Assembly: GCA_035693165.1 (NCBI GenBank)
Contig: DASSGZ010000499.1
Location: forward strand, 617 to 64,616
DNA length: 64,000 bases
Reading direction: 5' to 3'
Source: Chloroflexia bacterium
Lineage (GTDB): Bacteria; Chloroflexota; Chloroflexia; QHBQ01; JAICKM01
Part shown: one piece after another, positions 1-64,000 of the stretch
How positions within the stretch are numbered: the first letter of the stretch is position 1
Layout: every line of letters begins with the position of its first letter
Program-made: the position numbers and the translations under genes
The notes under the pieces: model-generated
What the model was told of the DNA's origin: nothing
Seen by the model: the letters and a program-made list of their open reading frames with translations, nothing else
Database searches by the model: none

Positions 1-692
1 TCGGCTTGCTGATGGAGAAGGAAGTCGGCATCATGGGCCAGGCGCTCGAATCGCCCAAGCGGCCGTTCGTCGCCGTGCTCGGCGGGGCCAAGGTGAGCGA
101 CAAGATGGGCGTCATCACCAACCTGCTGACCAGGGTGGACAGCCTGGTCATCGGCGGCGGCATGGCGAACACCTTCCTGCGTGCCCAGGGCTACAACATC
201 GGCGACTCGCTGGTCGAGGCTGATCTGGTGCCCGAAGCCGAGAAGCTGTTGACCCAGGCCCGCGAGAAGGGCGTGAGCCTGCTGCTGCCGCAGGACGTGG
301 TCATCGCCGATGCCTTCTCCGCTGACGCCCATATCCGCACTGTGCCGGTGAGTGAGGTGCTCGACGGCTGGCGCATCATGGACATCGGCCCGGACACCGC
401 CCAGCGCTACGCCGAGACCATCGAGAAGGCGGGCACGGTCGTCTGGAACGGCCCCATGGGCGTGTTCGAGTTCGCCCCCTTCGCGGCGGGCACCCGCGCG
501 CTGGCCGAGGCCACGGCCCGCGCCACCGATAAAGGCGCGACCACGATCATCGGCGGCGGCGACTCGGTTGCCGCGGTCGAGCAGGCGGGGGTGGCCGATC
601 GCATCAGCCACATCTCCACCGGCGGGGGCGCGTCGCTGGAATTTCTTGAAGGACGCGTCCTGCCCGGCGTGGCCGCTATCCCGGAGCGCTAG
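1..692 (+). CDS. pgk: Phosphoglycerate kinase, C-terminal part (5' end lies upstream of the window)
   Basis: The frame is open from the window edge. The translation carries conserved PGK C-domain motifs ([34 protein letters not shown]). Stop is TAG at 690-692. tpiA starts 2 nt later, the classical pgk-tpiA pair. Confidence 0.93.
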
Positions 693-694
693 CC

Positions 695-1474
695 ATGAGC
701 CGCCATCGTCAGCCGATTATTGCCGGCAACTGGAAGATGAACACCACCGCCGACCAGGCGGTGATGCTGGCCGAGGACCTGCTCGACGACCTCGATGCGA
801 TCGAAGGCGTCGAAATCGTCCTCTGCCCACCGTTCGTCAGTCTGGTGCCGTTGTGGGAAATGCTCTCTGAGACCACCGTGGGCCTGGGAGCGCAAAATAT
901 GTACTGGGAGGAGAAAGGCGCCTATACGGGCGAAATCTCGCCGGTCATGCTCAAGCCGCTGTGCCGGTATGTGATCCTGGGCCACTCCGAGCGCCGCACC
1001 TACTTCGGCGAAACGGATGAGATCGTGGCGCACAAAGTCCGCGCGGCGCTGGCCCACGGCTTGCGCCCGATTGTCTGTGTGGGCGAGGACCTGATCGAGC
1101 GCGAGGCGGGGCACGCCGCGCGAGTGCTGGCCCGCCAGATCCGGGCGGTGTTCACCGGCATGGACCCGGACCACGCGCACCAGTGCGTCGTGGCCTACGA
1201 ACCTGTCTGGGCCATCGGCACGGGCCGGGCGGCGCACGGGCCCCAGGCCCAGGAGTCGATTAGCGGAATCCGCCGGCTGCTGGCCGAACTGGCTAGCCCG
1301 GACGTGGCCGACGGGATGCGCATCCAGTACGGCGGGAGCGTCACCGGGGCCAACGCCGCCGAGTTCTTCGAGCAGCCCGACATCGACGGCGCGCTGGTCG
1401 GTGGAGCCAGCCTCAAGCCCGACGACTTCGTCCGCATCTGTGCCATCGCGCAACAGGCCAAGCACGTGCGATAG
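695..1474 (+). CDS. tpiA: Triosephosphate isomerase
   Basis: ATG at 695. The 259-aa product has IAGNWKMN, GHSERR, AYEPVWAIGTG and YGGSV motifs typical of TIM. Confidence 0.95.
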   Translation: MSRHRQPIIAGNWKMNTTADQAVMLAEDLLDDLDAIEGVEIVLCPPFVSLVPLWEMLSETTVGLGAQNMYWEEKGAYTGEISPVMLKPLCRYVILGHSERRTYFGETDEIVAHKVRAALAHGLRPIVCVGEDLIEREAGHAARVLARQIRAVFTGMDPDHAHQCVVAYEPVWAIGTGRAAHGPQAQESISGIRRLLAELASPDVADGMRIQYGGSVTGANAAEFFEQPDIDGALVGGASLKPDDFVRICAIAQQAKHVR

Positions 1475-1478
1475 CTAT

Positions 1479-1523
1479 CAGCCGTCAGCCGTCAGCCGTC
1501 AGCGGTTTATGCTGACGGCTGAT
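1479..1523 (+). repeat. Tandem heptamer (CAGCCGT x3 plus one variant) ending in a perfect 12-bp hairpin; probable tpiA terminator-like element
   Basis: CAGCCGT occurs at 1479-1499, then CAGCGGT. Stem TCAGCCGTCAGC (1492-1503) pairs with GCTGACGGCTGA (1511-1522) across a 7-nt loop. There is no clear T-tract. Confidence 0.6.
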
Positions 1524-1677
1524 TGCAATTATGGATTCCCTCCTCATCGGTAGGCCGGACTATCGCGTCAGCGCCACCGGATCAGTGGCTGGGCGGGATA
1601 TATCGGCTGCCTGGGATACGTATTGCATTTCGCCGGGGCCTCGCGTATAATAAGGGCACGGAGGTCTACATAATACA

Positions 1678-2625
1678 ATGGCTGAGGCGCAAAAGCAGCA
1701 GGTCCCTTACCAGCCGCCCCTCTTCACCGTCACCGCGCGCGGCGAACTGATCCGCCCCGTGGCCGAGATCCCCGATCTCACGGCTGCGTCGTCGCTGGAG
1801 ATCGCGCGGTGGTGGTATCGCCGCCACCTGGAGCAGGAGCGCCGCCCGATCAACACGATCACCTCCTATATGTATGACCTGGCCCTGCTGCAAGATTTCA
1901 TCGGCCCCAAGCCGGTCGAGCGTATCACCCCGGCGGACGTGCGCCGGTTCCTGGACCTGGCGCAGAACAAGTCCACGCGCAAGCGCCGCCTGACCTCCAT
2001 CGGCGGGCTGTTCCGCTACCTGATCAAGGACGAGAAGATCCTGACCGAGGACCCCAGCGACAAGTTCTTCCCCGACTTCATCCAGTTGAAGACGCCGCAG
2101 GTGCTGTTCCCCGACGAACAGGACCGCCTGCTGGACGCGGCGAAGGCCGAGAACCTGCGCACCTATCTGATCGTCCGGCTGCTGCTCAAGCTGGGCCTCA
2201 CCCGCGCCGAGTTGCTCGCGCTCAAGGTCGACCACATCGACATGAGCGACGCCGACCACCCGCTGGTCTATATCTTTTACGAGGATGTGCGCTGGCAGCC
2301 GAAAGAGCGCAAGCTGGCCGCCACCGCCGAGTTCGGCGAGGCGTTCCGCAGGTTCGTACTGGAGTACAAGCCCGAGCGGCGGCTGTTCGAGATGATGCCC
2401 CAGTCGGTGAACAAACTGGTCGACCGCGTGGCCGCCGACGCCGGCATCACCAAGCGCGTCACGCCCCAGTCCCTGCGCGACACCTTTGCCGTCGAGCAGG
2501 CCAAGAACGGGGCGACCGAGACCAAACTTCTGCAGATCCTGGGGTTGGCGCCGGATAGCCGCAACCGGCGCAGCGTGCAGCGCTACACCAAACTGGCCCA
2601 GCCACCCGTCGCCGGAGTCGAGTAA
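1678..2625 (+). CDS. Tyrosine recombinase/integrase-family protein (Xer-like) with non-canonical active-site residues
   Basis: The 315-aa product has an N-terminal SAM-like core-binding region and a C-terminal catalytic fold. Recognisable positions are Arg-I (GLTRAELLAL), Lys (PKERK), Arg-II (SLRDTF) and Tyr (QRYTKL). The usual HxxR His is Gln and the LGH His/Trp position is Leu. Confidence 0.75.
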   Translation: MAEAQKQQVPYQPPLFTVTARGELIRPVAEIPDLTAASSLEIARWWYRRHLEQERRPINTITSYMYDLALLQDFIGPKPVERITPADVRRFLDLAQNKSTRKRRLTSIGGLFRYLIKDEKILTEDPSDKFFPDFIQLKTPQVLFPDEQDRLLDAAKAENLRTYLIVRLLLKLGLTRAELLALKVDHIDMSDADHPLVYIFYEDVRWQPKERKLAATAEFGEAFRRFVLEYKPERRLFEMMPQSVNKLVDRVAADAGITKRVTPQSLRDTFAVEQAKNGATETKLLQILGLAPDSRNRRSVQRYTKLAQPPVAGVE

Positions 2626-2650
2626 CCCCCCTTGCCGCGCGAGACCCACC

Positions 2651-3076
2651 ATGCATTACAACTCCATCGATCATTTCCTGACCGTCCATGAGCCGGACAT
2701 CGCGACGCTGATCGAGGACGCCGAGCGCGTCACCGGCGGCCATTATTCCGCCATGGCGCCCGAACAACTGCACCAGACCGCGCAATCCGATGCCCACGAG
2801 TTGATCGCGGGCTTGCGGGCCGCCCACGTGGACCGCACGACCATCCAGGAAACTGCCCGCGAGACGGAGACGCAGGGCATCGCCCTGGACGACCTGACGC
2901 GCATGAGCCTCGAAATCGAGCGCCGGTTCATCTCCTATGTCCAGGCGGAACTGGCCGAGCAACCCGAGTTCGCCGCCGACCTGGTGCGCCGGTGCCGCCA
3001 TATCACTGCCGGCTACCGCAGTAATATCACCACCGTCAAGTTGGATCGCGCCCTGGGCCGCTTAAAGCACCCCTGA
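2651..3076 (+). CDS. Hypothetical protein (all-helical, about 141 aa), immediately downstream of the recombinase-like gene
   Basis: ATG at 2651 lies 26 nt after the recombinase stop and has genome-typical codon usage. It faintly resembles RsbR-type N-terminal sensor domains, from memory only. Confidence 0.5.
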   Translation: MHYNSIDHFLTVHEPDIATLIEDAERVTGGHYSAMAPEQLHQTAQSDAHELIAGLRAAHVDRTTIQETARETETQGIALDDLTRMSLEIERRFISYVQAELAEQPEFAADLVRRCRHITAGYRSNITTVKLDRALGRLKHP

Positions 3077-3183
3077 CCCGGATCGTACTGCGAACAACCT
3101 CGCGCATCCGCCACGCCCACCCGGCGGCATAGCGGTTGCTTGCATGGCTGTGACTTTTGCTCTGAAAGGATTACCCGCACCCT

Positions 3184-3690
3184 ATGTTCACGCCCGCAAC
3201 CGCGGCGGACAGCACGACCATTCACCTGCGCGTGCGCTACGCCGAAACCGACGCTATGGGCATCGTCCACCACAGCCGCTACCTGCCCTGGCTGGAGATG
3301 GCGCGCACCGAGTTCATGCGCGAGCGCGGTTACACCTACCGCGAACTGGAACAGGTGGGCGTGCAGCTTGCCGTGATCGAGGTCCAGGCCCGCTATCGCG
3401 CGCCCGCCGTCTATGACGACCCGATTGCCGTCACGGCGCGGCTGGCCGAGTTCGGGCGGGTCAAATTGCGCTTTGAGTACCGGGTGTATAATGAAGCGAC
3501 CGGCCGCCTGCTGATGGAGGCCGAAACCCTGCATGCATTTGTCGGCCGCAACGGCCAACCCGTCCGCATGGCCAGCCAGTATCCGGAAATCTGGCAGCGA
3601 CTCCAGGCAATCGTGAGCGAGGTGCGGCGCGGCGAAGGAGGAACAGACGATGGCACTGCGTCCGCAGGCGGCGACCCCGCCCGCGACTAA
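3184..3690 (+). CDS. Acyl-CoA thioesterase, 4HBT/YbgC hotdog family
   Basis: The N-terminus (VRYAETDAMGIVHHSRYLPWLEMARTEFMRERG) and overall pattern are typical of YbgC-type thioesterases. Confidence 0.85.
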   Translation: MFTPATAADSTTIHLRVRYAETDAMGIVHHSRYLPWLEMARTEFMRERGYTYRELEQVGVQLAVIEVQARYRAPAVYDDPIAVTARLAEFGRVKLRFEYRVYNEATGRLLMEAETLHAFVGRNGQPVRMASQYPEIWQRLQAIVSEVRRGEGGTDDGTASAGGDPARD

Positions 3691-5278
3691 CGGCACCGGG
3701 AACGGCGCGCACCCGGCGGAACTGGTTTCTTATGATCCGGCGACCGGCGCGGAGTTGGGACGCGTCCCGATCCGCACCGGCGCGGAAGTGCGGGCGGCGG
3801 TGGCCCGCGCCCGCGCCGCGCAACCGGCCTGGGCCGCCCAGCCCCTGGCCGTCCGGCTCGACTACCTGCGCCGCATCCGCGCCGTGCTGGCCGAGCACGC
3901 CGACGAACTGAGCGAACTCACGGCGCGGGAGATGGGCAAACACCCCACCGAGGCGTTGCTGGGCGACACCTTATTCAGCCTGACCCACCTGGACTACGTG
4001 ATCGCGATGGCGCCCCGGCTGCTGCGGCCCCGCCGCGTGCGCCACGGTATCGTCTTCGCCACACGCTACGCCCAGGTCGTGCTCGACCCCCGCGGCGTCA
4101 TCGGCATCATCTCGCCCTACAACTACCCGGTGCTGATGACGGCCAACTCACTCTTTATGGCGCTGGCCGCGGGCAACGTGGTGGTCGCCAAGCCCTCGGA
4201 GCATACCCCGCTGACGGTGCTGAAGCTGGCCGAGATCTGCCACACCGCCGGGCTGCCCGCCGACGTATTCCAGGTACTGACCGGCGACCATACCACGGGC
4301 GCGGCCCTGGTGGACAGCGACATCGACGGGTTGGTCTTTGTCGGCGGCACCGCTGCCGGGCGCAAGATCGCCGCCGCCGCGGGCGCGCGCCTGCTGCCGG
4401 TGACGATGGAACTGGGCGGCAACAACGCCATGATCGTGCTCGAAGACGCCGACCTGCAAATGGCGGCGCGGGCGGCGATCTGGGGCGGCTTTGTCACCAG
4501 CGGCCAGGTCTGCGGGCGGGCCGGGCGCGTGCTGGTGGCCGCGCCGGTGGCCGGGCGTTTCCTGGCCGCCGTCACCCGCGAAGCCGAGCAGGTGCGGCAC
4601 GCCACGCAGGTGGCGGAGGGCGTGGATATGGGGCCGCTGACCACCGCCGTGAGCCTGGCCCATGTGCGCATGGCCGTCGGGGAAGCGCTGGAGGGCGGCG
4701 CGCGCCTGGTGGCGGGGAGCCTCCCCCTGCCCGGCAGCACCCCCGGCCCCGCGCTCTACCCGCCAACGGTGCTGGCGGATGTCACGCCCGCAATGCGCGT
4801 AATGCGTGAGGAAATCTTCGGCCCGGTCGTCTGCGTCTATGCCGTGGCCGATGCCGCCGAAGCTGTGCGCGTAGCGAACGATTCGCCCTACAGCCTGACG
4901 GCCAGCGTCTGGAGCCGCGACCGGCGGCGGGCCTGGCGCATCGCCCGGCAGGTGCGCGCCGGGTCGGTGCTGATCAACGAGCACCTGGCCCCCGCGCTGG
5001 CCGCCGAAAGCCCCTGGGGCGGCATGGGCGGCGCCAGCGGCTACGGGCGCATCGGCGGGCCGCTGGGCCTGCTCAGCCTCACCAACCCCAAGTATATCAG
5101 CTACGACCGGCTGCCGGTGCGCCGCTATCCGTGGTGGTTCCCCTACACGCCGCGCACCCACGAACTGGGCCGCACCCTGGTCGCGCTGCTCTATGGCCGC
5201 ACCCTCGGCATCCGCCTGGCCGCCGTGCGCGCCCTCCTGGCGGATCTGCCGGGCCTCGTGCGCATGTTCCGGGGCTAA
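3650..5278 (+). CDS. Aldehyde dehydrogenase family protein
   Basis: A strong SD (GAAGGAGGAA, 3635-3644) precedes ATG 3650. ELGGNN and a GQVCG catalytic-Cys region are present. The product is 542 aa with a C-terminal extension. It overlaps the thioesterase 3' end by 41 nt. Confidence 0.88.
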   Translation: MALRPQAATPPATNGTGNGAHPAELVSYDPATGAELGRVPIRTGAEVRAAVARARAAQPAWAAQPLAVRLDYLRRIRAVLAEHADELSELTAREMGKHPTEALLGDTLFSLTHLDYVIAMAPRLLRPRRVRHGIVFATRYAQVVLDPRGVIGIISPYNYPVLMTANSLFMALAAGNVVVAKPSEHTPLTVLKLAEICHTAGLPADVFQVLTGDHTTGAALVDSDIDGLVFVGGTAAGRKIAAAAGARLLPVTMELGGNNAMIVLEDADLQMAARAAIWGGFVTSGQVCGRAGRVLVAAPVAGRFLAAVTREAEQVRHATQVAEGVDMGPLTTAVSLAHVRMAVGEALEGGARLVAGSLPLPGSTPGPALYPPTVLADVTPAMRVMREEIFGPVVCVYAVADAAEAVRVANDSPYSLTASVWSRDRRRAWRIARQVRAGSVLINEHLAPALAAESPWGGMGGASGYGRIGGPLGLLSLTNPKYISYDRLPVRRYPWWFPYTPRTHELGRTLVALLYGRTLGIRLAAVRALLADLPGLVRMFRG

Positions 5279-5581
5279 GCATCAGCGTGTTGTGAACACG
5301 ATATTTATTTCACCGCGAAGGAACGAAGGACGCGAAGATCATTGGTATCAATTGTGTTCTTCGCATTCTTCGTTGCTTCCCTGAAAGTGGGGAAGAAGGG
5401 TAGCCAGGGGCTTGTCTAGCGAGCGCAGCGAAGAATCTCGTCTCGTGCGGGTCCACGCCGCGACTCTGCGCGGCGCTCCGAGGGCCAAGCCGCCTTTCAT
5501 GCCCCCAGTGTCCCACCGGGACACTCCCCACTTCGTGGTGCGTTTTAGTTGAAAATCGGGAGGTGTCGCAAAACGCTTACT

Positions 5582-6196
5582 ATGGAATTTATAACGTATC
5601 TTAATTTACTGATCGTACTTCTTTTTGGTTTGATTTGGATCGGTATCATGACGTTTCTTCGGTTGAAGGGACAGAAGAGTTTCGTATATTTGACATTCTT
5701 CACAATATTCTACGCCTACATAATTGAGGTGCTGGATTACACATTAATTCAGTTTCAATCTTTGCTTCTTCTAAAATATTTTAAGCCAGGTCTTATCTTG
5801 CAAGGACAAGCGGCTGGGAAAAGCTTGAATCTGATTCCGCTCATCACGCTCACTCCAGGGGATATCCAGACCTCGCTGCTCAACATTCTGCTGCTGATTC
5901 CTTTCGGGTTCGGGCTGCCGTTCATTACGGATTTTCGCATGAAAAGAGTAGTCGTTATGGGCGGACTAGTTAGTATTGGTATCGAGCTTCTGCAACTGAT
6001 GTCGGGATTAGTGGCAAGAATTACATTTCGGGTCGCCGACATCAATGATGTGATCTTCAATACGCTGGGCGTCTTAATCGGTTATATGCTATTTGTTGGA
6101 TTCGTGCGCGTATATAGGCATCTATCTCGAAATTGGAAGATAGCAGCGAATCCGATCTTGCGATATATAGCTCTGCGGCCGCAGATAGATAAGTGA
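5582..6196 (+). CDS. VanZ-like family membrane protein
   Basis: A multi-TM protein with VanZ-type motifs ([13 protein letters not shown]; IELLQL...[17 protein letters not shown]). The gene is visibly AT-richer than its neighbours. The start is uncertain: TTG 5549 or ATG 5582. Confidence 0.75.
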
Positions 6197-6393
6197 AGCA
6201 CCCCAGGTGGACAGGATACGTGTTCGAGCCGGACGGCCTGGACCAGTATGAAGTCCGGCGCTGGGAGGGCTGGTATCGGCACATCACGCTAGCGATGCCG
6301 GCGCAAGCCTATTTGGTGGTGACCCGCGAGGCTGCCGCCGCCGAGCGGGAAAAAGGGGACCCGAAATCGGGCAGCAGGGAGGTCCGCCAATAG
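6193..6393 (+). pseudogene. C-terminal remnant of an IS701-type (IS4-superfamily DDE) transposase
   Basis: The translation [29 protein letters not shown] matches the conserved C-terminal signature I recall for IS701-family transposases. Only about 60 aa remain and no upstream DDE domain is present. Confidence 0.6.
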
Positions 6394-6563
6394 GAATGGC
6401 TGCCAGGCTCAAAGCGGGGCACGATCGCGATGGCGAAGCGGCGGTAGCGCAGCAGCGATCCGTTTTGGTATAATACTATGTTACGAACATGAAATGAGTT
6501 GACTAATCAAGTAATCGGCCCGCGCAAGCAGGGGCCGCAGCACAGGAGCAACACCACCACTTT

Positions 6564-8390
6564 ATGCCCAAAAACAAAGGCTATTCGCAGCAATCCAGCA
6601 AGCAGAGCGCCAACCGCACCGCAGGGGTGGTCCGCGAACGACTGGCCCAGGAGACCGGCACCATCCGCAAGGACTGGGGCGGGCGCATCCGCGTGGGCCT
6701 CGTCTTCCCCAACACCTATTATATCGGCATGTCGAGTCTCGGATTCCAGACGATCTACCGGCTGTTCAACGAAGCGTCGGATGTCGTATGTGAGCGCGCC
6801 TTCCTGCCCGACAGCGACGGCCAGTTCGAGATGCCGCGCAACCGGCCCGACCTGGAGCCGCTGACGCTGGAGTCGGGCCGCCCGCTGCGCGAGTTCGACG
6901 TGGTCGCATTTTCGGTCAGCTTCGAGCTGGACTATTTCCATATGGTGCAGATTCTGCGCGCCGCCGGGATCCCGTTGCTGGCGCGCGACCGCACCGACGA
7001 CGACCCGATTGTCATCGCCGGAGGCGCCTGCATCATCGACAACCCCGAGCCGGTGGCCGATTTCCTCGACATCGCCTTTGTCGGCGAGGGCGAGGCCCAG
7101 GTGCCCGACTTTATCGACGTGTTGCGCGCCGAATTAGAGCATGGCCGCGACGCGGTGCTGAAGGGCGCGGCTCGCCACCAGGGCATGTACGTCCCAGCCT
7201 TCTACGATGCGAGCTACCAACCCGAGGGCATGTTTGCCGGGATCACGGCCAACGCGACCCACCCGACCCCCGAATCGGCGCTGCCGATCCGCAAGCAGCG
7301 CGTGCGCAACCTGGCCGAGTTCCAGACCTCGTCGGTGATTCTCACCCAGAACACCGAGTTCGGCAGCAGCTACCTGCTGGAGACGGCGCGCGGCTGCGCC
7401 CGCGGCTGCCGATTCTGCCTGGCCTCCTACGGCTTCATGCCGCAACGCGAACGCAAGCTGGAAGACGTGGTCGAGCAGGCCCGCTACGGCTTGCAGTTCC
7501 GCGACAAAATCGGGCTGATGGGGCCGTCGGTCTCCGACTACCATGCCATCGACGAACTGGTGACGGCGATCCGCGAAATGGGCGGCAAAGTATCACTCGC
7601 CTCGATGCGCGCCGACAGCATCTCGCCCGCGATTCTGCAGGCACTTATCGGCGGAGGCGCGCGCACCATCACTTTCGCCCCCGAGGGCGGCTCGCAGCGC
7701 ATGCGCGACGTGATCAACAAGAACCTGAACGAAGACCAGATCCTGGCTTGCGCCGAGTTGATCGGGCGCATGGGCGGCCAGGCGATCAAGCTCTACTACA
7801 TGTGCGGCCTGCCCGGCGAGACCGAGGAGGACGTGCAGGGTATCGTGGACCTGACGCTCAAGGTGAAGGATCGCCTGAACCGCTACGCGCCGGGCGGCGA
7901 GGTCCAGGGCAGCGTCACGCCCCACGTGCCGAAGAGCCACACGCCGTTCCAGTGGGCGCAGATGTACCCGCTCGACGTGATCGAGGAGCGAGTCAACTTC
8001 CTGCGCAAGGCGCTGCGCAGCAAGGGCGTGGTCTTCAAGATCGACAGCCCCAAGTGGCTGCGCGTGCAGGGCGTGCTGGCCCGCGGCGACCGCCGCCTCA
8101 GCGCCGTCCTGGCCGCTATGGAGGGCATGAGCCACGCCGACTGGAAGCGGGCCATGGACGAGGTGGGCCTCAGCGAGGATTTCTACGCCCGCGAGCGCCC
8201 GCTGGACGAACTGTTCCCCTGGTCGCACATCGAGGAAGGTGTATCGGCCCGCGCCCTGGGCCAGCAGTGGCAGCGCGCCACGAGCGAAGTACCCGGCTAT
8301 GAAAAGGGCCAGATCCTGGGCAACGCCCAGCGCCACCTGCTGGAGTTCTACAAAACCGGCGACGCGAACTTGATCCGCTCGGCGCGGTAG
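6564..8390 (+). CDS. Radical SAM protein with an N-terminal B12-binding-like domain (TIGR03960-like family)
   Basis: The 608-aa product has a CxxxCxxC cluster motif (RGCARGCRFC). The N-terminus VGLVFPNTYYIGMSSLGFQTIYRLFN is typical of this uncharacterised radical SAM family. An extended -10 (TGgTATAAT, 6466-6474) lies upstream. Confidence 0.85.
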   Translation: MPKNKGYSQQSSKQSANRTAGVVRERLAQETGTIRKDWGGRIRVGLVFPNTYYIGMSSLGFQTIYRLFNEASDVVCERAFLPDSDGQFEMPRNRPDLEPLTLESGRPLREFDVVAFSVSFELDYFHMVQILRAAGIPLLARDRTDDDPIVIAGGACIIDNPEPVADFLDIAFVGEGEAQVPDFIDVLRAELEHGRDAVLKGAARHQGMYVPAFYDASYQPEGMFAGITANATHPTPESALPIRKQRVRNLAEFQTSSVILTQNTEFGSSYLLETARGCARGCRFCLASYGFMPQRERKLEDVVEQARYGLQFRDKIGLMGPSVSDYHAIDELVTAIREMGGKVSLASMRADSISPAILQALIGGGARTITFAPEGGSQRMRDVINKNLNEDQILACAELIGRMGGQAIKLYYMCGLPGETEEDVQGIVDLTLKVKDRLNRYAPGGEVQGSVTPHVPKSHTPFQWAQMYPLDVIEERVNFLRKALRSKGVVFKIDSPKWLRVQGVLARGDRRLSAVLAAMEGMSHADWKRAMDEVGLSEDFYARERPLDELFPWSHIEEGVSARALGQQWQRATSEVPGYEKGQILGNAQRHLLEFYKTGDANLIRSAR

Positions 8391-8513
8391 CGGTCGACCG
8401 AGCTAAGCTGGGCACAGAGTTTGCGATCCGTTACCTGACGCCATCGTCTAAAGGCGGTGGGGTCTTTATTTGATAGACAAACCCTACGCGGCCACCTATC
8501 GAAAGAGGATGTC

Positions 8514-8933
8514 ATGCCTGATCGTAATCAGCCCATCATCGACGAGTTTCGCGCCAACAACGGCAAAGTCGGCGGGTACTTCGCCGGCGCCAACATGCTC
8601 CTGCTGCACACGGTCGGAGCCAAGACCGGCCAGCCCCGCACGAACCCGCTGGTCTACGTCACCGACGGCGATCGCCTCGTTATAATCGCATCCAAAGGGG
8701 GCGCTCCCAGTAACCCCGACTGGTACTACAATCTACTGGCTAACCCCCTCGTGACGGTTGAACTGGGCAACGAGCAGTTTCAGGCGCGGGCGACCCCAGT
8801 GACCGAAGAACCGGAGCGCTCTCGCCTCTACGCCAAGATGGTTGATCATCGAGCTGGCTTTGCCGAGTATGAGGAAAAGACCAGCCGCAAGATTCCCGCC
8901 ATCATTCTGGAACGAGTAAGCGCATCGGCCTGA
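8514..8933 (+). CDS. Deazaflavin (F420)-dependent nitroreductase family protein (DUF385/Ddn-like)
   Basis: ATG 8514 follows AGAGGA. Motifs FRANNGKVGG, LLLHTVGAKTGQPRTNPL, GG...NPDWYYNL and RKIPAIILE are typical of the Ddn family. Confidence 0.85.
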   Translation: MPDRNQPIIDEFRANNGKVGGYFAGANMLLLHTVGAKTGQPRTNPLVYVTDGDRLVIIASKGGAPSNPDWYYNLLANPLVTVELGNEQFQARATPVTEEPERSRLYAKMVDHRAGFAEYEEKTSRKIPAIILERVSASA

Positions 8934-9019
8934 ACCGAACATTGCTGCTGCGAACCGCACTGTAGCAAATGAGCTGGACACTCGCGCAACTTCAGGGTGT
9001 TTCTTGGCTAATGTGCTTT

Positions 9020-9048
9020 TTGCAGCAGCTTCCTCATTGTGGTATACT
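9020..9048 (+). promoter_or_regulatory. Sigma-70-type promoter for the SLH surface protein gene
   Basis: TTGCAG (9020-9025), a 17-nt spacer, then TGgTATACT (extended -10; hexamer 9043-9048). This implies a leader of about 215 nt before ATG 9269. Confidence 0.6.
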
Positions 9049-9268
9049 AGTCGTGCGGCATCGTGCAGTATCTCGCAAATCCCCGGTGTAGTAACTTTAA
9101 TTCAATATGGTAAGCACAGTATTCGGGTGCCCGTGTAGTCACCAGCGGTTCGGCCCATAGCCACCGCTTGTGCTATTTGAGTGATCCTCTCCCCGTGGAC
9201 TGTGTATTCGCGGCTGCGTGACACAAGACCCCAGACCCTATTTCTATATCTACAAGGAGACAGGACTC

Positions 9269-11101
9269 ATGCGGGGAAATCGACCAAACCCGAGCGCCAT
9301 CCGCGCCTGGTGGGGTATCGGCGCGTTGGTATTGGGCATGCTGGCTCTTACGGCGGGAACCATAATCGGGGGCAGCGTCCCCATGCAGGCGGGGGCGCTC
9401 CCACCCGGTCAGGGCGCCGCACCGGCGGCTTGCGGCGCCTGGTCGCTGGCGACCAGCCCCAGTCCGTCCAACGCGAGCCTGCTCTATGGAGTCAAGGCAA
9501 TCGCGGCCGCCGATGTTTGGAGCGTCGGGGTGTATAAAGACTCGACCGATAACGTGAACAAGACCCTCACCGAACACTGGAACGGCACAAACTGGACCAC
9601 CGTCGCCAGCCCGAACGCCGAAACTGCGTACCCTGGCTATAACCAACTCACCAGTGTGGATGGGCTGGCCGCCGACGACGTGTGGGCCGTGGGCCGCACC
9701 ACCCATGGCGCCCTGACCGAGCATTGGGACGGCACTCAGTGGACCATCATCCCCGTCCCTGACGACCTGACCATCGGGTACCTTCTGGGAGTGAAGATGG
9801 TCTCACATAACGATGTCTGGGCAGTGGGCTACGCGCCCGTTGGGGGCTATCCGAACCGCGGGCGCATCATCCACTGGAACGGGGCCACCTGGAATGCCGT
9901 ATACGTCTCCTCCGATCTGGATCGCAGCACAACGATCAGCAACCTCGCCGTCGTGTCGGCCAACAACATCTGGGCGGCGGGGTCCATTATGATGCATTAT
10001 GACGGAACCGCCTGGACCGAAGTCCCGAATGTCGTGCCGCTGACGGGCGTGTTAAACGGGATCACGGCGATCACGGCGAACGATATCTGGGCCGTGGGCT
10101 GGAATACGCCGGGCACGTACGCGCAAACCTATACAACACACTACGATGGCGCGACCTGGACCGCCCAGCCCAGCCCGAACGCCGAGACCGAAAGTGTGTT
10201 GAATGCAGTGAGTGCAGCCTCCGGCGAGGTGTTAGCAGTAGGCTACAGCGATCCGGGCAGCAGCTATGGGCATACCCTGGCGATGCGCTGGACCGGTAGC
10301 GCCTGGAGCATCGTCAGCAGCGCGAGCCAGGACGAAAACAGCGAACTCGACGCGGTCAGTGTGCTGCCGGCGGGTGAGGCCTGGGCGGTCGGTTCCAGCT
10401 ACATCCATGGTGGCGCGCAGCATACCGTCGTCGAGTCCTATACCGCCGGATCGTGCGGCACGCCCACCCCGACGCCGCCGCCCTGCACAATAAGCTTTAG
10501 CGACGTGCATACGAGCGATTACTTCTACACGCCGGTGCAGTACCTGGCCTGCCACAGCGTGATCGCGGGCTACGCGGACGGCACCTTCCGGCCCTTCAAC
10601 AACACCACGCGCGGGCAGCTCGCCAAGATCGTGGAGGGTGGCTTCAACCTGCCGATCACCACCCCGCCGGCGGGCGGCCAGACCTTTGAAGATGTCGCTC
10701 CCAGCAGCACTTTCTTCAGCTACATCGAAACCCTGGCTGCACGCGGGATCACCAGCGGCTATACCTGTGGCGGGGCCAACGAGCCGTGTATCCCGCCCGC
10801 TAACCGGCCGTATTTCCGGCCGGGCAACAATGTGACCCGTGCTCAGTTGGTGAAGTTCGTCGTGGTTGCCGGTAACCAGCAGTTCGGCTGGCCCCTGCTC
10901 AACCCGGCGACCGCGTCGTTCAGCGATGTGCCGGTGGGCAGCCCCTTTTATCAGTATGTGGAAACCGCCGTCTGCCGAGGAGTGTTGTCCGGCTATAGCG
11001 ATGGGACGTTCCGGCCCGCCAACCCCGCCACGCGCGGCCAGATCGCCAAGATTGTCTACAATGCCGTCACCGGCACGTCCACCGGCTGTACCGGCCCCTG
11101 A
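9269..11101 (+). CDS. Secreted surface protein: N-terminal signal/TM, about 7 beta-propeller-like repeats and 3 C-terminal SLH domains
   Basis: SD AAGGAGA precedes ATG 9269. The repeat unit h(W/Y)(N/D)G..W...(30-40 aa)...D(V/I)WAVG recurs about 7 times. Three SLH-like repeats follow (FSDV...Y..V..L......GY.DGTFRP....TRGQ.AKIV). Confidence 0.85.
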   Translation: MRGNRPNPSAIRAWWGIGALVLGMLALTAGTIIGGSVPMQAGALPPGQGAAPAACGAWSLATSPSPSNASLLYGVKAIAAADVWSVGVYKDSTDNVNKTLTEHWNGTNWTTVASPNAETAYPGYNQLTSVDGLAADDVWAVGRTTHGALTEHWDGTQWTIIPVPDDLTIGYLLGVKMVSHNDVWAVGYAPVGGYPNRGRIIHWNGATWNAVYVSSDLDRSTTISNLAVVSANNIWAAGSIMMHYDGTAWTEVPNVVPLTGVLNGITAITANDIWAVGWNTPGTYAQTYTTHYDGATWTAQPSPNAETESVLNAVSAASGEVLAVGYSDPGSSYGHTLAMRWTGSAWSIVSSASQDENSELDAVSVLPAGEAWAVGSSYIHGGAQHTVVESYTAGSCGTPTPTPPPCTISFSDVHTSDYFYTPVQYLACHSVIAGYADGTFRPFNNTTRGQLAKIVEGGFNLPITTPPAGGQTFEDVAPSSTFFSYIETLAARGITSGYTCGGANEPCIPPANRPYFRPGNNVTRAQLVKFVVVAGNQQFGWPLLNPATASFSDVPVGSPFYQYVETAVCRGVLSGYSDGTFRPANPATRGQIAKIVYNAVTGTSTGCTGP

Positions 11102-11114
11102 GCATGCGGCCCCC

Positions 11115-11239
11115 CGCGCAACAGAAGATCGGTGGGACTCCTCGCCCGCCCGGTGATCTTCTGTTGCGCGTGACCCTATCTTGATCAAAGATAGTAAAGA
11201 TCCGCCGGCCTCTTTCGAGCGCCGGCGGATCTTTACTAT
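11115..11239. terminator. Hairpin cluster between convergent genes (bidirectional terminator region)
   Basis: A perfect 16-bp stem pairs 11115-11130 with 11155-11170. A 7-bp hairpin lies at 11176-11194. A perfect 19-bp stem ATAGTAAAGATCCGCCGGC (11191-11209) pairs with 11221-11239. Confidence 0.7.
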
Positions 11240-11242
11240 ATT

Positions 11243-11280
11243 CTGATAGCTGACCGCTGATAGCTGACGGCTGACCGCTC
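11243..11280. repeat. Tandem CTGATAGCTGAC(C/G)G units, related to the 1479-1523 repeat
   Basis: The sequence is ctgatagctgaccg ctgatagctgacgg ctgaccgct. Its reverse complement contains TCAGCCGTCAGC, identical to the stem arm at 1492-1503. Confidence 0.6.
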
Positions 11281-13305
11281 TTACGGCCCGATCTGCGGTT
11301 CCACGCCGTGGGGCGTCAGGGGTACGTTGGTGCGGGTGACGCTGGGCAGTGGGGGCGCGGGGTAGCCGTCGCGGAAGTCGGCGGCGGCGGGTTTGAACGA
11401 GCCGTCCAGGCGCACCAGGCCGAAGTGGGCCTCGTAGTTGCGCTGCGGCGCGTTCTTGCCGTAGTCCCACAGCGTCCACTGCATCATCCCGGCGATGCCG
11501 GCGGCGCGGGCCGCGCCCAGCATCGTCCGGTACAGACCCTGCTGCGTCGGCTCGTCATAGGTCGCCGCCGCCGTGGACTCCGCCGCCGGGCCGGTGGGCC
11601 AGCCGAACTCGCTGACCAGGATGGGCAGCTTGGTGTGCGCCTTGACCGCCGCGATTTGATCGGCGAAGCGGCCCGCATCGTAGCTGTGGAAGCTGGCGAA
11701 GTCGACAAAGTCGAGCACGGCCAGCTTGCGCGGCGCTTGCCACAGATTCTCGTAGTTGCCCATGCCGACCGTGATCGGGTGGCGGGTGTCGATGGAGCGC
11801 ACCGCCTGGGCGATCATGTTCAGCCAGCCGATCATCAGCGTCGGGTTGCGCCGCCCCACCACGCCGTTGTCGGGCTCGTTACGCAGGTCCCAGGCCAGCA
11901 CGCGGTCGTCGTTGGCGAACGGCTCGACCAGGCCCTGCACATAGTTCAGTTGGATACGCTTGTCCGCGTCGCCCAGTTCCTCGATGCGGTCGGTGGCGTC
12001 GAACAGCGCGAAGATGACCTTCATGTCGTAGGACGCGGCGATTTGTAGGAACTGGGTCATCAGGTTGATGATCGGGCCGTTGATCCGCTCGCTCGCCTTG
12101 TCGCCCCAGACGGTATCGCGCAGCGACAGATAGTCATAGGGCAGCGTGATGCGCACGGTGTTGACGCCCAGCTCATGGGCCTTGCCGAGTTCGGCTTTGA
12201 CTGTCGGAGCGTCCCACTCCGCCCAGGTCGTGACGAAGGGCGCGTCGTGCAGCCAGTAGTTGGTGCCCTTGATTGTGATCGGCTGCCCGCGCAGCACCAA
12301 CTGGTCGCCCTCGACATGGACGAAGGCATCAGCGGGCGGCAGCGGCGGGGCGTTGGTCACGGCGACGGGCGCGGCTTCGGGCAGCGGCTGGCCGTAGCGC
12401 CACTGATAGTAGTGCTGGCCCACGTTGCCCATCTGCACCTGCCACGCAGGCGGGAAGCTAGGCACAAACGTCAGCACGCGGCGTTGGAAGAGCTGCACCA
12501 GCACCTCGGTCGGCTTGCCGTTGATGATCGCCGTGGTCCAATATGCCTCGGTGATCGGATAGCCGAGCACAAACACCGGGTCGAACAACTGGCGCTGGTC
12601 ATACACGCCGCCGGTGAGCACGAGGCCATGGGCCGCCATGAAGCTCCAGAACACATCGGGCACGTTATGGCCGGTCTCCTGCACATAGGCCACGTTGCTC
12701 ACGTTGATGTCTTTGGTCAGCGGGCGTTGCCCGGCGCCGTCGCGGTTGATGGTGCCGACGACGATCTTCTTGTTCACCGGCGCGCGCCGGTCCGGCCCGC
12801 CGGGCAGCGAAGCCACACTTGCAAAGCTACGGTACGTGGGCACGCGCGCATCACCGGGCGCGGGCGGCTCGCCCACCACCGGCACATCGGCGGGGCCGCG
12901 CGCCTCGAACTGGTTCGGCCCGGTCTGGATCTGCCCGCTCACCAGTTCGACGACGAGCAAGCCGCTGGTCGCCGCCCAGGGGCTGTTCGGGTCTTTGACC
13001 GCCGGGTTTACCTCCATGCGGCCCTTGTCGAAGTACTGCACCTGGCGGGTGCCGTTGGGCGCGCCGGCAAACGGCTCCTCGCGCGTCGGGCCCGGCCCCG
13101 GCCCCCAGGTCCACGACCGGTGGGCGATATTCGCGGCCACGGGCGCGTCGGTCCGCGACCAGACCCGCTCGAACAGCGGCGAGGCGAACTGCGCCGTCGC
13201 AGCAGGGGGGGTCGCCAGGTAGCTGGCCTGTGCGGGCGCGAAGCGATAGGTGGTCAGCAACAGCAGGCCCAGGGCAAGCAGGGCCGTCACACGGTTCAGA
13301 CGCAT
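11281..13305 (-). CDS. Secreted glycoside hydrolase family 5-like protein with N-terminal LGFP-like/carbohydrate-associated repeats
   Basis: ATG 13305 gives a signal peptide (MRLNRVTALLALGLLLLTTYRFAPAQA). The GH5 acid/base motif WDLRNEPD and nucleophile motif VSEFGW are present. It is a paralog of 21354-23651. Confidence 0.8.
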   Translation of the reverse strand: MRLNRVTALLALGLLLLTTYRFAPAQASYLATPPAATAQFASPLFERVWSRTDAPVAANIAHRSWTWGPGPGPTREEPFAGAPNGTRQVQYFDKGRMEVNPAVKDPNSPWAATSGLLVVELVSGQIQTGPNQFEARGPADVPVVGEPPAPGDARVPTYRSFASVASLPGGPDRRAPVNKKIVVGTINRDGAGQRPLTKDINVSNVAYVQETGHNVPDVFWSFMAAHGLVLTGGVYDQRQLFDPVFVLGYPITEAYWTTAIINGKPTEVLVQLFQRRVLTFVPSFPPAWQVQMGNVGQHYYQWRYGQPLPEAAPVAVTNAPPLPPADAFVHVEGDQLVLRGQPITIKGTNYWLHDAPFVTTWAEWDAPTVKAELGKAHELGVNTVRITLPYDYLSLRDTVWGDKASERINGPIINLMTQFLQIAASYDMKVIFALFDATDRIEELGDADKRIQLNYVQGLVEPFANDDRVLAWDLRNEPDNGVVGRRNPTLMIGWLNMIAQAVRSIDTRHPITVGMGNYENLWQAPRKLAVLDFVDFASFHSYDAGRFADQIAAVKAHTKLPILVSEFGWPTGPAAESTAAATYDEPTQQGLYRTMLGAARAAGIAGMMQWTLWDYGKNAPQRNYEAHFGLVRLDGSFKPAAADFRDGYPAPPLPSVTRTNVPLTPHGVEPQIGP

Positions 13306-13446
13306 TCGGTCATTTGGCCTTCTAGAGACTTGAGTGCTGAAGGAGACAAAGAAGTGCAACCGCCCGCAGATCGATGGCGGGACGGTGAAATACAAACGAG
13401 CGATAGTTGCCGGTGATTATCGCTTCTACTCGTCGTTACTCAGCCC

Positions 13447-14454
13447 TCAGCCCGCAGCACTCGCCGGTTCGACGGGCGCGGGTACTTGGGCCAGCAATTC
13501 TAAGACGAGTCCGTCGAGGTCCCGGTTGCGCAAACGGGCTTCCGGGTTGAGAATCAGGCGGTGGGGCAAGACATAGGGCGCCATCTGCTTCACATCGTCC
13601 GGGATCACCATGCTCCGGCCCTGCATGGCGGCGTACGCCTGGGCCGTGCGGTAGAGCGCCAGCGAGCCGCGCGGACTGGCGCCCAGGTCGAGCGCGGTCT
13701 GGCTGCGGGTGGCACGCACCAGGGCCACCACATAGCGCCGCACCTCGGGCGTCACCTCGACCGCGCGCACGGTGGTCTGCGCGGCCAGCAGGTCGTCGGC
13801 GGTTGCCACCGCCGCGAGATCCTGCAAGGGGTTGTTGCGCGCGAAGCGCTCCAGGATCGCCTCTTCTTCGTCGGCTTCGGGGTAGCCCACGCGCAGCCGG
13901 ATCAGGAAGCGATCCAGTTGGGCTTCGGGCAGCGGAAAGGTGCCTTCCAGTTCGATGGGGTTCTGCGTCGCCAGCACCAGGAAGGGCCGGGGCAGCGGCA
14001 TCGTGCGGCCGTCGACGGTGGTCGTGCGCTCCTCCATCGCCTCCAACAGGGCCGACTGGGTGCGCGGCGTGGCGCGGTTGATTTCGTCGGCCAGTAACAC
14101 CTGGGTGAAGACCGGCCCCGGTCGAAACTCGAACGCCTGCTGCTGCTGATTATAGACCGACAGCCCGGTCACATCGGAGGGCAGCAGGTCGGGCGTGAAC
14201 TGGATGCGTGCGAAGGTGCAGGCCAGCGATTGGGCCAGCGATCGCGCCAGCATGGTCTTGCCCAGACCCGGCACATCTTCGAGCAGCACATGGCCCTCAC
14301 AGAGCAGCGCCGCCAGCACCCGGTCGATCACGGTGGGCTTGCCCACAATGACCCGGCTCACGTTGGCGCGCACGCGATCGGCCAGGGCGCGCACGGACGC
14401 CACCGCCGCCGCATCGGCGGGCGCGGCGGTAGGACTCAGCGCGACGTGCGTCAC
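13447..14454 (-). CDS. MoxR-family AAA+ ATPase
   Basis: The GTG start overlaps the upstream stop (GTGA). Walker A (EDVPGLGKT), Walker B (LLADEINR) and ATQNPIE motifs are typical of MoxR. Confidence 0.92.
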   Translation of the reverse strand: MTHVALSPTAAPADAAAVASVRALADRVRANVSRVIVGKPTVIDRVLAALLCEGHVLLEDVPGLGKTMLARSLAQSLACTFARIQFTPDLLPSDVTGLSVYNQQQQAFEFRPGPVFTQVLLADEINRATPRTQSALLEAMEERTTTVDGRTMPLPRPFLVLATQNPIELEGTFPLPEAQLDRFLIRLRVGYPEADEEEAILERFARNNPLQDLAAVATADDLLAAQTTVRAVEVTPEVRRYVVALVRATRSQTALDLGASPRGSLALYRTAQAYAAMQGRSMVIPDDVKQMAPYVLPHRLILNPEARLRNRDLDGLVLELLAQVPAPVEPASAAG

Positions 14455-15617
14455 GATTCCTCGCCGTCGCCCTGCGGCGTAGCGGGGTGCGGTCGGGCTT
14501 CGCGCACATTGCGCACCAGCGTGGCCTTCTGGGTCGCCTCGGTCTGCTTTTTGGCCCGGCGCTGGCGCATATCCTCGATCTGGGACTCGATACTCTGCAA
14601 CTCCATGCGCAGGTGCCGCTCCTCCAGCACGTCGAGGACCGACTCGATCTCTTCGTCGCGCCGGCGCAACGTCTCAAAGTGCGAAGGGATCTCGGCCAAG
14701 CGCCCATCCAGTTCACGGATCCGCTCTTCCAACTGCTGGAAGCGGTTGATATAGCGATCCATGCGCTGGTCGCCCACCTGGCGCAGTTCGGCCAGTTCGG
14801 CGGCCAGTTGCCCGCGGATCGTCTCGGCCCGTTCCTGCACCACGCCGTGATTATCGTGGACCTGCTTTTCCAGGCGCTGGATCAGCGAGTCGAAGCGGGT
14901 GTTGTGCTCACCGCTGTCGCTGAGTTGCGACCGGATGCCCTCGATGTGCTCCATAAGCTGGCGGCGCACCTCCTCCACCCGCTGGGAACGCGAGTTCACA
15001 TCGGTGAACTGCTCGCGCAGGCTCTCCACCAGCTCCTGGAGTTCCACGCCCTGGCGGCGCAGGCGCTGCTCTTCCATGCGCTGCAGCTCGGCCACGCGCT
15101 GGATCTCCTGGCGGGTTTCGTTGTTCACGGCATCTAACTCATGCACCAGGTCGCGCAACTGGCGCTGCGCGTCGGCGATCACGCCGATCTGGGACACAAG
15201 CTGGCGGATCTGGCCCTGCAGCGCCTCATACTGCCGCGCATCGGTCATGGTGCGCTCGCGGTCCATCCGCCGGGCCTCGATCAATTCGGCGATCTGGGCA
15301 CGCAGGTCGCGGATCGGCTTCATCGGCTCCTCGACCTTTTGGCCCAGTTCGGCGATCTGCTGCTTCAGGCGGCCGTCTTCGATCTGGCGCACCTGCATGC
15401 TTTGCGCCACATCTTGCGTGTGGCGTTCTTGCAGCATCTGCAACTGGAGCACCTGGCCTTCGGTGTTTTTGTAGAGGTCTTCGAGCCATTGCTGGCGGGC
15501 CAGCGCGTCGCGCATTTGCCGCCGCAGGTCGTCGATCTGCTGTTGCATCTGGTAGGCCGTCGTATCTTCCCGCCGCCGGCCCTCTTCGTCGCGGGTAGTT
15601 CGCAGGATATCAGCCAT
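14451..15617 (-). CDS. Long coiled-coil protein (388 aa, E/R/Q/L-rich, no TM), function unknown
   Basis: Heptad-like composition continues throughout. SD AGGGA precedes ATG 15617. It is translationally coupled to moxR downstream and lies 12 nt after the deacetylase gene. Confidence 0.7.
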   Translation of the reverse strand: MADILRTTRDEEGRRREDTTAYQMQQQIDDLRRQMRDALARQQWLEDLYKNTEGQVLQLQMLQERHTQDVAQSMQVRQIEDGRLKQQIAELGQKVEEPMKPIRDLRAQIAELIEARRMDRERTMTDARQYEALQGQIRQLVSQIGVIADAQRQLRDLVHELDAVNNETRQEIQRVAELQRMEEQRLRRQGVELQELVESLREQFTDVNSRSQRVEEVRRQLMEHIEGIRSQLSDSGEHNTRFDSLIQRLEKQVHDNHGVVQERAETIRGQLAAELAELRQVGDQRMDRYINRFQQLEERIRELDGRLAEIPSHFETLRRRDEEIESVLDVLEERHLRMELQSIESQIEDMRQRRAKKQTEATQKATLVRNVREARPHPATPQGDGEES

Positions 15618-15629
15618 GGAGGTGTCCCT

Positions 15630-16697
15630 TTATGATAGGAGTTTATGATGCCAGACGGCGCGCTCGATGGCCGTACGGACGGGCCGGAGCAACGCCGGAA
15701 GCGGCGGCATGGGCGGCCCACCCGCGCCGTTGAGGCGTTCCAGGGTCGCCACCACGCCGGAGCCTAACGCGCCCACATCGTAGCCGCCCTCCAGCACGAA
15801 AGCCAGGCGCCCGCCACAGAGTTCGGCGGCCAACTCGATAACCATGCTGGTCAGCATGCCGAAGCCGCCGGTGCTCACCGCCATTTGCGCGAGCGGATCG
15901 GCGTAGTGCGCATCGTAGCCGGCGGAGACCAGGATGAGGTCGGGCTGGAAGCGGCGCGCGAACGGAATCAGCACGTCCTCGAAGGCCGCCTGGTAGCCGG
16001 CGTCGTCGGTGCCCGGCGGCAGCGGCACATTGCAGGTCCACCCGCTGCCCGCCCCGGCCCCGCTCTCGGTCCACTTGCCCGTGCCCGGATACAGCGGCCA
16101 CTGATGGGTGCTGAAATAGGCCACGGTGCCGTCGCTGTAGAAGATGTCCTGGGTGCCGTTGCCGTGGTGCACATCCCAATCGACGATCAGGATGTGGCGG
16201 ATGCCGGTGTAGTGGCGTTGCGCGTGGCGGGCGGCCACGGCGATATTGTTGAACAGGCAAAAGCCCATGGCGAGGTCGGAACAGGCATGATGGCCCGGCG
16301 GGCGCCCCAGGGCAAAGGCGCTCGCGGCGCCCGGCCCTTGCGGGTCGAGCACCTGGTCCACGGCGGCGCAGGCCGCCCCCGCCGCGAGCAGCGCGGCCTC
16401 GTAACTGCCTGCGCTGATCACCGTATCATAATCCCAGAGGCCGCCGCCCGCGCGGGCAATGCCCTGGATCGTCTCGATATACTCGGGGTCATGCACGGCG
16501 CGGATAGCTTCCAGCGGCGCCGGCTCGGGCGTGATCAGGGCCGGCGGCCCAAAGCGTTGTTCGACCGCGCGCAAGATCGCCTTCAGCCGTTCCGGGGACT
16601 CGACGTGGATGCCGGTCTCATGCGCCAGGCAGCCGGGGTGATAAATGAGCGCAGTTTGCAGCGACGCGTCGTGGGCCATGATCCGAGTATAAGACAT
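15630..16697 (-). CDS. Histone deacetylase-family (arginase/deacetylase superfamily) amidohydrolase
   Basis: Motifs [18 protein letters not shown] and EGGY are typical of HDAC/AcuC/acetylpolyamine amidohydrolases. Confidence 0.9.
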
Positions 16698-16889
16698 GCG
16701 CCGGGGGCTGTCAAACCTCGACCGGGGGCCAGCCGCGCCCGGCGACCGATCCCCATCCGCCGGATGACCGATGGCGGGTGCGAAACAGATGTGCTATAAT
16801 AGAAGGCCGATATGTCAGTAAGCGAGCCGGCGTTCGCTGTCCCGGCGGGTGGTGCGGGCCGCATCCCGATGTGCGCAGGAGGGGGAACA

Positions 16890-18872
16890 ATGCCCAATTT
16901 TCAACTGGTCTCCGACTTCCAGCCAATGGGCGATCAGCCGGAGGCGATTGATAAGCTGGTCGAAGGCGTCAACGCCGGCCTCCGCCACCAGACGATGCTG
17001 GGGGTCACGGGCTCAGGAAAGACCTACGTAATGGGCCAGATAATCCAGGCCGTGAACCGCCCCACGCTGGTGCTGGCGCACAACAAGACGCTGGCTGCGC
17101 AGTTGTACGCCGAGTTCAAGGAGTTCTTCCCCAGCAACGCCGTCGAGTACTTCGTCTCCTACTACGACTACTACCAGCCGGAAGCCTACATCGCGCGCAC
17201 CGATACCTATATCGAGAAAGACTCCGACATCAACGAAGAGATCGATAAGCTGCGCCACGCCGCCACGCGCGCCCTGTTCGAGCGGCGCGACGTGATCATT
17301 GTCGCCTCGGTGTCGTGCATCTTCGGTCTCGGGTCGCCGGAGGAGTACGGCAAGGTAGTGGTGGATCTGCAGAAGGGCCAGGTGGCCCACCGCGACCGCG
17401 TGCTGCGCCGCCTGGTCGATATCCACTACGACCGCAACGACATGAACCTGGTGCGCGGCACCTTCCGCGTGCGCGGCGACACGCTGGAGATCTTCCCGGC
17501 CTACGAGAACATCGCCGTGCGCGTCGAGTTCTGGGGTGACGAGGTCGAGCGCATCAGCGAGTTCGATCCGCTGACCGGCGAGTTGCTGCTGGAGCGCAAC
17601 CGCATCGACATCTACCCCGCCCGCCACTTCATCACCAGCGAGGAGAAGCTGCGCGACGCCATCGCCGATATCGAGACCGAACTGGAGGAGCGCCTGGCCG
17701 AACTCCGCGCCGAGGATAAGCTGGTGGAGGCGCAGCGGCTGGAGCAGCGCACCCGCTACGACCTGGAGATGTTGCAGGAGACCGGCTACTGCTCGGGCGT
17801 GGAGAACTACTCGCGCCACCTGTCGCGGCGCGGGCCGGGCGACCGCCCCTCCACGCTGCTCGACTACTTTCCCGACGACTACCTGTTGTTCGTGGACGAG
17901 AGCCACATCAGCCTGCCCCAGGTGCGCGGCATGTGGGGCGGCGACGCCTCGCGCAAGCAGGAGCTGATCAAGTACGGCTTCCGCCTGCCCTCGGCGGCCG
18001 ATAACCGCCCGCTGACCTGGGCCGAGTTCGAGTCGCAGATCCACCAGGCCGTCTATGTCTCGGCCACGCCCGGCCCCTACGAGTACGAGCACAGCGAGCA
18101 GATTGTCGAGCAGATCATCCGCCCGACCGGTCTGATCGACCCCGAGATCGAAATCAAGCCGACGGCGGGCCAGGTGGAGGACCTGATCGAGCAAGTGCAG
18201 GGGCGCATCGCCAAAGGCCACCGTGTGCTGGTGACCACGCTGACCAAGCGCATGGCCGAGGACCTGGCCGACTACCTCAAGGAGGTCGGGGTCAAGACCC
18301 ACTACCTGCACAGCGAGATCGACACGCTGGAACGCATCGAGATCCTGCGCGACCTGCGCCTGGGCGTGTATGACGTGGTGGTCGGTATCAACCTCTTGCG
18401 CGAGGGCCTGGACCTGCCGGAGGTCTCGCTGGTGGCGATCCTGGATGCCGACAAGGAAGGCTTCCTGCGCAGCCGCGACAGCCTGATCCAGACGATGGGC
18501 CGTGCGGCCCGCCATGTCGAGGGCAAGGTGATCATGTACGCCGACCGGGTGACGGACTCGATGCAGGCCGCCATCGATGAGACCTACCGGCGCCGCCAGA
18601 AGCAGATCCGTTACAACGAGGAACACGGCATCGAGCCGGCCAGCATCGTCAAGCAGGTACGCGATCTGACCGACCGGGTGCGCGCCGTGGCCGAGGCCAG
18701 CCCCGAGTACAAGGTCTCGCCCAGCGGCGAGATCGCCATCCCCAAGGAGGAGCGGGCGCGGCTGGTCAAGGAGCTGGAGTCGCAGATGAAGATCGCGGCC
18801 AAGGCGCTGGAGTTCGAGAAGGCGGCGCTGCTGCGCGACCAGATCGTTGAACTGCGCCGCAGTATGCAGTAA
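16890..18872 (+). CDS. uvrB: Excinuclease ABC subunit B
   Basis: SD AGGAGGGGG precedes ATG 16890. The product has Walker A GVTGSGKT, helicase motifs and a C-terminal UVR domain ([11 protein letters not shown]). An extended -10 TGcTATAAT lies at 16792-16800. Confidence 0.97.
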
Positions 18873-18883
18873 TCGGAGAGCGC

Positions 18884-19582
18884 ATGGCCCCGTACCAGGC
18901 CGTCTTTTTTGACGCAGGCGACACCCTGCTCGACTTCTATACCACCGGGGAGCGCGTCACGCGCATCGTGCGGGAGGCGACGGGCCGCCACATCCCGGCG
19001 GAGGAAGCCGCGCCCTACTTCGAGGCGGCGTTCCATCACGCGCTGGGCGACGCGGCCAACGGGCTGCTCTGGGTCAACGACCACGCCAGGGAGTGGGACT
19101 ACTGGCGCACCTACTACGCCGGCTGGCTGGCCGCCGCGGGCGTCCCCTCCGACCCGGCGCTGGTGGAGCGGCTGGTCGAAGACACCATCCAGGTGGAGAT
19201 CTACGCGGCGTTCGACGACGCCGCCCCGACGCTGGAGGCGTTACGCGCGCACGGCATCGGCCTGGTGCTCATCTCGAACGCCTTCCCCTCGATGCAACGC
19301 ATCATGCAGCACCTGGACCTGGAGCGCCACTTCGACACCTGCCTCTACTCCTGCTTCGTGGGCCACGAGAAACCGCAGCGCGCCATTTTCGACCTGGCCC
19401 TCCAGGCGGCGAACCTGCCCCCCGCCGCCACCTGCTTCGTGGACGACCTGCCGCGCAACGTGGAAGCCGCCACCTCGCTCGGCATCCAGGGCTTCCTGCT
19501 CGACCGCTGGGCCCGCCACCGCCACAGCCCCCTGCCCCGCTTCGCCAACCTGACCGAGTTCCGCGCCGTGCTGGGCGTGTAA
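18884..19582 (+). CDS. HAD-superfamily hydrolase (subfamily IA-like)
   Basis: Motif I is FFDAGDTLL, motif II is LISNA and motif IV is FVDD. Confidence 0.8.
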   Translation: MAPYQAVFFDAGDTLLDFYTTGERVTRIVREATGRHIPAEEAAPYFEAAFHHALGDAANGLLWVNDHAREWDYWRTYYAGWLAAAGVPSDPALVERLVEDTIQVEIYAAFDDAAPTLEALRAHGIGLVLISNAFPSMQRIMQHLDLERHFDTCLYSCFVGHEKPQRAIFDLALQAANLPPAATCFVDDLPRNVEAATSLGIQGFLLDRWARHRHSPLPRFANLTEFRAVLGV

Positions 19583-19858
19583 TAGCCGCACGCATGTCTT
19601 ACGATTCCGTAAAGATTGGGCCGGCGTACTTGCTTGCAAGATTGCGGGCATTTGGCGGGCGCCGGTTCACGACGCGGTAAGACGGGTCGGCTACACTGAG
19701 AAAGATAGGACCTGGCCGCCGGTTCTAATTGCGTCAGCTAGCCGGCGGCCCCGGTCCGGCCCCTCGGTTCTCTTATCCCCACTAACGCCCCGAGTCCCTC
19801 GTCTCTGTAGCTGCTTGACCCAATAAGAATAAATCAGCTACAGCAGGCGTCGTTTTGA

Positions 19859-20584
19859 TCAGAGTTCAGTCATTGCCGCAGTTCGGACTGAATCAATAGG
19901 ATCACGTTTCAGTTGTTGAATTTCTGAGGCCAGACGTTGTTTGTCTGCTGTGCTAAGCTTCGCTATGGCATAGACGGCTTCTCCACGTAGCTCCGGGTTA
20001 AGTGCTATAGCTGCTTTATGCACTATGTCTAGATATTTCTGTATCGTAGTATAGCCAGCTTGCATAAAGAGTTCGTTAAGTTCACCGAAATCACCGGCGT
20101 CATCATAAGTGAGACTAGCCTCTAGTGCCGACAACACCGCAGACTCACCGCCTCCGATACGCACAATCGCTTGCTGGGCGGCTCCTGCCCCACCAGAGGG
20201 GCCACTGGCTAGCCCAATCAACGCAGGTATTGCCCCCACCGCATCGGAACCGAACCAACCCAGCATCGTGGCAGCGAAATACCTTCCCTCGTAATCGTCC
20301 AACTTTTGCACAAGCAACGGGATCGCCGTATCCTTGTTCAACAAGAGCGTGATAACAGCGTCCAGCAGATGATCCACAACATCCCGAGAGTAAGCCGGTA
20401 AGATCCGTGTATCAGAGCGACACTGTTGTAAGCGATCAATAAGGACAGCAATTGAAATTGGAGAATCGGCAAGGATTCCGTTGACAAGATCGATGATCTC
20501 ATGGAATGCAGCGCTCTCGGAACCGGGGCCGAACTCTAACGAGAATAAACTATCCAAGGCCCGGTCAGCACGCGAATCAGTCAT
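19859..20584 (-). CDS. HEAT/PBS-lyase-like repeat protein, function unknown
   Basis: Alpha-helical repeats carry the LG..G..A..AIP.L signature. The gene is visibly lower in GC than its flanks. The start is 1 nt after the upstream stop (TAAcATG). Confidence 0.6.
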   Translation of the reverse strand: MTDSRADRALDSLFSLEFGPGSESAAFHEIIDLVNGILADSPISIAVLIDRLQQCRSDTRILPAYSRDVVDHLLDAVITLLLNKDTAIPLLVQKLDDYEGRYFAATMLGWFGSDAVGAIPALIGLASGPSGGAGAAQQAIVRIGGGESAVLSALEASLTYDDAGDFGELNELFMQAGYTTIQKYLDIVHKAAIALNPELRGEAVYAIAKLSTADKQRLASEIQQLKRDPIDSVRTAAMTEL

Positions 20585-20585
20585 G

Positions 20586-20984
20586 TTAGAAGGACGACCA
20601 TAAGCTATCCGGCCCCGCGATGATCATATCATTAGCATCTCCGACCAGATTCCAGTGTTCGTATGTACCGCTGTCCGCGAAGGTTTCCAACGTGATGCCG
20701 CTCTCAAAGCGCAGATATAGGTCGTGGAAACTGCCGTTTACTGTCACTTCTTGCACGATCTGTCCGCATAGGAGCTGAGCCACTGCCTGCCGTGCGGTAG
20801 CCTCCGAATCGTTGCCCGCCAGGATCGCCCCGTCTCGGGCAACGCGCCACGCGGAGAAGACGGATAACCCGTACGGCCCAAGGTGGATCGATGGAATCCC
20901 TCCCTCACCCGCGAGGTACTCCACTTCAGAGCATACAGATCCAATGAGGGCGCTTCGCAAGCGCGCTACCGTAATATCATCCAT
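20586..20984 (-). CDS. Hypothetical 132-aa protein (possible small immunity-like fold)
   Basis: GAGG precedes ATG 20984. The C-terminal pattern YEHWNL.G.....I.AGP..LW resembles small beta-rich DUF families of actinobacterial immunity-like proteins, from memory only. Confidence 0.5.
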   Translation of the reverse strand: MDDITVARLRSALIGSVCSEVEYLAGEGGIPSIHLGPYGLSVFSAWRVARDGAILAGNDSEATARQAVAQLLCGQIVQEVTVNGSFHDLYLRFESGITLETFADSGTYEHWNLVGDANDMIIAGPDSLWSSF

Positions 20985-21027
20985 TATCCGGCCTCGATGA
21001 AATACACCCTACATCTGCGCCATTTGC

Positions 21028-21354
21028 CTAATCGTCCGCCGGCTCGATGCTGCAATCGAGGCCGAAGGACTGGATGCGGTCCTGGTAGTATTCGGCTTCC
21101 TCGCGGGGGCAGACGCGGACGAGGCCCTTGCCCTTGAAGTGGGCTTCGAGCATGATGCGCGTGGCGTCCTCGATCTTGAGGCCGGGCACGGCTTTCAGCA
21201 GCGCCTGGATGACGTAGAGCATGTCATGCACATCGTCGTTGTGCAGGAGGACGCGCCAGTTGGGGGCCAGGCGCGGGTCCACGCGGGCGGGGGTGGCGGG
21301 GCGGACTTCGGTTTCCGTTTGAGCGATGGCGCCCCGGTCAGAACCGGCGGGCAT
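21028..21354 (-). CDS. clpS: ATP-dependent Clp protease adaptor ClpS
   Basis: WRVLLHNDDVHDMLYVIQALLKAV...A..IMLEAH..G is the ClpS core. The start is ATG 21354 or GTG 21357, and either overlaps the upstream GH5 stop. Confidence 0.9.
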   Translation of the reverse strand: MPAGSDRGAIAQTETEVRPATPARVDPRLAPNWRVLLHNDDVHDMLYVIQALLKAVPGLKIEDATRIMLEAHFKGKGLVRVCPREEAEYYQDRIQSFGLDCSIEPADD

Positions 21355-23651
21355 CACGGCAGCCAGCCCTTGTCGCGCAGGACGGTCACACCCAGCAGGC
21401 CCAGCAGCACTTCGCTCGGCGTGCCCGCATATTCGGGATGGTACTCGAAGCGGGCGCGCTCGAAGTATTGCACCGTGTAGGTCCGCCCGTCGGTGGGGCT
21501 GACCTCGGCGATCTCCTCGGAGATGGGGTAGCCGAACTGGGCCAGACCGCCGTGCGCCTGCCAGTAGGTCAGGAAGCCCGAGTTGAGCGAGTGCTGGGTG
21601 GGCGGGAAATAGACGTGGCCGGGCCGGTTGGGGAAGGGCGGGATGGTCGGGAAGACGCGTCCCGCCGTGACGGTGGCGCCCAGCCGGCCCAGCAGCACCG
21701 AGTAGGGCGTGCCGGCGTATTCGGGATGGTACTCGAAGCGGTTGCGCTCGAAGTACTGCACGGTGTAGCCGCCCTCGGTGAATTCCTCGGTCAGCGGGTA
21801 GCCGAAGATGGGCAGACCGCCGTGCGCTCGCCAGTACTCCAGGAAGCCGCCGCCCAGGTTATGGCGTGTCTGCGTGAAGTAGATCGTGCCCGGCTGGTTC
21901 GACGGCGGCGCCGGATCCAGCGCCGAACTGGGCGCGGTGATGCGATAGGTGCGCAGCCCGGCGGCGGCGATCTGTACCTGGTCGCCGTTGCGGGTGAAGG
22001 GCACGGGCGTCCAGGTGCCGTCAGCCTGGCGCACCCGCACGCCCAGGGCCACATCGGGCCCGATGCGGCCCAGCGTCGCGGGCAGGTTCACGCTCACCGA
22101 CCCTGGCCCGCTGGTCCACACGTCGACCTGCCGGGCCACCTCACGCTGCCAGGTGAGGAAGACCAGCAGCGGCAGGCTGCCGTTGGACGTATACTGCACC
22201 ACGTCGGGCGCGGGCGAGGTGGTGCCGCCCAGGAAGCGGGCGTTGGGGGCGCTGTAGGCGAAGCGCACGCCCCCGGCCTGGTCGGCGTTCAGGTCGCTGA
22301 AGGTGCCCGGCGGCGGGTCGGCAGACATGTAGGGCATCAGCGCCGAGAGCGCGTAGGCCGCGATCTTGGGCTGCAAGTTATCGTCATACAGCCCATAGGC
22401 GTTCTGGGACGCGTTCTCGCCACCGGGGAAGTTGTTGAGCATCCACTTGCCGCCGCCCGCGTAGCCCTGGCTGTAGAGGTAGAGCCAGACCGCCGTTTCG
22501 AGGTTCGCCGTCACCAACTGGTCCACCGGCGAGGCGCCGCGCTGCAACCCTTCTTCGTTCGAGTAGCCGAACTCTTCGAGCATGAACGGCTGCCCGGCAA
22601 ACGTGGTGCGCAGGTTGGTCAGCACCTGCAACGTGCGCTGGAGGTTGGCCATGCCGGTGGCGACGAAGCGGTGCGGTGACTGGAAGTCGAGCAGGCGGTT
22701 GGCGCTGAGCTTTGCCAGCACGATGTTGCTGTAGGCCAGGGTCAGCATGTGGTTGGGGTCCACGGCCCGAATCGCGTCGCGCTGGGGAGCGATCCAGCGG
22801 CGCACCGTGTCGTCGAGCACGCCGAAGAACGGGCGCCAGTTCATGGCGTCGGGCGAGTCCATGTAGTCGAGTGTCGTCTTATCGGGGTGCGTCGCCACCC
22901 AACTGGCGCCCGCGTCGAGGAATTCGCGGTACAGGCGATAGCTGTTGACGTAGATGTAGGCCTGGGCATCGGTGAGGCGAGCAGGCACCAGCGCGCGCCC
23001 CTCCGGCGTCTGCCGGTAGGCCGGGATAGCGGCAGAGGAGATGCGCTCGCCGTAGAGGGTGATCAGGCGGTCGGTTTGCAGCGGCGGCGGCGCGCCGGGA
23101 TAGACCGACAGGGCGATCAGGTCAAACTGCGGCTCGTTTTTCAGGTCATAGGCCAGGATGGTCGCCTCATCGCGGAAGTGCGCGGCGATACGCGACTCGA
23201 TGTCGGCCACCTGCTGCAGGTCGGGTTCGACGTAGTCGGTGAAGGTGAGGATCAGGAACAGGCCGTGCCGCCGGGCCAGGTCCACCACCAGGTCGAGCTT
23301 GCGGAAGTTGTTGCGCTGCACGTCGGCGCGCAGCGGCGGCTGGATGAAGAGGCGCACCGTGTTCAGCCCGAGGGACGCGGCGCGGGTAAAGTCGGCGTCG
23401 ATCACCGCGGGGTCGAACTGGGCGTCTTCCCACATGCGCCAGGCGCGGTCGGGCGCGCCGACATAGTTGACGGCCCAGACGAAGAAGGGGCGGCCGTCGG
23501 GGCGCAGGAAGCGGGTGCTACCGGGCGCTACCTGGACAAACCCGGACGCGCCTTCGCTGGGCCGGGGGCGCAGCGAGGCCACCGGCGCCAGCACCAGCAG
23601 CAGCAGCAGCAGCGCGCGGACAAAGCTCCAATGTGTGCGAGGCAAGGACAT
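21354..23651 (-). CDS. Secreted glycoside hydrolase family 5-like protein with two C-terminal LGFP-like repeats
   Basis: Signal peptide MSLPRTHWSFVRALLLLLLVLAPVASL. Motifs are DLKNEPQ (acid/base) and LEEFGYS (nucleophile). The repeat F..YW.AHGGL..FGYP..EE....YTVQYFER.RFEYHPEYAGTP..VLLG.LG occurs twice. Confidence 0.8.
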   Translation of the reverse strand: MSLPRTHWSFVRALLLLLLVLAPVASLRPRPSEGASGFVQVAPGSTRFLRPDGRPFFVWAVNYVGAPDRAWRMWEDAQFDPAVIDADFTRAASLGLNTVRLFIQPPLRADVQRNNFRKLDLVVDLARRHGLFLILTFTDYVEPDLQQVADIESRIAAHFRDEATILAYDLKNEPQFDLIALSVYPGAPPPLQTDRLITLYGERISSAAIPAYRQTPEGRALVPARLTDAQAYIYVNSYRLYREFLDAGASWVATHPDKTTLDYMDSPDAMNWRPFFGVLDDTVRRWIAPQRDAIRAVDPNHMLTLAYSNIVLAKLSANRLLDFQSPHRFVATGMANLQRTLQVLTNLRTTFAGQPFMLEEFGYSNEEGLQRGASPVDQLVTANLETAVWLYLYSQGYAGGGKWMLNNFPGGENASQNAYGLYDDNLQPKIAAYALSALMPYMSADPPPGTFSDLNADQAGGVRFAYSAPNARFLGGTTSPAPDVVQYTSNGSLPLLVFLTWQREVARQVDVWTSGPGSVSVNLPATLGRIGPDVALGVRVRQADGTWTPVPFTRNGDQVQIAAAGLRTYRITAPSSALDPAPPSNQPGTIYFTQTRHNLGGGFLEYWRAHGGLPIFGYPLTEEFTEGGYTVQYFERNRFEYHPEYAGTPYSVLLGRLGATVTAGRVFPTIPPFPNRPGHVYFPPTQHSLNSGFLTYWQAHGGLAQFGYPISEEIAEVSPTDGRTYTVQYFERARFEYHPEYAGTPSEVLLGLLGVTVLRDKGWLP

Positions 23652-23685
23652 GGCGAGGACCCAGGGGCGCGACTGCCGCCGCCCC

Positions 23686-24717
23686 TTAATCTGTCGGTGT
23701 TTTACTGATGCGATATGAGCAGCTTTGCCCGCCTTTGCCCCGGCAAGTCACTTCTTCGATCAGGAAGTTCTTGCCGGTGGCCCAGCGCAACGTGGAGGTG
23801 AGCACGCCCACCATCGCATTGCACCCGATGTCGGTGTGGCGGTTATAGCAGTAGGGGCACATGCCCACGCTATAGATGTAATGGTCGCCCGCATCGCGCA
23901 GGTCGGTGGGGATGCCCAGGTCGCGCGAGTTGGCGACGATGCGATCCATGCTGAACTTCATCTTCATCGCCATCGGCATAAACTTCATGGCCGTGGCGGC
24001 GACCCCCAGCATGCGCGGCTGCTCGTTGATCCCGTAGTTGAATAGCTCCTGGCCGACCCGCAACTGCATCGACTTGGCGGCGCGGCCATAGAAGTCTTCC
24101 ATGGCCTTGCCGAAGGCGCTGTACTGGCTATACGGGATATTAAACTCGATGACATTGGGCGGATAGTTGCCGACATACTGCTCCAGGCCGGCACTCCGCA
24201 ACATGGCGTTGACGCCCTTCTCGCCGGTCACGCGCTCCACGGCCATGATCAGCAGGCGCATCCCCGCACTAGGATATTGTGGCTCTTCGCCTTCGTTGAA
24301 CGTCGGCGTGGCGATGGGCGCCTCTTCATGCTCGCCCTCTTCCTCGGCGGTGAACGCCTCGGCGGGATGCGCCGGCCCACCGGCACGCGCCGGTGCGGCC
24401 GCGGCGGCCCCGGCGGTGGCCGGCACGGGCGCCGGCGCCGCCGCGGCGCGCGCCGCGGCCATTTGCGCCTCGCGCCCGCGCACCCAGTTCATACCTTCCA
24501 GGGCCTGCTGGTTGTGCGGGTTGATCGCCAGCACCCGCTCCAGGCAGGACTTCATCATCGGCAGATTGTTGGCGACCCCACTCAGCCAGAGCCAGGCTTC
24601 CTCGTGCTGCGGCTCCAACTGTACCACACGCCCCAGGTACTCCCGCGCAAGATCCTTTTGCCCGGAAGTAGCCGCTGTCTTGCCCTTGGCTAGCAATTCT
24701 TCGGCTGTCGAAGGCAT
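23686..24717 (-). CDS. TPR-repeat / V4R (4-vinyl reductase-type) domain protein
   Basis: SD AAGGAG precedes ATG 24717. N-terminal TPR helices are followed by an Ala/Pro linker. The C-terminal V4R-type ending (MCPYC...IEEVTCRGKGGQSCSYRI) is present. Confidence 0.7.
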   Translation of the reverse strand: MPSTAEELLAKGKTAATSGQKDLAREYLGRVVQLEPQHEEAWLWLSGVANNLPMMKSCLERVLAINPHNQQALEGMNWVRGREAQMAAARAAAAPAPVPATAGAAAAAPARAGGPAHPAEAFTAEEEGEHEEAPIATPTFNEGEEPQYPSAGMRLLIMAVERVTGEKGVNAMLRSAGLEQYVGNYPPNVIEFNIPYSQYSAFGKAMEDFYGRAAKSMQLRVGQELFNYGINEQPRMLGVAATAMKFMPMAMKMKFSMDRIVANSRDLGIPTDLRDAGDHYIYSVGMCPYCYNRHTDIGCNAMVGVLTSTLRWATGKNFLIEEVTCRGKGGQSCSYRISKTPTD

Positions 24718-24865
24718 TCCCCACTCCTTGCTGCCCGGTTCCCGCACGGGCACGCGCTCCGGCGAGGATCATGGAATTCCGCTGTACTGAGGCCGGTGGT
24801 GCGAAACCGCGGAGGCATCCGCCCCCACGATCCGGTCCGGGACGAAAGGCCGCTACTGCGACCGC

Positions 24866-24894
24866 AGTATACACCATCACTTCGGGGGAGTCAA
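24866..24894 (-). promoter_or_regulatory. Near-consensus sigma-70 promoter for the TPR-V4R gene
   Basis: On the minus strand: TTGACT (24894-24889), a 17-nt spacer, then TATACT (24871-24866). Confidence 0.6.
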
Positions 24895-25209
24895 CAGCGT
24901 TTGGTAAGGATTCTCACGCCTATATTGCAGCTTAAGGCGCGGCGGCTCAAGCTTAACATGACATATAAATCACCCGACCCCGAATACACGGCATAACGCA
25001 AAGCCCGGCGGTCCCGTTAGAACAGACGCCAGGAACCGACACGCTCTCATGCCGCGGGTGTTCCTGTGTTTACCTCTAATAGTAGCCGCATAGTTGCCCG
25101 CTATCGACTACCGTGATCCAAACCGGCCCATTCGCTCGTCACGCCAAGCAGAGTACAGCCGAATAGTTAGAGCCAAACAGCGCCAAGCGCTGCGCGCAAA
25201 GGATGTGAC

Positions 25210-26151
25210 ATGCTTGATCCCATCTCGCCGCTCGCGCGTGCCAGCTACGATTTGTTCAACGGAACCCTGTTCATCTCGTTCCTGATCCTCCTGGGCATCG
25301 GCGGATTCATTCTGTATATGATCTTCCGCTTCCGGGCCAGGCCGGGGGACGATACGGAGCCGCCGGCGATCTACAGTAACCAGCGCCTGGAGATCGCCTG
25401 GACCGCCGGCCCTGCCCTCATCCTGCTGGGTGTGCTCTTCTTCGCCATCCCCGCGCAGCTCTCGCAGGAAGTCGAGACCAGCAAGCCCGCCGATGGGCAG
25501 GAGCCGCCCGATATCCAGATCATCGGGCACCAGTGGTGGTGGGAGATCCGTTATCCCCAGGCCGGCGCCAGCGTCATCACCGCCAACGAACTCCACATGC
25601 CGGTCGGCAAGCGCTTATTGATCCAGGTCGATTCGGGCGACGTGATCCACGACGTGTGGATCCCGCGACTCGGCCCGAAGATGGACACCGTGCCCGGCCA
25701 GACCAACTGGATGTGGTTGCAGGCCGACCGGGCGGGCACCTATCCCGGCGTCTGCGCCGAGTATTGCGGGACGGAGCACGCCTGGATGCTGCTCAAGGCC
25801 ATCGCCCAGCCGCAGGCCGAGTTCGACGCCTGGCTGCAACAGCAACGCGCCCCGGCGGTGGCGCCCACAACCGCCGAGGCGCAGCATGGCGCGCAACTCT
25901 TCGCCCAGCGGACGTGCATCAACTGCCACGCGATCAGCGGCACCGCGGCCCAGGCGCGCGTCGGCCCCGACCTCACCCACTATGCCAGCCGCGGGGTGCT
26001 GGGCGCGGGCGTCCTGACCCGGACCCCGGAGAACACCATGCGCTGGCTGAAGGACCCGCAGGAAGTCAAGCCGGGCAATCGCATGCCCAACCTGCACCTG
26101 GCCCCGGATGAGTTGCGAGATCTCACGGCCTATATGGAGAGCTTGAAATGA
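25210..26151 (+). CDS. ctaC: Cytochrome c oxidase subunit II with fused C-terminal cytochrome c domain (caa3 type)
   Basis: Two N-terminal TM helices, CuA motif CAEYCGTEH and haem c motif CINCH. Confidence 0.93.
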   Translation: MLDPISPLARASYDLFNGTLFISFLILLGIGGFILYMIFRFRARPGDDTEPPAIYSNQRLEIAWTAGPALILLGVLFFAIPAQLSQEVETSKPADGQEPPDIQIIGHQWWWEIRYPQAGASVITANELHMPVGKRLLIQVDSGDVIHDVWIPRLGPKMDTVPGQTNWMWLQADRAGTYPGVCAEYCGTEHAWMLLKAIAQPQAEFDAWLQQQRAPAVAPTTAEAQHGAQLFAQRTCINCHAISGTAAQARVGPDLTHYASRGVLGAGVLTRTPENTMRWLKDPQEVKPGNRMPNLHLAPDELRDLTAYMESLK

Positions 26152-27809
26152 GCGCAATTCCGCTGGTTCCCGAACCCACCGAAGCCCTGCCGGCTGTTCG
26201 CTCCGACGAGGGGCTGATTAGCTGGATCGCATCGGTCGATCACAAGCAGATCGGCATCCTGTACCTGATCACGACGATCTTCTTCTTCGTCGTCGGGGGC
26301 ATCGAAGCCCTATTGATGCGGCTGCAACTGGCGGTGCCCGGCAATACGCTGCTGCAACCGGGGGCCTATAACCAGATCTTCACTATGCACGGCACGACGA
26401 TGGTCTTCCTGGTCGTCATGCCCATCCTGATCGGGTTCGCCAACTACTTCGTGCCGCTGATGATCGGGGCGCGCGACGTGGCTTTCCCGCGCCTGAACGC
26501 CTTCAGCTACTGGATGTTGCTGTTCAGCGGCCTGCTGCTCTACTACAGCTTCGTGGCGGGCGGCGCGCCCGACGCCGGGTGGTTTGCCTACGCACCCCTG
26601 AGCGAACGGCCCTACGCGACCACGCCCGGCCTGGACTACTACACCGTGGGCCTGCTGGCAAGCGGTATCGGCACCGTCGCCTCCGCGATCAACCTGATCG
26701 TCACCATCCTGCACCTGCGCGCGCCGGGCATGACGCTGCGCCGGCTGCCGCTCTTTGTCTGGATGGTGCTGTTCAACTCGATCCTGATTATTCTCGTGAT
26801 TCCGGCGCTCAACGCCGCGCTGGCGATGCTGCTCATCGACCGCCAGTTGGCCGCGCACTTCTTCGACCCGCTGCACGGCGGCCACCCGCTACTCTGGCAG
26901 CACATCTTCTGGTCCTTCGGCCACCCCGAAGTCTATATCATGGTCTTGCCGGCCTTCGGCATGATCTCGGAGATGATCCCCGTCTTCTCCCGCAAACCGA
27001 TCTTCGGCTACGGCTTCGTGGCCGGTTCGACCATCGCCATCGGGTTCTTGAGCCTGCTGGTCTATGCGCACCACATGTTCACGGTCGGCCTGGGCTTCAC
27101 GCTCGACCTGGCCTTCGGCCTCGCCAGCATGATGATCGCCATCCCTACCGGGGTCAAGATCTTCAACTGGACGACGACCATGTTCCGCGGCAGGCTCCAC
27201 TTCACCACCGCGATGAAGTTCGCGGTGGCCTTCCTGATCCTGTTCTCGATGGGCGGCGTCACCGGCGTGCAGTTCGCGACGGTGCCGGTCGACAAGCAAC
27301 TGACCGACAGCTACTACGTGGTGGCACACATGCACTATGTGCTGTTCGGCGGCACGGCCTTCGCGGTGTTCGGCGCCTTCTATTACTGGTTCCCCAAGAT
27401 GACCGGGCGGATGCTGTCGGAGCGCTGGGGCAACGTCCACTTCTGGCTGGCCTTCATCGGCTTCAACATGACCTTCCTGATCCAGCACGTGCTGGGCTGG
27501 GAAGGGATGCCGCGCCGGGTGTGGACCTATGCCGACAATCCCGGCTGGGGCCTGATGAACATGATCTCGACCATCGGCGCGTTCATCCTGGCCTTCTCGG
27601 TGCTGGTCTTCGTCATCAACTGTGTAATCAGCCTGCGGCGCGGCCAGATCGCGGGCGATAATCCCTGGAACGCCTGGACGCTGGAATGGGCGACCACCTC
27701 GCCGCCGCCCATCCACAACTTCGACCAGATCCCGCCTATCCGGGGCCGCCGGCCTCTCTGGGACCTGGCCCATCCCGAAGCCGCCGACTGGAAGAATGAG
27801 CACCATTAG
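26148..27809 (+). CDS. ctaD: Cytochrome c oxidase subunit I
   Basis: ATGA overlap with ctaC. The 553-aa 12-TM protein carries conserved haem-copper oxidase motifs (WFFGHPEVY-like FWSFGHPEVYI; HHMF). Confidence 0.96.
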   Translation: MSAIPLVPEPTEALPAVRSDEGLISWIASVDHKQIGILYLITTIFFFVVGGIEALLMRLQLAVPGNTLLQPGAYNQIFTMHGTTMVFLVVMPILIGFANYFVPLMIGARDVAFPRLNAFSYWMLLFSGLLLYYSFVAGGAPDAGWFAYAPLSERPYATTPGLDYYTVGLLASGIGTVASAINLIVTILHLRAPGMTLRRLPLFVWMVLFNSILIILVIPALNAALAMLLIDRQLAAHFFDPLHGGHPLLWQHIFWSFGHPEVYIMVLPAFGMISEMIPVFSRKPIFGYGFVAGSTIAIGFLSLLVYAHHMFTVGLGFTLDLAFGLASMMIAIPTGVKIFNWTTTMFRGRLHFTTAMKFAVAFLILFSMGGVTGVQFATVPVDKQLTDSYYVVAHMHYVLFGGTAFAVFGAFYYWFPKMTGRMLSERWGNVHFWLAFIGFNMTFLIQHVLGWEGMPRRVWTYADNPGWGLMNMISTIGAFILAFSVLVFVINCVISLRRGQIAGDNPWNAWTLEWATTSPPPIHNFDQIPPIRGRRPLWDLAHPEAADWKNEHH

Positions 27810-27822
27810 GGGGAGTCACGCC

Positions 27823-28455
27823 ATGACAGGCATTGAACACCTGAACGCCGGGCGCGCGGAAACGGAAGCGCCGCACCTCGACCGGTTTGAACGGCTGGAA
27901 CCGAACCAACTGGCGGTCGCCATCTTCATCCTGTCCGAAGTGGTCTTCTTCGCCATGCTGATCATCGCCTATATCTTCTACCGGGACTCGCCCGCCGTGG
28001 CCGGCGGCCCCACGGCGAAGACGGCCCTCGATATTCCGCTGACCACGCTGTTCAGCATCTGCCTGTTCGCCAGCAGCGGCACGATCTGGTTCGCCGACCG
28101 CAGCCTGGCGCGCGGCAACGAGAACGGCGTGCGGCTGTGGCTGGGCGCGACGATTGTCCTGGGCGCCGTCTTCATCGGCGGGCAGGGATACGAGTACTTC
28201 AAGTTGCTCAGCGAGGACATCACGCTGAACACGAACCTGTTCGGCACCACCTTCTATACGCTGACCGGCTTCCACGGCCTGCACGTGACCGCCGGGCTGG
28301 TCGCGCTGATCATTCTCTTCGTCCTGGCCTTGATGGGCCAGTTCCGCAACGTCACGCACAACTCGGCCATGGCCGCGATCTCGTTGTACTGGCACTTTGT
28401 CGACGTGGTGTGGGTGGTGGTCTTTTCCGTCGTCTACATCTGGGCGTTGTTCTGA
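27823..28455 (+). CDS. ctaE: Cytochrome c oxidase subunit III
   Basis: SD GGGGGAG precedes ATG 27823. TFYTLTGFHGLHV and YWHFVDVVWV motifs are present. Confidence 0.9.
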   Translation: MTGIEHLNAGRAETEAPHLDRFERLEPNQLAVAIFILSEVVFFAMLIIAYIFYRDSPAVAGGPTAKTALDIPLTTLFSICLFASSGTIWFADRSLARGNENGVRLWLGATIVLGAVFIGGQGYEYFKLLSEDITLNTNLFGTTFYTLTGFHGLHVTAGLVALIILFVLALMGQFRNVTHNSAMAAISLYWHFVDVVWVVVFSVVYIWALF

Positions 28456-29276
28456 TGACTGTGCAGCGGCTGCTACTGACGGCGTGGGAGTGGGAACCCT
28501 CCGTGGTGCTGGGGTGCATCGCGCTGGTGCTGGCCTATCTGGCGGCCCTGCGCTTCCGGCCCAGCATGGCCTGGGTGCCCTTCCTGCTGGGCGTGGGCTT
28601 CTTACTGCTCAGCCTGGTCTCGCCCATCGATGTGCTGGGCGATCGCTACCTGTTCAGTATGCACATGCTGCAACACCTGTTGATGATCGTGGTGGTGCCG
28701 CCGCTGCTGCTGCTGGGGTTGCCGGCGGACCTGCTGCGGCGGATACTGGCCTGGCGCCCAGCCCGGATCGTCGCCACGGCGGCCAGTAACGGCCCGGCGG
28801 CCTGGGTGCTCGCCGTGACCACACTCTACGTGTGGCACGTGCCCGCGCTCTACGACGCCGCGTTGCACAGCGAGCCGCTGCACATCCTGGAACATCTCTG
28901 CTTCCTGGTCACGGCGACGATCTTCTGGTGGCCGATCCTGGCGCCTCTGCCGGAATACCGCCTGCCGGTGGCGAGCGGCATTATCTATCTGTTCGCGGCC
29001 TCCCTCGCCAACGACGCGCTGGGCATCGCGATCACCTTCGCGGCGCCCGGCCTCTATCCGACGTATTTGCGCCCGGATAACGCGCAAGGCATCTTAACGC
29101 TGCTGCGCGACGACCTGAACATCTCGGCGCGCCAGGACCAGCAAGCCGCCGGGGTCCTCATGTGGATCCCCAGCAACCTGCCGCTGCTGGTGGCCGTCAT
29201 CGGTCTCCTGATCCGCTGGTTTGGCGAGCCGGAGCCGGACATCACCCCGGCCAACGACTCCGCCGGGGCAGGGTAA
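28455..29276 (+). CDS. ctaG: Cytochrome c oxidase assembly factor CtaG (Caa3_CtaG family)
   Basis: The ATG overlaps the ctaE stop (TGATG). It is a polytopic membrane protein with a HMLQH motif. Confidence 0.8.
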   Translation: MTVQRLLLTAWEWEPSVVLGCIALVLAYLAALRFRPSMAWVPFLLGVGFLLLSLVSPIDVLGDRYLFSMHMLQHLLMIVVVPPLLLLGLPADLLRRILAWRPARIVATAASNGPAAWVLAVTTLYVWHVPALYDAALHSEPLHILEHLCFLVTATIFWWPILAPLPEYRLPVASGIIYLFAASLANDALGIAITFAAPGLYPTYLRPDNAQGILTLLRDDLNISARQDQQAAGVLMWIPSNLPLLVAVIGLLIRWFGEPEPDITPANDSAGAG

Positions 29277-29300
29277 ACGCACAAGGGAGGAGTAGAGCCA

Positions 29301-29777
29301 ATGGATCCCGAAGAACGAGCCATCCCACCCACGCACGAGGAGTTCGCGCCCCCGGCAGCCGTGACCCGTGGGATCATGGGGCGGGCGGCGGGACTCGCCG
29401 CTACCGGCGCCCATGCCGCCCTGGCCGGGCTACGCACCACGCCGGTGCCCGTATTCGCCGGGGCACCCGCGCTAACCGTCGCTTCAATGCCGGCGGGCAG
29501 CGGCGCGGCGCGGGACACGACGAGTGCCGGGCCGGATGCGAGCGAGCCGATCCGCCCCCGCCCGCACGAGATCCCGCACATCGAGCCGGATCCCGGTTGG
29601 AACCTGCCCCGACCCGCGCACCTGCCCCACCCGACCTACTGGCCCGCCGTGCTGGCGATGGGCATCGTCTTTTTCGCCTGGGGCTTGGTAACAAATCCCG
29701 TCGTCACCGCCGTCGGCGTCATCATTTTCTTCGTTGCCCTGCTGGGGTGGATTGGAGAGATGCGCCATGATTCGTGA
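29301..29777 (+). CDS. Small membrane protein: Pro/Ala-rich N-terminus plus C-terminal 2-TM hairpin ending GWIGEMRH (possible oxidase subunit IV-like)
   Basis: A strong SD (GGGAGGAG) precedes ATG 29301. The C-terminal hairpin PTYWPAVLAMGIVFFAWGL...VGVIIFFVALLGWIGEMRH is paralogous to the C-terminal tail of the next gene product. Confidence 0.7.
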   Translation: MDPEERAIPPTHEEFAPPAAVTRGIMGRAAGLAATGAHAALAGLRTTPVPVFAGAPALTVASMPAGSGAARDTTSAGPDASEPIRPRPHEIPHIEPDPGWNLPRPAHLPHPTYWPAVLAMGIVFFAWGLVTNPVVTAVGVIIFFVALLGWIGEMRHDS

Positions 29778-31797
29778 GGCCCTGCCCCTGGCCGGCGCCC
29801 GGCCCGCGCGGCCCCTCCCGCGCCTCGGCATCCGCGCCTATCGCCGGCTAACGGCGGCCACGGCCGCCGCCACCTGGATCTTGATCGTGCTGGGCGGCAT
29901 CGTGCGGGCGACGGAGTCGGGCCTCGGCTGCGCCACCTGGCCCATGTGCGACGGCAGCCTGCTGCCGAAGCTGGAGTATCACCAGCTCATCGAGTGGAAT
30001 CACCGCTTCTTCGCCACGCTCGTCGGCCTGCTGATGATCGCCACGGTCGGCGCCACCCTGCTCTGGTTCCGGCGGCCCCGGCGGCTGCTCTGGCTGGCGC
30101 TGCTGGCCGCCGTGACCTACATCGTGCAGGCCATCCTGGGCGGGATCACCGTGCTGCTCAAGCTGCCGCAGACCTGGATCGCCGCCCATATGGGCAACTC
30201 GATGCTGCTGCTGGCCGCCCTGATCCTGCTGGCGCTCTTTGCCTACCTGGGGCCGGTGGGCGTGGGCGAGTCCGACCGGCGGCTGCGCCGGCTGGCGCTG
30301 GGCACCACCCTCTGGACCTATGCCGCGATGTTCACCGGATCCGCGGTGGTCGGGGCCAAGGCCGATCTTGCCTGCCCGGCCTGGCCCTTCTGCGCCGACA
30401 CCAACCTCCTGCCCGTGACCTTCGACCAATGGATCAACTTCGGCCACCGCATCTCCGTCGCGTTTTCCGATATCCTGATGCTGCTGCTGGCCGTCGCCAT
30501 CTGGCGCACCCGGCAGGGCAATCGCCGGCTCATGCTCAGCACGCACATCCTGGCCGTGTTCTATGTCGGTCAGGTCTTGCTGGGCGCCGTCACCATCTGG
30601 ACCGGCGCGCCGCCGGTGATGAAAAGCGCGCACCTGGCGCTGGCCGCCGCCGTCTGGGGCGCGCTGGTGCTGATGACGGCCTTCGTCTGGATCGGCGCCC
30701 CCGATGCCGCACCCGGCGCCGGTCCCGGCGAACCGGCCCCGCGCCGCGCCCGCCGCCCGCGCCCGGCCCCGCTCGTGACGCAGGCTCACGCGCAGTACCG
30801 GGTGCTGGAGACAGCCCAGGCTTACGCCACCCTGATGAAGCCGCGCATCATCCCCTTGCTGCTGGTGCCCACCGTGGCGGCCATCTTGATGGCGGCGATG
30901 ATCCACCCGCCCGCGCAGCCGCTGCCCTGGCTGATCGTCTGGACCATGCTCGGCGGTATCCTGGCCGCCGGAGGCGCGCACGCCCTCAACCACTACCTGG
31001 ATCGCGACCTCGACAGCCGGATGCGGCGCACCCGCAACCGGCCCGTCGTCACCGGGCGCATCCGGCCCCGGCGGGCGCTGGCCTTCGGCGTTGTGCTCAG
31101 CGTGCTGGCCTTCGGGCAACTCTGGCTCACGACCAACCTCACGGCGGCCCTGCTGGCCATCGCCGGCAACCTGTTCTATGTCTTTATCTACACCATCTGG
31201 CTGAAGCGCACCAGCACGCAGAATATCGTGATCGGCGGCGCGGCGGGCGCGGTGCCGCCGCTGGTGGGCTGGGCCGCCGTGACCGGCGACATCGGCGTGC
31301 CGGCGCTGCTGTTTTTCACCATCATCTTTTTCTGGACACCGCCGCACTTCTGGGCGCTGGCCCTGGTGCGGCAAGAAGACTACCGTGCGGCGGGGATCCC
31401 CATGCTGCCGGTCGTGCGCGGAGCGTATAACACCCGCGTGCAGATCCTGGTCTACAGCGTGTTGCTGCTGGCGGTGAGCCTGTTGCTGTTCGCCACGAAC
31501 GCGCTCGGCCTCATCTATCTGGCCGCCGCGACCGCGCTGGGGGCGATGTTCGTGCTGCGCGCCGGCCAGCTCCTGGGCGACGGCTCGGTGCCGCGCGCCT
31601 GGCGCCTGTTCAAGTTCTCGAATATCTATCTGGCTTTGCTCTATCTGGTCATGGTAGTGGATCGGCTCGTCGCCTTCGCCGGGATCAGCGTCCTGCTCTG
31701 GGGACTGCTGATGATCGTGCTTGCGGCCGGCGTGGCGCTAATCGTGATGGGCCTGGCTTGCGCCGGCTGGATTGGAGAACTTCGCCATGGCACATGA
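29767..31797 (+). CDS. ctaA-ctaB: Fusion protein: haem A synthase (CtaA/COX15), then protohaem IX farnesyltransferase (CtaB/COX10), then an extra C-terminal 2-TM hairpin
   Basis: The N-terminal half has the COX15 signature (GGIVRATESGLGCATWPMC). A Pro/Arg linker sits near nt 30700-30790. The UbiA-type CtaB half follows (YATLMKPRII...NHYLDRDLD...WTPPHFWALA). The tail ends AGWIGELRH. Confidence 0.88.
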   Translation: MIREALPLAGARPARPLPRLGIRAYRRLTAATAAATWILIVLGGIVRATESGLGCATWPMCDGSLLPKLEYHQLIEWNHRFFATLVGLLMIATVGATLLWFRRPRRLLWLALLAAVTYIVQAILGGITVLLKLPQTWIAAHMGNSMLLLAALILLALFAYLGPVGVGESDRRLRRLALGTTLWTYAAMFTGSAVVGAKADLACPAWPFCADTNLLPVTFDQWINFGHRISVAFSDILMLLLAVAIWRTRQGNRRLMLSTHILAVFYVGQVLLGAVTIWTGAPPVMKSAHLALAAAVWGALVLMTAFVWIGAPDAAPGAGPGEPAPRRARRPRPAPLVTQAHAQYRVLETAQAYATLMKPRIIPLLLVPTVAAILMAAMIHPPAQPLPWLIVWTMLGGILAAGGAHALNHYLDRDLDSRMRRTRNRPVVTGRIRPRRALAFGVVLSVLAFGQLWLTTNLTAALLAIAGNLFYVFIYTIWLKRTSTQNIVIGGAAGAVPPLVGWAAVTGDIGVPALLFFTIIFFWTPPHFWALALVRQEDYRAAGIPMLPVVRGAYNTRVQILVYSVLLLAVSLLLFATNALGLIYLAAATALGAMFVLRAGQLLGDGSVPRAWRLFKFSNIYLALLYLVMVVDRLVAFAGISVLLWGLLMIVLAAGVALIVMGLACAGWIGELRHGT

Positions 31798-32299
31798 TAT
31801 CAACGACCGCACCAGCGTCCGCACCCTCACCCGGCGCCAGTTTCTGACCTGGATCTCGGTGGCCCTGGGCGGCGTGGGCTCGGCGCTGGTCGGCATCCCG
31901 GTGATCAGCTTCCTGCTGGCGCCGCTCTTCGAGAAGCCGCGGCAAAGCTGGCGCCCGGTCGGCGACGCCGACCACTTTAAGATCGGGGAGACGGTGCAGG
32001 TCGCCTTCACCGACCCATCGCCCCTGCCCTGGGCGGGGGTCACGGCGGCCACGGCGGTCTGGCTGCGCCGGGAGAGCAAGGACCAGTTCACCGCCTTTGC
32101 CGTAAATTGCAGCCACCTGGGCTGCCCGGTCCAGTGGATCCCCGACGGCCAGTTGTTCCTATGCCCCTGCCATGGCGGGGTCTACTATGCCAACGGCACC
32201 GTGGCCGCAGGGCCCCCGCCGCGGTCCTTAACCACGTATAACGTCCGGGTCAACGCGGGCCAGGTCGAGATCCTCACCCAGCCCACGCCGATTGTGTGA
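31787..32299 (+). CDS. Rieske [2Fe-2S] subunit of a cytochrome bc-type complex
   Basis: Tat-like signal (TRRQFL) and Rieske boxes CSHLGC and CPCHGG. The ATG overlaps the ctaA-ctaB 3' end. Confidence 0.9.
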   Translation: MAHDINDRTSVRTLTRRQFLTWISVALGGVGSALVGIPVISFLLAPLFEKPRQSWRPVGDADHFKIGETVQVAFTDPSPLPWAGVTAATAVWLRRESKDQFTAFAVNCSHLGCPVQWIPDGQLFLCPCHGGVYYANGTVAAGPPPRSLTTYNVRVNAGQVEILTQPTPIV

Positions 32300-32386
32300 G
32301 GCCCGGTTCGCGGCGCGGCGGTGTGCCCGCCGGGGCCGGTTCGCCGACCGGGACCCCGCCCGCGGATCGCGCAAAGGAGCAAGACA

Positions 32387-33832
32387 GTGGGATTCTTCAG
32401 TCGCATAGTCGCCCTGTTGAAGCAGGCCTGGGAGACGTTTGACGACCGGACAGGGACCTCGCAGCTCATCGGCCCGATAATGACCCACCCGGTGCCCGAG
32501 GCAGGACGCAAGGGCTGGTTCTATGTGTTCGGGAGTGCCACCCTGTTCTCCTTCATCGTGCAGGTGGTGACCGGCATCGCCCTCGCCACGGCCTACATCC
32601 CGGCCTCCGGCGAAGCGTACCAGAGCCTGCAGTTCATCAGCGACCCGGTCAACGGGCCGACGCTGGGGCCGCTGCTGCGCGGCATCCACAACTATGGCGC
32701 CTCGGCCATGGTGGTGTTGATCGGCGTCCATGCCCTGCGCGTCTTTCTCATGGGGTCGTATAAATATCCGCGCGAGTTTAGCTGGCTCAGCGGCTCGGTG
32801 CTGCTGCTGCTGACGCTGGGCATGGCCTTCACCGGCCAGTTGCTGCGCTGGGACCAGACGGCCTTCTGGTCGGTAATCGTAGCCGCCGAGCAGGCCGGGC
32901 GTGCCCCGCTGATTGGCCCGGCCCTGGCCCAGTTCATCCTCGGCGGATCGACCGTCGGCGGCGCGACCCTGAGCCGATTCTATGCGTTCCACGTCTTCTT
33001 CATACCCGCGCTCATCTTCGGCCTGATCGGGTTCCACCTGTACATGGTGCTGCATGTCGGCATTTCGGAGCCGCCGCAGGCCGGGCGCCCGGTGGACCCT
33101 AAAACCTATCGCAAGTGGTATCACGACATGTTGCAACGCGAAGGCGTGCCCTTCTGGCCGGATGCCGCCTGGCGCGACGCTATTTTCGGCGTGCTCGTCA
33201 TCGTCACCATCGTGGCGCTGGCGTTTATCCTGGGCCCGCCCAAGGTCGATATCCCGCCCGATCCGACGCTCTTGAACGCCTACCCGCGCCCGGACTGGTA
33301 TCTGCTGTGGTATTTTGCCGCGCTGGCGTTGTTGCCGCCGGAGTCCGAGAACTGGGTCATCATCGGCGGACCGCTGGTGCTGGGCCTGGTGCTGTTCCTG
33401 CTGCCGCTGGCAAATCGCGGCGAGCGCCATCCCAAGCGCCGGCCCTGGGCGATCGGTCTCTCCATCGTGGTGGTGCTAATGATCGCCTCATTGTCGGTGG
33501 TGGGGCAAATCTCGGCCTGGTCGCCCGACTTCAAGGCCCAACCGCTGTCGCCCCAGGTCGTCGCCAGCAACGAGCCGTCTATCATCCATGGGGCTCAACT
33601 GTTCAACAGCAAGGGTTGCCAGGCGTGCCACGCCATTGCGGGCAGCGGCGGCGCCCGCGGCCCCGACCTGACCGCCGTGGGCAGCCGCCTGACGCGCGAC
33701 CAGTTGGTCTGGCGCATCCTGAACGGCGGGGTGAATATGCCGGCCTTCGCCAATAATATGACGCCGGAGGAACTGACCGACATAGTCAACTTCCTGGAAA
33801 CGCGGCGGGGCACGCAGGCATCCTCGCCCTGA
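32387..33832 (+). CDS. Cytochrome b (b6 plus subunit-IV-like portions fused) with a C-terminal mono-haem cytochrome c domain
   Basis: SD AAAGGAG precedes GTG 32387. Cytochrome b motifs (HNYGAS...H..R.F..G.YKYPRE..W..G; FTGQLLRWDQ) and C-terminal CQACH are present. Confidence 0.88.
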   Translation: MGFFSRIVALLKQAWETFDDRTGTSQLIGPIMTHPVPEAGRKGWFYVFGSATLFSFIVQVVTGIALATAYIPASGEAYQSLQFISDPVNGPTLGPLLRGIHNYGASAMVVLIGVHALRVFLMGSYKYPREFSWLSGSVLLLLTLGMAFTGQLLRWDQTAFWSVIVAAEQAGRAPLIGPALAQFILGGSTVGGATLSRFYAFHVFFIPALIFGLIGFHLYMVLHVGISEPPQAGRPVDPKTYRKWYHDMLQREGVPFWPDAAWRDAIFGVLVIVTIVALAFILGPPKVDIPPDPTLLNAYPRPDWYLLWYFAALALLPPESENWVIIGGPLVLGLVLFLLPLANRGERHPKRRPWAIGLSIVVVLMIASLSVVGQISAWSPDFKAQPLSPQVVASNEPSIIHGAQLFNSKGCQACHAIAGSGGARGPDLTAVGSRLTRDQLVWRILNGGVNMPAFANNMTPEELTDIVNFLETRRGTQASSP

Positions 33833-33857
33833 CGCGCCGGGGACCGCATTACGCCGC

Positions 33858-33901
33858 CGCGCCCCGCCGGGAAGGATCTCCGGCGGGGCGCGGTGTTTTT
33901 G
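33858..33901 (+). terminator. Intrinsic terminator of the respiratory operon
   Basis: A 13-bp GC stem pairs 33858-33870 with 33880-33892 across a 9-nt loop, followed by GTGTTTTTG. Confidence 0.85.
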
Positions 33902-33925
33902 TCGCTTCGCTGTAGGCGGCGCGCA

Positions 33926-34783
33926 CTACGACAGCAGCGGGGCCACCCGCTCGGCGATGCGCGCCACCAGATCCTCCTGGTAGACCAGCGGCAAGCCGAT
34001 GCAGATGTGGTCGATGCCCGCTTCCAGGTAGGGTTCGATCCGCTCACGAACCGTGGCCGCATCGTCGGGCGTGCGCACGTGGACCTGGATCGAGCGGCGG
34101 ATTTCGTTGGGGTCGCGGCCAATGGCGGCGCAGTGCTCGTCGAGCACGGCGTTCTTGTGGCGCACGTCATCCGGTGTGCCGCCGGATAGGTTGTAGATAG
34201 CCGCGTGTTTGGCCACCACGCGCAGAGTCAGCTTCTCGCCGGCGCCGCCGATGGTGAAGGGCGGGTAGGGGCGCTGCACCGGCTTCGGCTCGTGCCGGGC
34301 CTCGGTCAAGGTGTAATACTTCCCGGCGAAATTGGCGACTTCTTCCGTCCAGAGCAACTTGATCACCTGGCAGGCTTCGTCCAGTTCGCGGATGCGCTGC
34401 GCGGGCGAGGGAAACGGGATGCCGTACATATTGTACTCCAGCTCGAACCACCCCGCGCCCAGGCCCATCTCCAGGCGCCCGCCGCTGACCTGGTCGACCG
34501 TGGTGGCGATTTTCGCCAGCACCGCCGGGTAGCGATAGCCGTTGCAGCCGACCATCAGGCCCAGGCGCAACCGCTGAGTTGCCGCGGCCAGCGCCGCCAG
34601 CAGCGTCCAGCCGTCCATGCAGGGGCCTTCGACATGGCCGTTGATCGGCACAAAGTGATCGAACAGCCAGAACCCGGTAAAGGCCGGCGCCGCCTCGGTG
34701 TCCCGGCAATAGCGCAGAATGTTGTCCCAGTCGCGGTCGTGCTGGGCCGTTTTCAGGTCGATCCGTAGCGGAAATCGGCTCAT
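33926..34783 (-). CDS. LLM-class (luciferase-like) F420-dependent oxidoreductase
   Basis: The 285-aa TIM-barrel LLM pattern is present (FTGFWLFDHF, GRLEMGLGAGW, PPFTIGGAGEK). Confidence 0.8.
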   Translation of the reverse strand: MSRFPLRIDLKTAQHDRDWDNILRYCRDTEAAPAFTGFWLFDHFVPINGHVEGPCMDGWTLLAALAAATQRLRLGLMVGCNGYRYPAVLAKIATTVDQVSGGRLEMGLGAGWFELEYNMYGIPFPSPAQRIRELDEACQVIKLLWTEEVANFAGKYYTLTEARHEPKPVQRPYPPFTIGGAGEKLTLRVVAKHAAIYNLSGGTPDDVRHKNAVLDEHCAAIGRDPNEIRRSIQVHVRTPDDAATVRERIEPYLEAGIDHICIGLPLVYQEDLVARIAERVAPLLS

Positions 34784-34861
34784 GGCTCACCTCCAGGAGC
34801 AAAGCGGCAGCCCGGATACAAGCCGGTCCCGGCCCCGCGACAGGGCAGGTGGCGCGAAGGG

Positions 34862-35704
34862 TTAGCTCTCCGGGTTGCGCGGGGATTCGTGGTCCGGCGG
34901 GGCCGCGCGCAGGGCCGCCACCAGTTCCGGCAGCATGATCGCATCCAGGTCGGTGATCACGGTGCCGCCGAGCCGCGTCAGGCTGCGGTGGTTGCCGCCC
35001 AACAACAGGCGTTCCAGAGTGCGCAGGCGTGGCTTGTAGATGCGTAACTCCACACGGCAGATCTGGCCGCCGGCTGCGTGGGCCACCTGCGGTACGTCGA
35101 GCAGCCCGTAGCGCAACGCGTGGGTCGTGTCGCCATGGTGGTCGATAATCTCGCCGCGCAACCGGGGCACTAACAGGCGGTTCTTCACCAGGAGCACCCA
35201 GTCGATCAGGTTCGCGGTGATGGGCAGGTGGAGAAACAACCCATCGGCCCAGCCGCGCGCCGAGGGCTGTTCCGTGGCCACGAGCGCCGAGAGCAGGCGG
35301 CGCAACAGGTCCACGCCGGCAGCGCGCGGAAAGTGTTCCAGCACATCGGCGACGATGATGGCGTCGTAGCGGTCCGGGGGCGCCCAGGTGGTGAGGTCGG
35401 CGGTGAAATAATCGAGGGTGCCGCCCTTACGCAGCGGTTCCCGTCCGTACGTCTCACGCGCCCAGGCAATCGCGTCAGCCGACACATCGACGCCGGTGAC
35501 CTGCGCGCCGAGCATCGCCAGTAGCCAAGACCCGGCACCCAGCCCGCAGCCGGCATCGAGGATGCGCATGCCGGGTTGTACCATCAACATCCGCGCGGCC
35601 CGGCGGTAGGCTTTCAGGGCCGGCGACTGGAAGTCAAACGGGGTCGTGAGCGCCTGCCCCATGCGGCGGCGCCGGAAGTATTCGGTTGAATAAAGGTTAT
35701 CCAT
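34862..35704 (-). CDS. Class I SAM-dependent methyltransferase
   Basis: Motif I is ILDAGCGLGAGS and the post-I acidic residue is in VTGVDVS. Confidence 0.8.
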   Translation of the reverse strand: MDNLYSTEYFRRRRMGQALTTPFDFQSPALKAYRRAARMLMVQPGMRILDAGCGLGAGSWLLAMLGAQVTGVDVSADAIAWARETYGREPLRKGGTLDYFTADLTTWAPPDRYDAIIVADVLEHFPRAAGVDLLRRLLSALVATEQPSARGWADGLFLHLPITANLIDWVLLVKNRLLVPRLRGEIIDHHGDTTHALRYGLLDVPQVAHAAGGQICRVELRIYKPRLRTLERLLLGGNHRSLTRLGGTVITDLDAIMLPELVAALRAAPPDHESPRNPES

Positions 35705-35758
35705 AGAGAGTTAATCGCCGGGAGCCGCCACCACCACCCGGCGCGGGCCAGGACTCCC

Positions 35759-36568
35759 CTACAGAAGGCTCAGATTGCGCAGCACCAGCGCGCCACCGGG
35801 GTCGCGCTTACGTACATAGTACACGTGCTGCAAGTGCGGGGAGTACACCACCTGGACGCGGTCCCCGTTGACGAGCGCTTCAAAGATATGCTTGTCGACG
35901 CGCAGATTCACTTCGCCGGGCGCCAGCTTGTGCCGGGTCTCCGGCAGCCGCCATTCGCCGCTAGACGCGGCAGGGGCGCTGCGCACCCTGGTGCCCTGGA
36001 GTTGCGCGCCGAAGGAGCCACCGCTGCCGCTGACAAAGCCGCGATCCCGCGCGCCGGCCGCGGGGGCCGTGCTTGCCGCTTCGGCACTCGCGACCGGCGG
36101 CTCAAAGGCTGGCGTGACAGACAGGACCGGCGGATCCTCGCTCTCCTCGGTGCGCGGGGGGCCGACGACAATCCAGAAGGCCCCACCCCGCCCGCGCCCG
36201 CCCAGGCGCTGCACAACGCGGCCCTCGTACGTCACCGGGGCGGAGGCGAGGTCCAGCGCGGCGAGGCGAATCGCGTTCAGGAAGTAGAGGACGCCGATGA
36301 CCAGGACCAGCGAGGCGAAGCCACACAGGCCCACGCTGAAAAACGGCCCGGTGAACTCGCCGCCCTGCCCGCCGGCGATGTCAAGGGTGATGCTGGTCGT
36401 GATATAGGCGAGGATGCCGAGAAAGAGGACCAGCACCAGCGCCCCGCCCAGCGAGGCCAGGATCGGCGGTCGATAGTGGAACGGCACCGGCGCATCGCCG
36501 GCCCCGATCGTCACGCCGCGCGGAGGCCGGCGGCGGGGCATCGACGAGTCGAGCTGGGTGTTCCTCAC
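35759..36568 (-). CDS. Hypothetical membrane protein (2 TM, low-complexity middle)
   Basis: GTG 36568 overlaps the upstream GNAT stop (GTGA). ATG 36541 is an alternative start. There are two hydrophobic helices and no recognisable domain. Confidence 0.5.
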   Translation of the reverse strand: MRNTQLDSSMPRRRPPRGVTIGAGDAPVPFHYRPPILASLGGALVLVLFLGILAYITTSITLDIAGGQGGEFTGPFFSVGLCGFASLVLVIGVLYFLNAIRLAALDLASAPVTYEGRVVQRLGGRGRGGAFWIVVGPPRTEESEDPPVLSVTPAFEPPVASAEAASTAPAAGARDRGFVSGSGGSFGAQLQGTRVRSAPAASSGEWRLPETRHKLAPGEVNLRVDKHIFEALVNGDRVQVVYSPHLQHVYYVRKRDPGGALVLRNLSLL

Positions 36569-37278
36569 TCGCCGTCATCCTCCTGATCGCCCAGTGACCC
36601 CTCATCGACGGCGCGGTAGTAGCCGGGCGACCCTTGGCCGTACCCGCGGTCCAGGCCATGCGGATGGCGGACGAAGCGACTCAGCAACACTTCATCCTCG
36701 TAGCCCTGCTCGGTTTTGATGTAGGCGTGGCGGCGGCCTTCTTCCACGAAGCCGAACTTGCCGTAGAGGTTGAGGGCGCGGCGGTTGGACGAGCGCACGC
36801 TGAGCGTGATCTTTTCGAGATCTGCCTGGGCTTCGGCCCATTCCATGGCATATTGGGCCAGCGCCGACCCCAGCCCCTGCTCGCGATAGGCCGACCGCAG
36901 CCACATGCTCAGGTCGGCGGTGTGGCGGATGAATTCGGGCCGCCCGCGCACCAGCGAGAGACTGCCCGCCACTTCGAGTTCGTGGCGCGGCTGTTCGTGG
37001 TCGAGCAGCACGGCCAGCACCAGAAAGTCCACGCCGCCCAGGGCAAACCGAATCCAGCGCTGTTCCAGTTCCGGGGTAATGTCCCAGGCCCGGCGCAGCA
37101 GGAAGCGGCCCTCGTTGGCGACCTCGTTCAGCGCCTGGAGCATCAAGTGGGCATCGGTTTCCCGCGCGTGCCGCAGCAGCACGGGCCGCCCATCGCGCAA
37201 ATGAACCAGGCGTTCCCCTGGTCCGCTGGCCTGACCTTCGAAGCTGTCTTGTTCCACGGCTACCCTCTCATCATTCAT
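36565..37278 (-). CDS. GNAT-family N-acetyltransferase
   Basis: ATG 37278 (MNDERV). The acetyl-CoA binding region is REQGLGSALAQYAMEWA. Confidence 0.8.
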   Translation of the reverse strand: MNDERVAVEQDSFEGQASGPGERLVHLRDGRPVLLRHARETDAHLMLQALNEVANEGRFLLRRAWDITPELEQRWIRFALGGVDFLVLAVLLDHEQPRHELEVAGSLSLVRGRPEFIRHTADLSMWLRSAYREQGLGSALAQYAMEWAEAQADLEKITLSVRSSNRRALNLYGKFGFVEEGRRHAYIKTEQGYEDEVLLSRFVRHPHGLDRGYGQGSPGYYRAVDEGSLGDQEDDGE

Positions 37279-37437
37279 GTTGCAATTATAGGCAGAGGAT
37301 CGGGCAGCGTCAAGGACCAAGTGGAGTAGAAATCGACAAATTGCCGCAGTGCAGGCCAAACATCCGGCCCCAGCGCCTGGGGCCGGGCCTGCCACCCGCT
37401 GCTTGACACTCCGGGCGCCGGACTTCTATAATGGCCC

Positions 37438-39231
37438 ATGATCCACTGGATTTCCCCGGCCCGGCTGATTCGTCTGCTGGGCTGTGTTGTGCTGGGGCTG
37501 GCGTTGCTGACGGGGTGCGACCTTTTCGCGCCGGCGCCCAATACCACCCCGGTCCCCAGCCCCCCGTCCGCGGCGACCACCGCCAATCCCGCGGCCTCGG
37601 CCACCGCCGGTCCGGCATCCCCCGTCGCGCCCACGCCGACCACGCCGGCCAATGTGCCGCGCGGCGGCACGCTCACGGTGCGGATTCCGCACGACGTGAC
37701 CACGCTCAATCCGCTGTTCGTGGATAAAGGGCCAGGCAACCAGGACGCGGCGGCGGCGCAAGTCACCGGGCTGATCTTCAACGGCCTGACCCGGCTGGAC
37801 GATCAGTTGCGCCCGGTGCCCGACCTGGCCGAAAGCTGGGATGTCGCCCCCGACGGCCTGAGCCTGACCTTCCACCTGCGCTCCGGCGTCAAGTGGCAAG
37901 ACGGCAGCCCGGTCACGTCGGCGGATGTGATCTGGACCTACAATACCTGGCTCAACCTCACCGGCACCACAACGCTGCAATACCATCTGCGCGACGCCGT
38001 GCTGCAGATCCAGCCCGCCGACCCACCCGAGTCGACGGTGCGCTTCTGGCTCAAGAAGCCCTACGCGCCGATCCTGGCCGACCTGGCCGCCCCCATTCTG
38101 CCCAAGCACCTGCTGGGCAATGTGCCGCTCGACCAGCTCGATGCCAGCGACTTCAATTTCAAGCCGGTGGGCACGGGGCCATACGAGTTCAGCGATCATA
38201 AGGAGGGCGAAAACGTCATCCTGACGGCCAACCCGGACTATTACGGCGGGCCGCCGAACATCAGCCGGGTCGCCTTCCTGGTGGCGCCCGACGCGCAAGT
38301 GGCCGTGAACGCGCTGAGTCAGGGCACGCTCTCGCTGGCCGAGGTGCCGCAGGCGGCGTGGGAGGAGTATGCGCGGCGGCCCGGCATCCAGAGCCTGTTC
38401 ACCCTGGCGCGCTATGCCGATCCCAGCTACTATTTCGTGGCCTTCAATGTGCGCGCGGGCCACGCGCTGAGCGACCCGCGCTTGCGCCAGGCGTGGGCGC
38501 TGGCCCTCAACAAGGAACCGCTGGTGCGCGAGGCCACCGGCGGCGCGGGCCTACCCATCTGGGGCGATATCAACCCGGCGTCGTGGGCCTTCGCGCCCGA
38601 CACGCCCCGGCTCAACAACGACCCGGCGCGCGCCCGCCAGTTGCTCACTGAGGCCGGGTGGACCGACACGAACGGCGACGGCATCGTGGACAAAGGCGGG
38701 GAGCCGCTCAAGATCAGCCTCTATGTGCGCGCCGACGACCCCGCGCGCCGCAAGGCCGCCGAACTGATGGGGCCGCCGCTCGCCGCGGTGGGCATCAGCA
38801 CCACGGTCGTCCCGGTGGACTTCGAGTCGGTGATCAACGCCAAGATCGATCCGCTGCACGACCCGGCGTTCGACTTCCACGCCATGGTCATGGGCTGGGA
38901 CAACCAGTCGCCCGACCCGGACGACTACCCGCTGTTCCATTCGAGCCAGATCCGCAGCAAGAGCAACCCGAACGGCCTGAACTACATCGGCTACAACTCG
39001 CCGGAGTACGACGAACTGAGCCGCAAAGCGCGCAGCGAGTACGACCCGGTGAAGCGCGCGGCGCTCTACGCGCAGATCCAGGCGCTGCTGGCCCAGGACC
39101 TGCCCTACTACTTCCTCTGGGCCGACCAGCACTACATGGTCTTGAACCACCACGTGCAGGGGCCGATCAACCTGGCCTCGCCGCGCTATCTGTGGAACGT
39201 GGAGAAATGGTGGATCGTGCCGGGACCGTAG
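37438..39231 (+). CDS. ABC transporter substrate-binding lipoprotein, family 5 (peptide/nickel type)
   Basis: The lipobox LALLTGC is followed by family-5 SBP motifs throughout. No permease or ATPase genes are adjacent. Confidence 0.88.
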   Translation: MIHWISPARLIRLLGCVVLGLALLTGCDLFAPAPNTTPVPSPPSAATTANPAASATAGPASPVAPTPTTPANVPRGGTLTVRIPHDVTTLNPLFVDKGPGNQDAAAAQVTGLIFNGLTRLDDQLRPVPDLAESWDVAPDGLSLTFHLRSGVKWQDGSPVTSADVIWTYNTWLNLTGTTTLQYHLRDAVLQIQPADPPESTVRFWLKKPYAPILADLAAPILPKHLLGNVPLDQLDASDFNFKPVGTGPYEFSDHKEGENVILTANPDYYGGPPNISRVAFLVAPDAQVAVNALSQGTLSLAEVPQAAWEEYARRPGIQSLFTLARYADPSYYFVAFNVRAGHALSDPRLRQAWALALNKEPLVREATGGAGLPIWGDINPASWAFAPDTPRLNNDPARARQLLTEAGWTDTNGDGIVDKGGEPLKISLYVRADDPARRKAAELMGPPLAAVGISTTVVPVDFESVINAKIDPLHDPAFDFHAMVMGWDNQSPDPDDYPLFHSSQIRSKSNPNGLNYIGYNSPEYDELSRKARSEYDPVKRAALYAQIQALLAQDLPYYFLWADQHYMVLNHHVQGPINLASPRYLWNVEKWWIVPGP

Positions 39232-39252
39232 CCAGCCCGGCAAGGCGCGCAC

Positions 39253-39285
39253 AAAAAGGGCGGCCCATGGACCGCCCTTTTGTTT
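39253..39285. terminator. Bidirectional intrinsic terminator
   Basis: AAAAAGGGCGG-cccatgga-CCGCCCTTTTGTTT: a 10-bp stem flanked by an A-tract and a T-tract, between convergent genes. Confidence 0.85.
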
Positions 39286-39296
39286 GCCACCGTACG

Positions 39297-40460
39297 TCAG
39301 CGCAACAGGCTGGGCCCGGCGCCGGAGCGCCGCTGCAGCATCTGCGGTCCTTTGCGCGCCGCATTGGGCCGCCCGGCCTGCAACTCCATCTCCGCCGACA
39401 TCTCCTCGGCGTCGGCGACCTGTTGCAGCAGGGCCACGGTGCGCGCCACTTCCTCCGGGCCAAGCGTGGCCGCCTGGAAGCGCACAGCCTCGCCGCCCAG
39501 CAGCGCCAGGAAGTCGCCGCCGCCCAGCAGTCCCTCGGCGCCGCTGCCCTGCATGCTCGATGCCGCCCGCGCCGCCGCGGCATCCCGGCAGCGCCCCACC
39601 AGCCGGGCGCCCCAACTCAGTTGGTCCACCAGGCTCGAACCCCGGCTCGATGCCACGAGGTAGACGCCCAGTTCGCGGCCATCGCGGGCAATGCGATCCA
39701 GCAGATCGAGCGACTCGGTGGCGCGCGGCCCGGCGGCCAGTTCTTCCAGCCCGTCGACCAGCATGACCAGGGACGCGCCTTCGATGGATTCGCCTTCGGT
39801 GAGCAGGTCCGCCCGTTCTTTCATCAGGCGGCCCACCCAGCGCAGCCGGATATAGGCTTCCTGGGGTTCTCGCACCGGCTCGGTCACCAGGTGCGGCAAG
39901 GGGGCCAGCGCGTCCCAGGCACTTTGCTCGCGCTTGCGCCCCCAGCGCGCCGGCCCGCTGACATCCATGAGCAGCATGCGCAGCGTGTCCGGGCTGTTAT
40001 GCAGCGCCAGCGAGACGGCCATGGTCTGCAACAGGTGCGTCTTCCCGGCGGCGGGCGCCCCGATAACCAGCGTGGGGCAAACCTCCGGCGCGTCGAGGCG
40101 CAACAGCAGAGGCGTGCCGCCGGTGTCGAGGCCCAGGGTCGCCGTGCAGGGCGGCACGATTTCGGCGACCTTTTTGGCGAGCGGCAGCAGGCGCACGGCC
40201 ACCGGGTCGGGGCGCGGCACTTCGAGCACCGGTTCCCCGGTTTCGGGGTCGGGCGCCAGGCGCACCGCAGGCACCTGCAGGGCTTCGGCGATCTGCGGCA
40301 ACAGTTGCGCGATCCGCGATGCGCGCACCGTCGGCGGCAGCCGCAGGTGGAAGTGGACCAGGCGCGGCGACAGCGCCCCGCCCGCCACCCGCCCATTGAT
40401 GTCATGGGCGTGCAGCACGTACTCTATTGCATTGGCATGATGGTCTAACAAGTCGCGCAT
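39297..40460 (-). CDS. Soluble FtsK/SpoIIIE motor-domain paralog (alpha+beta domains only; no TM, linker or gamma domain)
   Basis: It aligns by eye to the E. coli FtsK motor. Matches include the alpha-domain start, Walker A GAPAAGKT, HLVTEPV...ALRW-like region, arginine-finger region LVASSRGSS and C-terminal GAEGLLGGGDFL. The Walker B region reads LVMLVDGLEEL, where FtsK has VVLVDEFADL. Confidence 0.8.
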   Translation of the reverse strand: MRDLLDHHANAIEYVLHAHDINGRVAGGALSPRLVHFHLRLPPTVRASRIAQLLPQIAEALQVPAVRLAPDPETGEPVLEVPRPDPVAVRLLPLAKKVAEIVPPCTATLGLDTGGTPLLLRLDAPEVCPTLVIGAPAAGKTHLLQTMAVSLALHNSPDTLRMLLMDVSGPARWGRKREQSAWDALAPLPHLVTEPVREPQEAYIRLRWVGRLMKERADLLTEGESIEGASLVMLVDGLEELAAGPRATESLDLLDRIARDGRELGVYLVASSRGSSLVDQLSWGARLVGRCRDAAAARAASSMQGSGAEGLLGGGDFLALLGGEAVRFQAATLGPEEVARTVALLQQVADAEEMSAEMELQAGRPNAARKGPQMLQRRSGAGPSLLR

Positions 40461-40520
40461 CGAGTCCCAGGGGCATGATGATAAAGCGGCACGGGCGCCA
40501 CGTAGCCCACGCGGCCTCGG

Positions 40521-41210
40521 TTAGCTACTCTTTATAACGACGATTACCCGGCCCTGTACTTTCACCCGGTCCCGATCTGCACCCCGGCTGCGGGCGTTGG
40601 GGTAGAGCCGGATCGGTTCTTGCGCCGCCGTGGCCGACTGCAAGAAGATGTGGTCTTGCTTGCGGTAGAAGCGCTTCAGGGTGACATAGCCTTCCGGGTC
40701 ATCGGAGTCGGTCAGGCGGGCGACGACGAAGTCGCCGTTGTCGGCGTGATCCTGGGGATGGATGACGACGAGGTCGCCTGGATCGATGCCGACATGGGTC
40801 ATGGAGGTGCCGCGCACGCGCAGGGCAAAGACGCCGCTGCCGTCGCGCACCAGGGCGCGATCGACTTCCACGCCGTGTTCGTATTCGAGGTAGTCGTGGT
40901 AGGCCACGGTGGCGTCGTAGCGGCCCGCGGCGATCTCGCCGACGACGGGCACGCGCACGGTGGCGCGGGCGGCGACCCGGCGGCGGGCGTCGGTGACATA
41001 GACGCCGGCGTTCTTGCTGTTGCGCCGGAACGCCGCGCCGGGCGCGACAGGTTCGCTGCCGAGCACGCGCATGCCGTCGATCCGGGCGCTTGCTTCGCGT
41101 ATGGTGACTCCGGCGCCGGGGGCGCGATCAAACGCCCCCCAGGCAGGAGCCGCGCCGGGGGCAAGCGCATCGGCAACCCCCCGCGGCGCCGTCCAGCGCG
41201 GGTCCGGCAT
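40521..41210 (-). CDS. LexA-like S24 autopeptidase paralog without a recognisable LexA wHTH domain
   Basis: SD GGAGGGA precedes ATG 41210, 24 nt after the lexA stop. It has a cleavage-site-like VVGEIAAG, Ser in RGTSM and Lys in TLKRF. The N-terminal region of about 95 aa is Ala/Pro/Gly/Arg-rich. Confidence 0.75.
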   Translation of the reverse strand: MPDPRWTAPRGVADALAPGAAPAWGAFDRAPGAGVTIREASARIDGMRVLGSEPVAPGAAFRRNSKNAGVYVTDARRRVAARATVRVPVVGEIAAGRYDATVAYHDYLEYEHGVEVDRALVRDGSGVFALRVRGTSMTHVGIDPGDLVVIHPQDHADNGDFVVARLTDSDDPEGYVTLKRFYRKQDHIFLQSATAAQEPIRLYPNARSRGADRDRVKVQGRVIVVIKSS

Positions 41211-41234
41211 GGCGGTATCCCTCCGTCGGCGAGC

Positions 41235-41903
41235 TTAGTCTACGTGCCGCAAAACACCAACGACGCGGCCCTTGATTTCGAGATTGTCGGCTTCGGTGAA
41301 GATCGGGTCCATCGTCTTGTTGGCCGGCTGCAGGCGCACCCGCCCATCCGGCTCCGGGTAGAACCGCTTGAGCGTAGCTTCCTGCTCGTTGCGCAGCCAG
41401 GCCGCCACCGTCTGCCCGACTTCCGCCGTCTCCTGGGCCAGCACGATCACCACGTCGCCGTCGTTGATCAGTGCGTCGATCATTGACTCTCCCTTGACGC
41501 GCAGAGCGTAGAGGTTTTCCGGATGTGCGGCGTGGCGGCCCAGCAGCATCTGCGTAACGTCGAGCGTGTCCTCGGTGGAGGCGCGCACGTCTTGCAGCAC
41601 CGGGATCGGCGAACCTGCGGCGATCGGCGTCGGAGCCACGGGGATGCGGAACACGGCCAAGTTGTTGCGATGGCCGTTGCCGTTCTCCACCAGCTCGATG
41701 GCGCGCGAAATGCCCTTGCCCCGCCGGATCTGTCCGCGCTCTTCCAGCGCCTTGAGGTTGTAATCGACCACCGACGTGGACGAGATCCGGGGCTGGAGCC
41801 CCTCCTGGATGTCGCGCACGCTGGGCGGAAAGCCGTGGTCGTCGATGAACTTGCGGATAAACTCCAGGATCTTGGTCTGGCGCTCGGAAATATTCTTTGC
41901 CAT
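41235..41903 (-). CDS. lexA: LexA repressor
   Basis: N-terminal wHTH (LSERQTKILEFIRKFIDDHGFPPSVRDI), Ala-Gly site (PIAAG), KGESM serine and LKRF lysine. Confidence 0.93.
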   Translation of the reverse strand: MAKNISERQTKILEFIRKFIDDHGFPPSVRDIQEGLQPRISSTSVVDYNLKALEERGQIRRGKGISRAIELVENGNGHRNNLAVFRIPVAPTPIAAGSPIPVLQDVRASTEDTLDVTQMLLGRHAAHPENLYALRVKGESMIDALINDGDVVIVLAQETAEVGQTVAAWLRNEQEATLKRFYPEPDGRVRLQPANKTMDPIFTEADNLEIKGRVVGVLRHVD

Positions 41904-42126
41904 GGTCTCCCCTTCGATCAGTTCGTGTAAGCCGGCTCCTTGCGGCTACACGCGCGGCACGTCGAGTACCCGACCCCTAAGCTACATCTACCGATAAGGC
42001 GCCAACGCCCGCGTCTCAGGTGCGGGCCGTTGTCGCTGGTTTCCATCAGTCGCCGCCGGCAAAACAGAAAGTGGCATCTCACAATGACGGCAACACACAT
42101 ATACAGGGTACAAGGCTACTAGGCTC

Positions 42127-42156
42127 ATCATAGCACAGAACAATCGTTCGTGTCAA
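42127..42156 (-). promoter_or_regulatory. Promoter with an embedded SOS box (LexA operator)
   Basis: On the minus strand: TTGACA (42156-42151), an 18-nt spacer, then TATGAT (42132-42127). The spacer contains CGAACGATTGTTCT (42150-42137), a GAAC-N4-GTTC palindrome of the Gram-positive/Dehalococcoides-type LexA box. Confidence 0.75.
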
Positions 42157-42351
42157 TACTTTTGGCGGCAAAAACCGAACAAGGGTGCTATTATTATAGA
42201 AGCCCGCCCGCGGACGGAACCCGGTTCCATCGGCGGGCCGTTGCGTTACGGCGCTAAAAGCAGTAGAATGACAAAGACCGCAGCGTACGGACGCTCTGTG
42301 CTGCCGGTTTCCCGATGCGCCGACCCTGACCCCAGGCCAAGGAGTTTGCAC

Positions 42352-42999
42352 ATGCCACCAGAGCTAATTCAATTCATCAAAGACCTGCATGTGGTGGATA
42401 TCATCCTGTTCTTGATTATCGTGGGCTTTGCTTTCCTGGGCTTCACGAAGGGGACAGTGAAGCTGTTCATCATCCTGGCGTCCATTTATCTGGGCTTCAT
42501 CATCGCCGCCATCTATTACCTGCCGGTGGCCGACCTGGTGCACAACGTGTTCAATGTCAGCCTGAGTCGCGTAGCCCAGATCATCGCCTTCTTGTTGATT
42601 AACGTGGTCGTGGCGGTGGTGCTCACGATTCTGCTGTTCCAGTTCTTCGGCCACATTGAGATCGAGGGCCGGGCCGGGGCCTGCATCGACCGGCCCATCG
42701 GCATGTTGCTGGGCTTCGTCACGGGCATCCTGTTCACGGCGATCCTGGTTATCTTGCTTGAAGTGCCCTACACCCTGTACGAAGATCTGCGCCTGGCCGG
42801 CGACCAGGCGCCCTTGTTCGGCATCCTCCACGACTGGTTCAGCAACTCGCTGCTCGTGCCGGTGCTGGTCAAGGGCTTACCCATCCTCATGGGCAGCATT
42901 GCGCCGCTGCTCAACGGGCACGAGCCGCCGATCCTGATCAAACCAACCAGTGAGGCAATGCCGTTCTTAATAGGGCTGGTCGATTCGCGGCTGGGCTAA
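42352..42999 (+). CDS. cvpA: CvpA-family membrane protein
   Basis: SD AAGGAG precedes ATG 42352. The N-terminus (VDIILFLIIVGFAFLGFTKG) and 4-TM layout are typical of colicin V production protein family members. Confidence 0.75.
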   Translation: MPPELIQFIKDLHVVDIILFLIIVGFAFLGFTKGTVKLFIILASIYLGFIIAAIYYLPVADLVHNVFNVSLSRVAQIIAFLLINVVVAVVLTILLFQFFGHIEIEGRAGACIDRPIGMLLGFVTGILFTAILVILLEVPYTLYEDLRLAGDQAPLFGILHDWFSNSLLVPVLVKGLPILMGSIAPLLNGHEPPILIKPTSEAMPFLIGLVDSRLG

Positions 43000-43119
43000 C
43001 CCGGTCCGTAACCGGCGCACTTGCCGGTGTCGTCGCTCGCCCAGGGCGCGCCCGTACCGTCGGGGGCGCCTTTTTCCTGACTTGCTAATTATCGCGCGTT
43101 ACTAGAAGGACCCAATCGC

Positions 43120-45702
43120 GTGAACCCTAAGACAATCAACATCCTGGAGCTGCCCAAGGTCCTGGCGCGCCTGGCAGGCTATACCGCCTTCAGCGCCAGC
43201 CGGACCGCGGCCCAGGCGCTCACGCCCTCGACCGATCTGGCCGAGGTGCGCCGCCGCCAGCAGCACACCACCGAGGCAGTGCGCCTGCTCGGGCTGCGCC
43301 CGGAAATCGGCCTGGGCGGCGTCCACGACATCCGCGACAGCGTGCGGCGCGCCGATCTGGGTGCGGCCCTCGAACCCGGCGAGTTCCTGGTGATCCAGAG
43401 CACGATGGAGGCGGCGCGCGAACTGCGCACGGTCATGCTGCGCACCGAGGAGCAGAAAGGGGGCCTGCCGGTGCTGGCCGGACTGGCCGGCGGCATCACG
43501 CCCCTGCCCCGGCTCGAAACCGCCATCCGTCGCACCTTCGACAAGGACGGCAATATCCCCGACTCGGCCAGCCCGGCGCTAGGCCGCATCCGCGCCCAGG
43601 TGCGGATCGCCCACGACCGGCTGATGAGCAAGCTGCAACAGATCGTCAATTCGAGCAGCGCGTTGCAAGAGCCGATCATCAGCATGCGTGGCGACCGCTA
43701 TGTGGTGCCGGTGAAGGCCGACTTCCGCAGCCAGATGAAGGGCATCGTCCACGACCAGTCGTCCAGCGGCGCCACGCTCTGGGTGGAACCGATGGCCGTG
43801 GTCGAACTGGCGAACGACTGGCGCAAGCTCCAACTGGACGAGCAAGAAGAGATCATGCGCATCCTGCGCGAACTGGCCCGCGAGGTGGCCGCCGAAGCCG
43901 GGCCGCTGACCACCATGGTCGGCATCCTGGCGCAAGTGGACCTGGCGCTGGCCTGCGCCAAGTACAGCGATGCCGTCGGCGGCGTCGAGCCGGTGCTGGA
44001 TGTGCCATCGGAGGCCACCGCCCATGCCGGCGACGATAGCAAGCCCTCCGGCGGCGCGCCCGTTCCGCGGCTCATCGCCGGGGGCGACGTGGAGCCGCGC
44101 GGCATTTTGCTGCGCAACGCCCGCCACCCCTTGCTCACCGGCAAAGTCGTGCCCATCAACGTCGAACTGGGCGACCGCTTCCGTGTGCTGGTCATCACCG
44201 GCCCGAACACCGGCGGCAAAACCGTGGCCCTGAAGACCGTCGGCCTGCTGACGCTCATGGCAATGTGCGGCATGCACATCCCCGCCGACACCGGCTCGCG
44301 CCTGCTGGTGGTCGAGCGCATCTTCGCGGACATCGGTGACGAGCAGTCCATCGAGCAGAGCCTGAGCACCTTCTCGTCGCACATGTCGAACATCATCAGC
44401 ATCCTGAAGGAGCTGAACAACCGTAGCCTGGTGCTGTTCGACGAGTTGGGCGCGGGCACCGACCCGCAGGAGGGCGCCGCCCTGGCCCGCGCGCTGATCG
44501 AGCACCTGCTGTACAGCGGCGCGCTGGCGATCTGCACCACGCACTACTCCGAGTTGAAGGCTTTCGCCTACTCCACGCCGGGCGTGGAGAACGCCTCGGT
44601 GGAGTTCGATGTCGAGACGCTGGCGCCCACCTACAAGCTGACCGTGGGCCTGCCGGGGCGCTCGAACGCGCTGGCAATCGCCACCCGCCTGGGCCTCTCG
44701 CGCGACCTGGTGGCCCAGGCCCAGCGCTTCCTCAACCCGGAAGACATACACGTCGAGAATCTGCTGGAAGGCATCCGCCGCGAACGGGAGCAAGCCGGCG
44801 AGGAGCGCGCCGCCACCGAGCGCGCCCGCCGCGAGATGGAGGCCCGCCGCCGCGACCTGGAGCGCCAGTTACGCGACATCGACCGGCTGAAGCAGGAGGC
44901 GCTGGTCGAAGCCCGCGCCCAGGCCGAGGACGAACTGGCCGAACTGCGTGACCTGATCCGGAGGGTGCGTATCGAGAGCGAATCGAGCGCGCTGACCCGC
45001 GAGTGGGTGCAGCAACAGGCCCAGCGGCTGGAAAGCGCGCAAAAAGAGCTACGCACGCGCAACCGCCGCAAGGCCGCCACCCCATCGGTGCCCACCGCGC
45101 CCGCGCCGGCGCCCGTCGCGCCGTTGCGGCCCGGCGACCGGGTCTATGTGCCGTCGTTCGACGCCGAGGGCGAGGTGCTGACCGCGCCCGACGCCAACAA
45201 CACGGCGGAGGTGCAGTTGGGTGCCTTCAAGCTGCGCGTGAAAGTGGACGACATGGAGCGCGTGGGCCAGACCGGCGACGGCTGGACCTGGCGCACCAGC
45301 GACGGCGGCGCCGGCGAGGAGGCCGCTCGCTCCGGCGGCGTGCGCGCCTGGGGCAGCGAGGCGGCGCCCCGGCGCGGCGGCCGCGCCGAGACGGTCACGG
45401 CGTCCTCGCTGATGCAGCGCGCGGCGGCGGCCCAGGTGCCGATGGAGATCGATCTGCGCGGCTACCGCGCCGAGGAGATCGAGCCGGCGCTCGACCCCTA
45501 CCTGCAAGACGCCGCGCTGGCCGGGATGCCGATGGTGCGCATCATCCACGGCAAGGGCACGGGCGTGCTGCGCCAGGTGACGCGCGACATCCTCAAAAAG
45601 CACCCGCTGGTGCGCGGCTGGGCGCCCGGCCCGGTCGAGCAAGGCGGCGAAGGCGTCACCCTGGCCTACTTCGATAAGCCCCCGGCGGCGAGTGATCAGT
45701 GA
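43120..45702 (+). CDS. mutS2: Endonuclease MutS2 (MutS domain, coiled-coil, Smr domain)
   Basis: GTG start. Walker A is GPNTGGKT, with an STFS motif and a C-terminal Smr domain (IDLRGYRAEE...IIHGKGTGVLR). Confidence 0.95.
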   Translation: MNPKTINILELPKVLARLAGYTAFSASRTAAQALTPSTDLAEVRRRQQHTTEAVRLLGLRPEIGLGGVHDIRDSVRRADLGAALEPGEFLVIQSTMEAARELRTVMLRTEEQKGGLPVLAGLAGGITPLPRLETAIRRTFDKDGNIPDSASPALGRIRAQVRIAHDRLMSKLQQIVNSSSALQEPIISMRGDRYVVPVKADFRSQMKGIVHDQSSSGATLWVEPMAVVELANDWRKLQLDEQEEIMRILRELAREVAAEAGPLTTMVGILAQVDLALACAKYSDAVGGVEPVLDVPSEATAHAGDDSKPSGGAPVPRLIAGGDVEPRGILLRNARHPLLTGKVVPINVELGDRFRVLVITGPNTGGKTVALKTVGLLTLMAMCGMHIPADTGSRLLVVERIFADIGDEQSIEQSLSTFSSHMSNIISILKELNNRSLVLFDELGAGTDPQEGAALARALIEHLLYSGALAICTTHYSELKAFAYSTPGVENASVEFDVETLAPTYKLTVGLPGRSNALAIATRLGLSRDLVAQAQRFLNPEDIHVENLLEGIRREREQAGEERAATERARREMEARRRDLERQLRDIDRLKQEALVEARAQAEDELAELRDLIRRVRIESESSALTREWVQQQAQRLESAQKELRTRNRRKAATPSVPTAPAPAPVAPLRPGDRVYVPSFDAEGEVLTAPDANNTAEVQLGAFKLRVKVDDMERVGQTGDGWTWRTSDGGAGEEAARSGGVRAWGSEAAPRRGGRAETVTASSLMQRAAAAQVPMEIDLRGYRAEEIEPALDPYLQDAALAGMPMVRIIHGKGTGVLRQVTRDILKKHPLVRGWAPGPVEQGGEGVTLAYFDKPPAASDQ

Positions 45703-45754
45703 TGTGCTACGCACCGCTGCGCGATCGGTGGTCAGTATTCAGTATCAGTTGTGA

Positions 45755-45795
45755 CAAGGGGCGGCGCCGTATTCTACAAACAGCGCCGCCCCTTG
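45755..45795 (+). terminator. Stem-loop downstream of mutS2
   Basis: A perfect 13-bp stem CAAGGGGCGGCGC (45755-45767) pairs with GCGCCGCCCCTTG (45783-45795) across a 15-nt loop. There is no clear T-tract. Confidence 0.55.
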
Positions 45796-45829
45796 CCGTG
45801 TGTGGAAGCGCGAGATCTTGAGGTTTAGG

Positions 45830-46066
45830 ATGCCCTTTCGTGAACTGGACACGATACGCATCGTCCGACTTCTGCGGGATAATCGCGAGTATAGCGGAAC
45901 ACCAGGGCTAAACCGATCACCACGGATTGGAGATGTGGGCACGATTGTGCATGTCCATGATCCGCACGGGCCGTACTCTGTCGAATGTGTGAATGCGGAG
46001 GGTTATACGGTCTGGCTGGCTGATTTCGCGGCAGAAGAGATAGAGCCGTTTCAAGTCACCGGTTAA
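45830..46066 (+). CDS. DUF4926-like small protein
   Basis: The pattern ELD.I...R......G..GDVGTIVHVH.....Y.VE.V...G.TV matches my recollection of DUF4926. GC is lower than in the flanks. Confidence 0.6.
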   Translation: MPFRELDTIRIVRLLRDNREYSGTPGLNRSPRIGDVGTIVHVHDPHGPYSVECVNAEGYTVWLADFAAEEIEPFQVTG

Positions 46067-47481
46067 GGCACCGGCGGCGGGCCGAAGCCGGGGAGTTGGC
46101 CCGCGTAGGCGCCGCGGGCGAAGAACCAGTCCAGCAGGCGGTGCGCGGGGCCAAGTTGCAGGCCGAGGTTGCTGGTGCCCGCGATGGGGTAGACGGTGTT
46201 ATAGTCGAACTGCGCGGTGTAGAGCGAGTCCGGGCCGAGTTGCGTGGCGAGTTGCGTGGCGAGTTGGGCCAGCGCGAACTGCTGCTCGGGCGGGATGTTG
46301 GTCTCCACCGCGTCGCCAAGCTGGTTTAGCAACGCGGGATAGCGCGGCAGCATATTGACCGCGGCTAGCTTACTCTGCAACGCGCGGATCACCTGCTGCT
46401 GGCGCCCGATGCGCGCGAAGTCGCTGTCGCCGTGGCGGGTGCGCGCATATTGCAGCGCCTGCGCCCCATCCATGTGCTGGAACCCGGCATCGAAGTGGAT
46501 GTGCATGTAGCTGTAATTCGGCCCCGGATAGGCCGGGTCGTCAATCGGAGCAGGCACATCGATATCCACGCCGCCCGCCGCGTCGATGATCTTCTCGAAC
46601 CCCGCGAAGTTCAGCGCCACGTAGTAGTCAATCGGCACATTCAGCAACTGGCTGACGGTGGGCAGCGCCAGGCCCGGCCCGCCGCCCGGCAAGCGGTAGG
46701 CTTCGCCCAGGAAGTAGGCGGCGTTGATCTTCTGCCAGCCGTAGCCGGGCACCAGCACCTGGAGGTCGCGCGGGATGCCGAGGACGCCGACCCGCTTGGC
46801 CGCCGGGTCCACGCTGACCACCATCAGCGTATCGCTGCGCGACGGCTCGCCCGCTTCCTCGGGCCGCTTGTCGGTGCCCAGCACCAGGATGTTGAAGCGC
46901 CCGGAGGGCAGCAAGGCAGCCGCAGTCGCCACCGCATCGGGGGTGGGACTCGGCAGCGCCGTAGCGAACGGTTGGGCGGGCACATCCAGCCCGCTCGGCT
47001 CGGTCGGCATGGGCGCAGCCAACGGCGGCCCGGCCATGCTCGGCGCGGTGGGCGCCGCGGCAGCGACGACGGTGGGCGGCGGGGGCGCGGGGGGCAGGGC
47101 ACGGTAGATGCGATGCGAGACCGACCAGGCCGTATAGCCCAGCAGCGCCGTGTAGGCCAGGATGATCATCAGGGCCACCAGCAGACCGCCCGCCGCCCAG
47201 CGCCACGCCGACGACCGCGGCGCCGGATGACCCAGCATGGCCTGGCGCTCGACCTGCACGGGTAGCTTCGCGCCCACCGCGCGGGGCACCGGCGCCGGGA
47301 CCGCCTGGCGCGCCAGCGCGGCGCGGGCCAGTTCATCCCGGCGAAACGCGGCGTAGAGGCGGCCGCAGCGCGGGCAGGCGGCGATATGCGTGCGGATGGG
47401 GTCCACGTCCCCGGCAGCAAGCGTACCGTCCAGCAACGCCGGCAACGCGCGCCGCACATCCGCGCAGGCTATCTCCGCCAT
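46063..47481 (-). CDS. Fusion of a zf-HC2 anti-sigma-type zinc finger, a TM helix and an LCP (LytR-CpsA-Psr) domain
   Basis: N-terminal H-x3-C-x2-C (THIAACPRC) is followed by one TM helix. The extracytoplasmic LCP domain follows (FNILVLGTDKR...RSDTLMVVSV...). Confidence 0.82.
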   Translation of the reverse strand: MAEIACADVRRALPALLDGTLAAGDVDPIRTHIAACPRCGRLYAAFRRDELARAALARQAVPAPVPRAVGAKLPVQVERQAMLGHPAPRSSAWRWAAGGLLVALMIILAYTALLGYTAWSVSHRIYRALPPAPPPPTVVAAAAPTAPSMAGPPLAAPMPTEPSGLDVPAQPFATALPSPTPDAVATAAALLPSGRFNILVLGTDKRPEEAGEPSRSDTLMVVSVDPAAKRVGVLGIPRDLQVLVPGYGWQKINAAYFLGEAYRLPGGGPGLALPTVSQLLNVPIDYYVALNFAGFEKIIDAAGGVDIDVPAPIDDPAYPGPNYSYMHIHFDAGFQHMDGAQALQYARTRHGDSDFARIGRQQQVIRALQSKLAAVNMLPRYPALLNQLGDAVETNIPPEQQFALAQLATQLATQLGPDSLYTAQFDYNTVYPIAGTSNLGLQLGPAHRLLDWFFARGAYAGQLPGFGPPPVP

Positions 47482-47720
47482 CGAACCTCGCTTCGTCCTC
47501 TCTGTATATTGGTCGTTCTATCAGGATATACGATCTCTCCTGTTATATTTAGATGCATGGCGCGGCCAAATGTTACGCACCGGGGCCAAAAGGCAAGCGA
47601 GCGCACATATACATCCGGGCAATCGTATATAATATAGAGGCAGCCAAGCGAGGACGCTGCCGGTCGGGTCGCAGCCAGGGCGCTGCGGATAGCCCCGGCC
47701 ACCGAAAGGAGTAACCACCG

Positions 47721-48293
47721 ATGACCACACAGGCCGGCGAAAATCAGGACATCGTGCGCCGCCAGATCGAAGCATTCCGCCGCCAGAAGGACAAGTGGAT
47801 GCAGGAGTCCCCGGACTCGCCGCTGGAGCACCACCAGCGCCACACCTTCAGCGGACTCAACTACTATCCCATCGATTTCACCTACCGCGTGAAGGCGACG
47901 ATGAACCGCGACGCCCAGCCGCACACCATCCAGATCCAGACGACGACGGGCGATTGGCGCGAGTACAACCACTACGGCGTGCTGGCGTTCGAGTTGAACG
48001 GGCAGCCGCTCAAGCTGAACGTCTACCAGCCCGTGGGCGACAAGGCGCACAGCGCCAGCAAAGAGCTGTTCGTGCCCTTCCGCGACCGCACCGCGCCGAA
48101 GGAAACCTATGGCGCAGGCCGCTACCTGGATCTGCGGGCGCTGGACGAGGGCCAGGATTACCTGCTCGACTTCAACCGGGCCTACAATCCCTGGTGCGCT
48201 TACAGCCCCAACTATAGCTGCACCATCCCGCCGCCCGCCAACCACCTGCCGGTGGAGGTCCGGGCCGGCGAAAAGCTGTACGAGGAACATTAA
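47721..48293 (+). CDS. DUF1684 domain protein
   Basis: The C-terminal signature YGAGRYLDL...DFNRAYNPWCAY...C..PP..N.L is present. SD AAAGGAG is upstream. Confidence 0.8.
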   Translation: MTTQAGENQDIVRRQIEAFRRQKDKWMQESPDSPLEHHQRHTFSGLNYYPIDFTYRVKATMNRDAQPHTIQIQTTTGDWREYNHYGVLAFELNGQPLKLNVYQPVGDKAHSASKELFVPFRDRTAPKETYGAGRYLDLRALDEGQDYLLDFNRAYNPWCAYSPNYSCTIPPPANHLPVEVRAGEKLYEEH

Positions 48294-48368
48294 TCCTGCA
48301 TCAGCCGGCACAGCGGCGCGGATCGTCTCCGCGCCGCTGCTGTTGCCGGCCCCCTAGACGGAGTGCCC

Positions 48369-50495
48369 ATGTCCGACGACTCGCAGACGGCGCCGCGGCC
48401 CGTGACCGCCGCCGACATCATGAAGATCAAGTTCCTGTCCGAACCGGCCCTGAGTCCCGACGGCCGCCAGGTGGCCTTTGTCGTGGCCCACGCTCACGAA
48501 GCCGACAACGACTACCGGTCGCACATCTGGATACGCCGGACGGACGGCAAGGGCCGGGCGCAGCAGTTCACCCACGGCGCCAAGCGCGACGCCCACCCCG
48601 TCTGGAGTCCCGACGGGCGCTGGATCGCCTTCGTCTCCAACCGCAGCGGGCATAAAGAGGTCTGGCTGATCCCCGCCGACGGCGGCGAGGCCCGCCGCGT
48701 CACCCACACCCGCCACGGCGCGGGCAACCCCAGTTGGGCGCCCGACAGCCGCGCCCTGTCTTTCACCAGCGAGATCGGGCCGGACGACCCGCAGCCGTCG
48801 TCGCAACCGCTGGAGAGCGACGAGGAACGCAAAGCGCGCAAGGAGAAGGAAGACAAAGCCAAGCGCGAGACGGCCCGCCGCATTTCGCGCCTGCGCTACA
48901 AGCACGACAGCACCGGCATGTGGGAGGGGCGCTACAGCCATATCTGGGTCCAGGCCCTGGACGAAGACGGCGACAACGACGGCGAGCCGCGTCAACTCAC
49001 CAGCGGCGACTACGAGGACAGCCCGGCGGTCTGGAGTCCTGACGGCAAGTGGCTGGCTTTCTCCTCCAACCGCACCGCCGACCCCGACCGCAATCTCGTC
49101 TCCGACATCTTCGTCGTGCCCGTCGAGGGCGGCGACCCGCAGCAGCTTACCGCCAGCCGCGGCCCGGCGCATAGCCCGGCCTGGCGCCCCGATTCCGGCG
49201 CGATCGCCTACGTGGGTCACGAGCGCGGCAACGAGTGGGGGTTCGGCTCGAACAATATCCTCTTCGTGGTGCCCTTCGTGCCCGGCCAGGAAACGATCGC
49301 CGAGCGGCAGGACCTGAGCAGCCGGATCGACCGCCCGGTGGACAACATGTCGCTGAGCGACTCGCGTATGGGCGGCTTCATCAACTACCCGACCTGGACG
49401 CCCGACGGCCGGCACATCTACATGACCGTGAGCGATTGGGGCCGGGTGGGCCTCGACCGCTTCACGGCTGACGATTCCGCCGCCCCGGAGCCGGTCATCG
49501 GCGGCGACCGGGTGCTGACCAACCTCTCGTTTACACCGGATGCGCGGGCGGTAGCCTTTGTCGCCGGCACGCCCAGCAACCCCGGCGATCTGTTCTTCGC
49601 CCGGCTCGACGAGACCGGCCCGGCCCGCGACGAGCAGCAACTGACGACGGTGAACAAGCACGTCTTCGCGGACCTGCTCATCGGTGACGCCGAGGAGATC
49701 CGCTTCGACTCGCCCGATGGGCCGGAGTTGCAAGGCTGGATCATCAAGCCTCCGGGCTTCGAGGAAGGCCGCAAGTACCCCGCCGTCATCGAGATCCACG
49801 GCGGGCCGCACCTGATGTACAGTTTCGCCTTCTTCCATGAGTTCCAACTGCTGGCCGCGCAGGGCTACGTAGTGTTCTACATGAACCCGCGCGGCGGCCA
49901 GGGCTACGGCCAGGAGTTCGTCGACGCTATCCGCGGCGGCTGGGGCGAGCCCGACTACCGCGACCTGATGCGCGGGGTGGACGTGTTGCTGGAGCAGGGC
50001 TACGTGGACGAGGCGCGCCTGGGCGTCACTGGCGGCTCGTATGGCGGCTACATGACCTGCTGGATCATCGGGCACACGAACCGCTTCCGCACCGCCGTCG
50101 CCTCACGCAGCGTCACCAACCTGATCAGCATGTACGGGTCGAGCGACGCGGGCTGGATGCTGGAGGACTGGGAGTTCACCCCGCTGTTCGATAACCCGGA
50201 AGCCTACCAACTGCTCTGGCGCCACTCGCCCATCGCCTACGTGCCCCAGATCGAGACGCCGCTGCTGCTGACCCACGGCGAGGACGACCGGCGCTGCCAC
50301 CTGGAGCAAGCCGAAGAGATGTACGTGGCCCTGCGGCGGCTGGGCAAGACGGCGGAACTGGTCACCTTCCCCGGCTCGACGCACGAACTATCACGAGGCG
50401 GCGCGCCGCGCATGCGTGTGCAGCGCCTCGACGCCATCGTCGATTGGATGCGGCGCTACCTGGACAAGGAGGACACGGCGGATGGGGGAGCATAA
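48369..50495 (+). CDS. S9-family serine peptidase (acylaminoacyl-peptidase/prolyl oligopeptidase-like) with an N-terminal beta-propeller
   Basis: Repeated SPDG..(I/L)AF propeller motifs, nucleophile elbow GGSYGG, and C-terminal HGEDD and H residues. Confidence 0.9.
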   Translation: MSDDSQTAPRPVTAADIMKIKFLSEPALSPDGRQVAFVVAHAHEADNDYRSHIWIRRTDGKGRAQQFTHGAKRDAHPVWSPDGRWIAFVSNRSGHKEVWLIPADGGEARRVTHTRHGAGNPSWAPDSRALSFTSEIGPDDPQPSSQPLESDEERKARKEKEDKAKRETARRISRLRYKHDSTGMWEGRYSHIWVQALDEDGDNDGEPRQLTSGDYEDSPAVWSPDGKWLAFSSNRTADPDRNLVSDIFVVPVEGGDPQQLTASRGPAHSPAWRPDSGAIAYVGHERGNEWGFGSNNILFVVPFVPGQETIAERQDLSSRIDRPVDNMSLSDSRMGGFINYPTWTPDGRHIYMTVSDWGRVGLDRFTADDSAAPEPVIGGDRVLTNLSFTPDARAVAFVAGTPSNPGDLFFARLDETGPARDEQQLTTVNKHVFADLLIGDAEEIRFDSPDGPELQGWIIKPPGFEEGRKYPAVIEIHGGPHLMYSFAFFHEFQLLAAQGYVVFYMNPRGGQGYGQEFVDAIRGGWGEPDYRDLMRGVDVLLEQGYVDEARLGVTGGSYGGYMTCWIIGHTNRFRTAVASRSVTNLISMYGSSDAGWMLEDWEFTPLFDNPEAYQLLWRHSPIAYVPQIETPLLLTHGEDDRRCHLEQAEEMYVALRRLGKTAELVTFPGSTHELSRGGAPRMRVQRLDAIVDWMRRYLDKEDTADGGA

Positions 50496-50901
50496 GCCGA
50501 TCACCCAGCCCGTGCCCCATGCTCGCGCCACGCTGGCCTATCAGATGCTGCCCGAAGACGCCAACTCGCAGGGCTATGTCCACGGCGGCTCTGTGACCAA
50601 ACTGGCCGACACGGCGGCGGGGGTCTGCGCGGCCCGGCACGCCCGCAGCCGGGTCGCCACCGTCGCCATCACCAACATGACCTTCACCGCGCCGGTCAAG
50701 ATCGGCGCGCTGGTGACGGTCGAGGCCCGGCTGGTGGGCGTGGGGCGCACGTCGATGCAGATCGACGTGGAGGTCTGGGCCGAGGAGATCACCAGCGGCG
50801 AGCGCGCGCTGACCAGCACCGGGCGCTTCGTCTTCGTGGCCCTCGATGAACACGACCGGCCCCGGCCTGTCCCACCCCTGGAGCCGGATGCCGGCGTCTG
50901 A
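50482..50901 (+). CDS. Acyl-CoA thioesterase (hotdog fold, YciA/BFIT-like)
   Basis: ATG 50482 overlaps the peptidase 3' end. The NSQGYVHGGSVTKLAD motif is present. Confidence 0.8.
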   Translation: MGEHKPITQPVPHARATLAYQMLPEDANSQGYVHGGSVTKLADTAAGVCAARHARSRVATVAITNMTFTAPVKIGALVTVEARLVGVGRTSMQIDVEVWAEEITSGERALTSTGRFVFVALDEHDRPRPVPPLEPDAGV

Positions 50902-51712
50902 TCCCCACCCCGCGGACGACCCGGATGCCCCGGCGGACCCAGGCATCCTGGATCGGTTTGCGCCGTTCTACGATCTCGAATACGGCACTTACGACGCCGA
51001 CCTGGACTTTTACCGGGGCTGCGCGGCCCAGGCCGCCCCCCGGCGGAGCCCGGCGGCGCAGGTGCTGGAACTGGCCTGCGGCAGCGGGCGGGTGCTGCTG
51101 GCTCTGGCCGCCGCGGGCCACGTCTGCACCGGGGTCGATGCCTCGCCTGCCATGCTGGCCCTGGCCCGTGCGCGCCTGGCGGCGGCAGACCTGCCGGCCA
51201 CCCTGGTCGCCGCCCGCATGGAAGCCTTGCCCCCGGATCTCGGTCCCTTCGACCTCGTCCTCTGCGCCCTGAACAGCTTTGCCTATCTGCCCACGCAGGC
51301 CGATCAACTGGCGACGCTCGTCGACGTGCAGGCCCGGCTGCGGCGCGGCGGGTTGCTGGTGCTCGACCTCAGTCCGGTGGACGCGGGCGGCCCCTACCCC
51401 GCCGGCGGCGAACTGGTGCATCAGGGCGCCTGGGACCGGCCCGGCGGCGGGCGGGTGCTCAAATTCGTCAGCGGCGTGTGGGACAGCGCCGACCAGCAGC
51501 ATCACGTCCACTGGATTTACGACGAGGAAGATCCCGCCGGGCGCGTCCGCCGCACGACCATCCCGCAAACCCTGCGCTACACCTATCGCTGGGAAGCCCA
51601 ACTCCTGCTCGAACGCGCCGGCCTCCGCCTGGCCGGCATCTACGGCACCTACGATCTCGACCCCTACAGCAGCGACTCCCCCCGCCTGATCCTGGTGGCG
51701 CAGCGGCCCTAG
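50888..51712 (+). CDS. Class I SAM-dependent methyltransferase
   Basis: GGAG precedes ATG 50888. Motif I is VLELACGSGRV. Confidence 0.8.
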   Translation: MPASDPHPADDPDAPADPGILDRFAPFYDLEYGTYDADLDFYRGCAAQAAPRRSPAAQVLELACGSGRVLLALAAAGHVCTGVDASPAMLALARARLAAADLPATLVAARMEALPPDLGPFDLVLCALNSFAYLPTQADQLATLVDVQARLRRGGLLVLDLSPVDAGGPYPAGGELVHQGAWDRPGGGRVLKFVSGVWDSADQQHHVHWIYDEEDPAGRVRRTTIPQTLRYTYRWEAQLLLERAGLRLAGIYGTYDLDPYSSDSPRLILVAQRP

Positions 51713-51771
51713 CCGGCGCCCCGTCCATCCCGCGCGCCGGTTTGCAACCGGCCCCTACATCTCCAGCGAGA

Positions 51772-52368
51772 CTACAGCAACCCCAGGTGCAGGAGCCGGC
51801 GCTGCATCCACCCCACCGGCACGCTGAACAGGTCGGCCATCCAGGCCACGGCTTCGTCCGGCGTGGCCGTCACGGCGGCGGCATAGAGCCACGCGGGTCG
51901 CACCCAGGCGGCGGGCATCGTCGTCAGCCGGGCGAACAGGTCGGCCTCGATCTCGGCCTGGCCGTGGCGCGGGTCGAGCGGCGGCCCGGCGCGGCGGGCG
52001 TAGGGGATGCCCGGCGCGCAGCGATCCGGTAGGATGTGCAGCAGCACATGGCCCGCCTCGTGGAACGCGGTGACAAACACCTCCCGCGTCGGAGCGTTCG
52101 AGTCCAGGCAGAGCGCGGCGTGCCGCTTATAGCGCGCGAACTCCACCGGAAAGGCATAGCCATAGACCCCGGCGTCGCGCCCGTCGTCAAGCGGCGGCAG
52201 AATCAGCGTGACAGGCTCCAGGATGGCCAGCAGGTGCAGAATGGGGAACGGCGGCCCGGTCCCGCCATACATGCGCACCACCTCGTCGGCAAGCTCGGAT
52301 ATCCGTGTATAGTCGTCGGGGGAAAGCCCGGCAAGCGCCGGATCGATCTCAGGCAAGAGCAACTCCAC
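51772..52368 (-). CDS. ImmA/IrrE-family zinc metallopeptidase
   Basis: HEAGH (HExxH) is followed by EIEADLFA....MP, the ImmA/IrrE signature. GTG start. The minus-strand putative promoter is TTGTAA, 17 nt, TAAAAT (about 52433-52405). Confidence 0.75.
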   Translation of the reverse strand: MELLLPEIDPALAGLSPDDYTRISELADEVVRMYGGTGPPFPILHLLAILEPVTLILPPLDDGRDAGVYGYAFPVEFARYKRHAALCLDSNAPTREVFVTAFHEAGHVLLHILPDRCAPGIPYARRAGPPLDPRHGQAEIEADLFARLTTMPAAWVRPAWLYAAAVTATPDEAVAWMADLFSVPVGWMQRRLLHLGLL

Positions 52369-52548
52369 AGTAGCGGATCAAGGTCGCACAGCGTCCCTAT
52401 TTTAGCACTAATGTTCTAGTATTACAAGAGGATGCCGGGTAGCAGCCGGCAAGAGGCAAGTGGTTAGGATGCCGCCGCTTTCGGGGAGCCGAGTAAGCGG
52501 GCGATTTAAACCCCACCCCACCGATCGCAGGGCACCACGGGCATAGAC

Positions 52549-54040
52549 GGGTGCAGGCCAGGATTTAGGCAGCTTTGGGCAGCGCGTCCGTCTCGGCCCA
52601 ACTCGCGTCCCAGCGCCCACTGAGCAACTCCGCCCGCAACGTCAGCACCGCTTGCACCCCGGCCGTGCTCCAGCGCATCCCCGCTCCCTTGGCCCGCCCG
52701 CCCACCACTCGTTTACAGGCACTCTCCACCACCCCACTCCCCACCGGATAGCCCGCCGCCCGGTACCGCGCGTAATCCATCCGCCCGGCATTCGTCGCGA
52801 AGTAGTGCTCCTGCGCTCCCGCCGCCGCCCCCCCGGGCGCCGCGGCCGCCCCCCGTAACGCCGCCTGCACCGCCCCCACCTGCCCGGCCCATAACTCGGC
52901 TTCCCGCGCTGCCACCCACGCTTGCGCCCCCGCCGTCCCCTCCCCAAATAGCCCGTTGCCCGCCGCCCACAGGTGTTCCAGCGCGTGATACCAATCTAAC
53001 ACTTCCACCCGCTGCGGAAAATGGGTCGCGAACTGCTGCCAAATGCTCGGCGCCCCGTCGCCCAAGCAGACCACCCGCTCGCTGGCCGGGTCGATCCCCC
53101 GGCGCAGCGCTTCGGCATACAGCCGCTCCCCCGCCCGCTCCATGGCCCCCGTATACACCATATAGCTCGGCGCCGTCGCCTGCACCTCCCGCCGGCGCCC
53201 GCGGGCCGGTCCCGGCGACGAGGTCGCCCAACACACCACGCCGGCCTTCACTTCGTGCCAATCATCGCGGAAGCAGACCCGCGCCGCATCTAAGGCCACC
53301 GCCCAGATCCCTGCCCCGCGCGGGCGCCGCCCGACGCCCGCGTCCGGTGCCCCCAGCGTCCCGTCCTGCAAGGCCCGCGTGGCCTGGGTGCGCCGGGCGG
53401 CGTCTAAGGCTGTGCCGCGGGCTTCGGTCAGCCGGGCCACTTCCCGCGGGGAGATGGCAATCCCGGTGAGCGCCGTCCAGGTGGCGGCCGCGCGCTCAAA
53501 GGGCAACTCGGCGCCGAGCCGGCAGACGCCCTGCTGCACGCCGGCACTGAATTGGCCGGGCGCCAGGCCGAGCGCCGCATCGAGCAGGTAACGGCCCTGG
53601 TGGCAGGCGCGGCAGTAGTAGTAGCCGCGGCGCAGGCGCAACAGGCCAACGCGGGTTTGTAGGGTGCGGGCGAAGGTGCCTTTATACTGGAGCGGTGCCC
53701 CGCACGGGCAGCGGGGCGGGGTGGGGGCCGTTTCACGCTGCTGCCGCGCCTGCTCGACGGCGGCCTGCATGAGCGCGGCGGCAGCGTCCTGGCCGATCTG
53801 GTAGGCGGCGGTTTCCCAGTCGGCGAGGGTGGCAGCAGGTTGGGGGGTCACGGTGGCGAAGAATTCATTGACGCGCTCCTGAAACTGTTGGATAATAGGG
53901 GCGAGCAGGGCCGCACACGCGGGTGTGAGAGGACTGGTCATGGGATACCCTCCAGGATTTCGGCCCATAGGCCGGGATGTAAGCACCTGGAGGGTATCAC
54001 ATTTTTCCGTTCTTGTGTGCCTAAATCCTGGCCTGCACCC
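52549..54040 (-). mobile_element. Intact insertion sequence (ISKra4-like), 1492 bp
   Basis: Perfect 23-bp terminal inverted repeats GGGTGCAGGCCAGGATTTAGGCA (52549-52571 versus the reverse complement of 54018-54040). They are flanked by an 8-bp direct repeat GCATAGAC (52541-52548 and 54041-54048). A single transposase ORF fills the element. Confidence 0.92.
52565..53941 (-). CDS. Transposase (ISKra4-family-like, N-terminal zinc-ribbon plus DDE region)
   Basis: SD GGAGGG precedes ATG 53941. CPCG...RRGYYYCRACHQG...LD..LGL is the motif I associate with ISKra4-type transposases. The family assignment is from memory. Confidence 0.8.
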   Translation of the reverse strand: MTSPLTPACAALLAPIIQQFQERVNEFFATVTPQPAATLADWETAAYQIGQDAAAALMQAAVEQARQQRETAPTPPRCPCGAPLQYKGTFARTLQTRVGLLRLRRGYYYCRACHQGRYLLDAALGLAPGQFSAGVQQGVCRLGAELPFERAAATWTALTGIAISPREVARLTEARGTALDAARRTQATRALQDGTLGAPDAGVGRRPRGAGIWAVALDAARVCFRDDWHEVKAGVVCWATSSPGPARGRRREVQATAPSYMVYTGAMERAGERLYAEALRRGIDPASERVVCLGDGAPSIWQQFATHFPQRVEVLDWYHALEHLWAAGNGLFGEGTAGAQAWVAAREAELWAGQVGAVQAALRGAAAAPGGAAAGAQEHYFATNAGRMDYARYRAAGYPVGSGVVESACKRVVGGRAKGAGMRWSTAGVQAVLTLRAELLSGRWDASWAETDALPKAA

Positions 54041-54128
54041 GCATAGACTATGCTCTTGACTTAGAGCGCTCTAACTTTCATATAATGATCTGACTACCGA
54101 TTTTCGGTGCAAAGGATGGGCAAGAATC

Positions 54129-54638
54129 ATGATAACCAATTTACCAGATACCGGCGCTGCGCCGGCGCCGGCCGGCAGGCGGCAATCCACCGGACCGGTG
54201 GAAAGGTACACCGTGCAGCAGGCCGCCGCCCTGACCGGGTTGAGCGAGCACACGCTGCGCTACTATGAGCGGATTGGCTTGATCCAGCCGGTGCCGCGCC
54301 AGGAAAGCAGCGGCCATCGCCGCTATGGCCCCGCCGACCTGGCGAAATTGGAGACCCTGGCCTGTTTGCGCGCCACCGGTATGCCCATCGAGCAGATGCG
54401 CCGCTACTTCGAGTTGCGCTCCCGCGGCGCCGGCGCTGCCGCCGAGCAACAGGCGCTGCTCGCGGCCCACCTGGAGGAACTGCACCGGCGCATGGCCGCG
54501 CTCCAGGCGCATGTCGAGTACGTCGAGCACAAGATCGCCTACTGGCGCGCCGTGGAGGCGCAGGATGAGCGGGAAGCGGCGCGCATCGCCCGCGAGACTC
54601 AAGAGCTGGTTCGCGCCGCCGTCGCCAATCGCGGCTGA
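54129..54638 (+). CDS. MerR-family transcriptional regulator
   Basis: The N-terminal HTH is YTVQQAAALTGLSEHTLRYYERIGLI, followed by a coiled-coil dimerisation helix. Confidence 0.88.
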   Translation: MITNLPDTGAAPAPAGRRQSTGPVERYTVQQAAALTGLSEHTLRYYERIGLIQPVPRQESSGHRRYGPADLAKLETLACLRATGMPIEQMRRYFELRSRGAGAAAEQQALLAAHLEELHRRMAALQAHVEYVEHKIAYWRAVEAQDEREAARIARETQELVRAAVANRG

Positions 54639-54681
54639 TAATTGACCCACGGAGCATTGCAGTCCTGGAAGGAACACCACC

Positions 54682-55704
54682 ATGAAAGGAACCCTGATCT
54701 ACGGCCCGCGCGATATTCGCTTCGAGGAGCGCCCCGACCCGACGATCCGCGAACCCACCGACGCCATCATCCGGATCGTGGCGGCCTGCGTCTGCGGGTC
54801 CGACCTGTGGCCATACCGTGGGATCGCGCCGATCACCCGGCCTACGCCGATGGGACACGAATACGCCGGCATCGTCGAGCAGGTCGGCAGCCAGGTCACG
54901 CAGATCCAGCCCGGCCAGTTCGTGGTCGGCTCGTTCTGGGCTTCAGACAACACCTGCCCCATCTGCCAGGCCGGCTACCAGAGCCGGTGCGTCCACGCCC
55001 AGCCCATTGGCGCCGAGGGCGCGCAGGCGGAGCGCCTGCGCGTGCCGCTGGCCGAGGGCACGCTGGTGGCAACCCCGGACCTCCCGCCCGCGGACCTGAT
55101 CCCCAGCCTGCTCGCCGCCTCGGACGTGCTGGGCACCGGCTGGTTCGGCGCCGTCGCCGCCGAGGCGGGACCCGGCAAGACCGTGGTGGTCGTGGGCGAC
55201 GGGGCGGTCGGCCTCTGCGCGGTGCTCGCGGCCCGGCAGTTGGGCGCCACGCGGATCATCGCCATGAGCCGTCACCCGGAGCGCCAGCAACTGGCGCGGG
55301 AGTTCGGCGCGACGGACATCGTCACCGAGCGCGGCGATGAGGGCGTGGCGCAGATCAAGGAACTCACCGGCGGGCTGGGCGCGCACTCAGTCGTTGAGGC
55401 GGTCGGCACCCAGGAGTCGATGATGCAAGCGATCCGCTCCACCCGGCCCGGCGGGTATGTCGGCTACGTCGGCGTCTTCCACGGCGAACAGTTGCCCAGC
55501 GACGAGCTGTTCTTCGCGGAGGTGCATCTGTTCGGCGGCCCGGCCCCGGTGCGCCGCTTCCTGCCCGAGCTGATCGACCTGATCTGGCAGCGCAAGATCG
55601 ACCCCGGCAAGGTCTTCGACCTGGAACTGCCGCTGGCGCAGGTCGCCGACGGCTACCGCGCCATGGACGAGCGCCGCGCGATCAAGACGCTGCTGTGGCC
55701 GTGA
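54682..55704 (+). CDS. Zinc-dependent alcohol dehydrogenase family oxidoreductase
   Basis: GHEYAG, a structural Zn Cys cluster (CPICQAGYQSRC) and the Rossmann motif VVGDGAVG. Confidence 0.88.
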   Translation: MKGTLIYGPRDIRFEERPDPTIREPTDAIIRIVAACVCGSDLWPYRGIAPITRPTPMGHEYAGIVEQVGSQVTQIQPGQFVVGSFWASDNTCPICQAGYQSRCVHAQPIGAEGAQAERLRVPLAEGTLVATPDLPPADLIPSLLAASDVLGTGWFGAVAAEAGPGKTVVVVGDGAVGLCAVLAARQLGATRIIAMSRHPERQQLAREFGATDIVTERGDEGVAQIKELTGGLGAHSVVEAVGTQESMMQAIRSTRPGGYVGYVGVFHGEQLPSDELFFAEVHLFGGPAPVRRFLPELIDLIWQRKIDPGKVFDLELPLAQVADGYRAMDERRAIKTLLWP

Positions 55705-55801
55705 GGTGCGGATACGCGCTGCCCAGCGGGGCGCAAGACGCGCTGCACGCGATCGCTGAGGCAGCTGATCCGCACGTCTCATCGCCATACGGAGAACAAC
55801 C

Positions 55802-57517
55802 ATGGCAACCATTCTGATCGACAAGAATGTCATGGTGGCCATGCGCGATGGAGTGCACCTGGCGACCGATGTATACCGGCTGGACGGCGCTGCACCCGCC
55901 CCCGCGCTTGTCACACGCACCCCCTATGACAAGGAGCACGCACTGGCGGGCAACAGCTTCGACATCCTGCGCGCCGTCCAGGCCGGTTATGTCGTGGTGA
56001 TCCAGGATGTCTGCGGGCGCTACGCTTCCGATGGCGCCTTTGAACCCATGCGTAATGAGGCCACCGACGGTTGTGACGCCTTTGCCTGGGTGGCCGCCCA
56101 GCCGTGGTCGGACGGTATGGTGGGCACCTTTGGCGGCTCCTACCTGGGCGCGACCCAGTGGCTACCGGCGCGGGAGCAACCGCCGGCCCTGCGCGCCATG
56201 GCGCCGGTGGTCACCTTCTCCGACATGTACGCAGGTTCCGCGTATCAGGGCGGCGCCAAGGTGCTGCACGATCTGCGCTGGGTGGTGGCCGACATTGTCC
56301 CCGGCGAGATCCGTCGCCGGGTAGCCCGTGGCGCGGTCGCGCCACCGAACGGGGGCCAGTTGGATGTCGACGCGGTCTTGAACTATCTGCCACTGGGCGA
56401 CGATCCGCTGATCCGCGACGCCGCCCCCTTTTACCAGGACTGGCTGGCGCACGCGACGGCGGACGAATACTGGCGCCCGCTGTCGCCCAATGCGGGCTAT
56501 GACAAAATCACGGTGCCGGCGCTCAACATCAGCGGCTGGTACGACATCTTTCTTTGGGATACTTTTCAGAACTTCAACGGCATGCGGGAGCGGGGCGGGG
56601 CGGAGCAGGCGCGGCGCTTTGCCCGCGTGATTATCGGCCCCTGGACCCACATGAACTTTACCGGTAGTTTCCCGGAGCGCGAGTTCGGCCCGGCGGCCGG
56701 CAGCGAGGCCATCGACCTGAGCGGCATCCAGCTCCGCTGGTTTGACCACTGGCTGAAGGGAGTGGCTAACGGCGTAGAGCAGGAGGCGCCGGTCACGATC
56801 TTTGTGATGGGCGTAGACCAATGGCGCGCCGAGTCCGCCTGGCCGCTGCCCGACACGCAGTATCGCCCCTACTATCTGCACAGCGCCGGAGCGGCCAACT
56901 CGCTCCACGGCGACGGCACGTTGTCGGGCGAGTCGCCCCATGACGAGTCGCCAGATGTGTACCTGTACAACCCGTTCCGCCCGGTTCCGACTGTGGGCGG
57001 CCAGGTCATCCTGCCGGGCGCCAACAGTATGGGCCCGCGCGATCAGCGCGCGGTCGAGGAGCGCGATGACGTGCTGGTGTACAGCACAGCGGTGCTGGAC
57101 CGGCCGGTGGAAGTAACCGGGCCGATTGAGCTGCGCCTGTTCGTGTCCTCCTCGGCGCGGGACACGGACTTTACGGGCAAGCTGGTCGATGTGTTTCCCG
57201 ACGGCCGGGCGCTGATCCTGACCGAAGGCATACTGCGGGCACGCTACCGCAACTCATTCACAGAGCCTGAGTTGCTTGAACCGGATAGGGTCTACGAGCT
57301 GCGGCTCGACCTGTGGGCCACGGCCAACGTGTTTCTGCCGGGCCACCGCATCCGGCTGGAGGTGTCGAGCAGCAACTTCCCCCGGTTCGCCCGCAACAGC
57401 AACACGGGCGGGGTGATGGCGGGCGAAGCCGCCGGTGAATACCGGCCGGCGATCAACCGCATCTTCCATGACGCGGCGCGCCCGTCGCGGCTGATCCTGC
57501 CGATCATTGAGCGTTGA
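55802..57517 (+). CDS. CocE/NonD-family hydrolase (S15 X-Pro dipeptidyl-peptidase-like)
   Basis: RTPYDK, nucleophile GGSYLG and a C-terminal jelly-roll with the IFHD motif. Confidence 0.88.
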   Translation: MATILIDKNVMVAMRDGVHLATDVYRLDGAAPAPALVTRTPYDKEHALAGNSFDILRAVQAGYVVVIQDVCGRYASDGAFEPMRNEATDGCDAFAWVAAQPWSDGMVGTFGGSYLGATQWLPAREQPPALRAMAPVVTFSDMYAGSAYQGGAKVLHDLRWVVADIVPGEIRRRVARGAVAPPNGGQLDVDAVLNYLPLGDDPLIRDAAPFYQDWLAHATADEYWRPLSPNAGYDKITVPALNISGWYDIFLWDTFQNFNGMRERGGAEQARRFARVIIGPWTHMNFTGSFPEREFGPAAGSEAIDLSGIQLRWFDHWLKGVANGVEQEAPVTIFVMGVDQWRAESAWPLPDTQYRPYYLHSAGAANSLHGDGTLSGESPHDESPDVYLYNPFRPVPTVGGQVILPGANSMGPRDQRAVEERDDVLVYSTAVLDRPVEVTGPIELRLFVSSSARDTDFTGKLVDVFPDGRALILTEGILRARYRNSFTEPELLEPDRVYELRLDLWATANVFLPGHRIRLEVSSSNFPRFARNSNTGGVMAGEAAGEYRPAINRIFHDAARPSRLILPIIER

Positions 57518-57600
57518 TGACAGCATCATGATTAATACGCCCGAGCATGAGGACCTCATGGATGGCTTGAACGCAGGTGCTGGGACGAGAGGAGGATTAC

Positions 57601-58584
57601 ATGGAATATACGAAGCTGGGCAACACCGGCCTGGATGTGTCGCGCATCTGCCTCGGTTGCATGGGGTTTGGGGACGCGACCCGCTGGATCCACAAATGGG
57701 TGCTGGACGAGGAAAACAGCCGGCCGGTCATCCAGCACGCCCTCGAATTGGGGATCAATTTCTTCGATACCGCCAACGTCTATTCCCTGGGGACAAGTGA
57801 GGAGATCCTGGGCCGCGCGTTGCGGGACTTCGCCAAGCGCGACGAGGTTGTCATCGCCACCAAGGTGCACGGCAGAATGCATGACGGCCCCAATGGCGCC
57901 GGGCTCTCGCGCAAGGCGATCCTGAGCGAGATCGACCACAGCCTGCGGCGGCTGGAGACGGATTACGTGGACCTCTACATCATTCATCGCTGGGATTACG
58001 ACACCCCCATCGAGGAGACGATGGAGGCGCTGCACGACGTGGTGCGGGAGGGCAAGGCGCGCTATATCGGGGCCTCGGCCATGTTCGCCTGGCAGTTTCA
58101 GAAAGCGCTCTATGTCGCGGAGCAGCATGGGTGGACGCGCTTCGTCTCCATGCAGAATCACCTGAACCTGATCTACCGCGAAGAGGAGCGCGAGATGTTG
58201 CCGCTGTGCCGGGCGGAGGGCATCGGAGTGACTCCATACAGCCCGCTCGCATCGGGCCGCTTAACGCGGGATTGGACAGCGGCCAGCACGCTGCGTGCCG
58301 AAACGGATCAAATCGCCAAAAGCAAGTACGACGCGACAGCCGCAACAGATCAACAGATCGTGGAACGGGTCGCCGAGATCGCGGAGAAACGCGGCGTGCC
58401 GCGCTTGCATATCGCGCTGGCCTGGCTGTTGCAGAAGCAGCCGGTGACGGCGCCGATCATCGGGGCCACGAAGGGCACCCATCTGGACGATGCCGCCGGC
58501 GCCCTGGCGATCAAACTGACAGAGGAAGAAGTCACCTACCTGGAAGAGCCGTATGTGCCGCATCGGATCGTCGGGCATCAGTAA
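57601..58584 (+). CDS. Aldo/keto reductase (AKR11/YhdN-like)
   Basis: SD AGGAGGA precedes ATG 57601. LGCMGFG, FFDTANVY and catalytic-tetrad context are present. Confidence 0.88.
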   Translation: MEYTKLGNTGLDVSRICLGCMGFGDATRWIHKWVLDEENSRPVIQHALELGINFFDTANVYSLGTSEEILGRALRDFAKRDEVVIATKVHGRMHDGPNGAGLSRKAILSEIDHSLRRLETDYVDLYIIHRWDYDTPIEETMEALHDVVREGKARYIGASAMFAWQFQKALYVAEQHGWTRFVSMQNHLNLIYREEEREMLPLCRAEGIGVTPYSPLASGRLTRDWTAASTLRAETDQIAKSKYDATAATDQQIVERVAEIAEKRGVPRLHIALAWLLQKQPVTAPIIGATKGTHLDDAAGALAIKLTEEEVTYLEEPYVPHRIVGHQ

Positions 58585-58619
58585 GTAAGCGGACAGCGAA
58601 AAGCGCAGGAGGGTACACG

Positions 58620-60296
58620 ATGAGTACGGTTAGCCCGGCCCGGCCAGGCGCTGCCGGTAGTCCCGCGCCCGGCGCTGCGATCTGGAGCCCGCTCCGCCGC
58701 CCCGTCTTTCGCTCGGTTTGGCGCGCCTGGGTCGTCGCCAGCACCGGCAACTGGATGCAGATCGCGGGCGCGGCCTGGCTGATGACCTCGCTCACGCCGT
58801 CGCCGCTACTGGTGGCGCTCATGCAGACGGCCACCAGCCTGCCGGTCTTCCTGGTCGGCCTGCCCGCCGGGGCGCTGGCCGACATCGTCGACCGGCGCAA
58901 GCTCTTGCTCGCCACGCAGACCTGGATTCTCCTTTGTGCCCTCACCCTGGGGTTGCTGACCCTGGCGGGACTGGTGTCGGCCTGGACGCTGCTGGCGTTC
59001 ACCTTCCTGATGGGGTTGGGGACCGCACTGACCGGCCCCGCCTGGCAGGCGATGCTCCCTGAGCTCGTCGAGCGCGACGAGCTACAGTCCGCGGTGGCGC
59101 TGAACGCCGGCGGGTTTCACGCCGCCCAGGCCGTGGGACCGGCCCTCGGCGGCCTCGTGGTAGCCGCTGCCGGGCCGGCCGCCGCGTTCCTGCTGAACGC
59201 GGCATCCTTGCTCGGCATGCTGCGGGCCATCTACCGCTGGCGGCCTAGCCGGGCTGCCGGTGATGCCCCGCCCGAAGACATGCTGGGAGCGGCGGTCGCG
59301 GGGATGCGCTATGTACGCGATGCCCCGGCTCTGCAGGCGGTCCTCGTGCGCATCGGCGTCTTCATCTTCGGCGCCAGCGCGCTCTGGTCCTTGCTGCCCG
59401 TTGTGGCGCGGCGCGAGTTGGGCCTGGACCCGACCGGGTATGGTATCGTGCTGGGCAGCCTCGGCTTCGGCGCCGTCTGCGGAGTGCTGCTCCTGCCGCG
59501 CCTAAGACGTGTGCTTTCGCTGGACAGCTTGACCGCGGCGGCCACGCTGGTGTTCGCGGGGGCCACGCTGGCCGCGGCTTACTTGCGCTTCGCACCGCTG
59601 GTGGTGCTGACGACAGCCGCGGGTGGGGCGGCCTGGCTGGCGGTGATGTCCTGCGTGGGCTTCGCCGCGCAACTGGCGGCCCCGGCTTGGGTGCGCGCGC
59701 GGGCCCTGGCCGTCTATCTGCTGGTATTCCAGGGCCTGCTGGGCACGGGCAGCTTCGTGTGGGGTGCACTGGCTCAGCAATTCGGCACGGCCACCGCTCT
59801 CACGATGGCCGCCCTGGCCCTGGGCGGCGGGGTGGCGGCGACCCGGCGCTGGCCGCTGCACCACGTGCAGCGCCTCGACCTGAATTACTCCATGCACTGG
59901 CCCCAGCCCAATGTGGTGATTACGCCGAACCTGGAGGACGGGCCGGTGCTCATAACGATCGAATACCGGGTTCCCGCCGAGCGGGCGGGCGAGTTTGCCG
60001 ACGTGATGGCGGCGATGCGCCGCTTCCGCCGCCGGGAAGGCGCCGTCCGCTGGGACCTGTTTCGCGACCTGGGCGATCCCGACCGCTATCTGGAGACCTT
60101 TGTGGTCCCCTCGTGGGGCGAGCACGTGCGCCAGCATGCCCGTGTCACCGCGGACGACCAGGCCCTCGAAGCCCGGCGCGACGCCTTACTACAGCCGGGC
60201 ATCGCGCCGGTCACCGCGCACCTCATCGCGGCCCACGCCTTCGACGGCCGGCCACCCACCGAGGCGCCCGGCGCGGAGCTAGCCGTCGATATTTAG
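58620..60296 (+). CDS. MFS transporter (MFS_3/EntS-like) with a C-terminal soluble extension of about 130 aa
   Basis: SD AGGAGGG precedes ATG 58620. A 12-TM MFS region is followed by a ferredoxin-like/ABM-like tail (ITIEYRVP...WDLFRD..DP.RYLETFVVPSWGEHVRQH). Confidence 0.8.
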   Translation: MSTVSPARPGAAGSPAPGAAIWSPLRRPVFRSVWRAWVVASTGNWMQIAGAAWLMTSLTPSPLLVALMQTATSLPVFLVGLPAGALADIVDRRKLLLATQTWILLCALTLGLLTLAGLVSAWTLLAFTFLMGLGTALTGPAWQAMLPELVERDELQSAVALNAGGFHAAQAVGPALGGLVVAAAGPAAAFLLNAASLLGMLRAIYRWRPSRAAGDAPPEDMLGAAVAGMRYVRDAPALQAVLVRIGVFIFGASALWSLLPVVARRELGLDPTGYGIVLGSLGFGAVCGVLLLPRLRRVLSLDSLTAAATLVFAGATLAAAYLRFAPLVVLTTAAGGAAWLAVMSCVGFAAQLAAPAWVRARALAVYLLVFQGLLGTGSFVWGALAQQFGTATALTMAALALGGGVAATRRWPLHHVQRLDLNYSMHWPQPNVVITPNLEDGPVLITIEYRVPAERAGEFADVMAAMRRFRRREGAVRWDLFRDLGDPDRYLETFVVPSWGEHVRQHARVTADDQALEARRDALLQPGIAPVTAHLIAAHAFDGRPPTEAPGAELAVDI

Positions 60297-60368
60297 TTGT
60301 GACCAGGGGGTTTGGAGAGTACGAATGCGCTGTTTTCGTAGCGCTCACAGCACAAAGGAGGCACGTCA

Positions 60369-61692
<1,324 letters not shown>

Positions 61693-61763
61693 AACCATTG
61701 CTTTCCCGGTTACACAAGCGAATCACAGTAACCTTAATCAGATGAGTTAAAGGAGATCCCACA

Positions 61764-62090
61764 ATGCCTGACGAGCCTACCGCCCGACGCAATCCGTACA
61801 GTGACATCGCCCCGGCCCTCGGCGACTACACCGATAACGTGCTGTTCGGCGATGTCTGGGAACGGCCCGGCCTGTCCAAGCGCGACCGGAGCCTGATCAC
61901 CGTGGCGACCCTCATCGCGGGCTACCGTACCAACGAGCTACCCCATCATCTGAAGCGCGCGCTCGACAATGGCGTCACCCGCGACGAACTGATCGAGGTG
62001 ATAACCCATCTCGCCTTTTATGCCGGTTGGCCGGTCGCGAATACGGCAGTGACCATCGCACGGCGCGTTTTTGAGGAGAATGGAGTTTAA
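61764..62090 (+). CDS. Carboxymuconolactone decarboxylase-family protein
   Basis: SD AAAGGAG. GDVWERPGLSKRDRSLITVA and LIEVITHLAFYAGWP are typical CMD motifs. Confidence 0.85.
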   Translation: MPDEPTARRNPYSDIAPALGDYTDNVLFGDVWERPGLSKRDRSLITVATLIAGYRTNELPHHLKRALDNGVTRDELIEVITHLAFYAGWPVANTAVTIARRVFEENGV

Positions 62091-62130
62091 TCCGGTAGGG
62101 ATGGTTGTTTGAATCGCAAGGAGCAATACC

Positions 62131-62523
62131 ATGAGCATAGTTTTCGAGCACGCGACAGACTTACCGGCGCAGCCAGGGAGCGCCGACAACTTCACGGGCG
62201 CCGTCCAGGTCCGCATGGTCGCACAGGGCCAGGGGCAGCCGGTGGGCGTCGGCCGGGTAACCTTCCAGCGCGGCTCGCGCACGCACTGGCATACACACGC
62301 CGGTGAGCAGACGCTCTACTTCCTGGAGGGTCACGGGCGGGTGCAAGTGCGCGGGGAACGCCCGGTGGATGCCGCCCCCGGCGACGTGGCCCGCATCCCG
62401 GCGCGCGCCGAGCACTGGCACGGCGCCCACCCGGACGAGCCGCAGGCGATGACGCACCTGGCGATCACCTTCGGCGCCCCCACCTGGCTGGAGCCGGTGA
62501 GCGACGAGGACTACCGCGGCTGA
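62131..62523 (+). CDS. Cupin-domain protein
   Basis: SD AAGGAG. Cupin motifs are G.R..WH.H..EQ.LY.LEG.G and P....HWHG. Confidence 0.8.
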   Translation: MSIVFEHATDLPAQPGSADNFTGAVQVRMVAQGQGQPVGVGRVTFQRGSRTHWHTHAGEQTLYFLEGHGRVQVRGERPVDAAPGDVARIPARAEHWHGAHPDEPQAMTHLAITFGAPTWLEPVSDEDYRG

Positions 62524-62616
62524 GCCGCGTCCGGCCCCGGCATGAGTATGGTGGGCCATGATCGGGTATTCCAGCGTTAGCTTGCGCGGCGGCGGCGCTG
62601 CCGGTACAATGTGGCT

Positions 62617-63705
62617 ATGGACACCGGCATTCCCCACCCCTTCGCGACCACCGAATCGCTCTCCGGCGAGCCGCAGCCCATTAGCGCGGCGCCGCCGCCC
62701 TACCCGTTCACGGCCATTGTCGGCCAGGATGAGTTGAAGACGGCCCTGCTGATCGCGGCGATCAATCCGCGCGTGGGCGGCGTGCTGATCCTGGGCCAGC
62801 GCGGCACCGGTAAATCGACGATTGTGCGCGCCCTGGCCGGGCTGTTGCCGCCGGTCACGGCGGTGGCCGGGTGCCGCTACGGCTGCGACCCCGCCGGACC
62901 GCTCTGCGACGAGTGCCGGGCCGACCCGGCGCGACCGGCCCGGCGCGCTTTGCGCCCGGTGCCCGTGGTCGATCTACCCCTGGGCGTGACCGCCGACCGG
63001 CTGACCGGCAGCCTGGACCTGGAGCAGGCGCTGGGCCAGGGCGTCCGCGCCTACGAACCGGGGTTGCTGGCCCGCGCCAATCGGGGGTTCCTTTATATCG
63101 ACGAGGTCAATTTGCTGGAAGATCACCTGGTCGATCTACTGCTGGACGTAGCCGCCAGCGGGGTCAACATCGTGGAGCGCGAGGGCCTGAGCGTGCGCCA
63201 CCCGGCGCGCTTCGTGCTGGCCGGGTCGGCTAACCCGGAGGAGGGCGAATTGCGCCCGCAGTTGCTGGATCGCTTCGGCCTGCTGGTGCGCGTGGAGACG
63301 ATCACCGACCTGGATCAGCGGGTGGAGATCGTGCGCCGCCGCGAAGCCTACGAGCGCGACCCCGGCGCCTTCGCCCGGCGCTACGCCCCCGCGCAACGGA
63401 CCCTGGCGCGCCAGGTCCGCGCCGCCCAGAAAGCCCTGGCCCGTGTCGCCTTCCCCGACTCGCTGCTGCGCGACACGGCGGCGCTCTGCCGCGACCTGGA
63501 CGTGGACGGCCACCGCGGCGAGATCACCATCGTGCGGGCGGCGAGCGCCCTGGCCGCGCTGGAGGGCCGGGCCACGGCCACCGCTGCCGGCGTGCGCCGG
63601 GTGGCCGTGCCTGCCCTGCGCCATCGCCTGCGGCGCGGGCCGCTCGACCCGCTCGACGGCGGCGAGCGCGTGGCCGAGGTGCTGGACCGCATCTTCCCCG
63701 CATGA
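62617..63705 (+). CDS. bchI: Magnesium chelatase ATPase subunit I
   Basis: FTAIVGQDELK, Walker A GQRGTGKST, Walker B LYIDEVNLL and the ChlI/BchI-specific Cys-rich insertion. The start is ATG 62617 or GTG 62611. Confidence 0.9.
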   Translation: MDTGIPHPFATTESLSGEPQPISAAPPPYPFTAIVGQDELKTALLIAAINPRVGGVLILGQRGTGKSTIVRALAGLLPPVTAVAGCRYGCDPAGPLCDECRADPARPARRALRPVPVVDLPLGVTADRLTGSLDLEQALGQGVRAYEPGLLARANRGFLYIDEVNLLEDHLVDLLLDVAASGVNIVEREGLSVRHPARFVLAGSANPEEGELRPQLLDRFGLLVRVETITDLDQRVEIVRRREAYERDPGAFARRYAPAQRTLARQVRAAQKALARVAFPDSLLRDTAALCRDLDVDGHRGEITIVRAASALAALEGRATATAAGVRRVAVPALRHRLRRGPLDPLDGGERVAEVLDRIFPA

Positions 63706-64000
63706 CGCCCGATCTGTCGCCCGCCACGGCTCTAGCGCTGCTCGCCCTCGACCCGGCGCTGGGCGGCGCGGTCTTCTGGGGCGCCGACGGCTGGGCGCTG
63801 GAACCCTGGGCTGCGGCGCTGGCCGCCTTGCGCGGGCCGGAAGCACGAGTGCTGCGGCTGCCGCTCGATGCCGGCCCCGCGCAGATCCTGGGCGGCCTCG
63901 ATCTCGCCGCCAGCCTGCGCACCGGGCGGCGCGTCCCCCGTCCTGGGCTGCTCGCCACGCATGACGGCGGCGTGCTCTGGCTGCCCGATCCCGATCTGCT
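63702..64000 (+). CDS. bchD: Magnesium chelatase subunit D, N-terminal part (continues beyond the window)
   Basis: The ATG overlaps the bchI stop (ATGA) and the frame stays open to the window end. I translated it by hand: MTPDLSPATALALLALDPALGG...LGGLDLAASLRTGRRV..PGLLATHDGGVLWLPD. This is the degenerate AAA+ N-domain of BchD. Confidence 0.8.
   Translation, partial: MTPDLSPATALALLALDPALGGAVFWGADGWALEPWAAALAALRGPEARVLRLPLDAGPAQILGGLDLAASLRTGRRVPRPGLLATHDGGVLWLPDPDL

Follow-up and report, generated by a model that had tools for sequence, protein, structure and literature searches.

A translated tail on a CtaA-CtaB fusion protein is probably the scar of an operon rearrangement in Chloroflexia

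In the analysed window, a stretch of 64,000 nucleotides from a Chloroflexia bacterium, the fusion gene of haem A synthase and haem O synthase (ctaA-ctaB, here ctaAB) ends with a tail of 39 codons which resembles the 3' end of the neighbouring gene for a small membrane protein, and the sequence of the junction between these two genes is repeated between ctaAB and the Rieske gene (Table 1). Tail and duplicated junction are probably the scar of an operon rearrangement, in which the tail would be what remains of the 3' end of an earlier copy of the small gene.

Table 1. Features of the small gene, the ctaA-ctaB fusion gene and the Rieske gene in the window
Feature	Coordinates	Strand	Basis
Small membrane protein gene, 158 aa	29301..29777	+	ORF
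Small-gene part paralogous to the CtaAB tail (codons G121-S158 plus stop)	29661..29777	+	BLASTP, codon-aligned DNA
Junction copy 1, TGGATTGGAGAGATGCGCCATG, small gene to ctaAB	29748..29769	+	sequence
ctaA-ctaB fusion gene, 676 aa	29767..31797	+	ORF, ATG 29767, stop ends 31797
Haem A synthase (COX15/CtaA) domain, residues 27-301, eight predicted helices	29845..30669	+	Pfam, AlphaFold
Pro/Arg/Ala-rich linker joining the enzyme halves	30670..30780	+	sequence; modelled disordered
Haem O synthase (CtaB/COX10, UbiA family) domain, residues 339-637	30781..31677	+	NF003349, TIGR01473, PF01040
39-aa tail (AGISVLLWGLLMIVLAAGVALIVMGLACAGWIGELRHGT) plus stop, fused in frame to ctaB	31678..31797	+	BLASTP, profile search
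Junction copy 2, TGGATTGGAGAACTTCGCCATG, ctaAB to Rieske	31768..31789	+	sequence; small-Rieske junction in sister genera
Rieske iron-sulfur protein gene	31787..32299	+	PF00355, TAT-signal match

The reading of the ORF as a CtaA-CtaB fusion, made in the preliminary description, is borne out by domain matches and by the same fusion across Chloroflexota in independent assemblies. PF02628 (COX15-CtaA) covers the first half over profile positions 2-322 of 322 (E 3.8e-35; 121.9 bits against a curated cutoff of 29.9), and AlphaFold places eight helices between residues 19 and 309. The Cys pairs C55/C61 and C203/C209 and the histidines H79, H141, H227 and H289 are invariant in nine Chloroflexota fusions, and we assume for the conserved residues the haem-ligand role assigned in published CtaA work. 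By its full-length profile match, eight helices and conserved His and Cys pairs this half is predicted to be a COX15/CtaA protein. The residues between the halves (312-344) are modelled with pLDDT below 50. In the second half, PF01040 (UbiA) matches residues 366-620 (E 1.9e-66, 224.3 bits), TIGR01473 scores 323.3 bits (cutoff 210.3), and the NCBIfam haem o synthase equivalog NF003349 reaches 368.9 bits, above its trusted cutoff of 246, which assigns this half as a predicted haem O synthase. Conversion of haem B to O to A by the fusion protein is predicted from the domain matches. A frameshift artefact, considered from the beginning as a possible source of the fusion, is ruled out: the ORF is uninterrupted in the independent assembly G005, whose protein is 97% identical, and it is also intact in G004, in L117 and in many Chloroflexota. 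Fusions of CtaA and CtaB are already known from Chloroflexi, Deinococcus-Thermus, Acetothermia, Bdellovibrio and others (PMC8239418 Table; PMC9145763). The fusion described here is like them in the order of PF02628 and PF01040, the conserved Cys pairs and His, and the placement in a cox operon, but unlike them it bears a C-terminal extension from the neighbouring gene: the NF003349 match ends at residue 637, so that residues 638-676 are left over as the 39-aa tail.

The tail was compared with the C-terminus of the small protein by several searches. BLASTP aligned them without gaps (15 of 38 residues identical, E 2e-6), and 63 of 117 nucleotides are identical in the codon-aligned DNA. For a search of the whole genome, a hairpin profile was built from the small proteins of nine other genomes and run against 123,371 six-frame ORFs; it turned out that the small protein (E 9e-21) was followed by the CtaAB tail (E 1.4e-5; profile positions 11-46), with nothing else better than E 3. 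A core-only profile, from which the terminal GWIGE motif was removed, misses the tail in the same genome search, so the homology call rests on the full-length match together with synteny. In the transmembrane part alone the two appear weakly similar, with 38 of 84 nt matching outside GWIGE against a background of 27 +/- 4, a value reached by 0.9% of in-frame windows. On the full-length matches we take the tail to be a paralogue of the small protein's C-terminus. The homology claimed in the preliminary description therefore stands, but its view of the tail as a two-helix module does not fully hold: the tail covers the second helix of the small protein but only half of the first, the loop TNP is replaced by hydrophobic residues, and the HLPxPTYWP start is absent. 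No Pfam match was obtained for the tail. AlphaFold models residues 640-672 as one helix, which is indicative only at a pLDDT below 50 and an alignment depth of nil, and the tail probably adds a single transmembrane helix and not a hairpin.

The small protein itself begins with ~110 aa rich in Ala and Pro and ends in a hairpin of two helices (HLPHPTYWP...WGL...GWIGEMRHDS), and none of its thirteen close homologues carries a name. An initial comparison with subunit IV of actinobacterial cytochrome aa3 oxidase (CtaF) survives in part. PF12270 (Cyt_c_ox_IV) matches 10 of 10 family members (best E 2.6e-5, at most about 20 bits), but all of them are below the gathering score of 26.9, and the protein of the window reaches 17.4 bits (E 0.0047) over profile positions 84-126 of 132 only. 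Like CtaF, the small gene sits in a cox/bc gene cluster, and its homologues (ten tested) align to the last two helices of CtaF; unlike CtaF, the small protein has two of the four helices and scores below threshold, and it is not a PF12270/CtaF member in the sense of an above-gathering match over the four-helix protein. When PDB sequences were searched with a profile of the small-protein hairpin, the matches were at chance level (E at least 0.8) and no mycobacterial CtaF chain was among them. Another counterpart lies at the C-terminus of subunit I. The small-protein family was aligned by hhalign with CoxA extensions and Solirubrobacterales small ORFs (probability 98.7%, E 1.9e-16, 52 columns), tblastn with the small protein reaches the CoxA extensions directly (E 1e-7), and the carriers of the matched extension were verified as COX1 plus extension. 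These CoxA proteins of other Chloroflexota (L008, L030, L062; 620-650 aa) share the HLPxP(S/T)YWP...G...W layout with the small-protein hairpin. Unlike the extension, the hairpin here is on a separate protein of 158 aa with the long Ala/Pro-rich N-terminal region, and the CoxA within the window is 553 aa and has no C-terminal extension; the CtaAB tail differs from the extension in retaining only about one and a half helices. By these alignments the small protein is a free-standing counterpart of the two-helix CoxA extension, i.e. a subunit-IV-like piece. In Solirubrobacterales, too, genes of hairpin proteins adjoin ctaB.

As for the two junctions, their 22-mers are alike in 19 of 22 nt, and at both of them the WIGE codons provide the GGAG Shine-Dalgarno site, 9 nt ahead of the next ATG, just as the strings and coordinates had first been read. 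The overlap from ATG to TGA is 11 nt in both cases (the ctaAB ATG is 8 nt upstream of the small-gene TGA), and the Rieske ATG is embedded in a His codon of the upstream ctaAB ORF. Rare codons are used at both junctions, namely ATT (11% of Ile) and GGA (6% of Gly). When both strands of the 7.43-Mb genome were searched for the pattern TGGATYGGAGAnnTnCGYCATG, exactly two sites were found, which are these two junctions. The early proposal that a transmembrane segment and a coupling junction had been duplicated as a unit is supported. The 3' end of the 16S rRNA in this genome (...GATCACCTCCTTTCT / ...CACCUCCUUUCU) contains the anti-Shine-Dalgarno CCUCC. With a start codon overlapping the upstream ORF and a Shine-Dalgarno site 5-10 nt upstream, both gene pairs are predicted to be translationally coupled. 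In-frame Shine-Dalgarno sites shape C-termini elsewhere in the operon as well, for instance in sister-genus CtaAB, where the end ...ALGG or ...ALGW encodes the site of ctaG. These ends were also considered as junction relics and were rejected, since they carry the ctaG Shine-Dalgarno with a 4-nt ATGA or an abutting TGATG and not the 11-nt architecture with His-x-x-stop.

Gene order was then summarized for the relatives. In another genus coxC is followed by ctaAB in eight operon copies (seven genomes), as it is in one genome of a second genus belonging to the same family, and in sister genera ctaG-small-Rieske comes after ctaAB where the contig continues. The own-genus genomes have coxC-ctaG-small-ctaAB-Rieske. 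The small gene is joined to the Rieske gene by TGGATYGGAGA..CATG in four sister-genus genomes (G032, G030, G035, G038), while every own-genus operon in which ctaAB separates the small gene from the Rieske gene has this string at both junctions; the likeness noted in a single genome extends to its relatives. By position, the Rieske-adjacent junction is the putative ancestral copy, left behind as ctaAB moved. Both own-genus copies end in a derived His-x-x-stop, which indicates that the duplicated piece ran past the ATG to the stop.

Besides this genome (G000), the tail is found in G005, G004 and the soil-metagenome locus L117, and it is absent from all other CtaAB fusions inspected in the wider Chloroflexota and sister genera; the wider-Chloroflexota CtaAB terminates just after a ...DR(V/L)x motif. 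The fusion is conserved throughout Chloroflexota, but the tail is lineage-specific and repeatedly lost. In the tree of operon proteins, ((G004,(G001,G006)),((G003,L117),(G000,G005))), tails that agree exactly in length and boundaries (AF before, (A/G)G...LLW after the boundary) are on both sides of the basal split, in G004 on the one side and L117 and G000/G005 on the other. Among seven genus-level lineages, three have a tail shortened to the last 8-9 codons (FIGGGPHGI in G001, WLGGSIHVH in G006 and LAGLPHGT in G003, each before the stop), in which the spacing I/L-G-x-x-x-H-x-x-stop is kept, and a fourth, G004, has a degenerate, Arg-rich tail (RARTARMGALHHGT) in which the motif is lost and GGGAG, CATG and TGA are kept. 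Long tails on both sides of the basal split and short forms in three lineages imply at least two secondary deletions, and the long tail appears to be ancestral in the genus and later shortened. The placement of G004 has 83-85% support only, so that the long tail might be a synapomorphy of a subclade, with G001 and G006 resolved independently. Wherever the Rieske gene follows ctaAB, the Shine-Dalgarno site, the ATG and the 11-nt overlap persist, and this conservation shows the predicted role that the relic has retained: in-frame translation up to these elements would keep the Rieske gene coupled.

A rearrangement that would account for the scar can be outlined as follows. The ancestral order would have been coxB-coxA-coxC-ctaAB-ctaG-small-Rieske-cytb, in which the last codons of the small gene (G-W-I-G-E/D-x-x-H) bore the GGAG Shine-Dalgarno and the Rieske ATG, and in the ancestor of the genus ctaAB would have come to stand downstream of the small gene and ahead of the Rieske gene. 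Most likely this began with a tandem duplication of the ctaAB-ctaG-small block, extending a few codons past the Rieske ATG; the first ctaAB copy would then have been lost, and an in-frame deletion, beginning in the final codons of the second ctaAB and ending near codon 120 of the second copy of the small gene, would have fused the two. As outcome, the intact small gene would couple to ctaAB via one junction copy, while ctaAB would finish with the 38 terminal codons of the former small gene and couple to the Rieske gene. The tail may then form an 18th transmembrane helix, bringing the C-terminus of the nine-helix CtaB back to the cytoplasmic side. An intermediate with two full copies was found in none of the genomes examined, and no scar is left between coxC and ctaG. 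The model of tandem duplication with random loss explains changes of gene order and is known chiefly from the mitochondrial genomes of animals. The present case is like it in that two adjacent blocks are swapped and a fragment of a duplicated gene is left at the new boundary, and unlike it in that the fragment belongs to a bacterial operon, is translated within another protein and keeps a coupling signal predicted to work.

A rather unlikely alternative is that the tail is an exapted subunit-IV-like helix which docks the haem O/A synthase on CoxA or the supercomplex, at or near the small-protein site, as the preliminary description had suggested; haem a synthesis would then be placed beside its acceptor. 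In this direction point the descent of the tail from a protein homologous to the CoxA extension, the adjacency of hairpin-protein genes and ctaB in Solirubrobacterales, and several signs of constraint. The last ten codons, AGW(I/M)GELRHGT, differ between G000 and L117 by 1 non-synonymous and 4 synonymous changes (dN 0.045, dS 1.0), the GW(I/M)GELRHGT end being kept despite the latter; from the family consensus the G000 tail is no further away than the small protein of G000 itself, and it is 45-53% identical to the small-protein hairpins of other genomes; and tail length is exactly 39 aa in three deep lineages. The conserved last codons, the closeness to consensus and the constant length make some peptide-level selection on the tail possible. 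However, the conserved codons at the end coincide with the Shine-Dalgarno site, with the ATG and with the N-terminal Rieske codons, and this overlap alone constrains them. The docking idea is weakened by repeated tail loss, the helix being deleted in G001, G006 and G003 and degenerate in G004; furthermore, none of the other CtaAB fusions examined has a tail, and the original fold is not kept, with half of the first helix retained and the loop erased. The ratio dN/dS is ~0.9-1.9 over the first 29 tail codons, 0.35-0.6 in the paralogous small-gene part and 0.3-0.4 in the CtaB core, crude estimates from a small sample of 29-39 codons (NG86, dS near saturation), by which the helical part seems to evolve roughly neutrally. 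It is unlikely as well that the tail helix and its GW(I/M)GELRHGT end mimic the second helix of the small protein and transiently hold its site on nascent CoxA. In that case subunit I would receive haem a directly from the fused synthase, the small subunit would take the place of the helix afterwards, and helix-less lineages would depend on diffusion or another factor.

The chance is small that the long tail is not ancestral, i.e. that a short relic of 8-9 codons came first and a second duplication, or gene conversion from the small gene, later brought in the 30-codon helix. Such an order would fit the short form standing alone in three lineages and the moderate support of the G004 node, but the same length and boundaries in G004, L117 and G000/G005, on both sides of the basal split, would require independent identical insertions, and each tail shares only ~26-40% of its residues with the small protein encoded in the same genome, which speaks against a recent conversion. 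Very improbable is convergence, in which unrelated hydrophobic C-termini gained W-I-G-E codons as both needed GGAG before an overlapping ATG: in-frame Shine-Dalgarno sites do shape C-terminal residues in sister-genus ctaAB, and the core-only profile does miss the tail, but WGL and GWIGE are spaced alike (23 residues) with no gaps, the profile from other genomes gives the tail as sole second match in the genome, both junctions share His-x-x-stop and the 11-nt overlap, the tail-Rieske junction occupies the very position that the small-Rieske junction has in relatives, and DNA identity upstream of the motif is in the top 0.9% of background windows.

In conclusion, the tail is probably an evolutionary scar rather than a demonstrated docking device. 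CtaA-CtaB fusions are well known, as is translational coupling, and the finding changes little for respiratory-chain biology, while the link between a nameless 158-aa family and the subunit I extension helps to annotate the oxidase operons of Chloroflexota. The value of the finding is for molecular evolution, as an unusually legible change of gene order in a bacterial operon: the rearrangement would have left a translated fragment of one gene on another and duplicated the coupler, with both downstream genes predicted to be still coupled. Relatives provide a graded series, from the full relic over a degenerate relic and an 8-codon relic to a relic carried to a new locus, and in the forms within the operon the Shine-Dalgarno site, the ATG and the overlap persist as the peptide decays.

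The fused haem A and haem O synthase of the window (CtaAB) lies in a respiratory gene cluster in which all genes run in one direction. The preliminary description had read this single ORF as two enzymes joined by a Pro/Arg-rich linker, and the searches bear this out: PF02628 (COX15-CtaA) matches residues 27-301, PF01040 (UbiA) matches residues 366-620, the linker (roughly residues 302-340) is rich in Pro, Arg and Ala, and independent assemblies of close relatives encode the same fusion, with full-length identities of 97% and 72%. The two-domain fusion is encoded throughout Chloroflexota at about 40% identity, and 18 of 18 database homologues contain both Pfam domains. The fusion is genuine but not new: PMC8239418 tabulates CtaA-CtaB fusions of Chloroflexi, Deinococcus-Thermus and other groups, and PMC9145763 also mentions such fusions; the protein of the window is a lineage-specific variant. 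The haem o synthase equivalogs NF003349 (368.9 bits, cutoff 246) and TIGR01473 end at residue 637 and leave a 39-aa tail (AGISVLLWGLLMIVLAAGVALIVMGLACAGWIGELRHGT), whereas in the sister genus and in Chloroflexota at large CtaAB is tail-free and stops directly after ...DR(V/L)x.

Genes of the respiratory cluster, in window positions
Feature	Position	Remark
coxB	25210-26151	cytochrome c domain at C-terminus
coxA	26148-27809	553 aa
coxC	27796-28455	
ctaG, caa3-type	28455-29276	
small-protein ORF	29301-29777	158 aa
ctaAB ORF	29767-31797	676 aa
Rieske gene	31787-32299	
cytochrome b gene with C-terminal c-type domain	32321-33832	ORF listed from a GTG

The c-type domain fused to cytochrome b is a mono-haem cytochrome c domain (PF13442), and coxB is the second cytochrome c carrier. 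Since the alignment with relatives begins only at about residue 23-30, the true start probably lies downstream of the listed GTG at 32321.

The tail resembles the C-terminus of the small protein encoded upstream of ctaAB, as had been proposed. In BLASTP, the last 38 residues of both proteins align ungapped with 15 identities (E 2e-6). A profile of the small protein's C-terminal hairpin, built from homologues in nine other genomes with the window's genome excluded, was run against 123,371 six-frame ORFs (at least 30 aa) of the 7.43-Mb assembly, and it matched the small protein (E 9e-21) and, as the sole other match, the CtaAB tail (E 1.4e-5), with no third match among these ORFs better than E 3. 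In a search of the same genome, the profile without its GWIGE end fails to detect the tail. DNA identity upstream of the terminal motif is 38 of 84, against a background of 27 +/- 4, and 0.9% of in-frame windows reach this value. Judged from these alignments, the similarity upstream of the motif is old and weak.

The two 22-mers at the gene junctions (29748-29769 and 31768-31789) lie where they had been placed and share 19 of 22 nt. The pattern TGGATYGGAGAnnTnCGYCATG occurs in the genome only at these two sites, and both use the rare codons ATT and GGA (11% of Ile and 6% of Gly codons in the operon). In the sister genus, the small gene ends with ...GWIGELRHEDGSE, ...GWIGELLHENPEQ and alike before the stop, and the Rieske ATG is embedded in a His codon of the small gene (GGNTGGATYGGAGAnnTnnnnCATGA). 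Because this junction is the same as that between the CtaAB tail and Rieske, the latter is positionally ancestral, and the tail is what is left of the 3' end of an earlier small gene. The second junction copy belongs to the intact small gene, which it would now couple to ctaAB. The sister-genus small gene continues for 5-6 codons after the His, whereas in the own genus a derived His-x-x-stop ending and an 11-nt ATG...TGA overlap are common to both copies, so the duplicated piece ran past the ATG to the stop. The earlier view that a transmembrane segment plus a coupling junction had been duplicated is correct.

Gene order was read from the positions of the operon genes in genomic regions of relatives. 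The order coxB-coxA-coxC-ctaAB-ctaG-small-Rieske-cytb was found in eight operon copies from seven genomes of the sister genus, which belongs to the same order (G013, G026, G035, G024, G038, G032 and, twice, G030), and G008, from a second genus of the window's own family, has the same order up to the point where its contig ends. The own genus has coxC-ctaG-small-ctaAB-Rieske in the window's genome (G000), G005, G004, G001, G006 and a soil-metagenome contig (L117); the exception is G003, with coxC-ctaG-small-Rieske in the operon and ctaAB elsewhere. The tail is a scar of operon rearrangement. On the simplest route, a tandem duplication of ctaAB-ctaG-small, extending just beyond the Rieske ATG, would have been followed by loss of the first ctaAB and then by a deletion that removed, in frame, the stretch between the last codons of the second ctaAB and about codon 120 in the second copy of the small gene. 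The relatives' operon regions showed no intermediate and no scar remains at the coxC-ctaG boundary, so these three steps are less secure than the reading of the tail as a relic. As a separate observation, G030 carries the whole cox-ctaAB-ctaG-small-Rieske-cytb cluster twice (L112 on contig C4; L113 on C11, about 4700-13200), and the C11 copy, with many shifted fragments and an internal stop, represents either a duplicate operon in decay or a second strain that entered the same bin.

In a maximum-likelihood tree of the concatenated operon proteins, ((G004,(G001,G006)),((G003,L117),(G000,G005))), the genus is supported at 100% and its internal nodes at 83-100%. Long tails, all with the same length and boundary, are found to either side of the basal split, in G000/G005, L117 (...FGDSRLLLWSLVTLVLVAGVAAFLVKAVRAGWMGELRHGT) and G004 (...FGGRTALLWGLAAATAAAGGIVIWWARARTARMGALHHGT). 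Short relics with only the last 8-9 codons are present in G001 (...DRVVTFIGGGPHGI, stop), G006 (...DRLIAWLGGSIHVH, stop) and G003 (...LAALAGLPHGT, stop), and these keep the I/L-G-x-x-x-H-x-x-stop spacing, a GGAG-like Shine-Dalgarno site and CATG. Parsimony gives at least two long-to-short changes, so the long tail is most likely ancestral in the genus and was trimmed repeatedly; the placement of G004, at only 83-85% support, makes this less than certain. In G003 (L105, contig C510, 1660-1800; L116, contig C894, 1-300), the relocated ctaAB adjoins a gene resembling glycogen-branching enzyme. It is flanked by junction relics, ...AGWTGGLCHAE-stop with an overlapping ATG upstream and ...LPHGT-stop downstream, so its move out of the small-ctaAB-Rieske position came later than the scar. 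The upstream relic is possibly the end of a 39-codon ORF. The operon itself is back to small-Rieske, and the junction there has decayed (GWVGELRRAE-stop, ATGA overlap).

Only 13 close homologues of the small protein exist in a large protein collection, all unnamed, and they conserve the hairpin and a ...RPRPHEIPHIEPDPGWNLPRP... segment. The N-terminal ~110 residues (29301-29630) are Ala/Pro-rich and variable except for a strongly conserved segment, RPRPHEIPHIEPDPGWNLPRPAHLPHPTYWP, just before the first helix, whose GW...P...PTYWP core is invariant even in the sister genus. The suggested likeness to actinobacterial oxidase subunit IV (CtaF) holds in part: PF12270 matches 10 of 10 relatives (positions 84-126 of 132), but always below threshold, short of strict family membership. 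In other Chloroflexota, the hairpin profile also matches CoxA, in a C-terminal extension (L008, L030 and L062, verified as PF00115 COX1 plus extension), with a profile-profile probability of 98.7% (E 1.9e-16) and a direct tblastn match of the window's small protein (E 1e-7). This HLPxPSYWP two-helix extension lies on CoxA proteins of 620-650 aa (L008 8606-8746; L062 8736-8882; L030 about 2470-2590), unlike the CoxA of the window, which is without it. In the loci seen, the hairpin looks complementary in distribution, fused to CoxA where there is no free gene and free where CoxA is short. In Solirubrobacterales, the hairpin profile also picks up small ORFs that immediately follow ctaB in coxB-coxA-ctaB operons (L050 5127-5438, L069 5040-5312, L024 5075-5341 and about 15 further); they conserve ...GEEIHLPGPS...RWIxDTRRE...LPLD and match PF12270 only below threshold. 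On the best reading, the small protein is a free-standing, subunit-IV-like equivalent of the CoxA extension.

The tail itself is probably a single helix and not the two-helix hairpin first described. An AlphaFold2 model of the fusion from a nine-sequence alignment (mean pLDDT 78.6) has eight helices in the CtaA part, nine in the CtaB part and a single unbroken helix at residues 640-672, with pLDDT below 50 in the tail. Each of the three long-tail lineages has a hydrophobic stretch (LLW..., about 20-22 residues) with basic residues after it; the counterpart in the small protein is the end of helix 1, a loop (TNP or TSx) and helix 2, and hydrophobic residues replace this loop in the tails. Both termini of CtaA are cytoplasmic, and the nine helices of UbiA-family proteins lead from an inside N-terminus to an outside C-terminus; an extra tail helix would return the C-terminus to the cytoplasm, oriented like helix 2 of the small protein. 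The proposal that the tail serves as a docking element is weakened by its repeated loss within the genus; it keeps a low probability for the G000 and L117 lineages, where the terminal motif is well kept.

Estimates of dN/dS, which are crude with few codons and dS near saturation, were about 0.9, 0.9 and 1.9 for the first 29 tail codons (three pairwise comparisons), 0.35-0.6 for the paralogous part of the small gene and 0.3-0.4 for the 78 CtaB codons before the tail. Constraint is much stronger on the last ten tail codons when G000 is compared with L117 (dN 0.045, dS 1.0), and is less marked in G004. Wherever Rieske follows ctaAB, the features that stay constant are a GGAG-like Shine-Dalgarno site, CATG, the 11-nt overlap and a reading frame that is open into them. 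The 16S rRNA of the organism ends in ...CACCUCCUUUCU, which makes the GGAG 9 nt before the ATG a plausible Shine-Dalgarno site. Given this constancy, translational coupling of Rieske to its upstream gene is the best-supported candidate for the retained function of the relic. Shine-Dalgarno sites within ORFs and start/stop overlaps are seen at almost every junction of the operon, for example at the coxB end YMESLK-stop with TGGAGAGCTTGAAATGA (window 26120-26151, and this junction in relatives) and at the sister-genus ctaAB end ALGG/ALGW with ATGA, so the next gene's Shine-Dalgarno site appears to dictate the C-terminal residues of several proteins. The interest of the CtaAB tail lies mainly in its being a clean example of operon reshuffling with translational coupling preserved.
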